The notes beneath the pieces are model-generated. The model did not search any database, was not told the DNA's origin, and was given only the letters and a program-made list of their open reading frames with translations. 64,000 nt of DNA, from the NCBI GenBank assembly GCA_041615815.1, contig JBFJCP010000001.1, forward strand, positions 96,001 through 160,000, read 5' to 3'. Below, one piece after another: positions 1 through 64,000 of the stretch; positions within the stretch are counted from its first letter, which is position 1; each line of letters opens with the position of its first letter. The translations under genes were made by a program, and so were the position numbers. This DNA comes from Gemmatimonadales bacterium. GTDB lineage: Bacteria; Gemmatimonadota; Gemmatimonadetes; Gemmatimonadales; GWC2-71-9.

Positions 1-1
1 C

Positions 2-889
2 CACGAGTGCATCGAGCAGCTTCGTGAGTACGTCGGCCGACTCCCCGCGGGCCGTGCGTCGAGCGTCGCACCAGACCGAGCACCGCAGGCCCCCGCCCGT
101 CTTCCGGCCGAATTGTACGACATCCTGCCGCCGGACCACCGCATGGCGTATGACATGCGTGACGTCTTGGCGTGTCTCTTGGATGGAGGCGTGCTCGACG
201 AGTTCCAACCCGACATGGCAAAAGAGATGTTGTGCGGCCACGGTGCGGTTGCCGGGCAACCGGTGGCTGTGATCGCCAACCAGCGCGGGCTGATCAAGCG
301 AGACGGTAGCGGACCCCCGCGGATCGGCGGGATCGTCTACACGGAGAGTGCGGAGAAGGTTGCGTACTTCATTGAGACCGCCAGCCGGGAACGGATCCCG
401 TTGTTGTTCGTGCAGGACGTGAGCGGATTCATGGTGGGACCGGACGCCGAGCAGTCCGGCATCATTCGCGCTGGTGCTCGGTTCGTCGAGGCCATGGCGA
501 CAGCGGTGGTTCCGAAGATCGTCCTGACCGTCAACCACGCCTCCGGAGCCGGGTACTATGCCATGGCGGGGCAGGGGTTCGACCCGGATTTCATCTTTTC
601 CTGGCCCACCGGCCGTATGGGTGTCATGGAAGGCGATTCCGCGGTGCGCGCGGTGTTCGGCGATCGTGTCGAGGACCCATCCAGCGCATCGGCGGTCGAG
701 CAAATGCGCGAAGACTATGACCATCAGTTGGACGCGAAGTACGCGGGTGCCCGGGGATTCGTGGACACGATCATCGCCCCGGAGGACACGCGGTCAGTGC
801 TCGCGTTCGCCCTCTCCGTCACGCGGCACCATCGCGGACCGCACATCGGACCTTTCGTGCTGCCCACGCAGGAGTCTCCTGATACATGA
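2..889 (+). CDS. acyl-CoA carboxylase carboxyltransferase (beta) subunit, 5'-truncated
   Basis: Frame open from window start; motifs LLFVQDVSGFMVG, GIIRAGARFV, ASGAGYYAMAG, WPTGRMGVMEG typical of MccB/AtuC-type carboxyltransferases. Confidence 0.9.
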   Translation, partial: HECIEQLREYVGRLPAGRASSVAPDRAPQAPARLPAELYDILPPDHRMAYDMRDVLACLLDGGVLDEFQPDMAKEMLCGHGAVAGQPVAVIANQRGLIKRDGSGPPRIGGIVYTESAEKVAYFIETASRERIPLLFVQDVSGFMVGPDAEQSGIIRAGARFVEAMATAVVPKIVLTVNHASGAGYYAMAGQGFDPDFIFSWPTGRMGVMEGDSAVRAVFGDRVEDPSSASAVEQMREDYDHQLDAKYAGARGFVDTIIAPEDTRSVLAFALSVTRHHRGPHIGPFVLPTQESPDT

Positions 890-3777
890 CACGCCTCGTC
901 GCATCCATGTCCGCCGCGTTCGCCTCGTCCTTCTTTTTGTTCGGGTGTGGCGGCGGACCCGCACCCGCACCGCCACCGGCACCGGCATCCGCAGCAACCA
1001 CACCTGCCGCTCCGGCAGCGGAACCGGACCGCACCGTGGTGGCGCCGCGCCGCGAGCCCGTCCTCCCTCCGCAGCTGGCGATGCTCGCAGGTCTTCTGCC
1101 GCTCCGCAGCATTGGCGCGGACACCTTTCGTGTGGCACATCCGACGTACGACGGCCGCGGTGTCATCATCGCCATTCTGGATTCCGGAATCGATGCGGGG
1201 GTTCCCGGGCTGCGAACGACGACCACCGGTGAGCGCAAGATTCTCGACCTGCGTGACTTTTCGGGGGAGGGGCGGGTCGCGCTGAACGCGGTGCGCCCGG
1301 AAGGTGGGATCGTCACGATCGGTACCCACCGCCTGGGCGGGTTTGGGCGGGTCGCCCGTATGGCGGCGCCGCCCTACTACGGGGGTGTCTTCTCCGAAAT
1401 CACGCTCGGCACCGCCCCCGACGGCGACCTCAACGGCAACGGGAGCATCCGAGACGAGTATCCGCTGATCGTTGGCAAGGCCAGCAGCGGCTGGGTGCTG
1501 TTCGCCGACACCGACGGAGACGGCTCCTTGGATGACGAGCGGCCGGTACACGACTTTGCCGTGCTCGGTGAGACTCTCTCCTTTTCCGTGCCCGGAAGCA
1601 TGGCGCCCGGACCCATGGCGGTGGCGGCCAATTTCGACGAACACGACGGGCGACCGTTCCTCGATCTCTTCATGGATAATTCGAGCCACGGCACGCACGT
1701 CGCGGGGATTGCGGCAGGGCACGACATGTTCGGTGTCGAGGGGTTCGATGGTGTTGCTCCTGGCGCGTGGCTACTGGGTCTGAAGATCTCCAACAACGCG
1801 CGCGGTGGGGTCTCCGTGACAGGGAGCATGCTGCGAGCGCTGAACTACGCCGCCGATTTCGCGAACCGACGAGCCCTCCCGCTCGTCGTGAACCTGAGCT
1901 TCGGCGTCGGGAACGAACGGGAGGGTGCCGCCGCCATCGATTCCCTCATCGATGAGTTTTCGCTCAAGCATCCAGAGGTCCTCGTCGTCATTAGCGCCGG
2001 CAACGACGGTCCGGGTTGGTCCACGATCGGATTCCCCGGTTCAGCCGAGCTCGCGCTCTCGGTATGTGCGCTCTTCCCCGGAGTGTTCGCGCAGGCACCC
2101 CAACCCGGGGTCCCGCCGGCCCCGGACGTGCTGGGGTGGTGGAGCGGTCGCGGTGGGGAAGTGGCGAAACCCGATATTTGCGCGCCCGGAGTTGCCTTCT
2201 CCAACGTGCCGCCGTGGCGTACCGGCGAGGAAGTATCGGGTGGGACCAGTATGGCCGCCCCGCACGTAGCCGGGACGGTAGCCCTGCTGCTTTCCGCATC
2301 CCACCAACAGGGACGACCCACACGTGCCGTCGATCTCAAGCGGGCCCTCCTCGCATCGGCGACACCCCTGGCCGGAGCCACCGTGCTCGACGTGGGGGCC
2401 GGCGTGGTCAACATTAGCGGGGCCTACCGCTGGTTGATGGCGGCTCACCAAACGGGGGTGTACGACATCCGTGCCCTGAGCCGAGATCTCGGAGCCACGG
2501 GGTCCGCTGCGTTCAGGCGAAATGGTCTGCGAAACGCCACCGACACCCTGCAGCAATTCGTGATCCGGTCGGTTGGGGGGCAGCCGGCCGCACGGCTGCT
2601 CCTGGCAACAGATCAGCCGTGGCTCCGCGCTCCCCCGCACGTGGATCTCCAGGGGCGCCCCGAAACCGTGACCGTCCACTATGACGCGCTCCGGCTCCAA
2701 CGTCCCGGTGCCTACGTCGGCACCGTCTGGGCGATTCCGGCGACGGATACGATTGCCGGTCCTTCCTTTGGACTGGTGAACACGATCGTCGTCCCGCACA
2801 AGCTGGACGACCCATACCTGGCCCGAGGCACGCTCCAGCCCGGTGCCACCGCGCGCCATTTCGTCGACGTGTCGTCGACACGCGGCCTGTCGATCACGCT
2901 GCAGGTATCCGAACCCGGCGAGGAGGCCACCTTGTACGTCTTCGAGCCCTCCGGTCAGCCGCTGCGAGGCGAAAACACCACGACAGCCGGCGCTCAGGCA
3001 GGGCCGACTGCGACGATTCACGTGCCGTCTGACGATCTCGTTCCCGGCGTCTACGAAGCCGTCGTCGTCGCCCCGCCCACGGGTGCCGCGCAATATCTTC
3101 TCGAGGCGGCAGTCCCGGCTGTCGGGATCGGTGCGATCGACCCGGGTCCGCGCGCCCGTGTGACGAACGAATCGGGCAGCACGCTCCCGGTCACCGTGGC
3201 GGGTATCCTCGTGGGCGCGGTTCGTGGGACCACGGTGCGGGGAACACGGGCAGCCCCGGTCCTGATCGGCCTCGACCCGCCCACGTGGGCGAGGCGTGTG
3301 CAGATCGACGTGACGCTGCCCGTTCCCGTTTGGCATCTCCTCACCGACTTCGGCGTGACGGTGTTCGACCAGACGGGAGAGAAGGTCAGTGACAGCCCCT
3401 TGAATTACGCGTTTGGGCGACACACGGTCGATCTCGACTCGTCGGGGGCGCAGGGTCCCTTGATCTTGGAGCTGCTCCCGGGCTTCGCCCACCTCGCTCC
3501 CCCAGAGGACTGGTACGCCGACGTGCGCGTGATCTTCGAGCTCGACGAAGCGATCCCGCTCGCGTTGGAGAGTGCCGACTCGGCGGGCGTCGTGCTCGGT
3601 GCAGGGGAGAGCCGCGAAGTGCAATTCTCGATCCCCGCGGCCGACGACGTTGCGTTCCCGCAGGGATTCGAATCCTGGGTTGAAATCTCGGCGCATGCGC
3701 CACGCGGACCCAGGGCGGCGCGGCGCGCCCCCGGTGGCTCCCCACCCCCAGCCACCGACGTCGATCCGACTCCCTGA
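886..3777 (+). CDS. S8 (subtilase) serine peptidase, tripeptidyl peptidase II-like, probable lipoprotein
   Basis: Catalytic motifs ILDSGID, HGTHVAGI, SAGNDGP, GTSMAAPHVAG; YDGRGVIIAILDSG...TTTGERKILD resembles the TPP II N-terminus; lipobox-like FLFGC followed by a Pro/Ala linker. Confidence 0.85.
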   Translation: MTRLVASMSAAFASSFFLFGCGGGPAPAPPPAPASAATTPAAPAAEPDRTVVAPRREPVLPPQLAMLAGLLPLRSIGADTFRVAHPTYDGRGVIIAILDSGIDAGVPGLRTTTTGERKILDLRDFSGEGRVALNAVRPEGGIVTIGTHRLGGFGRVARMAAPPYYGGVFSEITLGTAPDGDLNGNGSIRDEYPLIVGKASSGWVLFADTDGDGSLDDERPVHDFAVLGETLSFSVPGSMAPGPMAVAANFDEHDGRPFLDLFMDNSSHGTHVAGIAAGHDMFGVEGFDGVAPGAWLLGLKISNNARGGVSVTGSMLRALNYAADFANRRALPLVVNLSFGVGNEREGAAAIDSLIDEFSLKHPEVLVVISAGNDGPGWSTIGFPGSAELALSVCALFPGVFAQAPQPGVPPAPDVLGWWSGRGGEVAKPDICAPGVAFSNVPPWRTGEEVSGGTSMAAPHVAGTVALLLSASHQQGRPTRAVDLKRALLASATPLAGATVLDVGAGVVNISGAYRWLMAAHQTGVYDIRALSRDLGATGSAAFRRNGLRNATDTLQQFVIRSVGGQPAARLLLATDQPWLRAPPHVDLQGRPETVTVHYDALRLQRPGAYVGTVWAIPATDTIAGPSFGLVNTIVVPHKLDDPYLARGTLQPGATARHFVDVSSTRGLSITLQVSEPGEEATLYVFEPSGQPLRGENTTTAGAQAGPTATIHVPSDDLVPGVYEAVVVAPPTGAAQYLLEAAVPAVGIGAIDPGPRARVTNESGSTLPVTVAGILVGAVRGTTVRGTRAAPVLIGLDPPTWARRVQIDVTLPVPVWHLLTDFGVTVFDQTGEKVSDSPLNYAFGRHTVDLDSSGAQGPLILELLPGFAHLAPPEDWYADVRVIFELDEAIPLALESADSAGVVLGAGESREVQFSIPAADDVAFPQGFESWVEISAHAPRGPRAARRAPGGSPPPATDVDPTP

Positions 3778-5163
3778 GTGTCGGAACGCCTACCCGTGAG
3801 CCAGACCATTCGCATTGCATCCGGACAGGGCTTTTGGGGTGACTGGCTCGAGGCTCCAGTCCGGCAGGTGGAGGGCGGACCGATCGACTATTTGATGATG
3901 GACTATCTGGCCGAAGTCACGATGTCCATCATGCAGAAACAGCGTGGTCGGGACCCGACCCTCGGATACGCCAAAGACTTCGTTCCGCTGATGGAACGTC
4001 TCCTTCCGATGCTCGTGGAGCGAGGAATCCGGGTAACGGCCAACGCTGGGGGCGTGAATCCGCGCGCTTGCGCCGAAGCAGTGGTTGGCGCTGCCCGCCG
4101 CCTGGGCCTTCGCGGGAAAGTGCGACTCGGGATCGTCGAAGGGGACGACATCTTGGACCGCCTCGACGATCTATTGGCCCGCGGACACACCCTGGCCAAT
4201 CTGGACACCGCCGAGCCGCTCGCTACAGTACGCGACGCGGTGCAGAGTGCGAACGCGTACCTCGGCGCCTGGCCGGTGGTAGAGGCGCTTCGGCAAGGTG
4301 CGAACATCGTCGTGACCGGAAGGGTCACGGATACCGGACTCACCTTGGGTCCCCTGATTCACGCGTTTCAATGGGCTCCGGAGGCATGGGACCTTCTGGC
4401 CGCAGGGACCGTGGCCGGCCACATCATCGAGTGTGGGGCACAGTGCAGCGGCGGCAATTGTCTGGTGGGATGGGAGCGCCTGCCGAACATGGCCGACCCC
4501 GGCTACCCCATCATCGAGGCTCACCCCAACGGTGAGTTTCTCGTCACCAAGCATTCCGGGACCGGCGGCAGGATCACGGTAGCCAGCGTCACCGAGCAGC
4601 TCGTGTACGAGATGGGAGATCCCCGTCACTACATCACGCCGGACTGTGTTGCGGATTTTACCACGATCCAGTTGCGCAACGCGGGAAGAGACCGCGTGCG
4701 GGTCACCGGTATCCGGGGTCGTCCCGCCACCGATTCGCTCAAAGTCTCACTCTCGTATCACTACGGCTACAAGGCCGTCGGTACACTCGTCTACGCTTGG
4801 CCCGACGCGGTGAAGAAGGCCAAACGGGCAGACAAGATTCTGCGGGCACGCTTGGATGCGCTTGGACTCGAGTTCGAAGAGATCCTCACGGAATACGTGG
4901 GGGTGAATGCAACCCATGGGCCGCTGGCTCCCCCGCCGGATCCGAATCTCGCCGAGGTACAGCTACGGGTGGGGGTCCGGGCCCGCGAACGGGCACCGGT
5001 GGACCGGTTCACGCGAGAGATTGCGCCACTCATTCTGAACGGGCCCCCGAGCGTCACGGGGTTCGCCGGCGGCCGCCCCAAGGTCGAGGAAATCGTGGCT
5101 TACTGGCCAGCGCTCATTCCGAAGTCCGAAATCCGTCCTACCGTTTCCATCGTCGAGGCGTGA
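3778..5163 (+). CDS. AtuA family protein (DUF1446, acyclic terpene utilisation)
   Basis: [40 protein letters not shown] motifs; true start may be GTG 3796. Confidence 0.9.
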
Positions 5164-5165
5164 GC

Positions 5166-5537
5166 ATGGGTCGGAAAGGCGCTAGGCGAGCGGCTCGGGG
5201 CACCCGGATGGTGCCACTCGTCACCTTGGCACACGCACGCAGCGGTGACAAGGGCAACACGGCCAATGTCGGCCTGATCGCGCTCCGCCCCGAATACTAT
5301 CCGCTCCTCGTGCGCGAAGTCACGGCAGCGCGCGTGGCCCGACATTTTCGCGGTGCCATCGACGGCCCGGTGGAGCGGTTTGAGCTTCCCAATTTGCGTG
5401 CGCTCAACTTTCTCCTCCACGGTGCGCTTGGCGGTGGCGGCACGCTCTCCCTCAAGACGGACGCTCAGGGAAAGGTGTTTTCGACCGCCCTCTTGCGCAT
5501 GGCCATCCCCGTCCCGCGAGATCTCGATGTCCGCTGA
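5166..5537 (+). CDS. AtuA C-terminal-like small protein
   Basis: AHARSGDKGNTANVG...LGGGGTLSLKTDAQGK motif; ATG at 5166 in frame with ORF 4797..5537. Confidence 0.85.
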   Translation: MGRKGARRAARGTRMVPLVTLAHARSGDKGNTANVGLIALRPEYYPLLVREVTAARVARHFRGAIDGPVERFELPNLRALNFLLHGALGGGGTLSLKTDAQGKVFSTALLRMAIPVPRDLDVR

Positions 5538-6288
5538 GCGTCTTCGACTCGAGCTCGCGGACGGCGTGTACACCATCACCTTGGATCGTCCGGAAAAACG
5601 TAACGCCGTGGATGCGTCCATGGTGGACGCGCTGTTGAATGCGCTGGACCGCGCGGACCTCGAGGCCGGCGTTCGCGTCGTTGCCGTTCGGGGAGCCGGC
5701 AAAGACTTCTGTGCCGGAGCGGATCTAGCGGAACTCCTCGCGTCCGTAGACCACGCACCGGAAGCCAACGCGCGCAGTGCCGCGCGCCTGGGCGAGGTAT
5801 TCGTCCGCATGCGCCGTTTGCCGAAGCCGGTTGTGGCCATCGTGCATGGACGAGCGCTTGCCGGAGGATGCGGGCTCGCCACCGCCTGTGATCTCGTGCT
5901 GGCACATGAAGCGGCCGTGTTTGGCTACCCAGAGGTGCGACGCGGCTTTGTCCCAGCCATGGTGATGGCCATGCTGCGCCGGGCCGTGGGGGAGCGGGTC
6001 GCGTTCGACCTGGTCGCGACGGGTCGCCTACTCTCCGCCGCCGAGGCACAGGCCGTGGGACTCATTGCCCGCGTGCTGCCAGCGAGCCAGTTCGATCCCG
6101 AGGTCCAAACGGTGCTACAGCAGCTGGCCGGGGCGAGCGCATCCGCGCTTTCGCTGATCAAGCGACAGCTCTATGAGCTCGAGGGCAAGAGCTTCGACGA
6201 AGCCATTGCGCTCGGGGCCGACGTCAACGCGCTCGCTCGGTCCACCCCGGACTTTCGAGCCGCGGTTGCACGTTTTCTCCAACGATGA
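5527..6288 (+). CDS. enoyl-CoA hydratase/isomerase (methylglutaconyl-CoA hydratase-like)
   Basis: LDRPEKRNA, FCAGADL, ALAGGCGL, YPEVRRG crotonase motifs; ATG 5527 overlaps the upstream gene. Confidence 0.88.
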   Translation: MSAERLRLELADGVYTITLDRPEKRNAVDASMVDALLNALDRADLEAGVRVVAVRGAGKDFCAGADLAELLASVDHAPEANARSAARLGEVFVRMRRLPKPVVAIVHGRALAGGCGLATACDLVLAHEAAVFGYPEVRRGFVPAMVMAMLRRAVGERVAFDLVATGRLLSAAEAQAVGLIARVLPASQFDPEVQTVLQQLAGASASALSLIKRQLYELEGKSFDEAIALGADVNALARSTPDFRAAVARFLQR

Positions 6289-7220
6289 GGGATCGTGTGC
6301 GGCTGGGTGTCACCGCAGCCGTCCTCGTTCTCACGGGTTGTGAGGCCACACCAACTCCGCACAATCTCGCCACCCAAGACTACAGCGTTGGGACGCATGT
6401 AGTGTTGCTCGGAACGGGAACGCCAAACGCGGAACCCGATCGATCTGGGACCGCGTTGGCGGTGTTGGTGGAGGGCAAGGCGTACTTGGTCGATGCCGGC
6501 CCGGGCGTGGTCCGTCAGGCCGCGGCCGCGTTGCAGCGGGGATTGGCGCCGCTCAGAATCCCCGATCTCGACATCGTGTTTCTGACCCACCTGCACAGCG
6601 ACCATACGGTGGGCCTGCCCGACCTGATTTTCACTCCATGGGTGCTGGGCCGGGAGCAGGCTTTGCGACTCTACGGACCCCCGGGAACGGCCCGTCTCGC
6701 CCATGCGCTCGTCGACGCCTACGCCGACGACATTCGGATTCGTACCAGCGGGCTCGAGCCCGGGAACGCCACTGGGTTCCGGGTCGAGCCGGTCGAGATC
6801 GACTCCGGCATCGTGTACCGTGACCAACGGGTGACCGTCACGGCCTTCCGCGTGCGGCACGCGTCGTGGCCGCGTGCCTTGGGATATCGCTTCGCAAGCG
6901 CCACTCGGACGATCGTCATCTCCGGCGACGCCGCCCCGAGCCCATCCGTCGTCACGGCCTGCGACGGCTGTGACGTCCTCGTGCACGAGGTCTATTCCGC
7001 GACGAGCTTCGCGCGCCGGGCCCCCCAATGGCAGCGCTACCATGCCTCGGCGCATACGTCCAGTGTTGAGTTGGCGGCGCTGGCGCGAGAGGCACGCCCG
7101 CGCGTCCTCGTGCTCTATCACCAGCTTCTGTGGGGGACGAGCCCCGAGAGTCTCGTGGCCGAAGTCCAAGCCGGGTGGAGTGGAACGGTCGCGTACGGCC
7201 AGGATCTGGATGTGTTTTGA
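6285..7220 (+). CDS. MBL-fold metallo-hydrolase (RNase Z/AtsA-like), probable lipoprotein
   Basis: LLGTGTP, VDAG, THLHSDH, SGD, HE motifs; lipobox-like VLTGC. Confidence 0.85.
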   Translation: MRDRVRLGVTAAVLVLTGCEATPTPHNLATQDYSVGTHVVLLGTGTPNAEPDRSGTALAVLVEGKAYLVDAGPGVVRQAAAALQRGLAPLRIPDLDIVFLTHLHSDHTVGLPDLIFTPWVLGREQALRLYGPPGTARLAHALVDAYADDIRIRTSGLEPGNATGFRVEPVEIDSGIVYRDQRVTVTAFRVRHASWPRALGYRFASATRTIVISGDAAPSPSVVTACDGCDVLVHEVYSATSFARRAPQWQRYHASAHTSSVELAALAREARPRVLVLYHQLLWGTSPESLVAEVQAGWSGTVAYGQDLDVF

Positions 7221-7329
7221 AGTGCCGAAGGTCGGTGCGCGAAAACGCTCCGCGGCGCGAGCCGATGATTGGAAGCAAAGATGAGTGCGGCTCCACGATC
7301 AGGGGCGATTCGAATGAACCGAGGGCAAC

Positions 7330-8601
7330 GTGGATCGCCCAGTTTCGTTACATACCGCGCGCCTCATCCTTCAGCGATGGTGGGGACACGACGACTTTCA
7401 CTATCACCAGCGGCGTGCCATCCTCGCGGCGCTCCGCGGCCGGGACTGTCTGGCCGTCTTGCCCACCGGCGGCGGCAAGTCACTTTGCTATCAGATTCCA
7501 GGACTTGTGCGCCCTGGCCTCACCGTGATCGTCTCTCCCCTCGTGTCGCTGATGCAGGACCAGGTAGCGGCGCTTCGCGCGCGCCACCTCCCGGCAGCGT
7601 ACGTGGCTGGCGACCAGCCCCGGGTATCCCAGGAGGCTGTGTGGAGCGGCGTCCGAAGCGGGCGCGTGAAGCTGCTGTATGTAGCGCCCGAGCGCTTGCG
7701 TCAGACGGCCGAACGCGTGGGCCGTCGTCCGGTCGGACTCTTGGCCGTGGACGAAGCACACTGCATCTCGGAGTGGGGACACGAGTTTCGACCCACGTAT
7801 CGCGGCTTGGGCCAATACGTCCAGGTCTTGGGCACGCCACCGGTCATGGCGGTGACCGCGACGGCCACGCCGGCCACGCGATGGGAGATCGTACGCAGCC
7901 TCCGCCTCAAGCGACCGGTCATGGCGCTACGCTCGTTCGATCGGCCCAACCTGTGGTTGGGGGTGCGGTGTTTTGCCAACGCCGCGAGCAGGCTCGGAAC
8001 CACCGCGCGAATGCTACGCCGCGTGGCCGACGGAGTGGCGTTGGTGTATGCCCCTACCCGGCATCGGACGGATGATGTCGCGGCCGTGCTTCGCTGGTGG
8101 GGGATCCGAGCGTGGCCCTATCACGCCGGACTGCCCGCGCATGCCCGGCGCCGACTGCTCTACCGCTTTCGGTGCGGCGAGCTCCGGGTGGTGGTCGCCA
8201 CCAGCGCTTTCGGGATGGGGATCGACCGCCCCGACGTGCGCCTCGTGATCCATCTTGGCCTCCCGGTGCGTCCGGAGGCCTACTATCAGCAGGCCGGCCG
8301 CGCGGGCCGTGACGGTGAGCCAGCGGCATGTTGGCTATTCTGGGAAAAGGGGGACCTGCGGCTTGCGTCCCGCTTGGCTGCCCGGGGCGGCGCGGACGGA
8401 CCCGGAACCGTTGCGGCACGCGAGTCTCGCGCCCGAGCGCTCGCCACGATGGAACGGTACGTCAGGGGTCGACAATGCCGTCGACGAGCGCTCCTTGCCT
8501 ATCTCGGGGAGTCGCTCTCACGGTGTGCCGGGTGTGACCGTTGCGCCCGACGCGGGATTCGTGATCCGCTGCGGTACGGCAGTCCCACCTCGAACCGTTG
8601 A
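7330..8601 (+). CDS. recQ: RecQ-family ATP-dependent DNA helicase (short, no HRDC seen)
   Basis: PTGGGKS, VDEAHCISEWGHEFRP, TATAT, AFGMGID, QQAGRAGRDG, C-terminal Zn motif CRR..CAGCDRC. Confidence 0.9.
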   Translation: MDRPVSLHTARLILQRWWGHDDFHYHQRRAILAALRGRDCLAVLPTGGGKSLCYQIPGLVRPGLTVIVSPLVSLMQDQVAALRARHLPAAYVAGDQPRVSQEAVWSGVRSGRVKLLYVAPERLRQTAERVGRRPVGLLAVDEAHCISEWGHEFRPTYRGLGQYVQVLGTPPVMAVTATATPATRWEIVRSLRLKRPVMALRSFDRPNLWLGVRCFANAASRLGTTARMLRRVADGVALVYAPTRHRTDDVAAVLRWWGIRAWPYHAGLPAHARRRLLYRFRCGELRVVVATSAFGMGIDRPDVRLVIHLGLPVRPEAYYQQAGRAGRDGEPAACWLFWEKGDLRLASRLAARGGADGPGTVAARESRARALATMERYVRGRQCRRRALLAYLGESLSRCAGCDRCARRGIRDPLRYGSPTSNR

Positions 8602-8607
8602 CGCGAC

Positions 8608-9933
8608 ATGCTCGACCGCTTCTTCCAATTGCACGCGCATCAAACCACGGTTCGCCGCGAGATCGGCGCCGGGGCCACCACCTTCGTCACGATGTCGTAC
8701 ATCATTTTCGTGCAACCGGTGGTCCTGGGGGCCGCGGGCATGGATCCGGGCGCGGTGATGACGGCGACCTGTCTGTCCAGTGCTCTGGCCACGCTCCTGA
8801 TGGGGCTCCTCGCCAATTATCCCATTGCTCTAGCGCCAGGAATGGGGCACAACTTCTTCTTCACCTACACGGTCGTGATCCTGTTGGGATACACCTGGCA
8901 GCAAGCGCTCGGTGCCATCTTCGTTTCCGGGGTATTGTTCATCGTTCTGGCCTTCATCGGGTTTCGCGAGCGGTTATTGAATGCCGTCCCGGCGGCGTTG
9001 CGCAACGGCATTGCAGCAGGCATTGGCCTCTTGATTGCGCTGGTGGGACTCCAGTGGGGCGGTATCGTCGTCGATAGCCCCGGAACACTCGTGCAGCTGG
9101 GCTCCTTGGGGTCACTCCCGGTGTTGCTCACCGTGCTGGGACTCGCGGTTACGTCGATCCTGCTCGCCTGGCGGGTGCGGGCCGCTATTCTCCTCGGGAT
9201 CGTGACCACCCTGGTGGTCGGGCTGGCGCTGGGAGTGACGGAGTTTCACGGAGTCGTGGGACGTCCTCCAGCGCTGCGCGCCACATTCCTCCAGCTGGAC
9301 GTGCTTGGGGCGCTCCAGACCGGGATGCTCTCCGTCATCTTCGTGTTCTTCTTCCTCGATCTGTTCGACACGGTCGGGACCCTCATTGGCGTCACGCAGG
9401 AGGCGGGGTTGGTGCGGGAGGACGGCACGCTTCCTCGGGCCCGCGGCGCACTCTTGGCCGACGCCATCGGCACCGTGAGCGGAACGCTCCTGGGCACGTC
9501 GACGATCACGAGCTACGTGGAGAGTGCCGCCGGTGTGACCGCCGGAGGCCGTACCGGCCTAGCCAGCGTCGTTACGGCACTCCTCTTCGTGAGTGCGCTG
9601 TTTTGTGCACCGTTGGTGGCGATGATCGGTCGGGGCGTACCGATGGGCGAGGGGCGTGTGCTCTATCCGATGGTCGCACCGGCGTTGATCCTCGTGGGGA
9701 GCTACATGATGAAAAGCGTTGTGCGGATCGAGTGGTCGGATCCGAGCGAAGCGATCCCGGCATTCCTCACGATTCTCGTCATGCCCCTGACCTTCAGCAT
9801 TACCGAGGGCATCGCGTTCGGATTCATTGCCTATGTCGTGCTCAAAGGGGCACGTGGTCGGCTTCGTGAGGTACCCCTGCTCATACAAGTGTTCGCCGGG
9901 TTGTTCGTCCTCCGTTACCTGTTGCTCTCGTGA
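8608..9933 (+). CDS. NCS2/AzgA-family purine permease
   Basis: TTFVTMSYII, APGMG, DLFDTVGT, YVESAAG, GGRTGL, many hydrophobic helices. Confidence 0.92.
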   Translation: MLDRFFQLHAHQTTVRREIGAGATTFVTMSYIIFVQPVVLGAAGMDPGAVMTATCLSSALATLLMGLLANYPIALAPGMGHNFFFTYTVVILLGYTWQQALGAIFVSGVLFIVLAFIGFRERLLNAVPAALRNGIAAGIGLLIALVGLQWGGIVVDSPGTLVQLGSLGSLPVLLTVLGLAVTSILLAWRVRAAILLGIVTTLVVGLALGVTEFHGVVGRPPALRATFLQLDVLGALQTGMLSVIFVFFFLDLFDTVGTLIGVTQEAGLVREDGTLPRARGALLADAIGTVSGTLLGTSTITSYVESAAGVTAGGRTGLASVVTALLFVSALFCAPLVAMIGRGVPMGEGRVLYPMVAPALILVGSYMMKSVVRIEWSDPSEAIPAFLTILVMPLTFSITEGIAFGFIAYVVLKGARGRLREVPLLIQVFAGLFVLRYLLLS

Positions 9934-9991
9934 AGGTGCAGGGGGTGTCGATCGGCTTGCCAGCTTACCGCATGCCAAGCATCATTGTGGC

Positions 9992-10783
9992 GTGAGTTCC
10001 CCCGCGAAACGCGAGGTCGCGACCTCGGCTCGAAGCAGACGGAGGGGCATTACCGAGCGGCTGAGGAGACACGCACCGCCGCGCCGTGGGCCTCTCTTCC
10101 GGCTTTTTTGGCCGATCACGGCCTATCTGCTCACCAACATCACGGTCACGTTCTTCTGGGTCGTATTCCGGGTGTTCAATCGGACCGTGGTCACGGGCTT
10201 GGAACACATCGACGACGAGCCCAACACGATGTTACTGTCGAATCATCAGTCCATGATCGACAGCTTCTTGGTGGGCCTCGTCGCCTATTTCCCACGGGCC
10301 ATGTGGAAACCGCATCTCTTGCCGTGGAATCCGGCCGCCGAAGAGAATTTTTACAGGACGCCCGTGTTACGATGGTTTGCAGACAACTGGAAGTGCATTC
10401 CCATCAAGGAGGGCCGGCGAGACCTGCACGCTCTCCACCGAATGCTGCAGGTATTGCCTGCGGGGGTCATGACCCTCTTCCCCGAGGGCACACGCACGCG
10501 AGATGGCTCGGTGGGCCGCGGCCGACCGGGGGCAGGGCTCGTGATCCTCGGAAGCCGCCCCAAAGTCATTCCCGTCGCCATTGACGGGATGCAGGACGTC
10601 TTACCGATTGGGGCGGTGCTGCCCCGGTTGTTCAAACGGATCTACGTGGCGTACGGCGAGCCGCTCGATTACGCCGACCTTCTCAACAAGCCCCGCTCAC
10701 GCGAAACTGCCCAGGAGGTCGTGGACCGCGCGATGGACGCGGTTCGCCGCAAGCTCGAGGAAATCAGGCGTGATCGGCGGTAG
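9992..10783 (+). CDS. lysophospholipid acyltransferase (PlsC family)
   Basis: NHQSMID (HX4D) and FPEGTR motifs; start uncertain (GTG 9992 chosen). Confidence 0.88.
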   Translation: MSSPAKREVATSARSRRRGITERLRRHAPPRRGPLFRLFWPITAYLLTNITVTFFWVVFRVFNRTVVTGLEHIDDEPNTMLLSNHQSMIDSFLVGLVAYFPRAMWKPHLLPWNPAAEENFYRTPVLRWFADNWKCIPIKEGRRDLHALHRMLQVLPAGVMTLFPEGTRTRDGSVGRGRPGAGLVILGSRPKVIPVAIDGMQDVLPIGAVLPRLFKRIYVAYGEPLDYADLLNKPRSRETAQEVVDRAMDAVRRKLEEIRRDRR

Positions 10784-12356
10784 CTGCCGCCGCAACTTGC
10801 GTAGCCGGTTGCGGCTTGATGCCGTCTCCATTCACCTTCTTGAGATAGGCGGTCGGATCGTGCAGCAGCGATCCTTCGGGCAGGTACTCCCAGAGCGCTC
10901 CAAGGTCGCTCTTCATGCGCTCGATGTAGAATGACGGGATCTGCGTCGTCTCTCCTTCGAAAAAGCGGCGCGTCGGGCCGTCGGTTGCGAGGAGCTGTTT
11001 GATCTTCTTGTAGTACTTGATGCGTCCGAATCCCTCGGAAGACACTGCCCGAAGAAGGTTGATCCAGCGCGAAAATCCCCGCCTCGTCCCGCGCGCTCGC
11101 CGCACGATGTTCTTCCAGGAAAACGAGTATTGGGTCAGATCGATGACGTGATCGTAAAACTCCCCCCACTCGTAGTTCCTGGGCTCGACATTCATCGCCT
11201 GATTGTTGTTCAAGAAGTGGAACGGGAACGGGCGGACTCGCCCGGCGCGTTGAAACTCGAGGTTGAGGGGTGCGGCCTCTCCAAACGCGGACAAGAGTGA
11301 ATAGCCCGGGAATGCGCCGGGTGTCTTGTCGATGAATTGCTTGGTGAGCTCGAACGGCTCCGGTCCCTCATCCACGTCGAGACCCAGGACGAAATTGGTT
11401 TGGACGTAAGGGATGTATTCCAATATCATGTTTACGTGGTCGGAGACCTGTTGCACCTTCTCGAGACCACGCTTCTTTCCCGTCTTGGACTTGCCACCCA
11501 AATCGTACCATGACTCGATCCCCGGGAGCATCACCTTGAAGCCCGCGGCGCTCAGGCGCTGCAAGTTCGCTTCCTTGAGGAGGGAGAGACTGCTCTCCGC
11601 GGCGAACGTCAGCGTCCCGGGACGGATGGCATCTTCGATCGCGCTCATGTAGTCGTCGAAGCGAACGCCGAAGTTCGGATCGTGCCAGCCGATCCAGGCG
11701 TTCGGCATACGGTCGACGAGGAAACGCAGGTCCTCACGAATCTGGTCGTAGTCCAACGGCTGATAATCGACCACCGAATCGATGCAGAAGCTGCACGTGT
11801 AGGGACACCCGAGACTGCCGATCATCGGGATGCCTTTGATCGGTGTCGGTGATTTGGCGATGGTGTGTTCGATGAAGCGCCAACGCTCTCGCACACCTGG
11901 CAATGTCTGGGGTTGCCGCGGCGCACTGAGGTGCAGCCCCATGGGGCGATGGGGTGCGCAATCGCGCAAGATCTCGTCGATGATCGCCTTATCGGTGAAC
12001 CCGACGACGTAATCGAAGTACTTCCGGGCATCCTCGGGGTAGCACCGCGCGTGCGGCCCGCCGAGAACCGTGACCGCCCCCCGCTGCCGAAACAGATTGC
12101 TCAGGGCATACGACAGCTGAGCCGCCTGGCTGAAGGCGCCGATGAAGAGCAGATCCATGTCCGCGGGAAACGCTTCGAGGAGATCCTCCGACCCGGTGAA
12201 GCACTCGAAAGTGACGTGATGGCCCGCCTCCTCGCACCAGACGCCCACGGCTTGTGGCATGATGCTGGCCAAATTCGGGTGCATCAGGCGGCCGTACAGC
12301 GCTTTGGTGGGTCCCTTCGTGACGAGGTCGAGGATACCGATCCGTAGTCGTCGCAC
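10764..12356 (-). CDS. B12-binding radical SAM protein
   Basis: N-terminal cobalamin-binding-like region (VLGGPHA) and GCPYTCSFC CxxxCxxC motif; GIES, FVLGLD. Confidence 0.88.
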   Translation of the reverse strand: MRRLRIGILDLVTKGPTKALYGRLMHPNLASIMPQAVGVWCEEAGHHVTFECFTGSEDLLEAFPADMDLLFIGAFSQAAQLSYALSNLFRQRGAVTVLGGPHARCYPEDARKYFDYVVGFTDKAIIDEILRDCAPHRPMGLHLSAPRQPQTLPGVRERWRFIEHTIAKSPTPIKGIPMIGSLGCPYTCSFCIDSVVDYQPLDYDQIREDLRFLVDRMPNAWIGWHDPNFGVRFDDYMSAIEDAIRPGTLTFAAESSLSLLKEANLQRLSAAGFKVMLPGIESWYDLGGKSKTGKKRGLEKVQQVSDHVNMILEYIPYVQTNFVLGLDVDEGPEPFELTKQFIDKTPGAFPGYSLLSAFGEAAPLNLEFQRAGRVRPFPFHFLNNNQAMNVEPRNYEWGEFYDHVIDLTQYSFSWKNIVRRARGTRRGFSRWINLLRAVSSEGFGRIKYYKKIKQLLATDGPTRRFFEGETTQIPSFYIERMKSDLGALWEYLPEGSLLHDPTAYLKKVNGDGIKPQPATQVAAAATADHA

Positions 12357-12457
12357 TGAAACCCCTATGAGGTCAAAGGATGGGCGAAAGGTTCACCACC
12401 GCAGCGGCGAAAGCAACCCCGGCTTGACGATGCTCCCACGGGACCGCACGATCACGC

Positions 12458-13162
12458 ATGGCCGAGCGGCTCGTACGCTACCGATGGAACGTCGCCGTGG
12501 TCGAGGTGGCGGCACCCGGAGCACCGTTCCGTGCCCTGGAACGTATCATCCGCCAAGGCATCGGCCCGGCCACGAGCGATCCGGTCTTTCAGGAGCATGC
12601 GGTGGCTTTCGCCGTCTCGAAGACCGCCGAGCCAACGGCCGAAGACCGGGTCCGGGGCTGGGTTGATCTGACCGCTGTCGCGCCGTCCGACTCGCCGATC
12701 CGCGGGGCGGTGCAGCGCCATCTGGGCGATCTCGGCGCCATCGAGGAGCCGCCATCGGATGCTGACCCGCTCCTGCTGCCCCAGGCCGCGGAGTATCGCC
12801 GCGGCCTCACTGACATGGTGGCCATCGCCTTGGACCTGCATGGCGCGGATCCGACCACGCTGCGGGCGCATCAAGGTGAGCTGCTCCAAGTGGCGTGCAG
12901 CGCTACCGATCCCCGGTTCCAGCTCCACCCGTATCTCTCGGAGCACAGCAAGGTCTACCGTGCCCGCACTGGCGTGCCGCCGGACGGGAGTAGCTGGTCC
13001 TGGGAGCACGAGGAGTGTTGGGCCCGATTCTACACTCCCGGACCGATGGCGACGCTCGCGGCCCCCATCTACGCCCTGCTGAACGTGGTGCTCGGCATCG
13101 TCCCGCGGCGCTGGGACCGCCCGGACGCGCTGGCGGCACGCATCGATATCCCCCTGCCGTGA
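12458..13162 (+). CDS. hypothetical protein
   Basis: 234-aa ORF with protein-like composition filling the gap between two radical SAM genes; no family recognised. Confidence 0.6.
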   Translation: MAERLVRYRWNVAVVEVAAPGAPFRALERIIRQGIGPATSDPVFQEHAVAFAVSKTAEPTAEDRVRGWVDLTAVAPSDSPIRGAVQRHLGDLGAIEEPPSDADPLLLPQAAEYRRGLTDMVAIALDLHGADPTTLRAHQGELLQVACSATDPRFQLHPYLSEHSKVYRARTGVPPDGSSWSWEHEECWARFYTPGPMATLAAPIYALLNVVLGIVPRRWDRPDALAARIDIPLP

Positions 13163-13226
13163 GGCCCGAGCGCCGACCGGACGGGCCGTGGACCCCGAAG
13201 GTCAGAGGCTCAAAGGGCGAGCGCGC

Positions 13227-14702
13227 TCAGGCCACCTTGGATACGAGGCGACGTTGGTCGGACCGCCCGTTCCCACCCTCCCGCCGGGGCGCTCGCACGC
13301 GGACCGGTGGCTTGAGGTACGCCTTCGGCTGCCGCATTTCAGAGACGGCGCTGTACACCCGTCGCATACACCAGAGCTTGCCACCCACCGCCATGCGCGC
13401 GGCCTTGAAGAGCATGGGGACCGTCAGCCGCGTCGTCTTGACCGTGAGATCGTACAGCTGCGCCAAGCGCTCGTAGAACTGCTCGAGCGGCAGCCGCGTT
13501 GGCAGGACGGCATGAATCACGTCGTAGTACCCATAGTCATGCGTCGTGAGCTCGTGCTGCCGCTCCTTGTAGAGCTCGGTTCCCGGGAGCGGGGTGAGAA
13601 CGGTAAACGCGGGATTGGGCAGCTCGTAGCGTCGGATGTATTCCTCGAGCCGATCGAACCCCTGCTCGTCCCAATCCGGATCTGTGATAAACGAGGTCAG
13701 GGGCGTGATCCCAGCGTCCTTGAGGATCTGGATCGCTTCGACATTGGCGTCCGCACCACCCTTGGTCCGTTTCCGCACGGACTTGAGGCCATCGTCGTCG
13801 ATTTTCTCGACGCCGAGAAAGACCGTATGGAGCCCCGCTCGCTTCCAGAGAGGGAACAGATCACGATACTTGATGACCAGGTCGCAGCGAGTCTCACACG
13901 TGTATTTCTTCTCCATCCCCGACGCGATGATGCGCTCGGCCATCTCTTTGTAGGACTCGTAGTGCAGGAATGCGATGTCGTCGGTGAAGAACACCTCGTA
14001 TTCGTCGATGGCTTCGAGCTCGGCCACGATCGCTTCCGGTGAACGGCGGCGCGCGCGACGCTGGTAAAAGACCCAGACGCTGCAGAAGTTGCAGTCGAAC
14101 GGGCACCCCCGGGACGTTTCGACGCTGGCCGACGGTGAGGCCTGACCGTGATGGTACCACTTGCGATATTGCGCGGTCAGGGACCGATCGGGAGCGGGGA
14201 CGGTGTCGAACCCCTGCAGGGCGCTCTGATGCCGAAAGCCGTCCTCGCGGTTCTTCCAGGTCATGACACCGGGCACCGCGTCGATGGGGGTCCGATGCCG
14301 CATGGCTTCGATCAGATCGGCGGCAGGACGCTCGCCCTCCCCAATCACTACGCCATCCACGGGGGAGTTCGGGTGAAAGAAGTCGCTTGGCACCAGGGAG
14401 GCGTGGTGCCCGCCAACGATGATGGGAAGGTCGGGCCGGCGTTCCTTGACAAAATGCGCGACCTCGAGACTCGGGTAGACGTCGGTGGTGAACGAGCAGC
14501 TTATGCCCACGACGTCGGGCGGATCGTCGAGGGTGGAATCGAGATTTTCCCAAGTGTCGATACGGAGATCGATCAGTTCAGCCTCGACTCCCCGTTGCCG
14601 AACGGCCGCCCCCACACATTCCAAGCCAAGTGGCTCCACGCGGAGTATGCGGGTGAGTCCGAAGCGTGTTCCCTGGGGCGGCTGGACGAGAAGCATTTTC
14701 AT
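13227..14702 (-). CDS. B12-binding radical SAM protein, HpnR-like (lipid C-methyltransferase family)
   Basis: LRVEPLGLE, VGGHHAS, GEGE, SRGCPFDCNFC, FTDD, ETRCD, DPDWD, TPLPGT, HAVLPTRLPLEQFY resemble hopanoid C-3 methylase HpnR; ATG 14702 chosen. Confidence 0.85.
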   Translation of the reverse strand: MKMLLVQPPQGTRFGLTRILRVEPLGLECVGAAVRQRGVEAELIDLRIDTWENLDSTLDDPPDVVGISCSFTTDVYPSLEVAHFVKERRPDLPIIVGGHHASLVPSDFFHPNSPVDGVVIGEGERPAADLIEAMRHRTPIDAVPGVMTWKNREDGFRHQSALQGFDTVPAPDRSLTAQYRKWYHHGQASPSASVETSRGCPFDCNFCSVWVFYQRRARRRSPEAIVAELEAIDEYEVFFTDDIAFLHYESYKEMAERIIASGMEKKYTCETRCDLVIKYRDLFPLWKRAGLHTVFLGVEKIDDDGLKSVRKRTKGGADANVEAIQILKDAGITPLTSFITDPDWDEQGFDRLEEYIRRYELPNPAFTVLTPLPGTELYKERQHELTTHDYGYYDVIHAVLPTRLPLEQFYERLAQLYDLTVKTTRLTVPMLFKAARMAVGGKLWCMRRVYSAVSEMRQPKAYLKPPVRVRAPRREGGNGRSDQRRLVSKVA

Positions 14703-14932
14703 GGCGGGGCACTCCAGGGCAAAGAGTGTCACAGGCCGGGTGCCGGCGATGGGTCCAAAGGGGTGATGACACCATCGCCAGTCGCTCAGGCGCTGCGTCA
14801 ATGACAGAGGCCGGTCGGACGTGAGAATGTCACGCACCGACCGGCCCGGTCTCTAGGTTACGTTCTCACCGATCGAGAGAACGTAGGACTATTGCTCCAC
14901 TTCCCGAGTTCGGCGGACGGCGGCGTGCCAGC

Positions 14933-16792
14933 TCAATGACATCCACACGCGCCGTCGCCGTTGCCGGCCCCAACGCCGGCAGCCACGACTGGAAGCGACC
15001 GGCTCGTCTTGCCGGGAAGGTCCATGGGGCGGTTCCCCGCGTAGATCTTGTGTCGGCTGCGGGTCTTGAACCAGTCCTTCGTAGTGGCCACCATGTGCAT
15101 GTTCTCCACCACCTGGCGCCAGCCCACGCCAGTGTTGTAGGCGCAGAAGGAGATCTCACCCTCCTGGGTGGCGTAGGGGATCACACACATCTCGGTGCGG
15201 CGAAAATCGTACGTCCACAGATCCTGGAACCACATGCCGCCGATCCACATGAGCTTCCACTCGGGTGGCGGCGGCTTCTTCCCACCGGTAAAGGCGCCAC
15301 CCATCTTGCGATTGAAGAGTCTCGCGAACTCTTTGAGGTCGAATCCTGGAGGTGCCTTGGACTGATCGAAGTTCCGTAGTACCGCCATGCCCACCTGCGC
15401 AACCGTGAGCTTCTTGCCCCGCGCCGTATCGCAGATGACCGACACATCCTTCATGAACTGCCAGACGTTGAAGAACTGCGTGAGGGGGGCCCACTCCTTG
15501 GTCCGCTCGTTCACGGTGAGCAACACCGAAGAACCGCAGTTGGGGTGACACGAGCAATTGAGACCCCCGAAGTCGACGTCCGAGCCCCGGATGTGGTCCG
15601 CCAGTGCCGTGAAGGCACCCATGGCCCCGAGCGGATACCAGTCGCGGTACGGATCGATCTTCCCGTCGTAGTAACGGTGCAGCTCGTGCGCCAGATGCGA
15701 AATGGTGTAGCGCTGCGCGTGACGGTCTTCGTCGCTGATATCCTCGTCGCGGCCCGTGAACGACACGGGCTGGAAGGACACGCCACCCATCTTGTCCGAG
15801 TTCTCGATGACGAAATCGAGAATCGGTCCCACCTGGGTGTCGTTGATCGTATTGACGACGGTGGTGACCGGCGTGATATCGATGCCAGCGGCGGCCATGT
15901 GCTCGACGGCCATCCGCTTGGCATCGAACAGGTTCGTGATTTGCCGGTGTTGGTTGGACTCGTTGGTGACGCCATCGAACTGGAAGTACGCCATATCGAG
16001 GCCGGCTTCCTTGGCCTGGAAAGCGTATTCCGGCTCCAGCGCGAATCGCAGCCCGTTAGTGGCCGCCTGGACGGTGTAGTAACCCACTTTTTTTGCGTAG
16101 GCACAGGCTTCCAGGAAGTGCGGTGACATGGTGGGTTCGCCGCCGGAAAACTGCACGGACATCTGTCGGCGCGGCTTGAACGAAATAGACGTATCCAGGA
16201 TTTCCTTGATGTCCTCCATCGAGAGCTCGTGGACGTAGCCCACCTGATTGGCGTCCATGAAGCACGGGTTGCACATCATGTTGCATCGGTTGGTGAGGTC
16301 GATCGTGAGCACGGCACCCCGACCGTACCGAATCGATGATGTCCCGTGTCGGTGGATCAGCGCATCCTCCGCGGTCCGAAAGTCGCGGCCGGGATAGCGC
16401 TCCTCGATGAGCTCGCTGAACTTGGCGTCGATGCTGAGTACGTCGACAAACTCCCCGTGCACGGGGCAGGTCTTCCGCATCAGAATCTGACCGTCTTCCT
16501 CGACGATGGTCGCCCGGATCTCGCCCGGGTGCCCATGGACCAACTCGGCGAGATCCCGATCGCCCCTGATAATGGCTTCTCGCGTCTCCTTGACGCATCG
16601 GGGGCAGAGCGAATCGGTCTCCCGCGGCCATCCGAGCGGCGGACGGCTGCGCTCGTAACTCTTGAGCAACGGCCCGGGAGCCCACTGTGGATGGATCGAC
16701 TCGTTCTCGGGAACTCGGGTGTTGACGGACTGGAACGCCCGCCACCCGAGATCGGCTGCGTGGCGGATCGCGGCCGCCAGTACTTCGCTCAT
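14933..16792 (-). CDS. radical SAM protein homologous to tetraether lipid synthase Tes/GDGT-MAS (MJ0619 family)
   Basis: SLCPRC...KTCPVHG rubredoxin-like site, IDLTNRCNMMCNPCF, QFSGGEPT, ATNG, QFDG, FQPVSFTGR, CHPNCG, MWFQD...CVIPYAT..FCAYN; GGAGG RBS before ATG 16792. Confidence 0.88.
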   Translation of the reverse strand: MSEVLAAAIRHAADLGWRAFQSVNTRVPENESIHPQWAPGPLLKSYERSRPPLGWPRETDSLCPRCVKETREAIIRGDRDLAELVHGHPGEIRATIVEEDGQILMRKTCPVHGEFVDVLSIDAKFSELIEERYPGRDFRTAEDALIHRHGTSSIRYGRGAVLTIDLTNRCNMMCNPCFMDANQVGYVHELSMEDIKEILDTSISFKPRRQMSVQFSGGEPTMSPHFLEACAYAKKVGYYTVQAATNGLRFALEPEYAFQAKEAGLDMAYFQFDGVTNESNQHRQITNLFDAKRMAVEHMAAAGIDITPVTTVVNTINDTQVGPILDFVIENSDKMGGVSFQPVSFTGRDEDISDEDRHAQRYTISHLAHELHRYYDGKIDPYRDWYPLGAMGAFTALADHIRGSDVDFGGLNCSCHPNCGSSVLLTVNERTKEWAPLTQFFNVWQFMKDVSVICDTARGKKLTVAQVGMAVLRNFDQSKAPPGFDLKEFARLFNRKMGGAFTGGKKPPPPEWKLMWIGGMWFQDLWTYDFRRTEMCVIPYATQEGEISFCAYNTGVGWRQVVENMHMVATTKDWFKTRSRHKIYAGNRPMDLPGKTSRSLPVVAAGVGAGNGDGACGCH

Positions 16793-16989
16793 GGCACCTC
16801 CAGATGGGAGCAAAGTGTCTTACGACGCCTGACCCCACCCCTCCGGCGCTTGCTGCGGCTGTACCAGGGCGCCGACCGGAGAAAATCGGCACGCAGGGCG
16901 GGTGGTTTTCATAAGGGGCGCACGGTGAGAATGGTTCCCACGGTACGCCCTGCAAACTTGCCCGAGTATGACGCTTAGCACCCCTCGCG

Positions 16990-18060
16990 TCAAGGCCCGG
17001 GTTGGCTCTGCGGAACGGCCGCGGGAAGGGGTATTCCCGCCTCGAAAAGACGCCGTTCGACCTCGGGCGCTAACCGCGCGCTCGGCTCGACCCACCGTAG
17101 CCCTTCGCCGAGCAGCGCACGCATCCGTTGCTGTGTTGTGCGGCCCGTTACGTCGTCGAATTTCGACGCGAGCCCTTGGAGCCATGGCGCCGACGCCACG
17201 AGCTTCGTGGCGCCCACTTCCGATGGTTGGGTGTGCGGCCGGCCCGAGGGGAGCGTGAGCACGCTTTGGCCGTCGCCGACATAGGTATACCAGGCCATCC
17301 GCACCGTGGGTGTCACACCCACCGCTTCGAACAACACGACGTCCTCCGCCTGCGGAGCACACTGCAACACCCGGTCTCGAACGAAATCGATTGCGTCGCC
17401 ATGGCTGAATTCCACGCGGTCCAACGTCCCGTCCGCACGAGCGGCGTAATGGATCCCTGCCACGTCGTCGGGCTCGGCCTTCCGGGCCTCACCGCGCCAA
17501 TTCTGCGCCCGCTCCGGGGTATCGAGGACCTGCGATCGATCCCACAGAAACCCGTGGCCCACGATACCGTTGGTTCCCTCGTCGCTTCGGTCGGGTAGGA
17601 TGATGGTGTCCGGAATGCCCGCCGCCTGCCGAAGGGCGAGTAGTCGCGTCGCACTGACCGCATCGGTGGCCACGGCAACCCGGGCACCGCTGTCGCGCAC
17701 GGCCTCGCCCAACTGGTCGTCGGAGAGATCGTGCGACAGCCCCACCGGAACGCCCCGGAGTCCCTGTACGGCAAAATCGACGTAGAGCCACATCGGCCGT
17801 AACGGTCCGAATACAGCCACGCGGTCCTCCGCACCGACCTGGAGATTCCCACTGAGAAAGAGGGCAACCCGAATCACCTGGCGATCGAATCGCCAATCGG
17901 GATCGCTGACCCATTGCTCGTCCGCCCAATGCCGAACGACGGCGGGACGTGCGTGCTCGCGCATGGCGAGATAGAACAGGGCATTGACCGTTTCCGGAAT
18001 GGTGTGGAGCGGTCGAACCTCACGGTCCCGCGCCTCACCGGTCGTGATATACAGCAGCAT
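16990..18060 (-). CDS. AMP-binding (long-chain acyl-CoA ligase-like) N-terminal domain protein, degenerate and truncated
   Basis: GAEDRVAVF, DFAVQGLRGVPVGL, DSGARVAV, PDDVAGIHY...FSH resemble FadD N-terminal domain; P-loop TSGTTGxPKG replaced by AARADGTLDR; only 356 aa. Confidence 0.7.
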   Translation of the reverse strand: MLLYITTGEARDREVRPLHTIPETVNALFYLAMREHARPAVVRHWADEQWVSDPDWRFDRQVIRVALFLSGNLQVGAEDRVAVFGPLRPMWLYVDFAVQGLRGVPVGLSHDLSDDQLGEAVRDSGARVAVATDAVSATRLLALRQAAGIPDTIILPDRSDEGTNGIVGHGFLWDRSQVLDTPERAQNWRGEARKAEPDDVAGIHYAARADGTLDRVEFSHGDAIDFVRDRVLQCAPQAEDVVLFEAVGVTPTVRMAWYTYVGDGQSVLTLPSGRPHTQPSEVGATKLVASAPWLQGLASKFDDVTGRTTQQRMRALLGEGLRWVEPSARLAPEVERRLFEAGIPLPAAVPQSQPGP

Positions 18061-18066
18061 CTGGAC

Positions 18067-18603
18067 TCAACCTCTCGGAATGGAATGCGGCTTCAAGGCC
18101 TGCCACAATGATTCGATCGTCGGATCTGTGATCTGCCACCGCTCCATGGCATGAATGAGCGTCCGAACATACTCGACGCCGGTCCCCACGGTGCCGTGGG
18201 CCGCGCGGAAGGCGTCCCCCAGGGCGCCGTTCTCGACACTCCAGGGCGGAGCCGCCTGGACCGCTGGCTTCGTGACCCAGACGAGCGCCGTGGCACGAGT
18301 TCCGTCACGCAGGTCGATCCGCACCTTCTTACGCGCAAACTCTGCCTGACCTTCCCGTCGCTCGATCTTGCGCACCACGTCTTTCTCATCGCTCTTCGGG
18401 ATCTCGAACGCGACGCCCTCACACTCTCCTCCGCTCGATAACCCCAGAATGGGCGAGGGGTGGGTCGGGGTTCCCCACCGTTTCGTGGACGAGTGGTTGA
18501 ACGACCGGTGATAGCCGGTGAGGCGGGCTGGTGTCCCTCGGTAGAACCTCATGGCGTTGTCGCCCATGAGACTGCCGTAAGCGAAGATCCACGTCACGCC
18601 CAA
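18067..18603 (-). CDS. gamma-glutamylcyclotransferase, ChaC family
   Basis: WIFAYGSLM, GYHRSF, WGTPTHP..LGL, GGECEGVAF, RRE, G.GVEY. Confidence 0.85.
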   Translation of the reverse strand: MGVTWIFAYGSLMGDNAMRFYRGTPARLTGYHRSFNHSSTKRWGTPTHPSPILGLSSGGECEGVAFEIPKSDEKDVVRKIERREGQAEFARKKVRIDLRDGTRATALVWVTKPAVQAAPPWSVENGALGDAFRAAHGTVGTGVEYVRTLIHAMERWQITDPTIESLWQALKPHSIPRG

Positions 18604-18741
18604 ATCCTTCCCGCTCCAGACAGTTGCGAAGCTCGAAACCCGTTGGGGTGCTTGCGGATTGCGTCGAGCGGCTTAGTCTACTACCCGAAGGCCGATTTTC
18701 AAGGGTCCCCTGCGCCTGCACTTACCCACACCACGCAGACC

Positions 18742-19038
18742 ATGATGCATCGTGCCAATGTCCTGGACGTCGTCCGAGCCGTGACGCAGGTGGCGACCAA
18801 CCACCCTCAGGTGTCGGTGTGGTGGTATGTGCCGCGGCTCCTGGACAACCCCAACATCGAGCTCCTGGTGAAGGTTGAGGATGAGCACCCCACCGACCTC
18901 GATGCGATCGCGCGCGAGGTCGACGCCTTGCTCGATGGCGCCAACGTCACCGTGAAGCGTCATGCGGACGGGGACGGGGAACGCCGGCTGTTCCGCGTGC
19001 TCAGTCACAACCAAGCCGCCGTCGACAGCGCCTCCTAG
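18742..19038 (+). CDS. hypothetical protein (98 aa)
   Basis: ATG 18742 in frame with ORF 18460..19038; globular alpha/beta-like composition. Confidence 0.6.
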   Translation: MMHRANVLDVVRAVTQVATNHPQVSVWWYVPRLLDNPNIELLVKVEDEHPTDLDAIAREVDALLDGANVTVKRHADGDGERRLFRVLSHNQAAVDSAS

Positions 19039-19172
19039 CCGCTCCTCTCTCGAGACCGACCCAGCCACCGCCGGCTGCGAGACCGCCCGCGGGTCATGTC
19101 CTCTTTTGAGCACAAGATTTCCGGCAGAATGCGACCTGGCGTAGACAACCTCGGGCCTGGCGTGCAACGACG

Positions 19173-19185
19173 TAATTCCTTGATA
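19173..19185 (-). promoter_or_regulatory. IHF-type binding site
   Basis: Minus strand TATCAAGGAATTA matches WATCAANNNNTTR in an AT-rich intergenic patch. Confidence 0.5.
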
Positions 19186-19523
19186 GATATGAAATTAGGC
19201 CGGAGCGCCTCGCGGGCGGAACTTCTGGCACAGAATTTCCATTTAGGGGATGCAAAGAAAAACTGCGGCGTGCTGAACGTCTTGTCGCCAGGCAAGAAAT
19301 CTCGTCGGGAGGGGACGAGCGGGACCACACCAAAGCCCGGTTCAGCACGCCGCAGCGCTTTTTGTTTCGCTACGGTCTTCACAATATGTCACATGGCGCG
19401 GGGAACCGCAATCACGCCCGTACCGTCCGCAGACCCCGTATCACTCGTTGCTTCCCAGCACATAGCCTGCCCTCTAACTTTCACAAGACACCGCACGAAG
19501 CACGCTTTCTAGGAGGGGACGTA

Positions 19524-20858
19524 GTGAGTCACTCCAGGCTCGTTTTGCTCGCTTCTTTACTGGTCGCCGCCACCGGGACGCTTCCAGCACAGGACGCACC
19601 AGTGCGTCGAATCCCGGTTACGGGCACCATCGAATTGGGGATCGCGCCGTTCGTTGCCCGCGGGCTGTCGGAAGCACAGAAAGAGGGTGCCCGCGCCGTG
19701 GTGCTCGAGATCGAGACCCCGGGCGGTCGTGTGGATGCGGCACAGCACATCGTCAAAGCGATCATCCAGACCGAGATTCCGGTCTATGCCTTCGTGAACG
19801 CCCACGCCTGGAGTGCTGGGGCACTCATCGCGCTCGCCGCGGACTCCATCTACATGGGTCCCGGGTCATCTATCGGGGCGGCAACACCCGTGGGGGGAAC
19901 CGGAGAGAAGCTCTCCGAGAAGATCGTCAGCGCCATGCGCGGGGAGTTCCGCTCGCTCGCCGAGCGTCGGGGGCTGGACCCGCGGATCGCCGAGGCCATG
20001 GTCGATGAGGAGATTGCCGTCGAGGGCGTGGTGGAGGCGGGGAAACTGCTCACGCTCACTGCGGCGGAAGCAGTGGAAACCGGAGTGGCCGCAGCCGAAG
20101 TGGAGAATCTGGACGATCTGCTCCGGCAGGTGGGGCTGGGCGAGGTCGGCGTGGCCACGGTGAGCATCAACTGGGCGGAACAGCTCGTCCGGTTCCTGTC
20201 ACACCCGCTGGTGGCGCCCCTGCTCCTGTCCATTGGCACGCTGGGGCTCATCATCGAGATCAAGACGCCTTCCTTTGGGCTGGCGGGGCTCACCGGCATC
20301 GTGGCCTTGGGTGCCTTTTTCGGAAGCCATTTGATCGTCGGGCTTGCCGGCTGGGAAGAGGTCATATTGCTGGTCGCCGGCTTGATCGCCCTGGCGATCG
20401 AAGTGTTCGTGGTGCCGGGCTTCGGGATCGCGGGGATGATTGCCATCCTCTGCATCGGGTCGGCTACGTTCTTGGCGTTGATCGGCGCACTGCCTACCTG
20501 GGGCGATATCGCGAGAGCGAGTGGCATTCTCGTGACGTCGTTCATGATCGTGGCGGCCGCGGTGTATGCCATCGTGCGCCATTTGCCGACGAGCGAGCGG
20601 TGGAGGGGTATCTTCTTGCGGGCGGCGACCACGAAAGAAACCGGGTACCTCTCCGCGCCGGCTCGTGCCGAGTTGGTGGGCCTGGAGGGATTGGCGGTCA
20701 CGGACCTCCGCCCGTCCGGCACCATGCGGATTGGCAACGAGCGGCACGACGTCGTCTCCGATACGGGGTTCATCCCCAAAGGCGCGCGGGTACGGATCAT
20801 CCGCTCGGAAACCTACCGGCTGGTCGTCGAGGAAGTGGCCGACACCGCCAGCGTTTAA
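19524..20858 (+). CDS. nfeD: NfeD family membrane protein (ClpP-class protease domain, TM region, OB-fold)
   Basis: IETPGGRV, AWSAGALIAL, SSIGAA, TDLRPSG; AGGAGG RBS before GTG 19524. Confidence 0.9.
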   Translation: MSHSRLVLLASLLVAATGTLPAQDAPVRRIPVTGTIELGIAPFVARGLSEAQKEGARAVVLEIETPGGRVDAAQHIVKAIIQTEIPVYAFVNAHAWSAGALIALAADSIYMGPGSSIGAATPVGGTGEKLSEKIVSAMRGEFRSLAERRGLDPRIAEAMVDEEIAVEGVVEAGKLLTLTAAEAVETGVAAAEVENLDDLLRQVGLGEVGVATVSINWAEQLVRFLSHPLVAPLLLSIGTLGLIIEIKTPSFGLAGLTGIVALGAFFGSHLIVGLAGWEEVILLVAGLIALAIEVFVVPGFGIAGMIAILCIGSATFLALIGALPTWGDIARASGILVTSFMIVAAAVYAIVRHLPTSERWRGIFLRAATTKETGYLSAPARAELVGLEGLAVTDLRPSGTMRIGNERHDVVSDTGFIPKGARVRIIRSETYRLVVEEVADTASV

Positions 20859-20873
20859 TGGACGAGGACGACT

Positions 20874-21866
20874 ATGAGTGAACTGTTTGCGATAGCACCG
20901 TGGCTGCTACCGGTGGCGCTGGTGGTCATCGTGCTGTTCTTGGGGTGGTTCATCAGCTTCATCCCGATCCGGTTGTGGATCGAGGCACTGGCCGCCGGCG
21001 TCCGCGTCACCTTCCGAACGTTGGTCGGCATGCGGCTGAGAAAGGTCAATCCGGCCGCCGTCGTGCGCCCCATGATCAACGCGACCAAAGCAGGGCTCTC
21101 TCTCGGCATCGACATGCTGGAAGCGCACTACTTGGCTGGGGGAAACGTGGATCGCGTCGTGAAAGCGCTGATCTCTGCGGATAAAGCGGGGATCGATCTC
21201 CCCTTCAAGCAGGCGACGGCCATTGACCTGGCGGGACGGGACGTCCTCGAGGCCGTACAGGTCTCGGTCAATCCGAAGGTGATCCAAACGCCCAAAGTGG
21301 CCGCGATGGCGAAGGACGGCATCCAGCTCATCGCGCTGGCCCGCGTCACCGTCCGGGCGAACATCAACCGCCTGGTCGGTGGGGCGGGGGAAGAGACCAT
21401 TCTCGCGCGGGTCGGCGAAGGCATCGTGTCGACGATTGGATCGTCGGCCTCGCACAAAGCGGTGCTCGAAAACCCGGACAACATCTCCAAAACCGTCCTC
21501 GCCAAGGGACTCGACAGCGGGACGGCCTTCGAGATCCTCTCTATCGATATCGCCGATGTCGACGTGGGCAAGAACATTGGGGCCGAGCTGCAGACCGACC
21601 AGGCCGAAGCCGACAAGCGGATCGCGCAGGCGAAGGCGGAGGAACGGCGGGCTATGGCCGTGGCGTCAGAGCAGGAGATGAAGGCCAAGACCCAGGAGAT
21701 GCGGGCCAAGTTGGTGGAGTCCGAAGCCCAGGTCCCGCTGGCGATCGCTGACGCGTTCAAGGGCGGCCAGCTCGGCATCATGGATTACGCACGGTGGCGG
21801 AACATCGAGGGAGATACGGCCATGCGGCGCAGCATCGCCGGTGAGAAGGGCGAGGAAAACAGCTAA
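20874..21866 (+). CDS. floA: flotillin-like protein FloA (YqfA, UPF0365)
   Basis: [56 protein letters not shown]. Confidence 0.95.
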
Positions 21867-21872
21867 CGCCCC

Positions 21873-22355
21873 ATGGAAGAGCTCTTCCAGATCGTCCTGA
21901 TCGCCATCTTTCTGCTGGCCGGGCTACTCGGGAGTCGCAAGAAAAAACCCTCGGAGAAGCGGCCGCAGACCCGTCCGTCCCGTCCCCGTCGGCCTCCGGT
22001 TGCGCGCCCCGCCCGTCCGCCGACCGCGGCTACCGCGCCCCCACGACCCACCAAGACTCCCCAGGAGACACTCCTCGACCTGCTCATGAAGCAGCTCCCG
22101 GAGGAGATGCGGGCTCCGGCACCCGAGCCGCCCCCACCCCCGCTGCCCCCTGAGCCTGACGAGGCGGTCTCGCTCGAGCCCCTGGACATCGACGCGGCGG
22201 CGCGGCACGAGGCCTTCCACGAGCGCTACCCGGAGTCGAGTCCGGCGATGATCACGCCGTCGCGGCCGAAACACCGGTTTCTCAGGAGCCCAACCTCCCT
22301 GCGGGATGCCGTGATCTGGCGGGCGGTGCTCGGCCCCCCCAAGGGCCTCGAATAG
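21873..22355 (+). CDS. membrane-anchored proline-rich protein (yqfB-like position)
   Basis: N-terminal TM helix, Pro-rich middle, C-terminal [16 protein letters not shown] as in third genes of nfeD-floA operons. Confidence 0.7.
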
Positions 22356-22410
22356 GCCACCCAGCCCACGGACAGGGGTACGGCACAGCCCCTGCTATAT
22401 TTCAGCCGCC

Positions 22411-23676
22411 ATGAAGGACTTCCCCTATTTGACCGACGAGCACCATCAGGTGCGCGACATCGTGCGAGACTTCGCCGAGCGGGAGATTCGCCCCGTAGCT
22501 AGGGAGTACGACACCCAGAATCGGTTCCCTTGGGACAACGTGAAAAAGATGGGGGAGCTGGGCTTCTTGGGCGCCCCGTGGCCTCCGGAGCTCGGCGGCG
22601 CCGGAATGGACTATCTGTCCTACATCATTTTGGTGGAGGAACTCGCCCGGGTGGACGCGAGCCACGCCATCACGGTTTCGGCGCACACGACGCTCGGGAC
22701 GTCGCCGATCATGAGCTTCGGCTCCGACGAGCAGAAGCAGCAGTTCGTGCCACTCCTGGCGTCGGGGCAGGTGCTAGGCGGCTTCGGCCTGACGGAACCG
22801 GGCGCGGGGTCGGACGCGGGCGGAACCCAGACGACCGCTGTCGACAAGGGCGACCATTTCGTCATCAACGGATCGAAGATTTTCATTACGAACGCCGGCG
22901 TCGGGGAGATCTTCGTGATCACGGCACGGACGGATGCCGACGCGGACAACCGCAGTGGTGGCATCACATCCTTCATCGTGACCAAGGACACCGTCGACCT
23001 CGAGGTGACGACCGCGCTGGGTGTGGGGCACGCGGCCGGCCTCCCCAAGACGACTGGAGTCCGCGCGGCGAAAAAAGAGGACAAGCTGGGGTGGCGCGCG
23101 TCTGACACGCGCGAGTTAGTGTTGGAAGACGCGGTGGTGCCGAAAGCACAGGTTCTGGGCGATCGAGGCCGCGGCTACGCCAACTTCCTCAAGACACTCG
23201 ACTCCGGCCGCATTGGTCTCGCGGCGTTGTCACTGGGATTGGCACAGGGCGCCCTGGATGAATGTCTGGCCTACACGGCGGAGCGGCGCCAGTTTGGCCG
23301 CGCGATCGCTTCGTTCCAGGGGGTGCACTTTGCACTGGCGGACATGGCGACGGAGATCGAGGCTGCGCGCCACCTCATCTATCACGCCGCCTGGCTCAAC
23401 CAGCACGCGCGACCCCACAAGCGCGAAGCAGCCATGGCCAAGCTCTTTGCTTCCGAGCTGGCCATGCGCGCCACCACCAAAGCCGTGCAACTGCATGGCG
23501 GATACGGGTACACCACCGAGTACCCGGTCGAGCGGATGATGCGTGATGCGAAAGTCTGCGAGATCGGCGAGGGCACGAGCGAGATTCAACGAATCGTGAT
23601 TGCGCGGGAACTCCTGGGTGATCTGATCACGGTCACGGGTGGTGGAGGGATCGGAGCGGCGACCGAGGTTGGGTAG
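22411..23676 (+). CDS. acyl-CoA dehydrogenase
   Basis: [52 protein letters not shown]. Confidence 0.95.
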
Positions 23677-23958
23677 CGCCCAGAAACCGCATGATGTATC
23701 ATCATTCAAGCCATTATTGAACAACCAGTTACGGTATGACTATTCCGATTGGTTCGATCCCCGGGGGTGGCCGGCGCGCCGTGTCGATTCGGCCGGCCAG
23801 CGCCCGCCGTCCGGGAGCGAAACCGACCTGGATCGGGCGAGGCCCGCGAACGGTGGGGACGGCCATACCGGTCAATTCTTCTTCACCGATGGGGGGGACG
23901 GCGGCCGGCCCGTGGGCCGCGCCGGCGGGACCGCCCAATCGCACAGAGGGTAGGGACG

Positions 23959-25485
23959 TTGAAGCGGGAAATTCTCATCAACGGGACGTCGCGGGAAACT
24001 CGTGTGGCGATCCTGGAAGACGAACGCCTCGTCGAGCTGCTGCTGGACCATCCGGACAATCAGCGGACGGTTGGCAACATCTATCTCGGCAAGGTGGAGG
24101 CGGTCTTGCCCGGTATGCAGGCCGCGTTCGTGAACATCGGGGAGGGAAAGAGCGCGTTTCTCCACGCGTCTGACCTGATCGAACCCGAGGACGAAGACGA
24201 AGACAACGGGAACGGCGGGCGTTCGAGCCGGCGGTTACCCAACATTCAAGACCATTTGAAACGGGGACAAGCGCTCCTGGTGCAGGTGACCAAGGAGCCT
24301 ATCGGTACCAAAGGGCCCCGCGTGACCGCGCAGATTTCGCTGGCGGGGCGTTTCCTCGTTTACCTCCCGAACGGATCCAAGATCGGCGTGAGCCGAAAGA
24401 TCGACTCGCGGGAAGAGCGTGCCCGACTCCGCGAGTTGGTTGGCAAGCGACTGCGGGACGGGTCCGGCGGTGTGATCGTGCGCACCGTCGCGGAAGACCT
24501 CACCGAGGGACACATCAAGCGGGAACTCAAGTCGCTGCGCGACCTCTGGAAGAAGATCAACCGCAAGGCCCACTTCGTCCGGCTCAAGGCACCGGCGTTG
24601 GTGCACCGCGAAGCCAAGCTGACCAGCGGCATCATCCGTGACGTCTTCAGCGACAAGGTCGACAAGCTCCACGTCGACTCCCGAGCCGTGCACAACGAGG
24701 TGCGGCGCTACCTCGAGCAGGTAGATCCGGATCTCATGAAACGCGTCGAGCTCTACCGGGGGAAAACACCGCTGTTCGACAAGTTCGGGATCGAGAACGA
24801 GATTCGCGCGCTCTTCGAGCGGGAGGTACCGCTCGAGACCGGGGGCTCGCTCGTGATCGAACCTACCGAGGCACTCGTCTCCATCGACGTGAACACCGGG
24901 AGTTACACCGGCCGGAAGGACCCGGAGAAGACGATTCTCCGAACCAACCTCGCCGCCGCTCGCGAGATCGCTCGGCAGATTCGGCTCCGGGATCTCGGGG
25001 GAATTATCGTCATCGACTTCATCGACATGGAGAGCCGCTCGAATCGAGAACGGGTCCTGCACGAGTTGCGGACCCACCTTGGGCGCGATCGGGCACGCAC
25101 CCGCGCGTTTCAGGTGAGCGAATTGGGCCTGGTGGAAATGACCCGCCAACGGGTCCGACCGTCGCTGTGGCAATCCATGACCACCGACTGCCCCACGTGC
25201 GCCGGGACCGCCAAGGTCTTTCGCCCGGCGGTCGTGGTGCGGCGCCTGGAACGCTCCCTCGTACGCGTCGCGCACGAGAAGCAAGAGCGCCGTATGACGG
25301 TCCGGGTGCATCCCGAAGTCGCGCTCTACCTCATGGAAGAGGAGCCGGAGTTTCTCAATCGGATGCGGAAGATGACCGGGATCGAGCTCGACATGCGCGA
25401 CGATCCCATCACCCGCATGGACGAGTTCCGGCTGGTGGCCCTTCCTGCCGGGCGAGATGTGACGGAACAGTATGCAGTTGCATGA
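23959..25485 (+). CDS. Rne/Rng family ribonuclease (RNase G-sized)
   Basis: [51 protein letters not shown] start 23959 after a GAGGG/AGGGA RBS-like stretch. Confidence 0.95.
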
Positions 25486-25596
25486 GGTGGGAAGGTGGCA
25501 CAGCCGGACGGCTGGAAGGCTCAAAGGGCTTGAGCAGACCGACCCTTCCTCCGCCTGGGCCATCCACGCTTGCGACCTCCCGACCTGCGGTCCATC

Positions 25597-25625
25597 TTGA
25601 CCCTTCCGAGTGGCGTAAGTACTTT
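25597..25625 (+). promoter_or_regulatory. sigma70-type promoter of rplU-rpmA
   Basis: TTGACC-17 nt-TACTTT, ending 8 nt before the rplU ATG. Confidence 0.6.
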
Positions 25626-25633
25626 TCCACGCT

Positions 25634-25951
25634 ATGACATACGCTATTTTCAAGGCTGCGGGACAGCAGTTTCGCGCGGAAAAGGGCCGCACGGTCCGGA
25701 TCCCCAAAGTCGAGGGGGAGCCCGGTTCCAAGGTCACCTTCGACGATGTGCTGTTGACCAGCGACGGGGAGACCGTCAAGGCCGGTCAGCCCAAGGTCAA
25801 AGGGGCCAAGGTCGTGGGCCAAATCGTCCGGCACGGCCGCGACACCAAGATCGTGGTGTTCCGATTCAAGCGCCGGAAGAACTACCGCCGCAAGACCGGA
25901 CACCGGCAGCCGTTTACCGAGATCCAGATTACGGACGTGAAGGCAGGGTGA
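25634..25951 (+). CDS. rplU: 50S ribosomal protein L21
   Basis: [12 protein letters not shown]...[18 protein letters not shown]. Confidence 0.98.
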
Positions 25952-25958
25952 CGTAGAT

Positions 25959-26234
25959 ATGGCGCACAAGAAGGGCGTTGGCTCCAGTCGTAACGGGCGC
26001 GATTCCAAGCCCAAATTTCTCGGTGTCAAGCGGTTTGGCGGCGAACGGGTGCGGGCCGGCAACATCATCGTTCGGCAGCGCGGCACCAAGTTCCACCCGG
26101 GTCGGAACGTCAAGCGGGCGAAGGACGATACGCTGTTCGCGCTCGTGGACGGGATCGTCAAGTTCGAGCCACGCGATAAGCGGCGCCAGCAAGTGAGCGT
26201 CTACCCCTTCGCGGCACAAGCGGCTGCGTCCTAG
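25959..26234 (+). CDS. rpmA: 50S ribosomal protein L27
   Basis: [16 protein letters not shown]...[15 protein letters not shown]. Confidence 0.99.
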
Positions 26235-26261
26235 ACGTTAGGCCGAGATCCGCATGCAACG

Positions 26262-26289
26262 ACGGGAGCCCCTTGGGCTCCCGTTCTTT
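26262..26289 (+). terminator. intrinsic terminator after rpmA
   Basis: ACGGGAGCCC-CTT-GGGCTCCCGT stem followed by TCTTT, between convergent genes. Confidence 0.75.
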
Positions 26290-26806
26290 ATGACCGCGGC
26301 GCTCTCCGCGGTGGTGGGACAGCGGGAGGTGAGCCCGCGGCGGGGATGGCGCCTTGGCGGCGGGCTTCCCGCAGCTGCTTGAGATCTCGCTTGGCGATGC
26401 GTGCTTTTCGGGCAAAGTACACGAATGGCCCGAGCGCCCCCACACCCACTCCACCGGCCAGCAGGGCCCGAGCCAGATCGAAGGTTTCGGCTCCGGCCAC
26501 GAGCCAGACCGCCGCCAACTCCGCCGCGATCACGACTGCGGCAAACCCGTCGCGGATTCCAGCCATGTCTTTGCGATAACTGTTGAGACGCACCTCGGCG
26601 GCAGTTTCGGCCGCGCCCGCGGCCAGCAGTTCGCCCTCGGCCGTGTAGATGGCACCGCACCTGGCACAGATCCGGAGCTGGCCGGTGAAGTAGCTCAGCA
26701 CACCCTTCCACCAGTATCGCGTCCAGCGTAAACGCCGCACCGGGTGTCGGAGGTGCTCGAGTCCGGCGCCGCATCGCTTACAGCGCTCCGTATCCCCCAT
26801 GGTCAT
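26288..26806 (-). CDS. hypothetical membrane protein with Zn-ribbon-like CxxC pairs
   Basis: CKRC and CARC plus two hydrophobic helices; last gene of the minus-strand run. Confidence 0.65.
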   Translation of the reverse strand: MTMGDTERCKRCGAGLEHLRHPVRRLRWTRYWWKGVLSYFTGQLRICARCGAIYTAEGELLAAGAAETAAEVRLNSYRKDMAGIRDGFAAVVIAAELAAVWLVAGAETFDLARALLAGGVGVGALGPFVYFARKARIAKRDLKQLREARRQGAIPAAGSPPAVPPPRRAPRS

Positions 26807-26830
26807 CCCTACGCGTCGCTCGAGAGACGG

Positions 26831-27688
26831 TTACAGTGGGGAAGGGGACATCGTCTTGGCATGGAACAGCTCCAGGAGACGCCTGGCCATGGGCCCCGGC
26901 ACGCCCGCACCCACCGGACGGTCGTCCACGCGCACGATCGGCATGACTTCGACTGTGGTGCCGACGAGGAGCAGCTCCTCGGCCATCGGAAGCTCGTGCG
27001 CGAAGATGGGTCGCTCCTGCACTGGGATCTCGTGCGCAGCGCACAAGTCCAGCACCACGCGCCTGGTGATCCCCGGAAGGATGTAGTTCGAGGCCGGCGC
27101 CGTCCGGACCTCTCCGTCGAAGACCCCAAAGAATGATGTGGCAGTCCCCTCGATGGCCACTCCATCGCGCACGAAGACCGCCTCGTGCGCTCCAGCATCC
27201 CGCGCCAGCTGGTTGGCGAGACAGTTGGGAAGCAGGGCCACCGACTTGATATCGCAGCGGCTCCACCGCGTGTCGGACACCGTAATGACCGCCACGCCGT
27301 GCTGTGGATCGCCGCGCGGTCGGAACGGCATGACCCGCGCGTAGACGGTGGGGGGGACCGGCGGTGTGGGAAAGGCGTGCGTGCGGGGCGCCACGCCGCG
27401 GGTAATCTGGACATAGATCAGCGCGTCCTCGCCCGAGAGACCGTTCCGCTCGAGCAATTCGGGTGACACGTGGGCCAGGCGGGCAATGTCCGCACCGGTG
27501 ATGCGGAGCGCGTCGAGACCCGCAGCCAGCCGCGCCAAGTGCGCCTCGAGCTCGAACAGCCGCCCAGCGTAGCTTCGAATGACTTCGTACACGCCATCCG
27601 CAAACAGGAAGCCCCGGTCATCGGGAGAGATCCTCACGTCGTCCAGCGGGAGGTACTCGCCACAGAAGTAGACCGTCGTTGTCGCCAT
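26831..27688 (-). CDS. class IV aminotransferase (D-amino-acid transaminase-like)
   Basis: DRGFLFADGVYEV, YVQITRG..R.H, DIKS, EGTATS, ILPGITR; ATG 27688. Confidence 0.9.
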   Translation of the reverse strand: MATTTVYFCGEYLPLDDVRISPDDRGFLFADGVYEVIRSYAGRLFELEAHLARLAAGLDALRITGADIARLAHVSPELLERNGLSGEDALIYVQITRGVAPRTHAFPTPPVPPTVYARVMPFRPRGDPQHGVAVITVSDTRWSRCDIKSVALLPNCLANQLARDAGAHEAVFVRDGVAIEGTATSFFGVFDGEVRTAPASNYILPGITRRVVLDLCAAHEIPVQERPIFAHELPMAEELLLVGTTVEVMPIVRVDDRPVGAGVPGPMARRLLELFHAKTMSPSPL

Positions 27689-27692
27689 GGGC

Positions 27693-28361
27693 TCACATCC
27701 AGTGTCGTTGGCCCCGTTTGAACGGGGTGTCCCGTGGGTCATGTTGCTCGGCAAACTCGCGGTACTTCGCTCTGAGCCGGCGGTACCGCACATTGTCCGT
27801 CGCGAGGCGTTCATGGCTCAGCTCGATCAGAAAGCGTTCCACTTTCCACACGTTGCGAACCGAGAGGCGCCAGTTGTAGCCACCGAGCTCCCGTAGATCC
27901 GCCAGGCCCCACGCGACGATCCTCGCGTTCCCGTCGATGTACGGCTCGTAGTAGCTCATCGCTAAGGCACGGAGCGAGCGGAAGACCGGTTTGCGCCCCG
28001 CCAGCCCCACGTCTCGAGAACCCGCCACCGATCCCCAGCGTCCCTCGCGGCGAAAGACGAACACGACATGATCGAGCCGGTCTTTCGATTCCAGGTCGAG
28101 CAGGAGAGGCGGATACCCGTGACACTCAAGTACGGTCGCGGCAGCCAGGGCGGCTTCCAGGCAGTGGGCCGTGCGATGCCGCACCACGCCCCGAAACGAA
28201 CGCAAGGTGAATCCGTGCCGCTCCCAGTTGTACGGCAGCGAACGAATCCACCGCTGGACGCGCTCCGGCGTGCCGCAGCGGGTTACCACGCGCCGCTCGC
28301 CCCGGGTGAGCAGCGAGAGCCGTGCATGACCCGATCGACGCTCGCCACGCCGGGCGCTCAT
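27693..28361 (-). CDS. hypothetical protein, possible transglutaminase-like Cys-His fold
   Basis: LPYN, AHCLEAALAAA, LDHVV; ATG overlaps the upstream stop. Confidence 0.65.
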   Translation of the reverse strand: MSARRGERRSGHARLSLLTRGERRVVTRCGTPERVQRWIRSLPYNWERHGFTLRSFRGVVRHRTAHCLEAALAAATVLECHGYPPLLLDLESKDRLDHVVFVFRREGRWGSVAGSRDVGLAGRKPVFRSLRALAMSYYEPYIDGNARIVAWGLADLRELGGYNWRLSVRNVWKVERFLIELSHERLATDNVRYRRLRAKYREFAEQHDPRDTPFKRGQRHWM

Positions 28362-28729
28362 GGCGTCCTCAGCAGCCCCCACGCCACACAGACCCAGCCC
28401 GCGAGAAAGCAGACGCCACCGAGCGGCGTCACGGCCCCCCACCATCGAGCCCCGGTGAGTGCAAGCAGGTACAGGCTCCCGGAGAAGAGCAGCGTGCCGA
28501 TCACGAAGAGCCACGCCCCACCCAAGAGCCAAGCGGACGTCCAGCGGCTCAGTGTCCACGCTACGAAAAGCAGCGCCAATGCGTGATACATCTGGTACCG
28601 AGCGCCGGTCTCGAACACCGCCAAGAGGTCTGGGGTCAAACGGGCTCGGAGGGCGTGCGCGCCAAAGGCGCCGCCGAGCACCGCGAGGAACGCCGAGATG
28701 GCTCCCAGGGCACCCACGACCCGCTCCAC
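28358..28729 (-). CDS. DUF423 (YgdD/TMEM256) membrane protein
   Basis: GAFGAHAL, YQMYHALAL, LFSGSLY, TPLGG. Confidence 0.92.
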   Translation of the reverse strand: MERVVGALGAISAFLAVLGGAFGAHALRARLTPDLLAVFETGARYQMYHALALLFVAWTLSRWTSAWLLGGAWLFVIGTLLFSGSLYLLALTGARWWGAVTPLGGVCFLAGWVCVAWGLLRTP

Positions 28730-28731
28730 GC

Positions 28732-28950
28732 TCAGGACTCCTGATCCGTAGTCGCTTCCGCGAGGATTCGACGTGCCTCGACGGCGTCACTGGCACGCAC
28801 GAGGATACTGGTGCCCGGCGAAAGAGGACCGTGCTGCATTCCCTCGGCGGACTGGATGACAAAGGGAATGCCGTTGGCCTTGAGCACCGTGGAAGCGAGC
28901 TCGGCCTCCAGACGCGTGCGGAAGTTCGCGACGACCTCAGGTGTCTTCAT
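28732..28950 (-). CDS. DUF2007-like small protein
   Basis: EAELASTVLKANGI...ILVRASDAVEARRIL; ATGA overlap with upstream gene. Confidence 0.75.
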   Translation of the reverse strand: MKTPEVVANFRTRLEAELASTVLKANGIPFVIQSAEGMQHGPLSPGTSILVRASDAVEARRILAEATTDQES

Positions 28951-30380
28951 GGAGTCACGGGATTCTTGAGCCAAACGATCAAGGTAATTATAGCCACCGC
29001 GAGCACGTTGAGACCGATCCCCGCTCGCGCCATGTCCCGAGTGGAAACTGCACCGGATCCAAAGACGATGGCGTTGGGAGGTGTCGCGACCGGTAGCATG
29101 AACGCCATGGACGCCGCGAGCGCGCCGGTGATCATGAGCGGAAGCGCGGGAACTCCGAGACCCGCGGCGACCCCCACCATGAGGGGCATTCCCAGGGCTG
29201 CGGTCGCGGTGTTGCTCGTGAGCTCCGTGAGCAGGACGAAGAGCGTCGCCGTGGCCAACAGCACCACCGGTAACGGCGCCCCTGCCAAACCCTGGAGCAG
29301 CCCGCCAACCCACTCCGTGAGCCCGGTGCGCTCGAACGCACTGGCCAGGGAAAGGCCGCCGCCAAAGAGCAAGAGAATCCCCCACGGAACTTTGCGGGCG
29401 GACTCCCAATCCAGTGCCACGGCGAATCGCGACCGCGGCAGTGGAGTCACGAACAAGATGACGGCGGCCGCCAGGGCAATTCCCGCGTCGGAAATGCCCG
29501 GAATGAGATCGGTGAGTCCGGGAATCCGGATGGCGCCAAGGCTCTTCGGTGCGCGTACTATCCAGGCAGTCGCCGTCAGCGCAAAGACCGTGAGGACGAA
29601 TCGCTCACCACCGGAGAAACCCCCGAGATCCCGCCCTTCCCGATCGACGGCCTCTGCGAGACCCGGCAACGCGCCGCGTACACGAAACATGAGGACGAGC
29701 AAGAGCCAACAGGCAAACAGCATGGGAATCGTGATCAGGAGTCCCGTCCCGATCCAGCTTCCAAAGGAAATCTCGACACCCAACAGCTCGCGGGCGGCGC
29801 CCGCCAGAATCGCGTTGGGCGGGGTACCGATGAGGGTGGCCACGCCTCCGATGGAGCACGCGTAGGCAATTCCCAACATCAATGCGGTAGGAAACCCGGT
29901 AGCCGCTCTTCCACCGGTTCCGCGCGTGCCCACCACCGCCGCCGCAATGGGAAGCATCATGAGCGCCGTCGCGGTATTCGAGATCCACATGCTGGCTGCC
30001 GCAGAGGCGAGCATGAAGGCCAACACGACCCGCGGGGCATCCGTGCCCACGGCCCGGACGGTGGCGAGCGCGAAACGCCGGTGCAGCTCCCACCGCTCGA
30101 GCGTTGCCGCCAGAAAGAACCCACCGAGGAATAGGAAGATGATGGGGTCCGCGTAGGGAGCGGCCACTTCCCCCACCGACCCGGCACGAACCAACGGGAG
30201 CAGCACGATGGGAAGGAGCGCCGTGGCTTCCAGGGGAACCACCGCGGAGAGCCACCACACCGCCATCCACGCGGCGAGGCCCGCCACGCGCCACCCAGTA
30301 GCCGCGAGGAGCGGCGGGGGTGGGGTGACCAGGCCAACGAGAAAGAGCAGGGGCCCCAGCAGGAGCGCAACGCGTCGCAT
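28947..30380 (-). CDS. DASS/SLC13 sodium:di-/tricarboxylate symporter
   Basis: two SNT motifs (ISNTAT, TSNTAT), IGTPPNA, PVATPPNAIV. Confidence 0.93.
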   Translation of the reverse strand: MRRVALLLGPLLFLVGLVTPPPPLLAATGWRVAGLAAWMAVWWLSAVVPLEATALLPIVLLPLVRAGSVGEVAAPYADPIIFLFLGGFFLAATLERWELHRRFALATVRAVGTDAPRVVLAFMLASAAASMWISNTATALMMLPIAAAVVGTRGTGGRAATGFPTALMLGIAYACSIGGVATLIGTPPNAILAGAARELLGVEISFGSWIGTGLLITIPMLFACWLLLVLMFRVRGALPGLAEAVDREGRDLGGFSGGERFVLTVFALTATAWIVRAPKSLGAIRIPGLTDLIPGISDAGIALAAAVILFVTPLPRSRFAVALDWESARKVPWGILLLFGGGLSLASAFERTGLTEWVGGLLQGLAGAPLPVVLLATATLFVLLTELTSNTATAALGMPLMVGVAAGLGVPALPLMITGALAASMAFMLPVATPPNAIVFGSGAVSTRDMARAGIGLNVLAVAIITLIVWLKNPVTP

Positions 30381-31246
30381 TATCGAGAGGGGAAAATCGC
30401 GAGGGGCGTGGAACGAGTAACCTGCGTCTTCAGGTCCTCCTCCAAGGGGAGACCGAGAAACTGGTCGAGGTTCTCACGCAGGTCGCGCACCCCGGGACTT
30501 GGCCAATCTGTTCCCCAGACCACGCGATCGCCGATCTCCGCCAGCCGTGGGAAGTACTCCAGCAGTTTCTTGGGCGGAATGCCCGACAGTTCCAAGTACA
30601 CGTTGCGATGCCGACGCATGATGAAGAATGCTTCGTTCATCCACAGTGGGCGCCCGCCGTGCGCCATGAGGATCACCAAATCAGGAAAGTCGATGGCTAC
30701 GTCGTCGATCTCCATCGGACGGCCATACTTCGACCGCGCGCCGGGGAAGATGCTGGTCCCGGTGTGGATCATGACCGGCAGGCCGCGCTCCTCACAACGC
30801 CGGTAAATGCGGCCGAGGGCCTCGAGCCCCAGCGTGTAGGCGTTGGCCGGGAAGACTTGGTGGGGCGGGTGGATCTTGAGACAGCGGATGCCGAGCTGCA
30901 GGAGCTCTTCCACCTGGCCCTCCGGGTCCTGCGTGAACCGCGGATGCACACCACCGTAGGGCAGAAGTCGCTCCGGCGCTGCGGCCGCGTACTCCGCGGC
31001 GAAGGTGTTGGTGGAATCGTCGAACCCCATCAGGTCCGGACTCGGATAGTTGACCAGCCCGACCCGCCAGACCTCGCTGTCGTCCAGCACTTCGAGGAGA
31101 GCCGCAGGGTCGTCCATCAGCGCGAGGAGGCGCTCCCAATGCGCCTCTTTCCCGCGCCGCATCACCGTGGCTACGTGGGGCTTGAGTTGCCGCCACGGCT
31201 GGATGTGAATGTGGAGATCGCTGACCCCAGGGGTACCAGCGGTCAT
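30380..31246 (-). CDS. amidohydrolase family protein (Amidohydro_2)
   Basis: DLHIH, KIHP, IHTG, AHGG, WGTDWP. Confidence 0.88.
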   Translation of the reverse strand: MTAGTPGVSDLHIHIQPWRQLKPHVATVMRRGKEAHWERLLALMDDPAALLEVLDDSEVWRVGLVNYPSPDLMGFDDSTNTFAAEYAAAAPERLLPYGGVHPRFTQDPEGQVEELLQLGIRCLKIHPPHQVFPANAYTLGLEALGRIYRRCEERGLPVMIHTGTSIFPGARSKYGRPMEIDDVAIDFPDLVILMAHGGRPLWMNEAFFIMRRHRNVYLELSGIPPKKLLEYFPRLAEIGDRVVWGTDWPSPGVRDLRENLDQFLGLPLEEDLKTQVTRSTPLAIFPSR

Positions 31247-32025
31247 TGGCCGGTAAACGTGGCCTTGCGTTTCTCGAGGAAGGCGCTCACGCCCTCCTTT
31301 TTGTCTTCGGAGGAAAAGGCAAGACCAAACAGCGTGGTCTCGAGACGCAGGCCCTCGTCGAGCGGCTGCCGCACGCTGGCGCGCACCGCCTCTTTGATCA
31401 GCTGGAGCGCTACCGGGCTTTTCTCGGCAATGGCGGCGGCGAGCGCCCGGGATCGTTCTCTCAGCTTGTCCGCGGGGTGGACTTCATCGACCAAGCCGAG
31501 ACGCCATGCCTCCGATGCCGGGATCATGTCGCCGGTGTAGAGGAGCTTGTAGGCGGCGCCGAGCCCGACCAGGCGGGGGAGACGCTGCGTTCCCCCAGCT
31601 CCCGGTAGGATACCCAGGTTGATCTCCGGTTGACCGAGCTTGGCGTTCTCCGATGCCACACGGATGTCGCACGCCATCGCCAGTTCGCACCCACCACCCA
31701 AACAGAACCCATTGATGGCAGCGATGATCGGTTTGGGAAACGCGTCGGCCGCCTCAACCATGCCGAAGCCTTTCATGATACGGAACTGCTCCATCGGCGT
31801 GCGGCCCTCGAACTCGCCGATATCCGCTCCCGCAATGAACGCCTTTGGGCCGGCCCCGGTCACGATGACCACCCGGACATCGCTGTTGGCCTCGAGGTCC
31901 TGCAGGGCGCTGACGAACGCCCGCCGGACCTCGGTGTTCAATGCGTTTAGCTTGTCGGGACGATTGATAGTGAGGGTAGCAACGTGACCGTCGATCTCGG
32001 TCAGGAGGACTTTTTGGCTGGCCAT
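31243..32025 (-). CDS. enoyl-CoA hydratase (crotonase/PaaF-like)
   Basis: [26 protein letters not shown]. Confidence 0.92.
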   Translation of the reverse strand: MASQKVLLTEIDGHVATLTINRPDKLNALNTEVRRAFVSALQDLEANSDVRVVIVTGAGPKAFIAGADIGEFEGRTPMEQFRIMKGFGMVEAADAFPKPIIAAINGFCLGGGCELAMACDIRVASENAKLGQPEINLGILPGAGGTQRLPRLVGLGAAYKLLYTGDMIPASEAWRLGLVDEVHPADKLRERSRALAAAIAEKSPVALQLIKEAVRASVRQPLDEGLRLETTLFGLAFSSEDKKEGVSAFLEKRKATFTGQ

Positions 32026-32873
32026 TCGTAGAACCCCTTACCTGTTTTCTTTCCGAGTTCACCCGCGGCCACCTTCGACTGCAGGATGGCGGGCGGAGCG
32101 TAGTGCGGTTCGTCGAGCTCACGATGCAGATGCTCGGCAATGGCGAGGCGCACGTCGAGACCCACGAGATCGCTCACCTTGAGTGGCCCCATGGGGTGGC
32201 CGTACCCCAGCTCCATCGCCTTATCGATATCCTCCGCGCAGGCCACACCCTGTTCCACCATCCGCATCGCTTCTAGCCCGAGCACGACACCCAGGCGGGA
32301 TGATGCGAAGCCCGGCGAATCGCGAACGATGATGGGCTCCTTGCCCATGCGGAGCGTCACGTCGCGCACCAGCGCCACCGCCTGCGGGTCGGCGCCGTCC
32401 GGAACCACCAACTCGACGAGCTTCATGATATGCACGGGATTGAAGAAGTGCATCCCCACGACCCGTGCGGGCGCGGTGGCAGCCTCCGCAATGGCCGTCA
32501 CCGAGAGGGCGGAGGTGTTCGTCGCCAGGACACAGGCGGGAGACACGAGTCCGGCCAGCGTACGAAACAGTGTCCGCTTGGCGTCCAAGTCTTCCACGAT
32601 GGCCTCGATGACCAGGTCCGCCCCCGCGGCCGCCTCTGCCAGGTCGGCCGCGGCGGTCAGTCGCCCGAGCGTGGCCTCGGCCGCATGCGCTGTCATTTTT
32701 CCGCGCGCGATCCCTCCGTCGAGATTCTGTCGGACCCTGGCGAGGGCCGCGGGCAGAGCATCCGGGCGACTGTCGGTGAGCGCAACGGTGAAGCCGGCCG
32801 CGGCAGCGACCTGTGCGATCCCATGCCCCATGGTGCCGGCACCGATCACCGCGAGCTTCTCGATATCACTCAT
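32001..32873 (-). CDS. 3-hydroxyacyl-CoA dehydrogenase (Hbd/PaaH-like)
   Basis: GAGTMGHGIA, IEAIVE, NTS, GMHFFNP, PMGP, GKKTGKGFY; ATG 32873. Confidence 0.93.
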   Translation of the reverse strand: MSDIEKLAVIGAGTMGHGIAQVAAAAGFTVALTDSRPDALPAALARVRQNLDGGIARGKMTAHAAEATLGRLTAAADLAEAAAGADLVIEAIVEDLDAKRTLFRTLAGLVSPACVLATNTSALSVTAIAEAATAPARVVGMHFFNPVHIMKLVELVVPDGADPQAVALVRDVTLRMGKEPIIVRDSPGFASSRLGVVLGLEAMRMVEQGVACAEDIDKAMELGYGHPMGPLKVSDLVGLDVRLAIAEHLHRELDEPHYAPPAILQSKVAAGELGKKTGKGFYEWPAKKSS

Positions 32874-33544
32874 CGAGCTCCGACGACCGTGCGAGCGACG
32901 TCGGGCACATTGGTGCAGAGGCCATCGATGCCCAAGGACTGGAGATCGCGCATGCGGGGCGCGTGATCCACCGTCCACGCGTACACCCGGACGCCGCGCT
33001 CGTGGGCGCCGCTCACCAGGGCTCGGTCGATGAGGTCTTCCCCCTGCCAAAGCTCGGTGGCGCCGATTTCCGCGAGAGGGCCAAAGGGATCGACGGGATA
33101 CGAGGAGGAGAGTGCGCCATACACGAGACGTGGCCGCTGCTTCTGGAGCCGCTGAATGATGCGATGGTCGAACCCATGGACGTGATACTGCTCGGGCGCC
33201 GGACCGGCGTCCAGCTCGGCGAAGAGCGCTGCATCCCGGTGGGCTGGGAGCGTCTTGACCTCGACGAACACCGTGAGTTGGTCGAGAACGCCGAGCGCCT
33301 CGGCGAGGGTGGGCAGCGGCTCGCCGTTGGCAAGCCGGTACTCACGAACGCGCGTTAGGGGGACCTCCGGGATCGTTACGGCACCGATGTGCGGATCGTG
33401 ATACAGGACGAAGTGCCCATCCATGGTGGTCTGCACGTCGAGCTCGACGGCGTCGGCGCCGAGGTCTCTCGCCGCCCGGAAGGCGGCGAGAGAATTCTCG
33501 GGTTCGTAAGCGGAAGCACCGCGGTGGGCGATGACGAGGGTCAA
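32870..33544 (-). CDS. glycerophosphodiester phosphodiesterase
   Basis: IAHRGAS, ENS, ELDV, HD, EVK, WTVD; TTG 33544 overlaps the upstream stop. Confidence 0.9.
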   Translation of the reverse strand: MTLVIAHRGASAYEPENSLAAFRAARDLGADAVELDVQTTMDGHFVLYHDPHIGAVTIPEVPLTRVREYRLANGEPLPTLAEALGVLDQLTVFVEVKTLPAHRDAALFAELDAGPAPEQYHVHGFDHRIIQRLQKQRPRLVYGALSSSYPVDPFGPLAEIGATELWQGEDLIDRALVSGAHERGVRVYAWTVDHAPRMRDLQSLGIDGLCTNVPDVARTVVGAR

Positions 33545-34653
33545 TTGACCGAGGCCTGACGATGCTCGATCCAATCCCGGTCTTTCATGAGGTCGTCAAG
33601 GAGATCATAGTCCGCCTTGCTGGGCAACACGGACTCGAGGTACTGCTCGTAGCGCTCTGGGCTCACCTCGTTCCCATCCACGTCATAGCACTGGTGCGCG
33701 TAGAGGCCGATCCTTCGGTTGAACTTGACGTGCGGCAACTTGAGCCACCGGTCTTGCTCGGGAATGTACCGATTGAGCCGATCCACGAGTCGGGCACACT
33801 CCTGACGGTACAACTGGCGCGACGCCTCGTTGAGACTCGCCTGGTCCGCCGGTTCCGGGTTGTCCCGCTCATCGAACCGCCCTTTGAGCCCCCAGACATA
33901 GGCCCAGTGGGCCGACGACGAGTTGTCCGTGCCAAAAAGATCGAAGGCAGTGGGAACCCATTTGTTGAAGAACCGCTGCATCACCTCGGGGGGAACGCGG
34001 CCGGCCTTCAGGATCCGCATGAGGCCGTTATTGCCCGTACCGAGATGGTAGCTCTCTTCCTTGAGCATCGGTCCCATGGAGCGGGCGAGGGGGTGGAACG
34101 ACGATACCGAGAGCATCTTCAACTGAAACTTCCCATCCCGATCGATGAATTGCGTATAGGTGAAGAAATCGAGCCAGTTGTCGACGATCTCGTTGAAACT
34201 ACCGAGCAGCCGCTCGCCCTCTTCCGCCCGGCGCTCGAGCAGCTTCTGGGCCTCTCGGCGCCCCTCGTCGCCGAAGTGTTCACACAGCAGGTACGACATC
34301 TGCCAACCGTGGCGCATTTCCTCAGCCATGACCCGCATGATGGAGAGGAGGTCGTAGCTCGAAGGGGGATTGACCAACAGGTTGCGCTGCTGCTCCACGG
34401 AGGCGAACTCCGTGTCGCCCTGATAGACGATGAGGTTCATCAGGGCGTCGCGAATGCGCTGGTCGGGAATGTGCATCAGCGTGGGCCATTTGCGCTGTCC
34501 CTTGTAATGCCCGAACTCGATCTCCTCGACTTCGGGCTCGCCGAACAGCACACCAAACTCGAAGTTCTTGAGCTCCTTGCGATCGAGGCCGATCGAGTCC
34601 TGCCAATAATAGAAGTAGTCGATCCACTCGTCCCAGTTATGCACCTTGCGCAT
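33541..34653 (-). CDS. BoxB-like di-iron aryl-CoA epoxidase subunit (PaaA/BoxB ferritin-like family)
   Basis: QGDTEFASVEQQR, EEMRH, FIDRDGKFQL, MLKEESYH di-iron motifs; 370 aa; ATG 34653. Confidence 0.85.
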   Translation of the reverse strand: MRKVHNWDEWIDYFYYWQDSIGLDRKELKNFEFGVLFGEPEVEEIEFGHYKGQRKWPTLMHIPDQRIRDALMNLIVYQGDTEFASVEQQRNLLVNPPSSYDLLSIMRVMAEEMRHGWQMSYLLCEHFGDEGRREAQKLLERRAEEGERLLGSFNEIVDNWLDFFTYTQFIDRDGKFQLKMLSVSSFHPLARSMGPMLKEESYHLGTGNNGLMRILKAGRVPPEVMQRFFNKWVPTAFDLFGTDNSSSAHWAYVWGLKGRFDERDNPEPADQASLNEASRQLYRQECARLVDRLNRYIPEQDRWLKLPHVKFNRRIGLYAHQCYDVDGNEVSPERYEQYLESVLPSKADYDLLDDLMKDRDWIEHRQASVN

Positions 34654-34663
34654 CGTCACCCCC

Positions 34664-35455
34664 CTATCTGCCTTGGTAGGCTGGTTCCCGCTTTTCGAGA
34701 AACGCCGTGAGTCCTTCTCTGGCATCGTCCGTTGTGAAGCACTGCAGCTGGTGATCCAGCTCCATGTCGAGCATGGCGGTGAGATCACTCGCCTCGCTCG
34801 CATAGAGCGCTCGCTTGGCGAGCGCGAGCGCCACCGGTGGCTTGGCGGCCAGCATTCGCGCAAACGCCTGCGTTTCCGCTTCCAGGCGATCGTGCTCGAC
34901 CACACGATTGAAGATGCCGAGCCGCAGTGCCTCGTCCGCCGGCAGCATGTCGGCCGTGAAGACCAGCTCGAGCGCCTTACTGACGCCCACGAGGCGGGGT
35001 AAGAAGTAGGTGCCGCCCCAATCGGGGTGCAGCCCGATCCGGTTGAAGGTCTGCCCAATCGAGGCCCGGGTGGACGCAATCCGCAGATCGCACGCGAGCG
35101 CCAGGTTGGCGCCCCCCCCGGCCGCTGCACCATTGACGCACGCGATCACCGGCTTTGGCGTGGACCGAATGGTGGTCACCACCGCGCGCCCAGCCTCAAC
35201 CAGTGCCCGGAAGGCCTCGTGGTCTTGCGCGTCCAACAACTCGCGCATGTAGCCGATATCCGCTCCCGCGCAGAATGCGCGGCCGGCCCCGGTGATCACC
35301 AAGACCTTCACCGAGGTATCGGCGGCCATCGCGCGCACGGCGTCCCCTACTTCCTGCCGCATACGACCGGCAAACGCGTTGAGCTTGTCCGGACGGTTGA
35401 GTGTGATCGTCCCGATCCCGTCCGTCTCCTCCACCAACACGTGGTCGAAGCTCAC
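34664..35455 (-). CDS. enoyl-CoA hydratase/isomerase, PaaG-like
   Basis: [33 protein letters not shown] (Asp-type isomerase signature); GTG 35455. Confidence 0.85.
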
Positions 35456-36648
35456 GTTCGCTCCACGATCATCGCGATTCCCTGACCCACGCCAATACAC
35501 ATCGTCGCGAGCCCGTAGCGTCCCCCCGTGCGGCGCAGCGCGTGCACCAGCGTTGTCAGGATCTTGGCGCCGGACGCCCCCAGCGGATGACCGAGGGCAA
35601 TGGCCCCGCCATAGACATTGACGCGCCGCTGATCGAGCTTGAGCTCGCGAATACACGCCAGCGACTGGGCGGCGAACGCCTCGTTCAGCTCCACGAGATC
35701 CAAATCGTCCACGGACAGCCCGGCGCGCTGGAGTGCCTTGCGCGTGGCGGGGATGGGCCCCAGCCCCATATACGCAGGGTCGACACCGGCCACGGCCGTT
35801 GTGACGATGCGCGCCAGCGGCTCCATGTGCTCCGTGCCAGCAGCGCCCTGGCGAATGACCAGGAGCGCGGCCGCGCCGTCGTTGATGCCGCTCGTGTTGC
35901 CGGCCGTGACCGTGCCTTCCACCGCGAACGCCGGAGCCAGCGTCCCCAGCTTGGCTCTCGTGACGTCCGGCCGGGGATGCTCGTCGCGTTCGACCGTTAT
36001 CGTGGAGCCTTTGGGCCCCGGCACGGTCACCGACACGAGTTCGTCCTGGAAAACGCATCGTTCCATCGCCGTCTTGGCCCGCTGCTGGCTTTCGAATGCG
36101 AAGGCGTCCTGGTCCTCACGGGTGATCCCGTACCGGCGGGCCACGAGCTCTGCGGTTTGCCCCAGGGGAATCGTCCAGTCCTTGGGCATCCGCGGGTTCA
36201 CGAAGCGCCACCCCACGGTCGTATCCGCCATCTCCGGCGCCCGTCGATCCCACGCCGACCCTCGCTTGAGCATGACGTACGGGGCCCGCGTCATGCTCTC
36301 CACGCCGCCCGCCACGAACGCGCTTCCCTCGCCGGCTTTGATGGCTTGTCCGGCGCTGGCCACCGCCTGCAGGCCGGATCCGCAGAGCCGGTTCACGGTC
36401 TGGCCGGGAACGTCCACGGGGAAACCCGCGAGCAACGCAGCCATGCGGCCCACGTTGCGGTTGTCTTCACCCGCCTGATTGGCACAGCCGAGGATCACGT
36501 CATCGAGACGCGTTGGGTCGAACCCCGCACGGTCCACAGCCGCCTGCACCACCGTGGCCGCCAGATCGTCGGGGCGCACGTCAGCCAACGCGCCGCCGTG
36601 GCGCCCCACCGGTGTCCGGACAGCGGATACGATCAGGGGGTCGCTCAT
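35452..36648 (-). CDS. thiolase (PaaJ/PcaF, 3-oxoadipyl-CoA thiolase-like)
   Basis: [40 protein letters not shown]. Confidence 0.92.
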
Positions 36649-38078
36649 CCCAAGCCCATCCAGACCGTCTTGGTCTCGGTGTACCCATCCAGCGCCTCGC
36701 GGCCGAGATCGCGCCCGAAACCGCTGGCCTTGTATCCCCCAAACGGTGCCGCGGAGTCATACAGGTTGTAGGTGTTCACCCAGACGGTTCCCGCGCGCAC
36801 CGATCGTGCGACTCGGAACGCTTTTTGGATGTCCCTGGTCCAGATCCCGGCGGCGAGCCCGTACTGTGTCTCGTTCGCCAGGTGGATTCCCTCTTCCACG
36901 TCGTCGAAGGTCAAGACGGAGAGGACCGGACCAAAGATTTCCTCGTCGACGATCTTCATGCCGGGCTTGGCCTCGTCGAACACCGTTGCTTCAACGAAGT
37001 AGCCCTTGCCATTCACCGTCGCGGGTTTTCCCCCCGCCACGAGCTTGGCTTCGCGTTTCCCGGCCTCGATATAGCTGAGGACGGTTTCCTGTTGCCGCTT
37101 CGACACCACGGCGCCGAGACGGGTGGCGTTGTCAAAGGGATCGCCGGGGACGAGGCGTGCGGCACGTTGGGCAAGCTCTTCAATGACGTGATCGTGCACG
37201 GATCGCTCGACGAGCAAACGGGACCCCGCGGCACACACTTCACCCTTACCGTAGAAGATGCCATTCTGGGCACCCCGGACGGCCGCTTTGAGATCGGCGT
37301 CGGCGAAGATGATGTTGGGGCTCTTTCCACCGAGCTCGAGTGTCACCCGCTTCACCGTATCCGCGGCAGTGCGCATGATTCCCTTGCCGACCTCGGTGGA
37401 TCCGGTGAACGCGATCTTGTCGACACCGGGATGCTTCACGAGCGCAGCGCCCACCGTGGATCCACCGCCAAGGAGGACGTTGAAGGCTCCCGCCGGGAAG
37501 CCGGCCTCGGCCATGATCTCCGCCATGGCCAGCGCCGTGAGCGGCGTCTCGGAGGCGGGCTTGAGGATGACCGTACACCCCACCGCGAGGGCGGGGGAGA
37601 ACTTCCACCCCGCCAGGTTGAGCGGAAAATTCCACGGCACGATGGCACCGACGACCCCCACTGGCTCGCGGGTCGTGTAGACGAAATCCCCGCGCCCCAC
37701 CGGGAGGACCGTACCGGTCAGTTTGTCCGCCCACCCGGCGTAGTACTTCAAGGTGTCGACCGTCATGGCAATGTCGATCTTCGATTCGAAGAACGGCTTG
37801 CCGTTTTGCAGCGTTTCGAGCTTGGCGACATCGTTGCGTCGCTCGTGGAGCAGCTCCCCGGCTCGATACAGCATCTCCCCGCGGCGGCGGGCATCCAGCC
37901 CACGCCACTCGTCGCTTTCGAAACAGGTCCGAGCGGCGGTGACCGCCGCGTCCACGTCCTCGTCCGCCGCCTGCGCCACCGATGCGACGACCTCTTCGGT
38001 AGCCGGATTGATGACGGGGGCGGTGGCGCCGGAGGTGGCCCCCCGCCACTCGTTGTCGATGAAGAGCTCGGTGCGCAC
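36645..38078 (-). CDS. aldehyde dehydrogenase
   Basis: [36 protein letters not shown] 38078. Confidence 0.95.
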
Positions 38079-38905
38079 TACTGGCCCTTGAACGCGGCCA
38101 TGCGCTTTTCGACGTAGGCGCTCAGGCCTTCCTTGGCATCGTCGCTCTGGAAGAGCTGTTGCTGGAGCTCCCGCTCGATCGCCAAACCACTCTCGAACGG
38201 CACCTCGAGGCCCGAGCACACCGCGCGTTTGATGTTGCCAACCGCCTTGGCCGCCTTGTTGGGAGTGGTGAACTGCTTGGCATACATGACGACCTGATCC
38301 CAGAAGGTGTCCTTGGAGAACACCTCGTTCACGAGCCCGAGCTCCTGGCCCTTCTCGAAGGAAAACACCTCGCCCTTGATCATCACCTCCATGGCGCGCG
38401 CTTTCCCGATCAGCCGCGCGAGTCGCTGGGTTCCACCAGTTCCCGGCAACACGCCGAGATTGACCTCGGGCAGGCCGATCTTGCCCGCGTCCTGACAGGC
38501 GAGCCGGATGTCACACGCCATGGCGATCTCGAGTCCACCACCCACCGTGTGTCCGTTGAGCGCCGCGATGACGAGCTTGGGGGTATGCTCCAAGCGGTTC
38601 AAGGTCTCGTTGGCGTGGAGGCAGAAGAAGTACTTGAACCGCGGTGTGACGGACGAGAGCATCTTGATGTTGGCCCCGGCAGAGAAGAATTTCTTCCCCG
38701 CACCTCGCAGGATGATCACCTGCACGTCATCGTCCATCCGCGCGTCCAGGATGGCCTCGTCCAGTTGCCGCATCATTTCATAGGTGTAGGTATTGGCCGG
38801 TGGGTCGTTGAGCTCCATGATGCCCAAGCCGTCTTCCTTGCGGTACTCGACCAGGCGTTCGGTTTTCGCGGCTTTCTTCGATGCTGGAGTGGCAGTCGTG
38901 GCCAT
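38078..38905 (-). CDS. enoyl-CoA hydratase/isomerase
   Basis: FSAGANI, GGGLE, LPEVNLG, GGTQRL. Confidence 0.9.
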   Translation of the reverse strand: MATTATPASKKAAKTERLVEYRKEDGLGIMELNDPPANTYTYEMMRQLDEAILDARMDDDVQVIILRGAGKKFFSAGANIKMLSSVTPRFKYFFCLHANETLNRLEHTPKLVIAALNGHTVGGGLEIAMACDIRLACQDAGKIGLPEVNLGVLPGTGGTQRLARLIGKARAMEVMIKGEVFSFEKGQELGLVNEVFSKDTFWDQVVMYAKQFTTPNKAAKAVGNIKRAVCSGLEVPFESGLAIERELQQQLFQSDDAKEGLSAYVEKRMAAFKGQ

Positions 38906-38911
38906 GGGACG

Positions 38912-39511
38912 TCATCCTCCCTGAGAGATCGTCGTGGGTGTCGGGACTACGCCGTGGAGAAACAGCTGGGTGAAGTGGTGCGCCAGCGCGTCGGGCGCCA
39001 CGGGTCCCGTTGGGTCGTACCAATTGTAGATCCAATTCATCATGCCGAACAGCGCGTACGCAGACACGCGGGCATCCGGTCCCCGGGTGTCGTCGACGGC
39101 CGCGATGAGGGCCTGAAGCATGTCGACGTACCGTCGTTTCAACCGATCGATGGCCGCGTGTCGCTCGCCGCGAAGCACGTCGGCCTCGTGCGACAGCACC
39201 TTCATTTCGCTCATGTGCTGCGCGAAAAACGTCACGTGGTGCGTTATGAACCGGCTGAGGCGATCGAGATCGTCCTCGCCCTCCGCAATGGCCGTGGTCG
39301 CCCCCTCGAGGACCCGCGTGAAGCAGCGTTCTTGAATCAAGAAGAGCAGCTCATCCTTGCCGCGAACGTAGTAGTACATTCCGGCCAGGCTCATCCCGGT
39401 GACCCGGGCAAGGTCCCGCATGGTGGTGGAGTGATAGCCCTTGGCCGCGAACACCTGGGCCGCAGTCTCCAAGAGCTGCTCGAGCCGGTCGTCGTAGGAG
39501 GTATTTGCCAT
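38912..39511 (-). CDS. TetR-family regulator (PaaR/KstR2-like)
   Basis: AAQVFAAKGYHSTTMRDLA HTH, YYY..KDELL, C-terminal GMMNWIYNWY. Confidence 0.92.
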   Translation of the reverse strand: MANTSYDDRLEQLLETAAQVFAAKGYHSTTMRDLARVTGMSLAGMYYYVRGKDELLFLIQERCFTRVLEGATTAIAEGEDDLDRLSRFITHHVTFFAQHMSEMKVLSHEADVLRGERHAAIDRLKRRYVDMLQALIAAVDDTRGPDARVSAYALFGMMNWIYNWYDPTGPVAPDALAHHFTQLFLHGVVPTPTTISQGG

Positions 39512-39512
39512 T

Positions 39513-39526
39513 CGAACGTTCGTTCG
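39513..39526. promoter_or_regulatory. putative TetR operator CGAACG-TT-CGTTCG
   Basis: Perfect 6-bp inverted repeat between the -10 box and the TetR start codon. Confidence 0.7.
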
Positions 39527-39528
39527 GG

Positions 39529-39557
39529 AACTTAAGGGCGTGCTGTTGAGCGGTCAA
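39529..39557 (-). promoter_or_regulatory. sigma70-type promoter of the TetR/aryl-CoA operon
   Basis: Minus strand TTGACC-17 nt-TAAGTT. Confidence 0.65.
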
Positions 39558-39712
39558 GACACCCTGCTGACTCGATCCGGCATAAACGCGGTACCGTGCA
39601 TTGCGTTGTCGCGACACTGGTTGCGGTCCTGCGATTGGCCGGAGGGCCAGGACCGAGAACTTCCGCGCGCCTGGGCGCTTAACGTCTCGGGGGTGCGGAC
39701 GTCATACATGGC

Positions 39713-40261
39713 GTGAGCGCGCCAGAGCCCACGGGAGCACCGCCGGATGCCGTGCTCATTCGAGCGTGGCGGGAGGGCGAGGAGACCGCGGCGGCCGAGC
39801 TCGTACGCAGGCATGCGAGAGCGCTGGCGCGGTATCTGAGCGCGGGTGGGGCGGGGGACGACGTGGACGACTTGGTCCAAGAGACGTTCTTCCGCGCGTT
39901 CCGCCGCATCGAGACCTTTCGGGGGGAGGCGAGCTTTCGCGGATGGTTGCTGGCCATCGGCTCCAACGCCCTGAAGGACTACCGCCGCCGGCTGAAGCGT
40001 CGGCAGGTGCTGCCGTTGGAAGACCGCGAGATCGTGGACGAGGGCAGCGATCCCCACATGCACGCGCGCGAGCGGGACCTGCTGGAGCAACTACAGGCCG
40101 GGGTCGAGCGGTTGCCACCCATGCAGCGCGACGTGTTCTTGATGCGGGCACAGCAGGGGCTGGAGTACGGGGCGATCGCGGAGGCGTTGGAGACGAGCGT
40201 GGGCGCCGCGCGGGTCCATTATCATCACGCGGTCAAACGGTTGAAGCAGATTCTGCAGTGA
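39713..40261 (+). CDS. ECF sigma-70 factor
   Basis: DDLVQETF, FRGWL, region 4 LPPMQRDVF...IAEAL. Confidence 0.92.
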   Translation: MSAPEPTGAPPDAVLIRAWREGEETAAAELVRRHARALARYLSAGGAGDDVDDLVQETFFRAFRRIETFRGEASFRGWLLAIGSNALKDYRRRLKRRQVLPLEDREIVDEGSDPHMHARERDLLEQLQAGVERLPPMQRDVFLMRAQQGLEYGAIAEALETSVGAARVHYHHAVKRLKQILQ

Positions 40262-40271
40262 GGGTGACGCG

Positions 40272-40676
40272 ATGATCGACGAACGCGATCTCGAGAAGCT
40301 GGCGCCCCGATTGGGCGATCGAGCCGCGGAGCGGATCGACCCAAACCAGGTGGCGAGCGACGTGCTGGCGCGTCTCGCGGCCGAGGCGGAGCCAATCCGC
40401 TGGTGGCGACGCCCCGCACTGCTGCGGATCGCGGCGGCCGTGACGCTCGTGGCCGGAGCGAGTTTCTTCGCCCTGCGCGGTTTTTCGGGCGGTGCGGGTG
40501 TGGTGAACGAGGGTCTCCCGGCTCCCGTGGCCTTGGAGGAGTTGGGCGTGACCGAGCTCGCCGAACTCGTGGATTCGCTCGAGGTCGACGGTCCCGTCTA
40601 CCGGTTGGTGCCCGCGTCTTTGGACGACTTGTCGGAGCAGCAGCTCGAGCTGTTGCTGGAGGAGATGGAGGGATGA
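40272..40676 (+). CDS. single-pass membrane protein, putative anti-sigma factor
   Basis: Follows the ECF sigma; WWRRPALLRIAAAVTL TM segment. Confidence 0.7.
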   Translation: MIDERDLEKLAPRLGDRAAERIDPNQVASDVLARLAAEAEPIRWWRRPALLRIAAAVTLVAGASFFALRGFSGGAGVVNEGLPAPVALEELGVTELAELVDSLEVDGPVYRLVPASLDDLSEQQLELLLEEMEG

Positions 40677-41167
40677 TGGTCCGCAGAGTCCTTGTGGTCG
40701 TGGCACTCCTCGTCGCGGGAACGGTGCCCTCGGTGGCCGCGCAGCAGCCGGATGCGCGGCGGCAGCAGCTGCGGCAGCAGGTGATGCAGCGTTTCCTCCA
40801 GAATTATCGCAATGCCGCCGGGCTCGACGAGGGGCAGTTTTCCCAGTTTCGGACGCTCGCCGAACGGGCTTTCGAGGCGCGCAACGAGCTTCAACGGCGG
40901 GAACGGTCGCTGTGGCAAGCGCTCGAGGGTCAGATGCGGCCGGGGGTCGCGGCCGATCCCGACAGCGTGACCGTACTGCTCGACGGATTGGTGGGTATCC
41001 AGACCGAACGGGTCGAGCTCCTGCGCTCCGAACAGGCCGAGTTTGCCGCGTTTTTGACACCGGTCCAGCGGGCCCAGCTCACCCTCTCACTGCGGCGGCT
41101 GCAGATGCAGATCGACCGTGTGATCGACGAGCGGATGCAGGGCAACCGCCCGCGCCGGCAGGAGTGA
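40673..41167 (+). CDS. exported helical protein, Spy/CpxP-like
   Basis: Signal peptide, GLDEGQ and LTPVQ (LTxxQ-like) motifs; ATG 40673. Confidence 0.7.
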   Translation: MMVRRVLVVVALLVAGTVPSVAAQQPDARRQQLRQQVMQRFLQNYRNAAGLDEGQFSQFRTLAERAFEARNELQRRERSLWQALEGQMRPGVAADPDSVTVLLDGLVGIQTERVELLRSEQAEFAAFLTPVQRAQLTLSLRRLQMQIDRVIDERMQGNRPRRQE

Positions 41168-41188
41168 TCTGAGTGAGGAACGCGGAGA

Positions 41189-41222
41189 CCAGACGGCGGC
41201 CTGCGGCCGCCGTCTGGCGTTG
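41189..41222 (+). terminator. hairpin/terminator after ECF operon
   Basis: 13-bp stem CCAGACGGCGGCC-TGC-GGCCGCCGTCTGG followed by CGTTT. Confidence 0.65.
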
Positions 41223-41272
41223 ATGCGTATCCGGTCTGGAATCAACCAACCCCGATCCGATGGTCCCCGCCG

Positions 41273-41644
41273 TCACGCCGGGGGGGAGCCCGCTGCCCGT
41301 GTATCCTTCAGAAAGGCCCGGGCCAGCGCCGCAAGGTGTTCGGAGTCCGTCCGTGCGACGAAATCCTGCAGTTGCCTCGTTTGACCCCAACGTCCAAGTG
41401 TCTGGATGGCATGAGCCCGAAGCGTATCGTGTGGTGATGCGGCATGGTGGTGTCCAGGATCATCTTCGTGTAGCTCGACCTCGCGGTCTTCGTCCAGAAG
41501 GTCGACGAGCAGATCGATGGATTCCGCGGTGGGCTGGCCACGAGCGATCTTCGTCACGGCATCGCGCATTCGGTTCCACGTTCCAGGCTGAGGGGTGTGA
41601 TCCCCACGAAGGACATCCCGCATAAAGTCGTGTTCGTCTGCCAT
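41273..41644 (-). CDS. hypothetical helical protein (123 aa)
   Basis: GAGGG RBS-like and ATG 41644, 14 nt after the upstream stop; HEAT-like helices. Confidence 0.6.
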   Translation of the reverse strand: MADEHDFMRDVLRGDHTPQPGTWNRMRDAVTKIARGQPTAESIDLLVDLLDEDREVELHEDDPGHHHAASPHDTLRAHAIQTLGRWGQTRQLQDFVARTDSEHLAALARAFLKDTRAAGSPPA

Positions 41645-41658
41645 GACCGTGACCCTCG

Positions 41659-43125
41659 CTAGGGACCCCAAAAGAACGTGATCGGCCGCGGGTCAGCCAC
41701 GCCCTGGAGCGACAATCCCTCCCCAGGCAGTGCGGTCGGGATACTCCGTGTCGGAACCGTCAGGCCGTTGACACTCGAGTCGACGGATTCGTACTGCCGC
41801 CCGCCGGCGCGCAGGCATCCCATCATGTGCTCCATCACATTCTGAAGGTACTGCTGCTTGAAATCACCCTGCTCGCTGACGGAGATCGAGCGGATACCCC
41901 CTTCCGTCACTTCGGGGCCATCCGTGTATCCCTCGTTCTGATAGTCCGACGGCGGAAGCTTCATGTCCACTACGACACCCCGATCGTTGAAGCAAGTGTC
42001 GTACAGGTACAACCGCCCGTCGTGCTCGAGGAAGTTGATACAATGGCCGCCCCCGTAGTTGAGCTGCTCGACCTGCCGGCCATCCTCCGTCTGGGGAGGC
42101 GCTGACCAGAACCGGTAGCGTTGCTGCTCGACGTCGTGGACGATGGATGTCGGCGTCAGCGGAAGCTCCGTGTCATGAAACTCGGACGCGTCTTCCTCCG
42201 GGACCTTCCGCCCGGTTCCCGGCTTCGCGATCACCACCGCGCACCACATGGCGTCGCCATCGTCTGCGACACGCCACTCGAGGAAAAAGCAGCGGCGATG
42301 GACCGCGACACCTTGGCATCCCGCCATGGCCTGGAACATCTTGTTCCACCCCCCACAGTAGCCGCCCTTTGCGAGAATCATCGCGCCGACGTGCCAAGCC
42401 CGAACCGCGTACTCCATCGAGGTGTTTTTGACGTTCGCAATGATCGCGTCACAGATGTCGACGGGACTGGAGAGTCCGGCGGCCCACTCGCACGTCCATT
42501 CCACGATCGGCAAGTACGTCCACTGCCCAACGGGAGAGGGTGTGTTACCCGGTGGTGCAGGGATGCCAAGCCAACGCCACGTGTCCGTGAGTGGTCCACC
42601 CGTCGTGTATACCGTGTGGGTGGAATCTCCGATGGCATCTGGGCCGCTGTCGCCTAAGGCGGACCACTCCCACCAGAGCTGTGTCTTGCCGATTTCGTTG
42701 GGTAGCGGAGCGTCGAGCGTAAACTCGATGGGCTGGGAGAGTCCTGAGGCATCGAAGGAAAGTGTCACATCCGTGCGCGGCGCCACACCGAGTTTGGATA
42801 CGGGGGGCTGCGCCTGCGGAGAAGGTCTGGCCTGAATGGTGAGCTTGCCACCTCCGCCCCCTTCGCCACGCCGGAATGTCACCTGAATCCGAGGCGTCGT
42901 GTTCTTGACATACGCCGCGGGCTCGGAACGCAGCCCCGCAATCCATTCCGGAGTCTTGCCGAGCAAATGATCGACCGGTGGGCGTTGCCATTTCTTCTGG
43001 TTGACCGTCGTCGCGGCCTTCAAGTCAACCCACGTCATGGGAGCGATCATATCGATCGCCCCAGCGTTGCCGGGAAAGGCGAAATGAATGCTATGCAGCG
43101 CGAGTTGTGGTGTACCAGCCGTCAC
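41659..43125 (-). CDS. hypothetical protein with transglutaminase/papain-like Cys-His-Asp triad
   Basis: GGYCGGW...GCQGV, GGHCIN, LYLYDT; GAGG RBS before GTG 43125. Confidence 0.65.
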   Translation of the reverse strand: MTAGTPQLALHSIHFAFPGNAGAIDMIAPMTWVDLKAATTVNQKKWQRPPVDHLLGKTPEWIAGLRSEPAAYVKNTTPRIQVTFRRGEGGGGGKLTIQARPSPQAQPPVSKLGVAPRTDVTLSFDASGLSQPIEFTLDAPLPNEIGKTQLWWEWSALGDSGPDAIGDSTHTVYTTGGPLTDTWRWLGIPAPPGNTPSPVGQWTYLPIVEWTCEWAAGLSSPVDICDAIIANVKNTSMEYAVRAWHVGAMILAKGGYCGGWNKMFQAMAGCQGVAVHRRCFFLEWRVADDGDAMWCAVVIAKPGTGRKVPEEDASEFHDTELPLTPTSIVHDVEQQRYRFWSAPPQTEDGRQVEQLNYGGGHCINFLEHDGRLYLYDTCFNDRGVVVDMKLPPSDYQNEGYTDGPEVTEGGIRSISVSEQGDFKQQYLQNVMEHMMGCLRAGGRQYESVDSSVNGLTVPTRSIPTALPGEGLSLQGVADPRPITFFWGP

Positions 43126-43254
43126 GGCAACACCTCACGCTCTCTACTCGATCGGCGTCACGTCCTGGACCCACGCTCGGGCCCGGTGCCCGCGGTCTCC
43201 AAATAACGAGGCCATCACACGTTCGCAAGAGGACGAGATCGAGCATGGCACCCC

Positions 43255-43283
43255 TTGACGGTGCGTTGTTACATCCGTATATG
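43255..43283 (+). promoter_or_regulatory. sigma70-type promoter of the RiPP operon
   Basis: TTGACG-17 nt-TATATG, followed by palindrome GAAACGTTTC at 43292-43301. Confidence 0.55.
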
Positions 43284-43323
43284 GCATTTGGGAAACGTTT
43301 CTCTTCACTCAGGGGGATCAGTC

Positions 43324-43491
43324 ATGACCCGCTTCACCGGCAAGGACCTGATGGTCACCGTACTGCCCGAAAGGGGCTTCGCCGCGGACTGCGACAAGGC
43401 CTGCACGAATCCGGGTTCCGAACGTGTTCGACCCTTCCGAGCGGCGGATCTGGAGGCTCTTCGGCGCGACCTTCGGCTCAGGCTCCGCTGA
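43324..43491 (+). CDS. putative lanthipeptide precursor peptide (55 aa)
   Basis: MTRFTGKDLMVTVLPERGFAADCDKACTNPGSERVRPFRAADLEALRRDLRLRLR; AGGGGGA RBS; directly upstream of lyase and kinase-cyclase genes. Confidence 0.75.
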   Translation: MTRFTGKDLMVTVLPERGFAADCDKACTNPGSERVRPFRAADLEALRRDLRLRLR

Positions 43492-43509
43492 TCAACCCCA
43501 ACATCTGAT

Positions 43510-44754
43510 GTGGGTATTCGGGGGGTGACGGCGATCACCCCCTGGTGCCATGCGAGAACCCAGCGCGTACATGTGTCTGTAGTTCTTCGCCCCGGGTTAT
43601 TGACCCGCGCGTTTCGCGCACCCGCGCAGTACGATCTCGTCTCCGTGGAACGCCTCCCCGTCGACCAGCGACGCATTCTCGATGATCTCATCAGGGTTGG
43701 GTGTCCTGCCGTCCTGCTTCCCCGTGCCGAGAGTGGACACACGATCAAGATGCTGAGCCCGGAGACCACGGAGCTGGTCCGCGCGTTGAAGGAGCCCGGT
43801 CCGCTCCCACCAGGCGCGGTCGATCGCCTGGGCCGGCGGGCGGACGAGACCATTGCTCGGCTGGTCTTGGATGATATGCTCGAGATCGAGACGCACAGCG
43901 GCTTTGTGAGTGGCGTGGCAGCGAGTGAGGTCGTCCTGCAGATCGAGGACCCCGAGGCACCAGAAGGTCTCCTCAGCGAGCTGTCGTGGTCCGCCCTACA
44001 GTTTGGACAGGCGATGGAACTCGGTGAGCCTCTCGCCCTCGCCCGACGGCTGTACGGATACAACGCCGTTCCAGCGTCACCCCGCTACCGCCATCGTTTT
44101 CCAACGACCCGTGCCGTGGCCGAGTTTCTCGGTCTCGACGGCTTTGGCGCGAGCCTGCAACTCGTGGAGTCCGGTAGCGAACGCACCGTCGATTGGCGAC
44201 ACGGTGGCGCGTGGTGGTCCTGGTTGGCCGGCGACGCGGACGCGGTTCCGACCGGTCGACAGGTCTACAAGCTGTATGTGAGTCCTGAAGTCGAACAGTT
44301 GCGGGACGCGTTCCACACCGTCATCGGCACGATCGGGAAGGACGGCCCCTTCTGTTTCAAGGTCGGGCGGGATCTCCTCGGGATCTTGAGACCGGACAAA
44401 CTCGTGGCGTATTTCGCCCACCAGGAGCAACTCCAGGCGGCGTCCGAGAGGCTCAGCGACGAGCTCGACGGCATGCGCCCCCAGGGCGTCCCTTTCACGG
44501 CCGATGCCGGCGCCAACGGCCTGCTGTCGTGGGCCGTCGACCCTCCGCGCGACGACTGGTCACCGCAGTGGTACCGAGACCGGAGCTGGCGGATGTGGAT
44601 CACCCATCTGCTGGCTGCATCGCTGCATGCGGCACGAATGACCGCGCGGGCCCCGCTCCCGCCGTGGCACTTTGCGCAGGTGCGCGTGGCCCTTGAAGGC
44701 GTCAACCCCCAGACATGGGCCCCCACACCGGGGCCGTGGCATCTTGCGGCGTAG
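43510..44754 (+). CDS. HopA1-like (LanY) phosphoSer/Thr lyase
   Basis: YKLYVSP, FKVG, RPDKLVAYF, GVPFT, W..DPP motifs; start uncertain (GTG 43510 or 43573). Confidence 0.8.
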   Translation: MGIRGVTAITPWCHARTQRVHVSVVLRPGLLTRAFRAPAQYDLVSVERLPVDQRRILDDLIRVGCPAVLLPRAESGHTIKMLSPETTELVRALKEPGPLPPGAVDRLGRRADETIARLVLDDMLEIETHSGFVSGVAASEVVLQIEDPEAPEGLLSELSWSALQFGQAMELGEPLALARRLYGYNAVPASPRYRHRFPTTRAVAEFLGLDGFGASLQLVESGSERTVDWRHGGAWWSWLAGDADAVPTGRQVYKLYVSPEVEQLRDAFHTVIGTIGKDGPFCFKVGRDLLGILRPDKLVAYFAHQEQLQAASERLSDELDGMRPQGVPFTADAGANGLLSWAVDPPRDDWSPQWYRDRSWRMWITHLLAASLHAARMTARAPLPPWHFAQVRVALEGVNPQTWAPTPGPWHLAA

Positions 44755-44763
44755 GAAGGTGCC

Positions 44764-47166
44764 GTGCTAGTCGCGGAGCCGTTGATCTTGCCGGAGGACG
44801 TTCTGATCGTTCCCGTGGCGGATCTCGCGCCCGAGGCGCGACGGAAACTTCAGAGCGATCTCGGAAGGTTCGCGGTGACGCGGCCCCGCTCCCGAGCACC
44901 CTCGATGGTCGTCGACGAGGGAGCCGCGGATCTGTTGCAGATGTTTCGCTCGGCAAGTGCGATCAACGACGTCATCCTGCGGTACAGTCGCGCGCGGCAG
45001 CTCGATCCCGAAGAGGTACTCGAGGGCGTGTTCCCGATCCTCAGCGGCTGCATCGCTTCGCAGTTTCTCGTTCCAGCCAATACACCGGAAGCGGACCGAA
45101 TTCTCCCGATCCTGAACTTGGACAGTCACGCCGGCCCCTTCGAGTTGATCCGGTGCGTCCAAGTCTTCGAGGACACCGAGGTGTATCAGGTGAAGACGCG
45201 AGCCGGATCGCTGGCGGCGCTGAAACTGTCTCGATCCAAGGGCGTTGCGACGCGGCGGCTGCTCGAGCGTGAGGCCGCGATTCTGAATCGTCTCGATGGG
45301 ACTACGACACCCGCCGTGGTTGGCGCTGGTGCCGTGCATGACCACCCGTATTTGGCCATAGAATGGCGGAGTGGGGTATCGGCACTCGTTGCGGCCCACG
45401 AATACCGCAACGACCCGCCGAAGTACCGGTCAGACCTCTTGATGCGTCTGTGCCACGGCGTCCTTCGCGCCTACGAACATGTGCACCGGCAGGGCGTCGT
45501 GCATGCCGACGTCCATCCGGGGAACATCATGATCGGACCGGACGGACGCGTCACCCTGCTCGATTTCGGGCTCGCACGAGCGGATGACGGTCCTCCCCAG
45601 TGGCGCACCGCTCCGCGCGGTGGCGTGGCGCCCTTTTACGAGCCTGAATTTGCCAACGCGCGGCTCGCCGGCGGCACGCTTCCGCAGGCCACATTCGTGG
45701 GCGAGCAATACGTGCTCGCGGCGTTGCTCTATCTGCTCCTCACGGGCCACCACTACGTGGATTTCTCGCTGACCGCTGACGAAGCGTTTGCACAGATTGC
45801 CCGGCAGAATCCCTTGCCTTTTTCGGTGCAGGGGGTTCCGCCATGGCCAGACGTGGAGCGGGTGCTGAGCGCGGCCTTGGCCAAGGAGCCGCGCGCACGG
45901 TTTCCCACGGTACAGGCCTTTGCCGCGGCGCTGCGTGGGGCGATGGATGCGGCCGCTCCGATCGCACCCGTCCCCAGTCCAGCTCGGCGAAGCCCCACCG
46001 ACGTGTTACTCGATCGCGTCGCCCGGAAGCTGGACCCGGCAGCCAAGCCGTATGCGCGCGGTCTTCAGGCGCCCCCGCAGGCATCCATCACGTACGGAGC
46101 AAGCGGGTTGGCCATTGCGGCGTACCGCTTGGCATGCATCCGATCGGATCCTCGAGCGCTCGCGGTAGCCGATGCCTGGCACACGCGGGCGGTGAACGAC
46201 ATGCGCTCCAGCCGGGCGTTTTACAACGCAGCCATCGGCGTCACGCGGGAAATCGTTGGCGAGACGTCGCCGTATCATACGGCGAGCGGCGTGCACGCTG
46301 CCGGGGTCTTGATCGGTGTGCTCCGGGGAGATGTGGCCGCAGTCCACGAAAGCGTAAGAGGTTTTGTCAGTGCGTCCGAACCGCTCGCCGCCCGTATCGA
46401 CCTGACGCTGGGGCGCGCGGGCACCTTGCTGGCGTGCAGCCTCTTGCTCGATGCACTGCCGCCCGAGTTCGCGGACGAGCGCACCCTTATGATGCACTTG
46501 GGAGGCCGAACCGCACGGACCATTCGCGAAAGCCTCGCGTCGTATGGGCCCATTCCTGAGTGTGTTCAGCTGCGCAGCCTTGGGATGGCGCATGGGTGGG
46601 CGGGTGTCCTCTTCAGTCTGCTGCGGTGGTATCGGGTATCTTCCGCTGGCCCGCCCCCCGAATTCGAGGCTTGGCTCTCCGAGCTTGCGGCGCAGGGGGA
46701 ATTGGCGGGACGGGGAATGCGTTGGCGCATGCGGACCGAGGGCCCGGATCTGGATCACCGTTCGTATATGAACGGGTGGTGTAATGGATCGGCTGGCCAC
46801 CTCTATCTGTGGACGCTGGCTCACCGCATGTTCGGTGTCGACGAGCACGCGGCGTTGGCCGAGCAAGTGGCGTGGAACGTTTGGGAGGAGCGCGGGTCGA
46901 TACCGACGCTCTGCTGCGGATTGGGAGGACAGGCGTACGCACTCCTCAAGTACTACCAGCATACCGGCGACCGAAGATGGTTGGTGAAGGCGCAGCACTT
47001 AGCGAGCATGGCGGCTGAGGAGTGCTTGAAGGAACAGGCGGTACCGTGGGAACCGTACCGCATGAGCCTGTTCAAAGGCGAGGTCGGAGTCGCCGTGTTG
47101 GCGGCGGATATATCACGCCCCGAAGGGGCGTCGATGCCGTTCTTTGACGAGGAGGGATGGTCCTAG
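44764..47166 (+). CDS. Ser/Thr kinase-LanC cyclase fusion (lanthionine synthetase)
   Basis: Kinase: ALK, HADVHPGN, DFGLA; LanC: DLTLGRAG, GMAHGWAG, WCNGSAG, LCCGLGG, SLFKGEVG; GGAAGG RBS. Confidence 0.88.
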   Translation: MLVAEPLILPEDVLIVPVADLAPEARRKLQSDLGRFAVTRPRSRAPSMVVDEGAADLLQMFRSASAINDVILRYSRARQLDPEEVLEGVFPILSGCIASQFLVPANTPEADRILPILNLDSHAGPFELIRCVQVFEDTEVYQVKTRAGSLAALKLSRSKGVATRRLLEREAAILNRLDGTTTPAVVGAGAVHDHPYLAIEWRSGVSALVAAHEYRNDPPKYRSDLLMRLCHGVLRAYEHVHRQGVVHADVHPGNIMIGPDGRVTLLDFGLARADDGPPQWRTAPRGGVAPFYEPEFANARLAGGTLPQATFVGEQYVLAALLYLLLTGHHYVDFSLTADEAFAQIARQNPLPFSVQGVPPWPDVERVLSAALAKEPRARFPTVQAFAAALRGAMDAAAPIAPVPSPARRSPTDVLLDRVARKLDPAAKPYARGLQAPPQASITYGASGLAIAAYRLACIRSDPRALAVADAWHTRAVNDMRSSRAFYNAAIGVTREIVGETSPYHTASGVHAAGVLIGVLRGDVAAVHESVRGFVSASEPLAARIDLTLGRAGTLLACSLLLDALPPEFADERTLMMHLGGRTARTIRESLASYGPIPECVQLRSLGMAHGWAGVLFSLLRWYRVSSAGPPPEFEAWLSELAAQGELAGRGMRWRMRTEGPDLDHRSYMNGWCNGSAGHLYLWTLAHRMFGVDEHAALAEQVAWNVWEERGSIPTLCCGLGGQAYALLKYYQHTGDRRWLVKAQHLASMAAEECLKEQAVPWEPYRMSLFKGEVGVAVLAADISRPEGASMPFFDEEGWS

Positions 47167-47310
47167 CGACCGCACCATGTCCAAGCCCGAGCCGAAATCC
47201 CTCGAATGGATGCCGGAACCCGGGATTGGGTGTGATAGATCCTGCAATTGACTGAACCTATATTGAGCCGCGCTGTCGCTCCTCGCTCGGCAGCGTACTG
47301 AAACCTGCGG

Positions 47311-50280
47311 ATGCTCGAAACACTCCGAACGGCGCTGAAGGGTCGCTACGAAGTCGATCGCGAGCTTGGTCGCGGCGGCATGGCCACGGTCTTTTTGGCC
47401 AAGGACCTGCGGCACGACCGACCGGTGGCCATCAAAGTGCTGCGGAGCGAACTCGCGGCGGCGTTGGGTCCAGAGCGGTTCCAACAAGAAATACGAGTTG
47501 CTGCCGGGTTGTCCCACCCCAATATCCTTGCGCTGTACGACTCGGGGGAGGCCAACGGTCTCCTTTACTACGTGATGCCGTTCGTCGAAGGGGAAAGCCT
47601 CGGCGACCGGTTGGCCCGCGAGACCCAACTGTCGATCGACGAGGCGCTGGCGATCACGCGGCAGGTCGCGCAAGCGCTGCACTACGCGCACGAGCGTGGG
47701 ATCGTTCACCGGGACGTCAAGCCGGACAACATCATGCTGCAGGGCGATCAGGCTCTCGTCGCGGACTTTGGCATTGCCCGAGCCGTCGACTCCCTGTCTC
47801 AGACGCGTCTCACGTCGACCGGCATCGTGATGGGCACGCCCGCGTACATGAGCCCGGAACAAGCAGCCGCGGAGAGCGACCTCGATGCCCGCAGCGACGT
47901 GTACAGTCTGGCCTGTGTGCTGTACGAGATGCTGAGCGGGGAAACACCGTTCCGGGGGACAACCGCACGGGCGATGCTCGCGCGGCATGCAGTGGAGCCG
48001 CCGCCGAGTGTTCGCGTGGTCCGCCCCACAGTCCCGGACGCCGTACAGTTCGCGATCGTCAAAGCGATGGCCAAGCTGCCGGCAGACCGATACGCGACGG
48101 CGTACGAGTTTGCGGAAGCGTTGGCCGGACAGACGGGATCGTATGCCGTCAGCGGTCCCCGCCGTCGCGTCCCGAAGCGTATCGTGGCGAGTGCGGCCGC
48201 GGCGGCGCTGGCCGTCATCGCCATCACCACCGTCTTGATCACGGGTCGCAGCGCCGACGTCCCCCCGTCGGATTCCGACCTGATCGCCGTCATGCCATTC
48301 CAGACAGCGAGCGCGCTCGATCCGTCGCTCGGCGCACTCAGCGAAGGGATGCTCGAGTTGTTCTACACACGACTGGGTGGGGGAGGAGCGCTGCGTGCCG
48401 TTTCTCCCAGCAAAGCGCTCAGCGCGTTCCGTCGAGCCTTGGAGGCAGCGGATGAGGAACCGGAGGAGGCCGGCTTGCGCGCCGCCGCCGAGCTCGGTGC
48501 CGGGCGGCTGCTGACCGGTAACATCTCGAGCATCGGTGGGCGGCTGTTTCTTCGTGCCTCGTTGGTCGCTGTCCCAAGCGGCGAGCACATGATCGACGTG
48601 CAGGCAAACGGTGTCCCTGACAGTCTCCTCGCCCTCGTCGACCAACTTGCTGCGAGACTGCTCGTGCGGAGTGCTGGCGAATCCGATGTTCTGCTCAGTC
48701 AGCTGCTCACGACCGATCTGGGCGCGCTGCAGGATTACCTCGATGGTCAAGCGGCCTATAACCGCGGCGAGTACGTGCGAGCAGTGAGCTCGTATCGCGA
48801 TGCCATGGCCAAGGATTCCACATTCGCGCTGGCGGCGCTCGGCATGGCCGCAGCGGAAGATTTTCTTCCCGTCCTGCAGGCACAGGAAGGGCTGCCGCTC
48901 GCGTGGAGAGCGCGCGAGCGGCTGGGAGCCCGCGACGCCGCCTATCTGACGGCGCTCGCTGGGCCCCGCTACCCGGCGCACTCGTCGTTCGCGGAACAGA
49001 TCACGGCCTGGCAGCAGGCCACCCATCTACTCGCGGACCGGAAAGAACCCTGGTATCAAATGGGCAATCTGCTCCTCGAGTGGGGGGCGGCGGTGGGCCT
49101 GACGGACGCGCAGGAGCGGGCCCAAGAGGCTCTCGAACAGGCGGTGGAGCTCGACTCCGCGTTTACGCCGGCGCTGGGTCATCTGTTGGAGATCGCCGCC
49201 CGCCGCGGCGACACGGCGGCCGTGCGACGCATCGCACCGCGTGTGCTCGCCGGCGGGCACGGGGATCTGGACGACTACTATCGGTGGCGGGTCGCGCTGG
49301 CGCTGGGAGACTCTGCCACCCTCCGTGGCTTGCGCCTTCGGTTCGCCGAACTCGAACCTCGCGCCCTCGATCGCATTCTCGGGGTGGCTCAACTGGATGG
49401 TGTGGGCCTCGAAGATGCGCTGCCGGCGGCCGAGAGTTATCGCGCGCAAAGCCGGCGACCCAATGAAGTCCGCTGGGCTTCTGACAAGCTTCGGTCCTTG
49501 GCCCTGAATCGCGGCAGGCCACGGGAAGCCATGAAGTATGACAGCCTGATCGAGGAGATCCGAGTGCCCGAATGGGACCGCGGCCCGTTCGTCCAAGTGA
49601 TCCACGCCCTGTATTGGGGAGGCGACACCGCGCGGGCGCGGGCGAACGTCGAGCGGCGGGCTCCCATTGCCGACGCGGTTCAGGAACCGCGCGATCCGTT
49701 CGCACGAGAGTACTTCGACATTTGCGCCGTGAACCTCTGGCGCGTGTCACGGGGGGACCTGACCCCGGTCAGGCGGAGCATTCGTCGCTTGGTCGACGCG
49801 ATGACGGTGATGGACACGATGCCGCGGCAGCGCGGAGGACCACGTGGTGACCTCCAGATGGGCCATATCCCGATATGTTCTGCCCTGCTGGATGCCCAAC
49901 TGGCAGCGGCCGAGCGCTCGGATCGCGCGCCTGCAGCGCTCGCCCACCTGGATTCCCTGATGCGCTCCGGGCCCCAGGCCGTGAGTTGGATCACGGTCGC
50001 CGCGCACCTGTCCACCGCCTGGCTGTTCGAAGCACGCGGGGATATCCGGGCCGCACTGGCAGCCGTTCGGCGGCGTTCGTACCAGTTCGATCGGGGGACG
50101 ATCGGCCTCTCGACCTTCCTGCGCGAGGAAGGACGGTTGGCCGCGATGGTCGGCGACACGGCCGCGGCCATCCGCGCGTACGATCACTATCTCAGGTTAC
50201 GGGAGAAGCACGAACCGGCGGTGGCCCACGAGGTCGCGCAGGTGCGACAGGAATTGGCGGGACTGGTCCGCGAGCCCTAG
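47311..50280 (+). CDS. Hanks-type Ser/Thr protein kinase with TM helix and TPR-like C-terminal region
   Basis: LGRGGMATV, VAIK, HRDVKPDN, DFGIA, GTPAYMSPEQ; hydrophobic segment; helical repeats. Confidence 0.93.
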   Translation: MLETLRTALKGRYEVDRELGRGGMATVFLAKDLRHDRPVAIKVLRSELAAALGPERFQQEIRVAAGLSHPNILALYDSGEANGLLYYVMPFVEGESLGDRLARETQLSIDEALAITRQVAQALHYAHERGIVHRDVKPDNIMLQGDQALVADFGIARAVDSLSQTRLTSTGIVMGTPAYMSPEQAAAESDLDARSDVYSLACVLYEMLSGETPFRGTTARAMLARHAVEPPPSVRVVRPTVPDAVQFAIVKAMAKLPADRYATAYEFAEALAGQTGSYAVSGPRRRVPKRIVASAAAAALAVIAITTVLITGRSADVPPSDSDLIAVMPFQTASALDPSLGALSEGMLELFYTRLGGGGALRAVSPSKALSAFRRALEAADEEPEEAGLRAAAELGAGRLLTGNISSIGGRLFLRASLVAVPSGEHMIDVQANGVPDSLLALVDQLAARLLVRSAGESDVLLSQLLTTDLGALQDYLDGQAAYNRGEYVRAVSSYRDAMAKDSTFALAALGMAAAEDFLPVLQAQEGLPLAWRARERLGARDAAYLTALAGPRYPAHSSFAEQITAWQQATHLLADRKEPWYQMGNLLLEWGAAVGLTDAQERAQEALEQAVELDSAFTPALGHLLEIAARRGDTAAVRRIAPRVLAGGHGDLDDYYRWRVALALGDSATLRGLRLRFAELEPRALDRILGVAQLDGVGLEDALPAAESYRAQSRRPNEVRWASDKLRSLALNRGRPREAMKYDSLIEEIRVPEWDRGPFVQVIHALYWGGDTARARANVERRAPIADAVQEPRDPFAREYFDICAVNLWRVSRGDLTPVRRSIRRLVDAMTVMDTMPRQRGGPRGDLQMGHIPICSALLDAQLAAAERSDRAPAALAHLDSLMRSGPQAVSWITVAAHLSTAWLFEARGDIRAALAAVRRRSYQFDRGTIGLSTFLREEGRLAAMVGDTAAAIRAYDHYLRLREKHEPAVAHEVAQVRQELAGLVREP

Positions 50281-50389
50281 ACGCGTGTTGGGGTTTCCAT
50301 CCACGGCCGCGCGCTGGTTCAGCCGCCTCGCCGATGCTCCCAGCACCGAGTGCCAAAGCTCCAGCACGTCATTAGATTCCGCCTCCCGA

Positions 50390-50472
50390 GCCCGAGTGGC
50401 GGAATGGCAGACGCGCCGGACTCAAAATCCGGTGGGGGCAACCCCGTGAGAGTTCGACTCTCTCCTCGGGCA
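50390..50472 (+). tRNA. tRNA-Leu(CAA)
   Basis: Acceptor GCCCGAG/CTCGGGC-A, D-arm TGGCGGAATGGCAGACGC, anticodon arm CCGGA-CTCAAAA-TCCGG, long variable arm, T-arm GAGAG-TTCGACT-CTCTC; CCA not encoded. Confidence 0.97.
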
Positions 50473-50484
50473 TTCACGAAAAGA

Positions 50485-50503
50485 GGGTAGCGCAGCGCTA
50501 CCC
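50485..50503. terminator. palindrome downstream of tRNA
   Basis: GGGTAGCGC-A-GCGCTACCC; no clear U tract on the + strand. Confidence 0.45.
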
Positions 50504-50541
50504 CCGTGAGCCTCAGCTAACGTTACCATCGTCCCTGGCCC

Positions 50542-50916
50542 CTAACCTCCGGACCCTAGCCCCAGCTGCACGGCCTCAGCCGCCTCGTCCAGCAGCCGCT
50601 CCCTCTCCTGGCCCGTGTACGCCTTGAGAATCGTCGTCCCCGGCGCCAATCCCATCAACGCGAGGTTCAGGTACTTCTGGGCTATCAGATGGGCGACCCC
50701 CCGATCCACATGGTATTTCTCCTGGATCCGATCGTCGAGGGTCGTGCCCGTCCACAGCCGAAACTCGTCTGCCACTGGATGGCTCCTGCCGGGGACCACA
50801 TTGTCGGGGACATATGAAGAGAACAGATTTCCCACGTGCGTTCTGTATCGCAGATCACGTCCGCCCTTGCAGTCAGCGCCCCAAGCGCGGCTACGACATA
50901 CCAACATCCCGTCCAC
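50542..50916 (-). pseudogene. possible gene remnant or hypothetical protein
   Basis: 124-aa ORF; C-terminal half protein-like, no RBS, starts right after a terminator hairpin. Confidence 0.35.
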
Positions 50917-50921
50917 ATGAG

Positions 50922-50946
50922 AAAGGCCGCTAACTGAGCGGCCTTT
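50922..50946. terminator. bidirectional intrinsic terminator
   Basis: AAAGGCCGCT-AACTG-AGCGGCCTTT, 30 nt downstream of the minus-strand HTH gene. Confidence 0.7.
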
Positions 50947-50975
50947 ATCTATGTTTTAGAACTACTTAGGCTTTC

Positions 50976-51428
50976 TCAGCTCGCGTGTTCTAGGAGGTCC
51001 AGTTGGCGCATGACGGCGATCTTGATCTCGGGTGCAGCGGCCTGGAGGCCTTTTCGGAGTAGCAGGGCCGTGGTGGCGTCGAACGTGGGTGCCAGGTGCG
51101 CCTGTGCTGCCAGCTTGATCTTCTCTGCCAGTTCGGCGGGGATCTGGACAGAGACCATGCGGCGCTCTGCGGCTGCAGGAACGCTCTTGGGCTTCCAGCT
51201 CGGCAGACCAATCCGCCTCCCGTTTGGCGTGGACAGAAAGGCCAGCTGGGGCCGGTTGTACGTCCCACTCCGGATGTTTTTCTCGATGGTGGAGGCAATG
51301 GACAGCTCCGGATCGGCAGCATTGCTCGCCACCATCCCGCGCTCCAAGGCACGCCGTCCCAGCTCGCGGGCGGAAAGCGGACGCCCTTCCTCCATCAGTA
51401 GTCGATACGCAGCCTCGTGCACCTTCAC
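50976..51428 (-). CDS. HARE-HTH-like winged-helix protein with C-terminal RHH-like segment
   Basis: HEAAYRLLMEEGRPLSARELGRRALERGMV...PELSIASTI; C-terminal VSVQIPAELAEKIKLAA; GTG 51428. Confidence 0.65.
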   Translation of the reverse strand: MKVHEAAYRLLMEEGRPLSARELGRRALERGMVASNAADPELSIASTIEKNIRSGTYNRPQLAFLSTPNGRRIGLPSWKPKSVPAAAERRMVSVQIPAELAEKIKLAAQAHLAPTFDATTALLLRKGLQAAAPEIKIAVMRQLDLLEHAS

Positions 51429-51702
51429 GGTCGTGCCTGCTTTCCGCGGTTTCCTGCAGAAAAGAAAACAAGAAGGACCAGGAAAAGTGCGGATCGCAGC
51501 AGAAAAATCAAGAAAGAAAAGGAAAGACCATCCTGTCTTCGCCTTTTCATCGGGCCGGGGGTGCTGGCGGGTAACGACCGGAGAGAAGACGCTACGAACG
51601 GCGTGGGCGCAACCGGAGCACGCGGTCAGGGAATTGGGTGACATGGGTGGCGTCAGGTGCACCGGGTAGGTGCCGCGGCATGAAGCAGCCACGTGCCACA
51701 GC

Positions 51703-52128
51703 CTAGGGAGGCGGAACCACCACCCAGCTTCCGGGCCGGAATTTGAAGTCGAGGAGGCCCACCGCGAGACCAATACCGGCACCAGCCGCGAGCGAGATCA
51801 CCACATCCTCGGTGCTGGCATCGTCCGAGGCGAGGGCTGCCGTGAGCGTGCCGGCGGCGAGCCCGCCCAGGAGCCATGTTCCCAGCACCCATTGCGGTCG
51901 CCGGCGCTCGAATCGCTCGAGCCGCTCGACCACGCGACGATTGAAGACCTCGACCCCCTGAGGTTCTCCCAGGACGAACTCTTGGTCGTTCGCGGCCAGG
52001 ATCCGGCCGTGGCGCCAGGCGGAATCGGGGGACACGCGGACGCGCACACTGTCTCCCGGCGTCTGGGCCCGCGCGGGGCCCGCTGCCAGGATCGATCCGA
52101 CCAGGGCGAGCGTCAGAATGCGTCTCAT
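51703..52128 (-). CDS. exported/membrane hypothetical protein
   Basis: Signal peptide MRRILTLALV...ARAQ, GDSVRV, Gly-rich hydrophobic C-terminus; GAAGG RBS. Confidence 0.7.
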   Translation of the reverse strand: MRRILTLALVGSILAAGPARAQTPGDSVRVRVSPDSAWRHGRILAANDQEFVLGEPQGVEVFNRRVVERLERFERRRPQWVLGTWLLGGLAAGTLTAALASDDASTEDVVISLAAGAGIGLAVGLLDFKFRPGSWVVVPPP

Positions 52129-52273
52129 GGGCCTTCGGTAACTAACAGCCGGCAGCGCCGAGACTCTTGCAAGCCAGCGTGAGGGAAGCCTCAGGCTCTC
52201 CTTCATGCATGAAACACGAGAGCCCCGGCAGGTGATCCCGCCGGGGCCCGGTGCCCTACGAAAGAAGGAAGAT

Positions 52274-53227
52274 CTAGTTGTTGGGCCAGCTCCCCCAAAT
52301 GCTGCAGTGGCCCGCGTTGTCGGTGCCCAACAGAGCCTGCTGGGGACCGGTGTAGCCGGCATTCATGACGGCGCGAGGTGCGAAGTGGAAGAATCCGTTC
52401 GCGTCCGTGCGGAACAGCTTGCCGAAGTGGGCCTGGCTCAAGCCGTGTCCCGCCTCGTGCAGGGCCACGGTCTCGACGTCGATGTTGCCGTTGATGGCCC
52501 AGGGGAAGCTCGGATCGTAATAGATCTCACGGAACGCGGCGTCCAGCTTCCCGTTGTTGTCGATATCGGTGAAGTTGCCGGCGCCATCGATGAAGCCAAA
52601 GGTGAACGTGGCGCCGATTACGCCGCCACCGAAGTTGATGTCCCGCCAACCGGCATGCATGACGTCGGCGACCACGAATGGGCTACCACCCAGGCCGAAG
52701 ATGAACGCGACGACGCCCAGGTCGAGTCCGAAATCGGGGTTCTGAACGATCGGAAGCGTGGAACAGTCTTGGCCGTGCCAGGTGCCCATGGCACTCTGAA
52801 TCGCTGCCGTCGTTTGAGCGGCCGAGAGCCCGCCAAATGGCGGGACTGCATCAAACGTCTGATCGATGGCATAGGTAATATCATCCATCGGTCCACCCGA
52901 CGGCCCACTCCACCCTCTGCGTCCGTCGAACGGCACGAAGTCGAACGCGAGCTGCTTGTTGCCCCGGTTGTTGAAGAAGATGGTCTGCCCCATCTCCTCC
53001 GACCCCGGTCCGGCCATCCATTCCACCATCTCCAGGCGGTAGTCTGCGCCCTCTTCCGCGAGACCCGCGTTCACGGTGGCCATCATGTCCGAGAATTCGT
53101 TCTCGATTGCCGAGACGGCGAAATTGGGCGGACTGATATCCTCGAGCGAAGTTGGCTCCGAACAGGCTGCTGTGCCCAGCGCGAGCAGGGCGGCGACGGC
53201 GGCGAGGGAACTGCGCCTACGGTCCAT
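52274..53227 (-). CDS. matrixin-like (M10/metzincin) zinc metallopeptidase, lipoprotein
   Basis: HEAGHGLSQAH zinc motif, Met-turn AVM, lipobox TAAC; GGAGG RBS. Confidence 0.85.
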   Translation of the reverse strand: MDRRRSSLAAVAALLALGTAACSEPTSLEDISPPNFAVSAIENEFSDMMATVNAGLAEEGADYRLEMVEWMAGPGSEEMGQTIFFNNRGNKQLAFDFVPFDGRRGWSGPSGGPMDDITYAIDQTFDAVPPFGGLSAAQTTAAIQSAMGTWHGQDCSTLPIVQNPDFGLDLGVVAFIFGLGGSPFVVADVMHAGWRDINFGGGVIGATFTFGFIDGAGNFTDIDNNGKLDAAFREIYYDPSFPWAINGNIDVETVALHEAGHGLSQAHFGKLFRTDANGFFHFAPRAVMNAGYTGPQQALLGTDNAGHCSIWGSWPNN

Positions 53228-53701
53228 TAGACGTGCCTCCAATTGAAATGAAAGAGCAAAGGGCGTGCCCCTCCGCAACGGCAGAAACCCGCGTGCGGGG
53301 ATGCGCCATCCATCACAGTGGCTGTCCGGGACTCGATCACACGATCCCGTCGGTCGGCGAATGAGCGGTAATTGTCGGGAAATCCAGCGTCGCACCTCAA
53401 CTAGGAGGGCGGTGCGGTGCCGGAGCGCTTACAAGCTAGGAAATGGCATCTCGCGGCGCCAGTCTCACTTTGCGATCTTCACGTTTGTACTGCCACCACC
53501 GAGTGTTGCACGGTCGCAACTACTTGCTTGGAAGGGGTCGCAAGTTCATAATCGCGCCGATTGCATATTCCCACCGCGTGGGCGAGCGCGTCGTGGTATC
53601 ACCAAACGGAGTTTCCGTTTGCCCCACCTCGCCACCCCGTGTGTCCACAATTCGGTTGTCAAGCCCGCTGAACGGCGGGTTGTCTCGTCTCTGTCCGGCA
53701 G

Positions 53702-55207
53702 GTGTCTATGACTTGGGCAAGGGTTGGAACGGAGTCGGTGGATCGTGGCAGGCTGGGGTGGAAGATCGCGACGCTGGCGGGCGTCGCGTGGATCGCCACG
53801 GCCTGTGTGGATGGGGCTTTGGCCCCCGATCCGGTGGTCGTCGCGCCGCCGGCATTTTCGGTGCTCGCCGCCGAGGGTGGTCAACTCCGCGATCACCTCG
53901 TGGTGCTGCGACGGGAAGGCGCACCGTCCCGGGGGCTCATTCGGCGGATCGAAGCGATGGGCGGGACGGTGGCACAGCGCCACGACGAGATCGGCGTGCT
54001 CGCCGTGAGCGGTCTCAATGACCTGGATGCGTCCGGCCTCGGTGAGTTCGCGGAGGTGGACGGCGTTGGGCGCGATCTCGATCTCCAATGGATTCCGCCG
54101 CTGGAGGAGCTCCAGCTGGTCCAGATGGATGCGGGGGCGGAGACCGATCAGAGCGACGCGTTCTTCTTCGATGCGTTCCAGTGGAACATGCGTCAGATCC
54201 AGGCCGACGACGCGTGGCTCGTGACCCCGCAGGGAGCGGGGGCGCTCGTGTGCGTCATGGACTCGGGACTCGACCCGAGCCACCAGGACCTGGCCGGCAA
54301 AGTCAACATGGCCGTGAGTAGATCGTTCTTCCCGGGCGAGCCTGATATCCTCGACCGGAACTTCCACGGCACGTTCGTGAGCGGGATCGTGAGCACCAAC
54401 GGCCTCGGTGTCGCCTCCGTCGCTCCGGATGCCGATCTCTGCATGATCAAGATCGCCGGCGCTCAAGGCTCGGCCCCGTTTGCGAGCATCATTAACGGAT
54501 TCATCTGGGCGGGACTGATCGGTGCCGATGCCGTGAACATCAGCTTCGGCCTGCTGATTCCCGTCGAGCTCCTGAAGGACCCCATCGTGGTGGCTATGCA
54601 GCGCGCCGTCAGCTTCGCGCAGAAGAAGGGCGTCCTCGTGGTGGCATCGGCAGGGAACGAAGGCGTGAAAATCGACTTCGGCTCGCCCTACGCGCACATC
54701 CCGTCACAGCTCGGTGGGGTGATTGGCGTCGGGGCCACCGCGCCAGTCAATCAACAGGACTTCGATCGCCTAGCGTCGTACACGAACTACGGCAGGGCGG
54801 GGGCGCAAGTCATGGCTCCCGGCGGCGACTTCGTTCCCGGAAGCGTCATCGCGGACCTCATCATGTCGCTCTGCAGCAGCGTAGCCTTTCCGGCTCCGTT
54901 TCCCAACGGTTGCGGCGGCGGAGCGGTGTACGTGTTCGCCGCGGGAACCAGTTTCGCGGCGCCGCACGTGACGGGGACCTCAGCGGTCGTCGAATCCGCC
55001 GCGAAGTTGGAGCAGGGGAGTTCTTACCTTCGGCAATGCATTTTCCAGGGAGCGGACAAGCTCGACGGCCGCATCCTGAGCCCGGTCTACGGTTACGGCC
55101 GTCTCAACGTGCTCGGATCGGTGGCCCCCGGTCCGTGTGGTGGCGTCGCTCCTCCACCAGACGATGGCGGAGACGAGCAGATCGTCGAGGAAGGAGCTAC
55201 GGACTAG
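53702..55207 (+). CDS. S8 serine peptidase, probable lipoprotein
   Basis: VMDSG, HGTFVSG, SAGN, GTSFAAPHV; lipobox ATAC; start may be ATG 53708. Confidence 0.9.
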   Translation: MSMTWARVGTESVDRGRLGWKIATLAGVAWIATACVDGALAPDPVVVAPPAFSVLAAEGGQLRDHLVVLRREGAPSRGLIRRIEAMGGTVAQRHDEIGVLAVSGLNDLDASGLGEFAEVDGVGRDLDLQWIPPLEELQLVQMDAGAETDQSDAFFFDAFQWNMRQIQADDAWLVTPQGAGALVCVMDSGLDPSHQDLAGKVNMAVSRSFFPGEPDILDRNFHGTFVSGIVSTNGLGVASVAPDADLCMIKIAGAQGSAPFASIINGFIWAGLIGADAVNISFGLLIPVELLKDPIVVAMQRAVSFAQKKGVLVVASAGNEGVKIDFGSPYAHIPSQLGGVIGVGATAPVNQQDFDRLASYTNYGRAGAQVMAPGGDFVPGSVIADLIMSLCSSVAFPAPFPNGCGGGAVYVFAAGTSFAAPHVTGTSAVVESAAKLEQGSSYLRQCIFQGADKLDGRILSPVYGYGRLNVLGSVAPGPCGGVAPPPDDGGDEQIVEEGATD

Positions 55208-55220
55208 ACAGAGCTCACCA

Positions 55221-55251
55221 TCCCCGGGAATGGCCGGTCCATTCCCGGGGA
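55221..55251. terminator. hairpin between convergent genes
   Basis: TCCCCGGGAATGG-CCGGT-CCATTCCCGGGGA 13-bp stem. Confidence 0.6.
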
Positions 55252-55270
55252 GTGGGTGGTCGCGGCGTCA

Positions 55271-55546
55271 TCATTCGCCGTTGCAGCGCACGTTCTGCGG
55301 CGGCTGATTCTGACAGGCGATGCTCTCGTTCATGCCGGCGGCCATCACCGCGCAGGCCGCCCGCTGTGCCGCCGCAATGGCGTCGGCGTCGTTCTCGCCG
55401 GAGCCGGTGCGGCACTGGACCTGCCCACGGAACTCCACGCACAATTCGCATTCGGCCTGGACCACGCGCATGCTCCCGTAGACCAGGTAGCCGAGGAAGA
55501 TTGCGACCACCGCGAGAAACACGGCAATTCGTCCCCAACGCTTCAT
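55271..55546 (-). CDS. small membrane-anchored Cys-rich protein (91 aa)
   Basis: N-terminal TM then six Cys (ECELC, QC, AC, AC, RC). Confidence 0.7.
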   Translation of the reverse strand: MKRWGRIAVFLAVVAIFLGYLVYGSMRVVQAECELCVEFRGQVQCRTGSGENDADAIAAAQRAACAVMAAGMNESIACQNQPPQNVRCNGE

Positions 55547-55660
55547 GACTGAATACCCGAGAATGAGGTCGTACGCTGACGAACCGGAGGATTGTAACCT
55601 GCCGGCGGGCCGGGCGCGACGGGGTGGAACTTCTCGCGGACTCGCGCGCTTGAGACTCAC

Positions 55661-56392
55661 ATGACGATCAGCGACGGGACTCCCAATCTCGGGGTTCGGG
55701 CAATCCTGGTGGCACTGGGTCTCCTGCTCGGCGTGGCTCCCGCGCGCTCGCAGGACGGAGGACGCGTGCTCGAGCTGCTCTCGGTACTCGAGACCAGCGG
55801 ACTCGACTCCTGGACGGTGCAGCGGCTCGCTCGCCGACCCACTCGCTACCGGGTCGTGATCGAAGACGGCCGTCCGGTGGTCGAGGCCACGAGCGTGAAC
55901 GGCAATGCCGGGTTGTGGCGACGGGTAGGGGTACCGGCGGCCGACGCGCGCCAGCTGACGTGGCGTTGGCGGATTGCCGGCAGCATCGATGCGAACCGCC
56001 GAGAACGTGAACGGAGCGGCGACGACTTTGCGGCGCGCGTCTTCGCCATCTTCGACGCTCGTGAAGGACCTTGGTCGGGCCGGGCCCTCTGCTACGTGTG
56101 GAGTGCGCACCTGCCCGTTGATACGCTGTACCGCAGTCCGTATAGCGACGACGTGGCGATGATCGTCGTCGAGCAGGGGAATGCCCGCGCCAATCGTTGG
56201 ATGAGCGTGAGTCGGAATCTCCTGCGAGATTACCGACGCGCCTTCGGGACCGAACCAGACACGCTTGCCGCCGTTGCGCTGATGGTCGACACGGACAACA
56301 CTCGCCTTCGCGCCACGGCATGGTTCGATCGTTTGAGCATCGACCTTGGGGCCACCGGGGAGGGATCGCGCACTCCGTCCCGCAGACGCTAG
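55661..56392 (+). CDS. DUF3047 domain exported protein
   Basis: LTWRWRI, GDDFAARVF, YVWS, SPY, RNLLRDYRRAFG, MVDTDNT. Confidence 0.85.
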   Translation: MTISDGTPNLGVRAILVALGLLLGVAPARSQDGGRVLELLSVLETSGLDSWTVQRLARRPTRYRVVIEDGRPVVEATSVNGNAGLWRRVGVPAADARQLTWRWRIAGSIDANRRERERSGDDFAARVFAIFDAREGPWSGRALCYVWSAHLPVDTLYRSPYSDDVAMIVVEQGNARANRWMSVSRNLLRDYRRAFGTEPDTLAAVALMVDTDNTRLRATAWFDRLSIDLGATGEGSRTPSRRR

Positions 56393-56437
56393 GAAACCGC
56401 CACGGTGTCTCGGCCGTAGGGTGCCGAGGAGGCGCCC

Positions 56438-57070
56438 ATGATTCAGGTCGTCCTGTGGTTGGCGAAATCGACGTTCATCGTGGTCTTGCCGTTCGCCGTG
56501 CTCTTGCGCACGGCCGTGCTCGCGTGGCGAGACGGCGGTTTCGCGGCGTGGGAAGCCGTGCTCGCAGGCGCGGCGCTGACGCTCCTGGTCGTTACCGGCT
56601 ATGCCGTCTGGGCCTCCATCAAGTTTACCGGACGTCTACACCTCCGCCGGATTGCCACGTGGATTGCCATGCCGCTGGTGGTGTTCTACTGTGGGTTCGC
56701 GGCGCTTCACCTTTCGCAGACGAATGCCAAGAGCGACTCGGTGCGCCGCCAGTACCGCAGCCTTCATCCGGTGCTGCGACTCGCGGTGGGCACGCTCGTC
56801 CTTGCGGATCCTGATGCACTGGTGACTGACGTCGGGCGCGTCACGGATGACTACGACCGCTTGGGCCTTCCCCCCCGCCACGATTCGCGACATTTCCTCC
56901 AGGCCGATGGCTACGTGCACGCCGTCGACTTTCGCACCCGTGGCCGCTCGAGACTTCGTAACGGCCTCGTGCGAGGCTATTTCCGCCTGCTCGGTTTCCG
57001 CACGCTGCGTCACGTTGGCACTGCGGACCACCTGCACGTGTCACTCCCCCAGCGTGCGATATCGCACTAG
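56438..57070 (+). CDS. membrane protein with C-terminal peptidase M15/LAS-like zinc motifs
   Basis: Three TM segments; SRH...HAVDF and DHLHVS; GGAGG RBS. Confidence 0.65.
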   Translation: MIQVVLWLAKSTFIVVLPFAVLLRTAVLAWRDGGFAAWEAVLAGAALTLLVVTGYAVWASIKFTGRLHLRRIATWIAMPLVVFYCGFAALHLSQTNAKSDSVRRQYRSLHPVLRLAVGTLVLADPDALVTDVGRVTDDYDRLGLPPRHDSRHFLQADGYVHAVDFRTRGRSRLRNGLVRGYFRLLGFRTLRHVGTADHLHVSLPQRAISH

Positions 57071-57270
57071 CGGCCTCCGCCTGAAGTTTTAAGTTCCAGT
57101 GTTGGCAAACGCCGGCGCCCCGGCCCCCGTACTCGACAAATACGCAGCGCACGCTTATGTGGACGCATACACGAACACGTTCTGGTAGAGTGTCTTCCAC
57201 CTCGTTTCGCCCTAACGACGGTTCGACCGAGCAGAGGTACACCCAGGCAGACTGGGACACCGAATGCTTT

Positions 57271-57678
57271 GTGAACTTCGGTGAGGGGCGTGACCCGGCA
57301 CCGTGTCCGGCCTGTCGCCGGACGGGATTCTACGGTCCCCGCTTCGAAGATCCAGACCGCCGCTATCGCGCATGCCGATTCTGCGGCTTCACCCAAGACG
57401 TCGACGGTCCACCATTGTGGTATCGATCCGTGGTCCATGGCTGCGCGCCCTGGCCCACCTGCGCCAAGGCGCCGTACATCTGGTGGGTGGCCCCAGGCGC
57501 GAAGACGTTCGAATGTCCGTTCTGCCGTGATACCGCGGAGGTCGTGCAGTTTGCCATCACGGCTCCCGGAGACGACCCGCACCATCCGTGGTGGAAGGTG
57601 CCGCAACGGCGCAAGCGCTCGTACTACGTGCGTTTCTGGGAGAATTGGGACCCCACCAAGGGGCGCGTCTACCTGTAG
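57271..57678 (+). CDS. Cys/Trp-rich hypothetical protein (zinc-finger-like)
   Basis: CPAC, CRFC, HGC..C, CPFC; start uncertain (57157 or 57271). Confidence 0.6.
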   Translation: MNFGEGRDPAPCPACRRTGFYGPRFEDPDRRYRACRFCGFTQDVDGPPLWYRSVVHGCAPWPTCAKAPYIWWVAPGAKTFECPFCRDTAEVVQFAITAPGDDPHHPWWKVPQRRKRSYYVRFWENWDPTKGRVYL

Positions 57679-57957
57679 CCGGCGCCGCTGGCCCCGGTCA
57701 TCTTTGCCGTCCCCGAGCTCCGACACCGCCCGTGAAATTCGCGGGCGGTTCGTTGTGATCCTCCCTCCGCCCGAGCGAGCGCTGACCTTTTTTCGGCAAC
57801 TTGCCGCACCTCAGCCCCACGACTAACCTTAGGCGGCGCCGGCCCTGAGCCGCTGCTGGGGCGCGGTGTTTCGAGCCAGACCCCGCCTCAAGATCGCTAT
57901 GACTACCAACCGACGAACCGGCGTCCGGCGTCGATCGGACGAGAGTGGAGATTGCCG

Positions 57958-59175
57958 ATGAGTGGTGCCCGCATTCAATGGCAAAACGGGCGCTTCGTCG
58001 TTCCCGCGGATCCCATCATCCCGTTCATCGAAGGGGACGGCATTGGCCCGGATATCTGGCGGGCGGCGCAGCGCGTGTTCGACGCAGCGGTCGATGAAGT
58101 AGGCGGAGGCAAACGGCGGGTCCACTGGCTGGAAGTACTCGCTGGCGAGAAAGCCAACCGTGAGACCGGTGAGTGGCTGCCCCAGGCGACGCTCGATGCG
58201 ATTCGCGAACACCGGATTGCCATCAAAGGGCCCTTGACGACGCCCGTTGGCGGCGGGATCCGCTCATTAAACGTGACACTCCGCCAAGTGCTCGATCTGT
58301 ATGCGTGCGTCCGGCCCGTGCGGTACTACACCGGTGTCCCCTCGCCCATGCGCGATCCCGGCAAGCTCGACGTCGTCATCTTCCGGGAGAACATCGAGGA
58401 TGTGTACGCGGGCATCGAGTACCAGGCCGGTAGCCCAGAGGCGGACCGCGTTCGGCAGTTCTTGACCGAATCCTATGGCGCCTCCATCCGCGAGCAAAGC
58501 GCGATCGGCATCAAACCCATGAGTGCCTTCAACACCAAGCGGCTGGTGGCCAAGGCCATCCAGTACGCCCTGGACCGTGGCCGCGCGTCGGTCACACTGG
58601 TGCACAAGGGCAATATCATGAAGTTCACCGAAGGCGCGTTCCGAGACTGGGGATACGAGGTCGCGCGCGAGCGCTTTGGGAGCGACACCATCCCCGAAGC
58701 GGAGCTCAGCGGTGATGCCCGCGGGCGTGTGATCATGAAGGATCGCATTGCCGACGCCATGTTCCAGCAGATTCTGCTCCGGCCCGGTGAGTACGACGTC
58801 ATTGCGACTCCCAATCTGAACGGCGACTACCTATCCGATGCAGCGGCCGCCCAGGTGGGTGGTCTCGGCATGGCGCCGGGCGGTAACATGGGCGATGGAT
58901 ACGCGGTGTTCGAAGCGACCCACGGCACCGCACCGAAGTACGCGGGCCAAGACAAGGTGAACCCCAGTAGCGTGATGCTGTCCGGCGTCATGATGTTCGA
59001 GGAGCTGGGATGGCGCGACGTGGGCGAGGCGATCGTCAAAGGTCTCGAGGGAGCCATCACCGCCGGCACGGTCACGTATGATCTCGCACGACAATTACCC
59101 GGGTCCACCAAAGTCCCCACGTCAGGATTCGCCGATGCCGTGATCGCGCACATGACGAAGGCAGTCGCCGCGTGA
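57958..59175 (+). CDS. icd: NADP-dependent isocitrate dehydrogenase
   Basis: [51 protein letters not shown]. Confidence 0.96.
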
Positions 59176-60662
59176 AGTCGTCGGTCCGCGTCGTACCGCT
59201 CGAGCGGGTGCGGGCTCCGGTGCTGGCCGTGGCGATCGGCGAGCTCGGCAACCGGAAGGTCCCGACGACGTTGCTGAGCTTGGATCGCAACGCGGACGGG
59301 GATATCGGTCGAGCATTTGCCAGCGGGGACTTCACGGGCCGCCGCCACCAAACCCTGGTGGTGTATCCGCGCCGCGGCGCGGATCGCGTCCTACTGGTGG
59401 GGTTGGGCAAGCAAGAGGAGATCACCCGCGGCGCGATCCGCGGGGCGGCCACGGTGGCGGCCCGAAAGGCGATCGATCTCGAGGCCCCCGCGATGGCCTT
59501 TCACGTGGCCGCCGAGACCCATGGAGGCGTCAACGCAGAGGCCATTGGCCAGGTGGCCACCGAGGGCGCGGCACAGGGGGCGTGGCGATTCACCGATCTC
59601 AAAGCCACCGAGAAGAAAACCCGTCTGGGCCAGCTCGATCTGATCAGTACTAAGGAAGAGCGCGCGGCGATGGAGCGCGGCCGCAAGGTGGGCGCCGCCA
59701 CCGCCATCGGGCAGCGATTGGCCCGGAACCTCCAGATGTTGCCCTCCAACGTCTGCACCCCCACCTACTTGGCGGGGGTTGCCCGCGATCTGGGCAAGGC
59801 CTACGGCTACAAGGTCACCGCGCTCAACCGCACCAACATCGAGAAGGCCGGTATGAACGCGCTCCTGGCGGTCGCCCAGGGATCGGCACAGGAGCCGCGG
59901 TTCATCGTTCTCGAGTATCGCGGCGCGGGGGCGCGCCAGCAGCCGCTCTGTTTCGTCGGCAAGGGCGTCACCTTCGATTCCGGAGGCATCTCGATCAAGC
60001 CCGCCGACAAGATGGAAGAGATGAAGTACGATATGTCCGGCGCCGCGGCCGTGCTCGGTCTGTTCGAAACCTTGGCACACCTCAAACCCAAAGTGAATGT
60101 GGTCGGACTCGTGCCGGCGACGGAGAATCTCCCCTCCGGCACCGCCGTCAAGCCGGGAGACGTGATCCGAAGCCACTATGGCAAGACGATCGAGATCATC
60201 AACACCGACGCCGAAGGTCGCCTCATTCTGGCGGATGCCCTGTCCTACGCCCGACGCTTCAAGCCCGCGTGCGTGATCGACGCGGCAACACTCACGGGGG
60301 CGATCGTCATCGCGTTGGGGCATCACGCGGTTGGGTTGATGGGCAACGACGACCATCTGCTGGAAGAAGTGGCACACGCTGGCGCCCTCGCCGGCGAACG
60401 GTGCTGGGCGCTCCCGTTGTGGGACGAGTATCGGGAGCAACTCAAATCGGATGTGGCCGACGTCAAGAATACCGGCGGACGGCCGGGCAGCTCGATCACC
60501 GCAGGGTGGTTCCTCCGCGAGTTCGTCGCGTCGTTCCCCTGGGCCCATCTCGACATTGCCGGTACCGCCTATACGGACACCGACCGTCCGACCATGAGCA
60601 AGGGCCCGACTGGCGTGGGCGTGCGTCTGTTCACGGAATTCGTCCTCGGACGCGCGGGGTGA
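59172..60662 (+). CDS. pepA: leucyl aminopeptidase (M17)
   Basis: [35 protein letters not shown]. Confidence 0.96.
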
Positions 60663-62437
60663 CGGGTTGCAGGCGAACGCTCTCGTTCGTCGCGCCGTTT
60701 CTCGTCGCCGTCCTCGTCTCCCGCGCTGCGAGCGCGCAGGATACGACGCTCGCGCAGGATACGCTCCTCCTCGATACCGTCCCGCCACGTCCCACGGCCG
60801 TCGCCATCAAAGCGCCCGAGACACCTGATGGACCACTGCCACCCGGCAGTCGCTACGTCTTCACTCGAGATTCCTTGGTTTGGTCCGGCGCTTGGACGCT
60901 CAGCGATCTCATGGGCGACATTCCCGGGGTGTACATCGCCCGGGCGGGCTTTCTCGGACTTCCGGAGTACGTCGCGTATGCGGGTCGTGGGGCGGACGCC
61001 GTCGAACTCTACTGGGACGGTCTCCGCATGGAGCCAGTCGGCACCGACACGCTCTTCGCGGATTTGACGCGGATCCCGCTCGCGCTCCTCCGTCGCGTCG
61101 AAATCGAAGTCTTGCCAACGAGTCTCCGCGTCTATCTGGTCAGCGAACGCCACGAGCGGCTGGCCCCCCGATCGGTGATCGGCGTGGGAAGCGGCAGGTT
61201 CTCGACAGCCGCCTTCACCGGCATGTTCCAACACCGCTGGGCCAGTGGTTTCGAGATCACCACTGCCGCGGATTTCTTGAGCACCAACGGCGTAGGCAAC
61301 CCCAACCGGAGCGACCAAGGCTTCGACATCTTCGCCAAGTTCGGCTGGATCCCCCGACCCAATCTGGGCGCCGAATACCAGATCCGGCGCCAGGATCACG
61401 ACCGGGACCCGCTCACCACCGACGCCGGGGTGCTCGGCGTGCCGGAACGCCGCGGCTCCCGCACCGATGTGCTGTTCACGATGTTCGCCGGCACCCGTGC
61501 GGACGGTCTGGGACTCCGCGTGGAAGGCGGTTTGGGCATCAGTGCATGGGATCCCGATTCCGGATCGGTCGTGTCGGATCAGCGGGTCCGCCGCGCGTAT
61601 CTCGAGACCGGTCACCGGGGCGCGACGTGGAACGTCTCGGTGCGTGGCACCGTGGGAGACGCCCGCACTCTGGGAAGCGTGGAGGGACGCGTGGGGTGGG
61701 TCCCACTTTCCGGTATCGTGCTCTCCGGCGACGGCCGTTGGGCGCGGCACGATGGCGATCGCACCTCCAGCCGGTTCCACGGCGCGGCCGGGATCTACTA
61801 CGGCCCGTTGTCCCTCGTCGGCGAGGTCAGTATCGCGGAGGCCGTCCAGGCGCCCGCACTGCTCGCGGATCCGGTGCAACGGACCGTGGATCGAGCGGTC
61901 AAACTGGCACTGAACACTCCCCGACTCGCCGGGCATGTGCGGGTGGTGCAGCGCGACGCCTACGCTCCGCTCGCCTTCCCGGATCTCCCGGCTGCGACGT
62001 TCGATCCCGCAGTCGAGACCACCGTGCTCACTGCGGCGCTGGAGCTCCGACCATTCACCCCCCTCACCATCAGTGGATGGTACGCCGACGCCGTCGACGG
62101 CGCGCTCGCCGACTTTGAACCGCCGCAGCATTGGCGCGGTGCCGTCACCTTCCGATCGAAGTTCTGGCCCACGTTCCGCAGCGGCACGTTCGATCTCAAG
62201 CTCGAGATAGCCCTGGAATCGTGGGGAGCGGGCATCGCCGGTCGGGATGCAAATGGAATCTCGATGGTGCTCCCAGCGGCAACCCTCCAACAACTCCTCC
62301 TCGAGTTTCAGCTGGGAGGCTTCACCGGCTTTTGGCAGATGCGCAATGCAGGGAATCAGACGACGCAGTACGTGCCGGGTTTCCCGTACCCGCTTTCGGC
62401 GCAGACCTTCGGCGTCAAGTGGGTCTTTGCCAACTAG
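60659..62437 (+). CDS. TonB-dependent receptor-like outer membrane protein (plug + beta-barrel)
   Basis: Signal peptide, plug motifs LSDLMGDIPGV, YWDG, RVEIEV; beta-strand-rich with terminal FGVKWVF; GTG 60659. Confidence 0.75.
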   Translation: MTGCRRTLSFVAPFLVAVLVSRAASAQDTTLAQDTLLLDTVPPRPTAVAIKAPETPDGPLPPGSRYVFTRDSLVWSGAWTLSDLMGDIPGVYIARAGFLGLPEYVAYAGRGADAVELYWDGLRMEPVGTDTLFADLTRIPLALLRRVEIEVLPTSLRVYLVSERHERLAPRSVIGVGSGRFSTAAFTGMFQHRWASGFEITTAADFLSTNGVGNPNRSDQGFDIFAKFGWIPRPNLGAEYQIRRQDHDRDPLTTDAGVLGVPERRGSRTDVLFTMFAGTRADGLGLRVEGGLGISAWDPDSGSVVSDQRVRRAYLETGHRGATWNVSVRGTVGDARTLGSVEGRVGWVPLSGIVLSGDGRWARHDGDRTSSRFHGAAGIYYGPLSLVGEVSIAEAVQAPALLADPVQRTVDRAVKLALNTPRLAGHVRVVQRDAYAPLAFPDLPAATFDPAVETTVLTAALELRPFTPLTISGWYADAVDGALADFEPPQHWRGAVTFRSKFWPTFRSGTFDLKLEIALESWGAGIAGRDANGISMVLPAATLQQLLLEFQLGGFTGFWQMRNAGNQTTQYVPGFPYPLSAQTFGVKWVFAN

Positions 62438-62500
62438 GCACGTTTTGACGGCTCTTCCGGGTCCCGCTAGCTTTGGCGGCCAGCGGGACGAAAGGAGCGA

Positions 62501-63382
62501 GTGACGGTGCCCAGGTCCATGACCGGCTACGGAGCAGTCGAGGGTCCGCTGGCCGGCGGCCACCTCGCCATTGAGATCCGCACCGTCAACCATCGGCACT
62601 TCAGCGCGCAGATCCGCGTGCCCCCCGCGCTGCAGTTTCTCGAACCGGAGCTGCGCAACCGTCTGCGACGACGGATCGAGCGAGGTCAGGTCTCGCTCAC
62701 CGCTCGCTGGACCGACGAGCCACCGGACGCCGCGCGGGTGCGCGTGAACATTCACCGCGCGCGGGCCATCGTACGCGCGCTGGAAGACCTGCAGGCCACG
62801 CTCGACCTTCCCGGTCAGATCGATCTCACGTTCGTCGCCCGCCAGCCCGACGTACTGACCACCGGCGAGCCGGCCGCAGTGGAAGTCGGCGAGGAGGACC
62901 TCAGCCGCCTGCTGGATCACGCCATCGACGAGCTCACCGATATGCGCGAGGGTGAGGGCAGGGCACTCGCGAACGAGTTGGAGCGACTCCTTACCGAGAT
63001 GGAGACTCACCTCGATCGTGTGACGGGACGGGCACCCGAGCGCCTTGGAGCGGAGCGGGAACGCCTGCGCCGGTCGGTGCGCGATCTCTTGGACGGAGCA
63101 TCGCCCAACGAGGAACGCCTGGCGCAGGAGATCGCCCTCCTCGCGGACAAGCTGGATATCACCGAGGAGCTCGTTCGGTTGCGAACACATATGCGCGCGT
63201 TTCGCACGATGCTGGAGGAGAACGGCGCCGTGGGTCGTCGGCTGGCGTTTCTCGGGCAAGAAATGCTTCGCGAGACGAACACGATCGGCTCCAAGGCCAA
63301 CGACGCCGAGATCACACAATCGGTCGTGGCGATCAAGGGGGAACTCGAAAAGCTTCGCGAGCAGGTGGAGAATCTCGAGTAA
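62501..63382 (+). CDS. yicC: YicC/YloC family endoribonuclease
   Basis: SMTGYG, VNHRH, DITEELVRL, GRRL.FL.QEM.RE.NTIGSK, REQVENLE. Confidence 0.93.
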   Translation: MTVPRSMTGYGAVEGPLAGGHLAIEIRTVNHRHFSAQIRVPPALQFLEPELRNRLRRRIERGQVSLTARWTDEPPDAARVRVNIHRARAIVRALEDLQATLDLPGQIDLTFVARQPDVLTTGEPAAVEVGEEDLSRLLDHAIDELTDMREGEGRALANELERLLTEMETHLDRVTGRAPERLGAERERLRRSVRDLLDGASPNEERLAQEIALLADKLDITEELVRLRTHMRAFRTMLEENGAVGRRLAFLGQEMLRETNTIGSKANDAEITQSVVAIKGELEKLREQVENLE

Positions 63383-64000
63383 TGGCTTTCCTCGTCGTGC
63401 TCTCCGCTCCGTCCGGTGGGGGGAAAACCACCATCGCTCGGGCGCTCATCGCGCAGCGCACGGATGTGGGGTACAGCGTGTCGGCCACGACTCGCCCACT
63501 TCGGTCCGGCGAAACGGAGGGTGTCGACTATCACTACTTGTCGGGCACCGAGTTTCACCGGCGGGTCGAAGCGGGAGCGTTTCTCGAGTGGGCGCGGTAC
63601 GGAGGTCACCTCTACGGCACCCTGGAGAACGAGGTCAACCGGATTCTCGCCACCGGACGGCACGTGCTGCTGGATATCGAGGTCCAAGGTGCCAACCAAG
63701 TGCGGCAGCGCCGGGGCGACGTTGTGAGTATCTTTATCCTCCCTCCGACGGCTGACGTCCTGCTCCAGCGCCTTCGGGCCCGCAAACGGGAGGACGACGC
63801 GCAAATTCGGGAACGCCTGCTGCAGGCGATCGCCGAACTGAGCGAGGCTGGGAGCTACGATTTCGTGGTCGTCAACGACGAACTAGACGCAGCGGTGGCG
63901 GAGGTAGGGACCATCATCGACGCGGAAGCGAAACGGATTATGCGCGCGGCGGGGCTCGCCGAGCGCATTGCCACGTTACAACAGGGTCTACGGCGGGCCG
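63382..64000 (+). CDS. gmk: guanylate kinase, 3'-truncated by window end
   Basis: MAFLVVLSAPSGGGKTT, SVSATTR, GVDYHY, YGT, LDIEVQGA; TAATG coupling with yicC; absent from the ORF track because it lacks a stop. Confidence 0.95.
   Translation, partial: MAFLVVLSAPSGGGKTTIARALIAQRTDVGYSVSATTRPLRSGETEGVDYHYLSGTEFHRRVEAGAFLEWARYGGHLYGTLENEVNRILATGRHVLLDIEVQGANQVRQRRGDVVSIFILPPTADVLLQRLRARKREDDAQIRERLLQAIAELSEAGSYDFVVVNDELDAAVAEVGTIIDAEAKRIMRAAGLAERIATLQQGLRRA

Follow-up and report, generated by a model that had tools for sequence, protein, structure and literature searches.

Gene organization of the locus

The locus lies in a 64,000-nucleotide stretch of a Gemmatimonadales genome, which is called the window here. 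A PlsC-family acyltransferase, two B12-binding radical SAM enzymes, a Tes-like radical SAM enzyme and a ligase-like protein had been named in an earlier note on this DNA, and all five genes were found again in place by profile searches and translations (Table 1). Two genes had been overlooked, a ChaC-like gene and a 234-aa ORF. The ChaC-like gene sits outside the span considered in that note (9992..18060) and precedes the ligase-like gene by 6 bp.

Table 1. Genes of the locus, with positions in the window and the main match of each.
Feature	Position	Strand	Evidence
PlsC/LPLAT-family acyltransferase	about 9992..10783	+	PF01553 62.4 bits (cut-off 23)
Second radical SAM enzyme, weak B12-domain match	10764..12356	-	Radical_SAM 33.9 bits; B12-binding (PF02310) 20.3 bits (Pfam cut-off 32.1)
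234-aa ORF, no assigned family	12458..13162	+	Gene-like codon GC
HpnR-like B12-binding radical SAM enzyme, putative lipid C-methylase	13227..14837	-	B12-binding (PF02310) 70.5 bits; Radical_SAM (PF04055) 67.8 bits
Tes/GDGT-MAS-like radical SAM enzyme, long bacterial sister branch	14933..16813	-	PDB 7TOL, E 4.9e-64
Pseudo-ligase, truncated AMP-binding (ANL N-domain only)	16990..18060	-	PF00501 58.2 bits
ChaC-like / gamma-glutamylcyclotransferase-fold gene	18067..18603	-	PF04752 77.9 bits (cut-off 21)

The neighbourhoods of 80 related Tes-like loci, all derived from MAGs, were compared. In 37 loci the ligase-like gene immediately precedes the Tes-like gene, in 27 the ChaC-like gene directly precedes the ligase-like gene, and 27 loci have an adjacent B12 radical SAM gene. 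For the 8 Gemmatimonadota loci, these numbers are 8/8, 5/8 and 7/8, respectively. The PlsC gene and the second B12 gene each adjoin the Tes-like gene in only 2 of the 80 loci, so the five genes proposed earlier as a cluster within 8 kb are not one conserved unit. The conserved unit is ChaC-like / pseudo-ligase / Tes-like / HpnR-like, all on the minus strand, and the grouping is beyond chance for this core only, not for PlsC or the second B12 enzyme. None of 9 canonical Tes loci in other Gemmatimonadota families has the module partners, and the partners are not universal among carriers of this Tes type.

A Tes-like enzyme outside the canonical family

The Tes-like protein likely starts at M8 (position 16792). 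It contains a PF23545 zinc ribbon and a PF04055 radical SAM domain, and its residues 99–581 align to residues 36–511 of the 7TOL chain in a PDB search. The homology to the solved tetraether synthase is full-length, with the C-terminal domain included. Close relatives bear the name Gemmatimonadota, which supports the earlier proposal of a Tes homologue in a member of this phylum. More than 120 clusters share at least 68% identity with the protein, and the closest called protein has 619 aa. The protein is very strongly conserved between phyla, with a mean column identity of 71% (33 rows).

The protein scores 311.3 bits on NF045702, below the equivalog cut-off of 450. Relatives of the same branch reach 313–326 bits, whereas canonical Tes proteins in other Gemmatimonadota families reach 581–596 bits. 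On the TrsS family it reaches 209 bits. A phylogeny had been suggested for all three radical SAM enzymes; in a quick tree made for the Tes-like protein, it falls in a large bacterial branch that is sister to canonical Tes (100/100 SH-aLRT).

Motifs were located with the radical SAM and rubredoxin-type definitions given in the available part of PMC9433317. The radical SAM CX3CX2C motif (CNMMCNPC at residue 177) and the rubredoxin-type CX2C...CX2H motif (CPRC at 70, CPVH at 116) are kept in all window-clade rows. At the C-terminal cluster site, CHPNCG, GGMWFQD, EMCVIPY and SFCAYNTG are shared with the canonical rows. The CX3CX2C, CX2C...CX2H and CHPxCG / GMWFQD / EMC / SFC columns are intact in 22 of 22 window-clade and f9 rows, and their conservation suggests that the C-terminal Cys columns are the cluster ligands. 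The position of Met439, which is named for this site of GDGT-MAS in PMC9433317, is also kept. According to the available part of Lloyd 2022 (PMC9433317), catalysis is assigned to the C-terminal cluster, this cluster adjoins two lipid pockets, and E. coli phospholipids were seen bound in GDGT-MAS. In contrast, the Cys triad of the N-terminal auxiliary [4Fe-4S] cluster (C73, C77 and C80 of GDGT-MAS) was found in 22 of 24 canonical rows but in none of 29 long-branch rows, and HRHG-TSSIRYGRG takes its place in the Tes-like protein. Judged from its sequence, the protein is a Tes homologue but not a canonical Tes, as it belongs to a sister branch, scores below the cut-off and has no ligands for one Fe-S cluster.

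The Tes-like protein thus shares with archaeal Tes / GDGT-MAS (MJ0619; 7TOL/7TOM; NF045702) the rubredoxin-type zinc ribbon, the core of the radical SAM domain and, at the C-terminal cluster site, the conserved columns with the Met. Besides the branch and the score, it differs in being about 100 residues longer, in the pseudo-ligase that serves one sub-branch as a dedicated partner, and in its host, which lacks archaeal lipid genes. No bacterial Tes homologue had yet been assayed according to the available part of PMC11868695.

The long branch was found in all 81 genomes sampled from the family to which a Pyrinomonadaceae MAG belongs, and in 50 of 101 from a Vicinamibacteria class. Cultured members of both groups are listed as producers of membrane-spanning lipids without Mss (Table S21, PMC13159169). 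Terriglobus roseus is listed as an iso-diabolic acid producer, and its homologue (P0129, 42% identity) no longer has the cysteines of the C-terminal cluster. Therefore, the long Tes-like branch cannot explain all producers.

A predicted partner subunit with a ligase-like fold

The PF00501 match of the ligase-like protein spans only Pfam positions 27–270 of 384, and the C-terminal domain is absent. The A3 P-loop was found in none of 24 family members even with a loose pattern, and the earlier reading as a pseudo-ligase was upheld by this. The predicted model is confident (pLDDT 88.9, pTM 0.89), and Foldseek matches it to the N-domains of ANL enzymes, including those of FadD5 and FACL13 (TMq 0.62–0.69, E about 1e-16). 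The protein therefore shares the large N-domain fold with the ANL enzymes of PF00501 (acyl-CoA synthetases, FadD, aryl-acid adenylases) but not their P-loop or C-terminal domain. By these sequence features it is a catalytically dead pseudo-enzyme.

The predicted complex of the pseudo-ligase and the Tes-like protein has a median score of 0.80 (0.78–0.87 between runs), while the best of three controls reached 0.01. Among solved complexes, 116 of 157 reach a score of 0.80, versus 2 of 215 mismatched pairs. At least 53% of contacts are common to the runs, and the partner pLDDT is at least 84. The modelled interface is formed by pseudo-ligase residues 4–13, 54–60 and 177–189. It coincides with the family invariants W56, R60, D180, T181 and E183–A185, which lie at the predicted Tes interface and not in the active site. 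The pseudo-ligase is predicted to be a partner subunit of the Tes-like enzyme. It was not found in four Latescibacterota genomes with this Tes type, in which tig-clpP-clpX are the neighbours of Tes.

The HpnR-like enzyme co-occurs with the Tes-like enzyme in Gemmatimonadota

The HpnR-like gene likely starts at M46 (position 14702) and is called as 491 aa. Its N-terminal B12-binding domain, its radical SAM core and its CX3CX2C motif (CPFDCNFC) are those of a class B radical SAM enzyme, and HpnR has both domains as well. On TIGR04367 (HpnR) it scores 355.1 bits, and the next best family is BchE with 158 bits. The nearest named family is therefore, by profile score, a lipid C-methylase, and some pipelines name its relatives HpnR. 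The identity as a hopanoid C-3 methylase was rejected: the score is under the cut-off of 650, the gene follows the Tes-like gene and not hopanoid genes, and no squalene-hopene cyclase (TIGR01507) was matched in the 95.7% complete genome, so the enzyme is not a hopanoid methylase.

In a sample of 301 Gemmatimonadota genomes, all 9 that carry this Tes type, and none of the 292 others, had an orthologue with at least 53% identity. At the same identity, the gene adjoins Tes in 15 of the 80 loci, and adjacency survives rearrangements. In 12 loci of other phyla, the same Tes-adjacent place is filled by an unrelated BchE/HpnJ-like family of B12 radical SAM enzymes, which points to a recurring functional pairing. 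These results support a functional tie between the Tes-like enzyme and the HpnR-like enzyme. The earlier pairing of a Tes homologue with a B12 radical SAM enzyme near a lipid C-methylase family is borne out.

Likely product and proposed pathway

No ether-forming gene had been seen in the window, and the search of the genome agrees. The genome has no fused PlsA/Ger, a search for a large ElbD-like reductase found none, and its only HGD-D genes lie in a benzoyl-CoA-reductase-like operon. As no ether gene was found, an ester-bound membrane-spanning diacid is a likelier product than a brGDGT (tetraether). PcrB/GGGPS was not found in the genome either, which leaves no apparent isoprenoid lipid substrate of the archaeal type. 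No match points to ring formation, and the suggested cyclisation was not supported. The likeliest product would be a methylated, ester-type membrane-spanning lipid.

The analysis shows homology, kept and lost motifs, linked and co-occurring genes, and a predicted complex; from these we infer the substrate, the product, the methylation step and the parts that the pseudo-ligase and the ChaC-like protein would play. With a probability of about one half, the four-gene module couples fatty-acyl tails into a membrane-spanning lipid that is then methylated, with PlsC and the 234-aa ORF as add-ons and the second B12 enzyme unrelated. The ANL-fold protein, itself catalytically dead, probably forms a heterodimer with the Tes-like enzyme and may present or hold an acyl chain. 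Using a 5'-deoxyadenosyl radical and the C-terminal auxiliary Fe-S cluster, the Tes-like enzyme would join two fatty-acyl tail ends of ordinary bacterial glycerolipids, and the coupling product would be a membrane-spanning (diabolic-acid-type) lipid. The HpnR-like enzyme would then add methyls to unactivated chain carbons.

By description, two known systems are comparable. The outcome proposed here, tail-to-tail fatty-acyl coupling by a radical SAM enzyme, is that of Mss, the bacterial membrane-spanning lipid synthase of Thermotoga/Thermoanaerobacter (Sahonero-Canavesi 2022, PMC13159169); in the available part of PMC13159169, Mss is only remotely related to Tes and was found only in anaerobes. 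The archaeal GDGT-modifying enzymes GrsA/B (ring synthases) and Gmm (a GMGT methylase), as described in the available part of PMC11214058, combine a B12 radical SAM enzyme with a clustered coupling or bridging radical SAM enzyme on membrane-spanning lipids, whereas GrsA/B-like ring formation has left no sign at this locus. Membrane-spanning, methylated lipids of bacteria serve as climate proxies, and the module is a concrete candidate for their biosynthesis. A bolder extension, which we regard as speculative and rather doubtful, is that aerobic soil bacteria (Acidobacteriota SD4/SD6, Gemmatimonadota and Myxococcota) make their membrane-spanning lipids with this heterodimer, the missing synthase that published stringent screens would have overlooked, and that the HpnR-like enzyme is the chain C-methylase for the extra brGDGT-type methyls. 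If this is true, the methylation signal of palaeothermometry gains its first candidate gene.

The ChaC-like gene and other possible substrates

It is hard to see what a ChaC-type enzyme would do in the chemistry of lipid tails, and its presence counts against the lipid-coupling model. The ChaC/GGCT-fold gene is the conserved first gene of the module, and the YGSL-type and RE positions are kept: in an alignment of 27 sequences, Y9, L12 and M13 never vary, and R83 and E84 hardly do. The substrate may thus be other than bulk membrane glycerolipid, for example a lipid-linked glycan or polyprenol carrier, a secondary metabolite, or a peptide or gamma-glutamyl conjugate, with the Tes-like enzyme making another C-C or C-S bond. 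The sub-cut-off Tes score, the TrsS match and the lost Fe-S cluster are in line with this, as is the occurrence of bacterial homologues in organisms without known biphytanyl chains, noted in the available part of Lloyd 2022 (PMC9433317). However, the alignment to GDGT-MAS covers the C-terminal region whose cluster lies beside the two lipid pockets, and the B12 enzyme that co-occurs with the Tes-like enzyme scores best, among the named families, on a lipid methylase. Across the 80 loci, genes for a peptide precursor, a glycosyltransferase or a transporter do not recur next to the Tes-like gene, and the further neighbours that do recur are all lipid-related, namely a flippase-like LPG_synthase_TM gene (3 loci) and PlsC (2 loci). 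Another substrate is unlikely, although it is the likeliest of the alternatives.

Flanking genes and less likely readings

The PlsC translation contains FPEGTR and the HX4D catalytic motif of PlsC/LPLAT enzymes (NHQSMID). It scores 34.2 bits on the AGPAT subfamily (TIGR00530), under the cut-off of 102.95, and is one of three PF01553 genes in the genome. The 234-aa ORF has no Pfam, NCBIfam or Atlas match; its codon GC by position is 0.74/0.52/0.81, and homologues (39–45% identity) occur in 2 of the 80 loci. These are L027 and L030, where the ORF and PlsC recur together. Both genes are add-ons of a sub-lineage and are linked to the module only in its closest relatives.

Of the two B12-binding radical SAM enzymes named before, the HpnR-like one stands, and 'B12-binding' is tentative for the second, as its PF02310 match is below the cut-off. 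The second enzyme has the CX3CX2C motif and no PDB relative at E ≤ 1. It adjoins Tes in two arrangements, a window-like one in L027 and one in L028, where it is on the same strand as Tes after a 475-aa ORF. All 9 Tes-type genomes of the Gemmatimonadota sample have it, as do 77 of the 292 others. However, most of these 86 of 301 genomes have no Tes, and none of 20 loci of the gene shows any window neighbour or a conserved neighbour. The second enzyme is a widespread stand-alone gene and most likely an unrelated neighbour of the module, not a cluster member as had been assumed.

These data bear on the possibility that PlsC, both B12 enzymes, the Tes-like enzyme and the pseudo-ligase, with an unrecognised ether enzyme elsewhere, make methylated and/or cyclised brGDGTs. 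The available part of Halamka 2022 (PMC10087280) proposes Tes homologues for brGDGTs and leaves the C5/C6 methylation step without an assigned enzyme, and the two Tes-adjacent arrangements, the 9/9 occurrence and the recurrence of PlsC with the ORF fit such a pathway. It is quite improbable, given the mostly Tes-free distribution of the second B12 enzyme, the rarity of PlsC beside Tes, and the lack of ether genes and of matches pointing to ring formation described above.

The least probable alternative is that the Tes-like and HpnR-like genes were merely co-transferred and that the latter methylates another hydrophobic substrate such as a carotenoid, a quinone or another isoprenoid. In its favour, the orthologue was found neither in the five carriers of this Tes type examined outside Gemmatimonadota nor, at ≥50% identity, in the 81 Pyrinomonadaceae-family genomes, its orientation relative to Tes varies, and about 230 bp separate the genes if M46 is the start, but the perfect co-occurrence in Gemmatimonadota, the adjacency that persists despite rearrangements and the unrelated B12 family at the same place in other phyla all speak for co-function.

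Gene content of the region

Seven genes were identified in the region, five on the minus strand and two on the plus strand. The minus-strand genes are arranged in the transcription order ChaC-like, pseudo-ligase, Tes-like, HpnR-like and then the second radical SAM. Gene calls elsewhere use M8 as the start of the Tes-like protein, which gives 619 aa in the closest relative; for the HpnR-like protein they use M46, which gives 491 aa. For the 234-aa ORF, no family was found by family search and no match in the Atlas. The earlier note had read positions 9992–18060 as a candidate cluster for membrane-spanning or brGDGT-type lipids. All the genes it named are present according to Pfam/NCBIfam matches and translations, and its gene list is a real observation, but the ChaC-like gene and the 234-aa ORF had been overlooked. 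An NfeD-FloA (flotillin) pair adjoins the module, and this synteny is common only to the closest relative, locus L027. In a search for expression data, the runs listed were 9 DNA runs from 4 studies, with no RNA run.

Features of the region and occurrence of their homologues beside Tes-like genes (neighbour counts are lower bounds, because many contigs are short)
Feature	Position	Strand	Evidence	Beside Tes, 80 loci of many phyla	Beside Tes, 8 Gemmatimonadota loci
PlsC-family acyltransferase	about 9992-10783	+	PlsC family	2/80	1/8
Second radical SAM, set off by a gap	10764-12356	-	weak B12-domain match, 20.3 bits, below Pfam cut-off	2/80	0/8
234-aa ORF	12458-13162	+	gene-like codon composition; no family	2/80	1/8
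HpnR-like B12-binding radical SAM	13227-14837	-	best named family HpnR, 355.1 bits vs cut-off 650	27/80 (B12 radical SAM)	7/8 (B12 radical SAM)
Tes/GDGT-MAS-like radical SAM, 626 aa	14933-16813	-	PF23545 zinc ribbon and PF04055; NF045702 311.3 bits vs cut-off 450
Pseudo-ligase (AMP-binding-like), 356 aa	16990-18060	-	match covers only Pfam positions 27-270 of 384	37/80 (directly upstream)	8/8 (directly upstream)
ChaC-like gene	18067-18603	-	PF04752, 77.9 bits	27/80	5/8
NfeD-FloA (flotillin) pair	19362-21866	+		1/80 (synteny, L027)

Conserved partners of the Tes-like gene

The Tes-like protein was used as the query across 301 genomes of the phylum, and a second sample of 80 loci was taken from species-representative genomes of many phyla, with several genomes shared between the two samples. 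The window proteins were compared against both locus sets, the Gemmatimonadota set comprising 8 loci with Tes identities of 71–81%. The 27 B12 radical SAM neighbours fall into two families: 15 are orthologous to the HpnR-like gene of the window (53–84% identity), and 12 come from another family, with about 30% identity. The one Gemmatimonadota locus of the eight that has no such neighbour is on a short contig of 6.9 kb, and that genome carries its HpnR-like gene on another contig. Unbiased clustering of neighbouring ORFs returned the identical partners, and nothing further was recurrent across phyla. The module is real and conserved. The neighbourhood conservation that the earlier note proposed to check holds for the ligase-like gene and the HpnR-like enzyme but not for PlsC or the second B12 enzyme, each of which adjoins the Tes type in two of the 80 loci, so the cluster boundaries first proposed are not supported. 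Telling these local add-ons apart from the core is new here. In Latescibacterota, the Tes-like gene adjoins tig, clpP and clpX. The gene directly 3' of the Tes-like gene in three Gemmatimonadota loci (L037, L038 and L040) codes for a flippase-like membrane protein of the LPG_synthase_TM / TIGR00374 type, as at 10856-11965 of L038.

The second radical SAM was found in 86 of the 301 Gemmatimonadota genomes (59–72% identity; the count takes in G057, a genome flagged unpublished), mostly in genomes without Tes, and had no conserved neighbour in 20 loci (L116-L135). Its membership of the module was largely rejected on these grounds. It adjoins the Tes type in two differing arrangements, one in the window and L027 and the other in L028, and these two independent adjacencies leave a small doubt in favour of a loose functional link. 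A PDB search with this protein gave nothing at E<=1, and no NCBIfam equivalog was matched; it is a strongly conserved orphan family. A separate module of PlsC and the second B12 enzyme was also rejected (0/20 loci). In L028, from another Gemmatimonadales MAG, a 475-aa ORF without a Pfam match (11024-12451, +) lies between the Tes-like gene and the copy of the second radical SAM, on the same strand.

The HpnR-like enzyme follows the Tes type within Gemmatimonadota

Orthologues of the HpnR-like enzyme (at least 53% identity) were present in exactly nine of the 301 genomes, the source genome included, and these are the carriers of the 71–100% Tes type. None was found in the other 292 genomes of the phylum, five of which gave only 31–38% matches. 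This strict co-occurrence within Gemmatimonadota is reported here for the first time. Outside the phylum, no orthologue was found in the five Tes-type carriers tested, nor, at 50% identity or above, in any of 81 genomes from the family of a Pyrinomonadaceae MAG (three of them flagged unpublished). Because it is mostly missing outside Gemmatimonadota, the HpnR-like enzyme is regarded as a lineage-restricted tailoring partner outside the core. Its assignment as a hopanoid methylase was rejected, since no squalene-hopene cyclase was found in the 95.7% complete genome and the score is below the HpnR cut-off.

The Tes-like protein belongs to a distinct branch

The sole strong match of the Tes-like protein in the PDB is GDGT-MAS (7TOL, E 4.9e-64, residues 99-581). 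With the NCBIfam equivalog model, the window's protein scores 311 bits and its relatives 313–326 bits, and homologues scoring 581–596 bits are carried by another set of Gemmatimonadota families. These canonical copies share only 34–38% identity with the window's protein, and module partners adjoin them in none of nine loci. Among 31 full-length matches scored by NCBIfam, drawn from 1.84 billion representatives, 17 lie above the cut-off and 14 below it.

In a quick maximum-likelihood tree of 51 rows, from which the fragmentary P0122 and P0130 were left out, canonical rows are separated with 100/100 SH-aLRT from a bacterial sister branch that holds the window's protein (the long branch). Conservation within the long branch is very strong: across 33 rows, which represent at least eight phyla, mean column identity is 71%. 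All 22 rows of the window's clade and of the f9 group, among them L103 from a genome flagged unpublished, retain the radical SAM motif, the rubredoxin-type motif and the C-terminal cluster columns. Judged from scores, alignment and tree, these results show that the Tes-like protein is not canonical Tes and represents a distinct branch predicted to lack one Fe-S cluster. Phyla are interleaved inside the window's clade, which indicates horizontal spread. The presence in 9 of 301 sampled genomes, together with a gene tree mixing phyla, shows that acquisition of the module by Gemmatimonadota was sporadic. In P0125, a predicted metagenomic protein of 669 aa, an AMP-binding-like N-terminal part is followed by a Tes-like radical SAM core that has no zinc ribbon; this single ORF may have arisen by natural fusion or by misassembly and is not counted as support.

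The pseudo-ligase is a predicted partner of the Tes-like protein

The P-loop is absent from all 24 pseudo-ligase family members, and the protein ends ahead of the ANL C-terminal domain. Its model (pLDDT 88.9, pTM 0.89) resembles ANL N-terminal domains with TMq of 0.62–0.69 at 13–19% identity. The invariant residues of the family are R38, W56, R60, D180, T181, E183, R184, A185, D263 and G264.

Complex prediction for the Tes-like protein and the pseudo-ligase with both alignments as input gave 0.80, 0.78 and 0.87 (median 0.80), and three controls gave 0.00, 0.00 and 0.01. Of 157 solved complexes, 116 attain this mark, as do 2 of 215 mismatched pairs; these counts are only rough here because our own alignments were used. 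At least 53% of contacts agreed between runs, and the pLDDT of the partner was at least 84. As no Tes-ANL complex is known to us among solved structures, the score is unlikely to reflect a memorised structure. The confident interface on the partner covers residues 4-13, 33-34, 54-60 and 177-189, which comprise most of its invariant residues (W56, R60, D180-A185). The two proteins are thus predicted to form a heterodimer through the invariant residues of the pseudo-ligase, and this predicted assembly is a new proposal.

No member of the pseudo-ligase family was found in four chromosome-level Latescibacterota carriers (27–30 bits versus 234–242 bits for the positive control); its distribution is limited to a single sub-branch. 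Five Pyrinomonadaceae-type or related acidobacterial carriers (G309, G311, G313, G310 and G312) have 83–100-bit matches to the pseudo-ligase profile in longer ORFs (347–898 aa) on other contigs; these could be remote homologues of the partner or simply ANL enzymes of the usual kind. A frameshift or an error in sequencing breaks the pseudo-ligase gene of one Acidobacteriota genome into two ORFs (L076 7859-8906; G301:C1:3001479-3002484).

Relation to lipid-producing Acidobacteriota

Temperature and pH proxies in wide use rest on branched tetraethers and iso-diabolic acid lipids. The synthase of such lipids in aerobic bacteria, and the methylase, are without assigned genes. The locus narrows this gap to a short co-expressible list of candidates, namely the Tes-like protein, its predicted dead-ligase partner, the ChaC-like protein and one B12 methylase-like enzyme.

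Bacterial Tes homologues were proposed as brGDGT enzymes by Zeng 2022 (PMC8941075), and Mss and Ger were found in anaerobes by Sahonero-Canavesi 2022 (PMC13159169). Under the stringent criteria of the latter, no more than 3 of the 14 acidobacteria that produce iso-diabolic acid have Tes homologues; its Table S21 gives one for Luteitalea pratensis and none for the cultured producers Pyrinomonas methylaliphatogenes and Terriglobus roseus (PMC13159169). The pathway figure of Halamka 2022 explicitly leaves out the C5/C6 methylation step and names no enzyme for it (PMC10087280). A 2025 paper, where it treats bacterial Tes homologues, calls their activity unconfirmed (PMC11868695), and a 2026 review has nothing newer on them (PMC13459092). 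Among the papers searched, none was found that assigns a methylase to brGDGTs or reports a test of a bacterial Tes.

The long branch was present throughout the Pyrinomonadaceae-type sample (81 of 81 sampled genomes, mostly as two copies with 52–59% identity); the cultured producer Pyrinomonas has no Tes homologue in the published screen (PMC13159169). The long branch was also present in 50 of 101 sampled genomes of a Vicinamibacteria class; the genomes in both counts are not necessarily those of the cultured strains. Such family-wide counts in Acidobacteriota had not been part of the picture before. In the long-branch homologue of Terriglobus roseus DSM 18391 (P0129, WP_014786616.1), and likewise in P0136 and P0159, the cysteines of the C-terminal auxiliary cluster have been lost; P0129 was rejected as a cultured anchor for this reason. 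P0129 is either a degenerate paralogue or works by another mechanism, and its cysteine loss counts against a simple Tes-like story.

Substrate and product context in the genome

The genome is 95.7% complete, so gene absences from it are not proof. The search for shc, ger and elbD that the earlier note had called for found no squalene-hopene cyclase, fused PlsA/Ger or large ElbD-like protein in it, and the tetraether product envisaged there is not supported, as no ether-forming gene was found; nor is its cyclisation supported. The ORFs matched by PF07993 measure only 330–444 aa, and PF06050 is matched solely by a pair of separate HGD-D subunits rather than by a fused PlsA. PcrB/GGGPS was likewise not found, and an archaeal-type lipid substrate was rejected. 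Three PlsC-family genes are present. From this gene content, the substrate is likely an ordinary fatty-acyl glycerolipid and the product likely ester-bound, not a tetraether. The most likely role of the module would be tail-to-tail lipid coupling with methylation, a chemistry that we infer.

The HGD-D pair shares a benzoyl-CoA-reductase-like operon with genes for two BcrAD-type ATPases, two enoyl-CoA hydratases, an SDR and a TetR regulator. In L109 (G000:C2:82000-100000 of the source genome), this operon spans about 6950-13625, and a hemerythrin gene lies nearby. Its gene content suggests a capacity for anaerobic or micro-oxic aromatic degradation in the source genome.

Follow-up and report, generated by a model that had tools for sequence, protein, structure and literature searches.

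[quoted passage not shown] It belongs to a distinct clade whose linkage to a homolog of the tetraether synthase Tes (GDGT-MAS) is conserved across loci of many uncultured bacteria from soil. We tentatively propose, at a probability of roughly 45%, that it is a cobalamin-dependent radical SAM C-methyltransferase targeting the alkyl chains of the Tes homolog's lipid. The features on which the argument draws are listed below, with positions given in the window, i.e., the whole 64-kb stretch of DNA that was analyzed.

9827..10783, plus strand: PlsC-type acyltransferase, convergent with the cluster and kept in related loci L001-L003
10764..12356, minus strand: second gene with B12-binding and radical SAM domains (530 aa, unnamed family), found also in L001 and twice in L002
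12458..13162, plus strand: 234-aa ORF without a family match, lying between the genes of the two B12 radical SAM proteins and kept in L001-L003
13227..14702, minus strand: HpnR-like B12-binding radical SAM gene (491 aa), identified by motifs, Pfam, NCBIfam, alignment and fold model
14712..14715, minus strand: GGAG, resembling a ribosome-binding site, 9 nt 5' of the ATG at 14702 and kept in L001-L003
14809..14846, no strand assigned: inverted repeat with perfect 10-bp arms (GGCCGGTCGG and CCGACCGGCC, 18 nt apart) between the Tes homolog and the HpnR-like gene
14933..16813, minus strand: Tes (GDGT-MAS) homolog with an N-terminal zinc ribbon and a radical SAM core, identified by NCBIfam and PDB match
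16990..18060, minus strand: short AMP-binding (adenylate-forming) protein (356 aa), identified by Pfam and neighborhood comparison
18067..18603, minus strand: ChaC/GGCT-like protein, kept in the cluster in 21 loci

Sequence and predicted fold of the HpnR-like protein

The reading frame at 13227..14702 consists of 491 codons plus a stop. The longest ORF extends to a GTG at 14837, which we rejected as the start in favor of the ATG at 14702, because the MRxLLVQPP start has an equivalent in 18 of 18 aligned homologs, a GGAG lies 9 nt upstream, and the sequence of the start region is kept in three related loci.

Four peptides had been singled out in the original prediction as HpnR-family motifs, and all are present: LRVEPLGLE (residues 20-28), RGCPFDCNFC (residues 198-207), DPDWD (residues 341-345), and HAVLPTRLPLEQFY (residues 397-410). 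The label is fair since the cores of these motifs are invariant in the 22 rows of the target clade and also in the 10 of true HpnR, where they are found among 75 positions that are invariant in the two groups. The C-terminal 70 residues are divergent and unrelated to HpnR, with a consensus identity of 13-23%.

Pfam places a B12-binding domain at residues 21-130 (PF02310, 70.7 bits, 1.2e-19) and a radical SAM core at residues 194-340 (PF04055 Radical_SAM, 68.1 bits, 1.4e-18), the latter containing C200/C204/C207 in a CxxxCxxC motif that is invariant in 18/18 aligned clade members. The AlphaFold model (mean pLDDT 81.6, pTM 0.85) has as its 15 best PDB fold matches only B12-type radical SAM enzymes, with E values from 1.8e-17 to 4.8e-13. 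These matches include AprD4, TsrM, MgmA, OxsB, CysS, and TokK, AprD4 being the best. As judged from the domain matches and the model, the protein is predicted to place an N-terminal, Rossmann-type cobalamin-binding domain ahead of a radical SAM barrel, which is the order seen in class B radical SAM methyltransferases. This architecture is also present in enzymes that do not methylate, such as AprD4 and OxsB, and the reactions of B12 radical SAM enzymes also include cyclization, dehydration, and ring contraction. AprD4, the best structural match, is a dehydratase, which counts against a methylase.

Placement outside the HpnR clade

The best NCBIfam match of the protein is the HpnR model TIGR04367 (355.5 bits, 3.8e-106), followed by BchE at 158.7 bits. 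However, its score falls far below the TIGR04367 equivalog cutoff of 650 bits. Ten further members of the target clade score between 332 and 355 bits against the same model, so that none tested exceeds 355 bits beyond the window protein, while the scores of all 10 rows of true HpnR lie at 779-925 bits. Among the NCBIfam matches of the target protein and six distant homologs, archaeal ones included, there was no model named for Grs or Gmm.

The careful tree, in which HpnR is the sole labeled reference and which holds no GrsA/B, Gms, or Gmm rows, separates the same groups. The target clade is monophyletic (24/24 rows, 100/100 support), and so is the HpnR clade (10/10 rows, 100/100 support), which sits on a long stem of 1.79. 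Counted as HpnR were proteins that reach the cutoff or that bear this name in cultured hopanoid producers. A node that unites HpnR with the target clade and one sister clade is supported at 100/97, the target and sister clades together being the nearest relative of HpnR. An AU test (delta lnL 47.5, p 0.0027), the group for which had been named with the tree already in view, rejects a clade that unites the window protein and HpnR. The original prediction that the protein would be HpnR-like yet outside the bona fide HpnR clade is thus borne out by family score and by the tree check that it had proposed, at least with HpnR as the labeled reference.

We also looked at the neighborhoods of six sister-clade loci. 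Lipid genes were seen around one of them only (L039), and the others lie amid housekeeping genes such as those for MnmA, a MiaB-like protein, PurL, and PurF. With neighbors that are mostly housekeeping genes, the sister clade offers no functional clue.

These results bear on the explanation that the gene is a genuine hopanoid C-3 methylase and that its proximity to Tes is incidental, which we consider highly improbable. It would agree with HpnR being the best NCBIfam match, with a 41% identity between the window protein and the true HpnR P0141, and with public records that name members of the clade "hopanoid C-3 methylase HpnR." However, other sources name the same clade YgiQ, BchE, or generic B12 radical SAM protein, and such differing labels argue that the names are automatic. 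The low score, the two separate and fully supported clades whose union the AU test rejects, and the divergent C terminus all speak against this explanation, as does the gene content of the region. The absence from the window of squalene-hopene cyclase and of any hpn gene, previously claimed from the sequence, is confirmed by our scan of 70 ORFs across the 64 kb, in which no SQHop_cyclase or hopanoid-pathway family was found. Similarly, no hopanoid genes were present among 138 neighbor ORFs of 11 related loci.

Conserved linkage to a Tes homolog

As originally described, the HpnR-like gene and the Tes homolog are adjacent on the same strand; this is the minus strand, the Tes homolog lies upstream, and the gap between them is 230 nt. 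The true start of the Tes homolog is probably an ATG located eight codons into the ORF. The protein matches the NCBIfam Tes model NF045702 with 311.3 bits (1e-92), below the cutoff of 450 bits, which counts against a lipid-methylase role for its partner. Its sole PDB match is GDGT-MAS (7tol, E 4.9e-64), residues 99-581 aligning with residues 36-511 of 526, which is nearly the full length. The Pfam domains are Zn_ribbon_HMPTM and Radical_SAM, and there is a further match of 209 bits to the TrsS model. TrsS is a non-lipid radical SAM family, and Zn_ribbon_HMPTM takes its name from a pterin methyltransferase. The Tes homolog therefore resembles Tes/GDGT-MAS in its full-length alignment, its zinc-ribbon N terminus, and its radical SAM core; it differs in being bacterial, in scoring below the equivalog cutoff, and in being known from sequence alone. 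In available excerpts of two papers (PMC8941075 and PMC10087280), the activity of bacterial Tes homologs is treated as a hypothesis rather than a result, and Sahonero-Canavesi et al. found such homologs in just 3 of 14 acidobacteria that produce iso-diabolic acid (PMC13159169). No assay of any bacterial Tes homolog was found in the literature searched, as far as excerpts of these three sources go.

We then asked how often the two genes occur together, reading gene content from the 64-kb window and from 10-kb flanks of relatives. A scan by two peptide patterns, which divergent orthologs can escape, retrieved 75 loci, 39 from the target clade and 36 from outside it. A Tes homolog lies 93-2053 bp away in 27 of the 39 target-clade loci and in none of the 36 others, which shows that the proximity is a conserved linkage and not a one-off. 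Restricting the comparison to loci that have 6 kb or more on each side gives 12/16 in the clade and 0/21 outside. The four full-flank clade loci without Tes (L006, L013, L021, and L047) count against the lipid-methylase reading. Four arrangements of the two genes were observed, with 6 loci in tandem, 10 convergent, 8 divergent, and 3 with ChaC and AMP-binding genes in between. The linked loci span two phyla, Gemmatimonadota and Acidobacteriota, and the Tes and methylase trees give the same small groups.

MAGs are the source of all 39 target-clade loci, and the 75 loci retrieved by the two-pattern scan include none from a named cultured producer of brGDGTs; both points count against a lipid methylase. 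The latter argues against a universal brGDGT methylase.

Other genes and elements of the cluster

The 356-aa AMP-binding protein matches only the N-terminal part of its Pfam model, and its gene adjoins Tes in 23 loci. Together with the PlsC-type acyltransferase, this adenylate-forming enzyme offers a possible lipid context. On the other hand, the ChaC-like partner is no obvious lipid enzyme and no ether-lipid gene was recognized among the 70 ORFs of the window, which count against a lipid methylase.

An alternative is that this ChaC/AMP-binding/Tes-like/B12 radical SAM cluster makes or modifies a compound that is not a membrane lipid (for instance, a cofactor or a metabolite derived from an amino acid), with the Tes-like protein as a paralog that has another substrate. 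It would account for the subthreshold Tes score, for the TrsS match and the zinc ribbon of a pterin-methyltransferase-named family, and for the pairing of ChaC/GGCT-like and adenylating enzymes, which are typical of amino-acid chemistry; moreover, no lipid phenotype was found in the literature for the host organisms. We nevertheless regard it as unlikely, since the only PDB match of the Tes homolog is a full-length one to GDGT-MAS, the PlsC-type acyltransferase flanks the cluster in L001-L003 as it does in the window, and the closest characterized relative of the HpnR-like protein acts on a lipid.

An ESM Atlas search with the 530-aa B12 radical SAM protein returned only unnamed B12 radical SAM clusters, and one with the product of the 234-aa ORF gave no usable match. 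A minus-strand ORF of 185 aa (12452-13009) was rejected as the intervening gene, because the plus-strand 234-aa ORF that overlaps it is the only one of the two that is conserved (L001-L003).

The second B12 radical SAM gene matters for a further alternative, in which the HpnR-like protein would act in the same pathway but add no carbon, forming rings in the manner of GrsA/B, cross-linking, or desaturating the chains of the Tes product. The predicted product would be shifted by -2 Da, not by +14 Da. The linkage to Tes fits this equally well, a second B12 radical SAM gene at 10764-12356 shows that the cluster encodes more than a single modification, and the closest fold match, AprD4, does not methylate. 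In addition, GrsA/B are B12-binding radical SAM proteins, homologs of which have been proposed to form brGDGT rings in S. usitatus (excerpts of PMC11214058 and PMC10087280). However, the nearest characterized relative by sequence and tree is the methylase HpnR, with which 75 invariant positions are held in common, and a cyclase is no less plausibly encoded by the unrelated second B12 radical SAM gene. On balance, we find that this alternative is improbable.

As for noncoding elements, the inverted repeat in the Tes/HpnR-like intergenic region would form a strong hairpin as RNA, with no U-tract. An Rfam scan of the whole window returned one tRNA only, neither a cobalamin riboswitch nor any other known RNA preceding the HpnR-like gene, and a consensus scan for promoters and terminators over 9500-19600 gave nothing informative near it.

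Proposed function and related systems

We infer a lipid substrate, a methylation chemistry, and the position modified from the following. C-methylation is suggested by HpnR, the nearest characterized relative, which is a C-methylase of lipid sp3 carbons, and by the B12-binding and radical SAM architecture, with all 15 best folds being of the B12 radical SAM type. A place in the same pathway as the Tes homolog is suggested by their linkage in most clade loci, in four arrangements and two phyla. The acyltransferase, the adenylate-forming enzyme, and the GDGT-MAS-aligned Tes homolog point to a lipid, and the lack of hopanoid genes in the window and the 11 related neighborhoods points to one other than a hopanoid.

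The enzyme would thus work in the pathway of the adjoining tetraether synthase homolog, its targets being unactivated sp3 carbons in the alkyl chains of a membrane-spanning lipid, or of a diacyl or dialkyl precursor that the Tes homolog couples. A first SAM would methylate cob(I)alamin, while a second would be cleaved at a [4Fe-4S] cluster held by C200/C204/C207, producing a 5'-deoxyadenosyl radical. A carbon of the chain would lose a hydrogen atom to this radical, and the resulting substrate radical would accept the methyl group of methylcobalamin. Such a mechanism is canonical for the class and has been described for Gmm and HpnR (excerpts of PMC13459092).

Three known systems invite comparison. 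HpnR, originally demonstrated in Methylococcus capsulatus (Welander and Summons 2012, cited in PMC5462960), shares with the present protein the N-terminal B12-binding domain and radical SAM core, the cluster cysteines, and the four motifs, and it acts on an unactivated sp3 carbon in a membrane lipid. In contrast, the neighbors here are a Tes homolog, an adenylating enzyme, and a ChaC-like protein rather than hopanoid genes, and the hosts belong to uncultured Gemmatimonadota and Acidobacteriota. In function, the nearest analog of the proposed role is Gmm (likened by description, as it is absent from our tree), which binds B12 and, as a radical SAM methylase, modifies the alkyl chains in a membrane-spanning tetraether (Garcia et al. 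2024, excerpts of PMC11214058). According to the same source, gmm clusters with gms, another tetraether-modifying radical SAM gene, whereas the partner here is a Tes homolog. Gmm is archaeal and acts on isoprenoid GMGT, only 15 of 990 Gmm sequences being bacterial, and the supplements of that paper contained no relevant occurrence of Gemmatimonadota, HpnR, or B12-binding. Finally, GrsA and GrsB (Zeng et al. 2019, cited in PMC11214058 and PMC10087280) are B12-binding radical SAM enzymes of GDGT ring synthesis, whose action on the tetraether chains follows that of Tes; they too are likened by description and absent from the tree, and they form rings, while methyl addition is proposed here.

A broader reading, which we consider doubtful, would make the clade the alkyl-chain methylase of bacterial branched membrane-spanning lipids (C5/C6-type) and would make uncultured Gemmatimonadota and some Acidobacteriota unrecognized producers of methylated brGDGT-type lipids. 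The Tes-methylase pair would move between phyla as a unit, and paralogous subclades would correspond to different methylation positions. No paper tying Gemmatimonadota to membrane-spanning lipids or brGDGTs was found in the literature searched.

Significance

The degree and position of brGDGT methylation underlie widely used temperature and pH proxies, and methylation of the C5/C6 type underlies the MBT'5Me palaeothermometer. No named brGDGT chain methylase was found in the literature searched, and one brGDGT biosynthetic scheme explicitly omits the C5/C6 methylations (PMC10087280, Fig. 4 legend). A defined gene family that is linked to Tes and related to the known lipid methylase HpnR provides a concrete and testable candidate for such an enzyme. 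If the proposal is true, Gemmatimonadota, an abundant soil phylum, would be indicated as a source organism. Independently of function, our findings correct a recurrent misannotation, in which members of the clade are labeled HpnR in public records, and this mislabeling could inflate gene-based estimates of 3-methylhopanoid producers.

The gene encodes a B12-binding radical SAM protein

The gene at 13227..14702 on the minus strand is real and spans 491 codons. Its longest open reading frame reaches back to a GTG at 14837, but the ATG at 14702 is preferred as the start because the 18 homologues aligned to the protein all start with the matching MRxLLVQPP, a GGAG precedes this ATG by 9 nt, and the three nearest related loci share the sequence around it, the remaining intergenic region having diverged. 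By Pfam, residues 21-130 form a B12-binding domain (70.7 bits) and residues 194-340 a radical SAM core (68.1 bits). The four motifs from which the original prediction recognized an HpnR-like methylase are all there: LRVEPLGLE (residues 20-28), RGCPFDCNFC (198-207), DPDWD (341-345), and HAVLPTRLPLxxFY (397-410). When an AlphaFold model computed with 18 sequences (mean pLDDT 81.6, pTM 0.85) was compared with the PDB, the top 15 matches were all B12-type radical SAM enzymes (E 1.8e-17 to 4.8e-13), namely AprD4, TsrM, MgmA, OxsB, CysS, and TokK. Searching the PDB by sequence only returned the same enzyme set, at E 8.6e-12 and weaker.

The protein is related to HpnR but lies outside it

The best NCBIfam match of the protein is the equivalog for HpnR, the hopanoid C-3 methylase. 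The score of 355.5 bits is under the curated cutoff of 650, and only positions 1-422 of the 490 in the profile are matched. An exhaustive search of 1.84 billion representatives produced 39,540 matches at E<=0.001, 656 of them at E<=1e-30. Of the 150 representatives listed, we took 100 to an NCBIfam scan; the 50 set aside were short fragments (8), long fusions (2), and the lowest scorers (40). P0141, at 788.7 bits, was the only one to pass the HpnR cutoff, and the remaining 99 either stayed at or below 349 bits or had no family match at E<=1e-60. Seeding a further search with P0141 led to the true HpnR family, with proteins of about 514 aa, whose records include the names Methylotetracoccus oryzae, Methylobacterium nigriterrae, and Nitrospira. 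Scores against the HpnR model form two groups, widely apart, with nine further true HpnRs at 779-925 bits, and ten more members of our protein's clade and three sister-clade proteins at 332-355 and 352-375 bits, respectively. The HpnR labels carried by the clade, which public sources also name YgiQ, BchE-type cyclase, or generic B12-binding radical SAM protein, fall under the family cutoff and look like over-annotation.

A quick tree (124 rows) and a careful tree (69 rows, 508 columns; IQ-TREE, LG+C20 PMSF; support as ultrafast bootstrap/SH-aLRT) agree. True HpnR (10/10 rows, 100/100, on a stem of length 1.79), the clade of our protein (24/24 rows, 100/100), and a sister clade from Dadabacteria, HR37, Spirochaetia, and Ignavibacteriales MAGs (10/10 rows, 100/99) are each monophyletic. 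Our clade joins its sister at 93/85, and both join HpnR at 100/97. The original prediction proposed a tree with HpnR, GrsA/B, Gms, and Gmm as a check; the one built here, with HpnR as its labeled reference, separates the two. Grouping the protein with HpnR was rejected by an AU test for which the group was named only once the tree had been seen (delta lnL 47.5, p-AU 0.0027). By the sub-cutoff score, the separate clades, and the AU test, the protein is very unlikely to be a bona fide HpnR. By sequence, HpnR is nevertheless its closest characterized relative: 75 positions are invariant in both our clade (22 rows) and HpnR (10 rows), while 34 are fixed differently. Beyond residue 420, consensus identity between the two falls to 13-23%; the matching region usually shapes the substrate site in this enzyme class.

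In the sister clade, five loci (L040, L042, L043, L044, and L045, from Dadabacteria, Spirochaetia, and Ignavibacteriales MAGs) carry two tandem HpnR-like paralogues, one from each subclade, next to housekeeping genes. Only at the HR37 locus, L039, are the neighbors CDP-diacylglycerol synthase, PlsC, SDR, and acyl-ligase genes. Elsewhere, the 967-aa protein P0157 is a natural fusion of N-terminal FabD helical-insert and NMO-like domains (acyltransferase/enoyl-reductase-like) with an HpnR-like B12 radical SAM domain, which links the wider HpnR-like family to acyl-chain chemistry.

The gene lies in a cluster with a Tes homologue

As originally predicted, a homologue of Tes, the tetraether synthase, lies directly 5' of the gene on the same strand, across a gap of 230 nt. 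The neighboring genes are as follows.

9827..10783, convergent: PlsC-type acyltransferase, downstream of the gene
10764..12356, minus: second B12-binding radical SAM gene, unnamed family, downstream
12458..13162, plus: 234-aa ORF, conserved, no known family, downstream
14933..16813, minus: Tes homologue, zinc ribbon and radical SAM core
16990..18060, minus: short AMP-binding protein, upstream of the Tes homologue
18067..18603, minus: ChaC-like protein, upstream of the AMP-binding gene

The only match of the Tes homologue among solved structures is GDGT-MAS (7tol, E 4.9e-64), its residues 99-581 aligning to 36-511 of 526. With 311.3 bits, it stays under the NCBIfam Tes cutoff of 450, and it also resembles TrsS, a non-lipid family, at 209 bits. 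The second B12-binding radical SAM gene is a candidate for another lipid modification, for instance ring formation. Its family recurs in the related loci L001 (12319-13851) and L002 (two copies, 8402-9928 and 10124-11653), and occurs in Gemmatimonadota, Rhodothermota, and Myxococcota in an Atlas search. Pfam analysis of 70 ORFs covering the window found no squalene-hopene cyclase or hopanoid-pathway families, which bears out the reported absence of such genes. G+C is about 65%, and the nearest relatives of each cluster gene are from Gemmatimonadales MAGs.

Between the Tes homologue and our gene lies a perfect inverted repeat (14809-14846; 10-bp arms, 18-nt spacer) that would fold as RNA at -35.1 kcal/mol (z -3.87), has no U-tract, and has no second copy in the window. 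L001 and L002 keep its stems, L003 keeps them in part, and the loops vary. It could act as an attenuator, affect processing or stability, or bind a protein. A smaller repeat (14860-14884; 8-bp arms, 9-nt spacer) lies just past the Tes stop codon; the palindrome that L001 carries at the matching position is a different one.

The cluster adjoins an NfeD-FloA (flotillin-like) gene pair (19362-21866, plus) that recurs in L001; the L002 contig runs out inside NfeD. Farther along, genes of the beta-oxidation or ring-cleavage type form a long series at 30380-39511 (minus): they encode enoyl-CoA hydratases, 3-hydroxyacyl-CoA dehydrogenase, thiolase, aldehyde dehydrogenase, and a PaaA/PaaC-like protein, and are accompanied by a TetR regulator. 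In an 800-aa ORF at 44764-47166 (plus), a protein-kinase domain precedes a LanC-like domain, as in class III/IV lanthipeptide synthetases; a 989-aa Ser/Thr kinase (47311-50280) comes next.

Linkage to Tes is conserved across the clade

A one-genome-per-species scan with two peptide patterns, which may miss divergent orthologues, matched 317 stretches, found 249 relatives, the best 80 of them retained, and returned 75 loci, all from MAGs. Thirty-nine are clade loci, each at least 52% identical to our protein; 35 fall inside the clade in the tree, while L010, L026, L033, and L048, being too short, were placed by identity alone. A strong Tes homologue (tblastn, >300 bits) lies 93 to 2053 bp away in 27/39 clade loci and was found by tblastn in 0/36 lower-identity loci. 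With complete ORFs, phmmer recovered 26 of the 27, the missing one being a contig-end fragment in L026. Among loci with at least 6 kb on either side, Tes is present in 12/16 clade loci versus 0/21 others, the four exceptions being L006, L013, L021, and L047. L021 and L003 come from one Gemmatimonadales MAG with two clade members from different subclades, that in L003 in tandem with Tes and that in L021 unlinked; they may act on different positions or substrates. In L028, L036, and L037 the sequence stops at ChaC or AMP-binding genes, which normally separate the gene from Tes, and flanks are too short for judging linkage in L008-L010, L012, and L027.

The linkage is kept through four arrangements: tandem Tes-then-target (6), convergent (10), divergent with ChaC and AMP-binding genes between (8), and target-ChaC-AMP-binding-Tes (3). 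It extends across Gemmatimonadota and Acidobacteriota MAGs (the latter L005 and L007). Identity to the window copies is 71-93% for the Tes homologues and 53-84% for the HpnR-like proteins. A quick tree of 26 Tes homologues shows the same small groups as the HpnR-like protein tree, which fits co-inheritance but, the sequences being related, is no proof of co-evolution.

Predicted function

The gene most likely belongs to a shared pathway with the Tes homologue. We predict, at somewhat under even odds (roughly 0.45), that its product is a class B radical SAM C-methyltransferase acting on the alkyl chains of the lipid coupled by the Tes homologue. A lipid substrate is suggested by the Tes homology together with the PlsC-type acyltransferase and an adenylate-forming enzyme in the cluster. 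HpnR, the nearest characterized relative, adds a methyl group to an unactivated sp3 carbon within a membrane lipid. The predicted reaction would follow the canonical two-SAM, methylcobalamin route which, in PMC13459092, is described for Gmm and proposed for HpnR. Gmm offers a close archaeal precedent: PMC11214058 presents it as a B12 radical SAM methylase whose gene is clustered with another tetraether-modifying gene and whose substrate is the chains of a membrane-spanning lipid.

The original prediction, an HpnR-like methylase that may methylate or cyclize the Tes product instead of hopanoids, is supported in part. The protein is HpnR-like yet outside HpnR, and its Tes linkage is conserved (27/39 versus 0/36); the substrate stays a prediction. 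Against methylation counts that B12 radical SAM enzymes catalyze cyclization and other reactions too. Against a lipid count the sub-cutoff score of the Tes homologue and its likeness to TrsS, as well as the conserved ChaC-like partner, which has no obvious role in lipid metabolism. Bacterial Tes homologues are proposed makers of brGDGT-type lipids (PMC8941075; PMC10087280), and were found in only 3/14 iso-diabolic-acid-producing acidobacteria (PMC13159169). We found no literature tying Gemmatimonadota to membrane-spanning lipids. Cultured Gemmatimonas strains are reportedly rich in iso-C15:0 fatty acid; this would supply the right precursor and is a lead rather than evidence.

No named brGDGT chain methylase was found in the openly accessible literature; subscription journals may hold a published candidate. 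The pathway of Halamka et al. is shown "excluding C5/C6 methylations" (PMC10087280), and a 2026 Bacillota paper mentions no radical SAM, methylase, methyltransferase, B12, or HpnR. The PMC11214058 supplements mention neither Gemmatimonadota nor HpnR. The two-pattern scan found no named cultured brGDGT producer among the 75 loci, and should S. usitatus really be without this clade, another enzyme must carry out its C5 methylation. Overall, the gene can be described as a new putative lipid methylase of the HpnR type, set apart by its linkage to Tes and with a predicted substrate.
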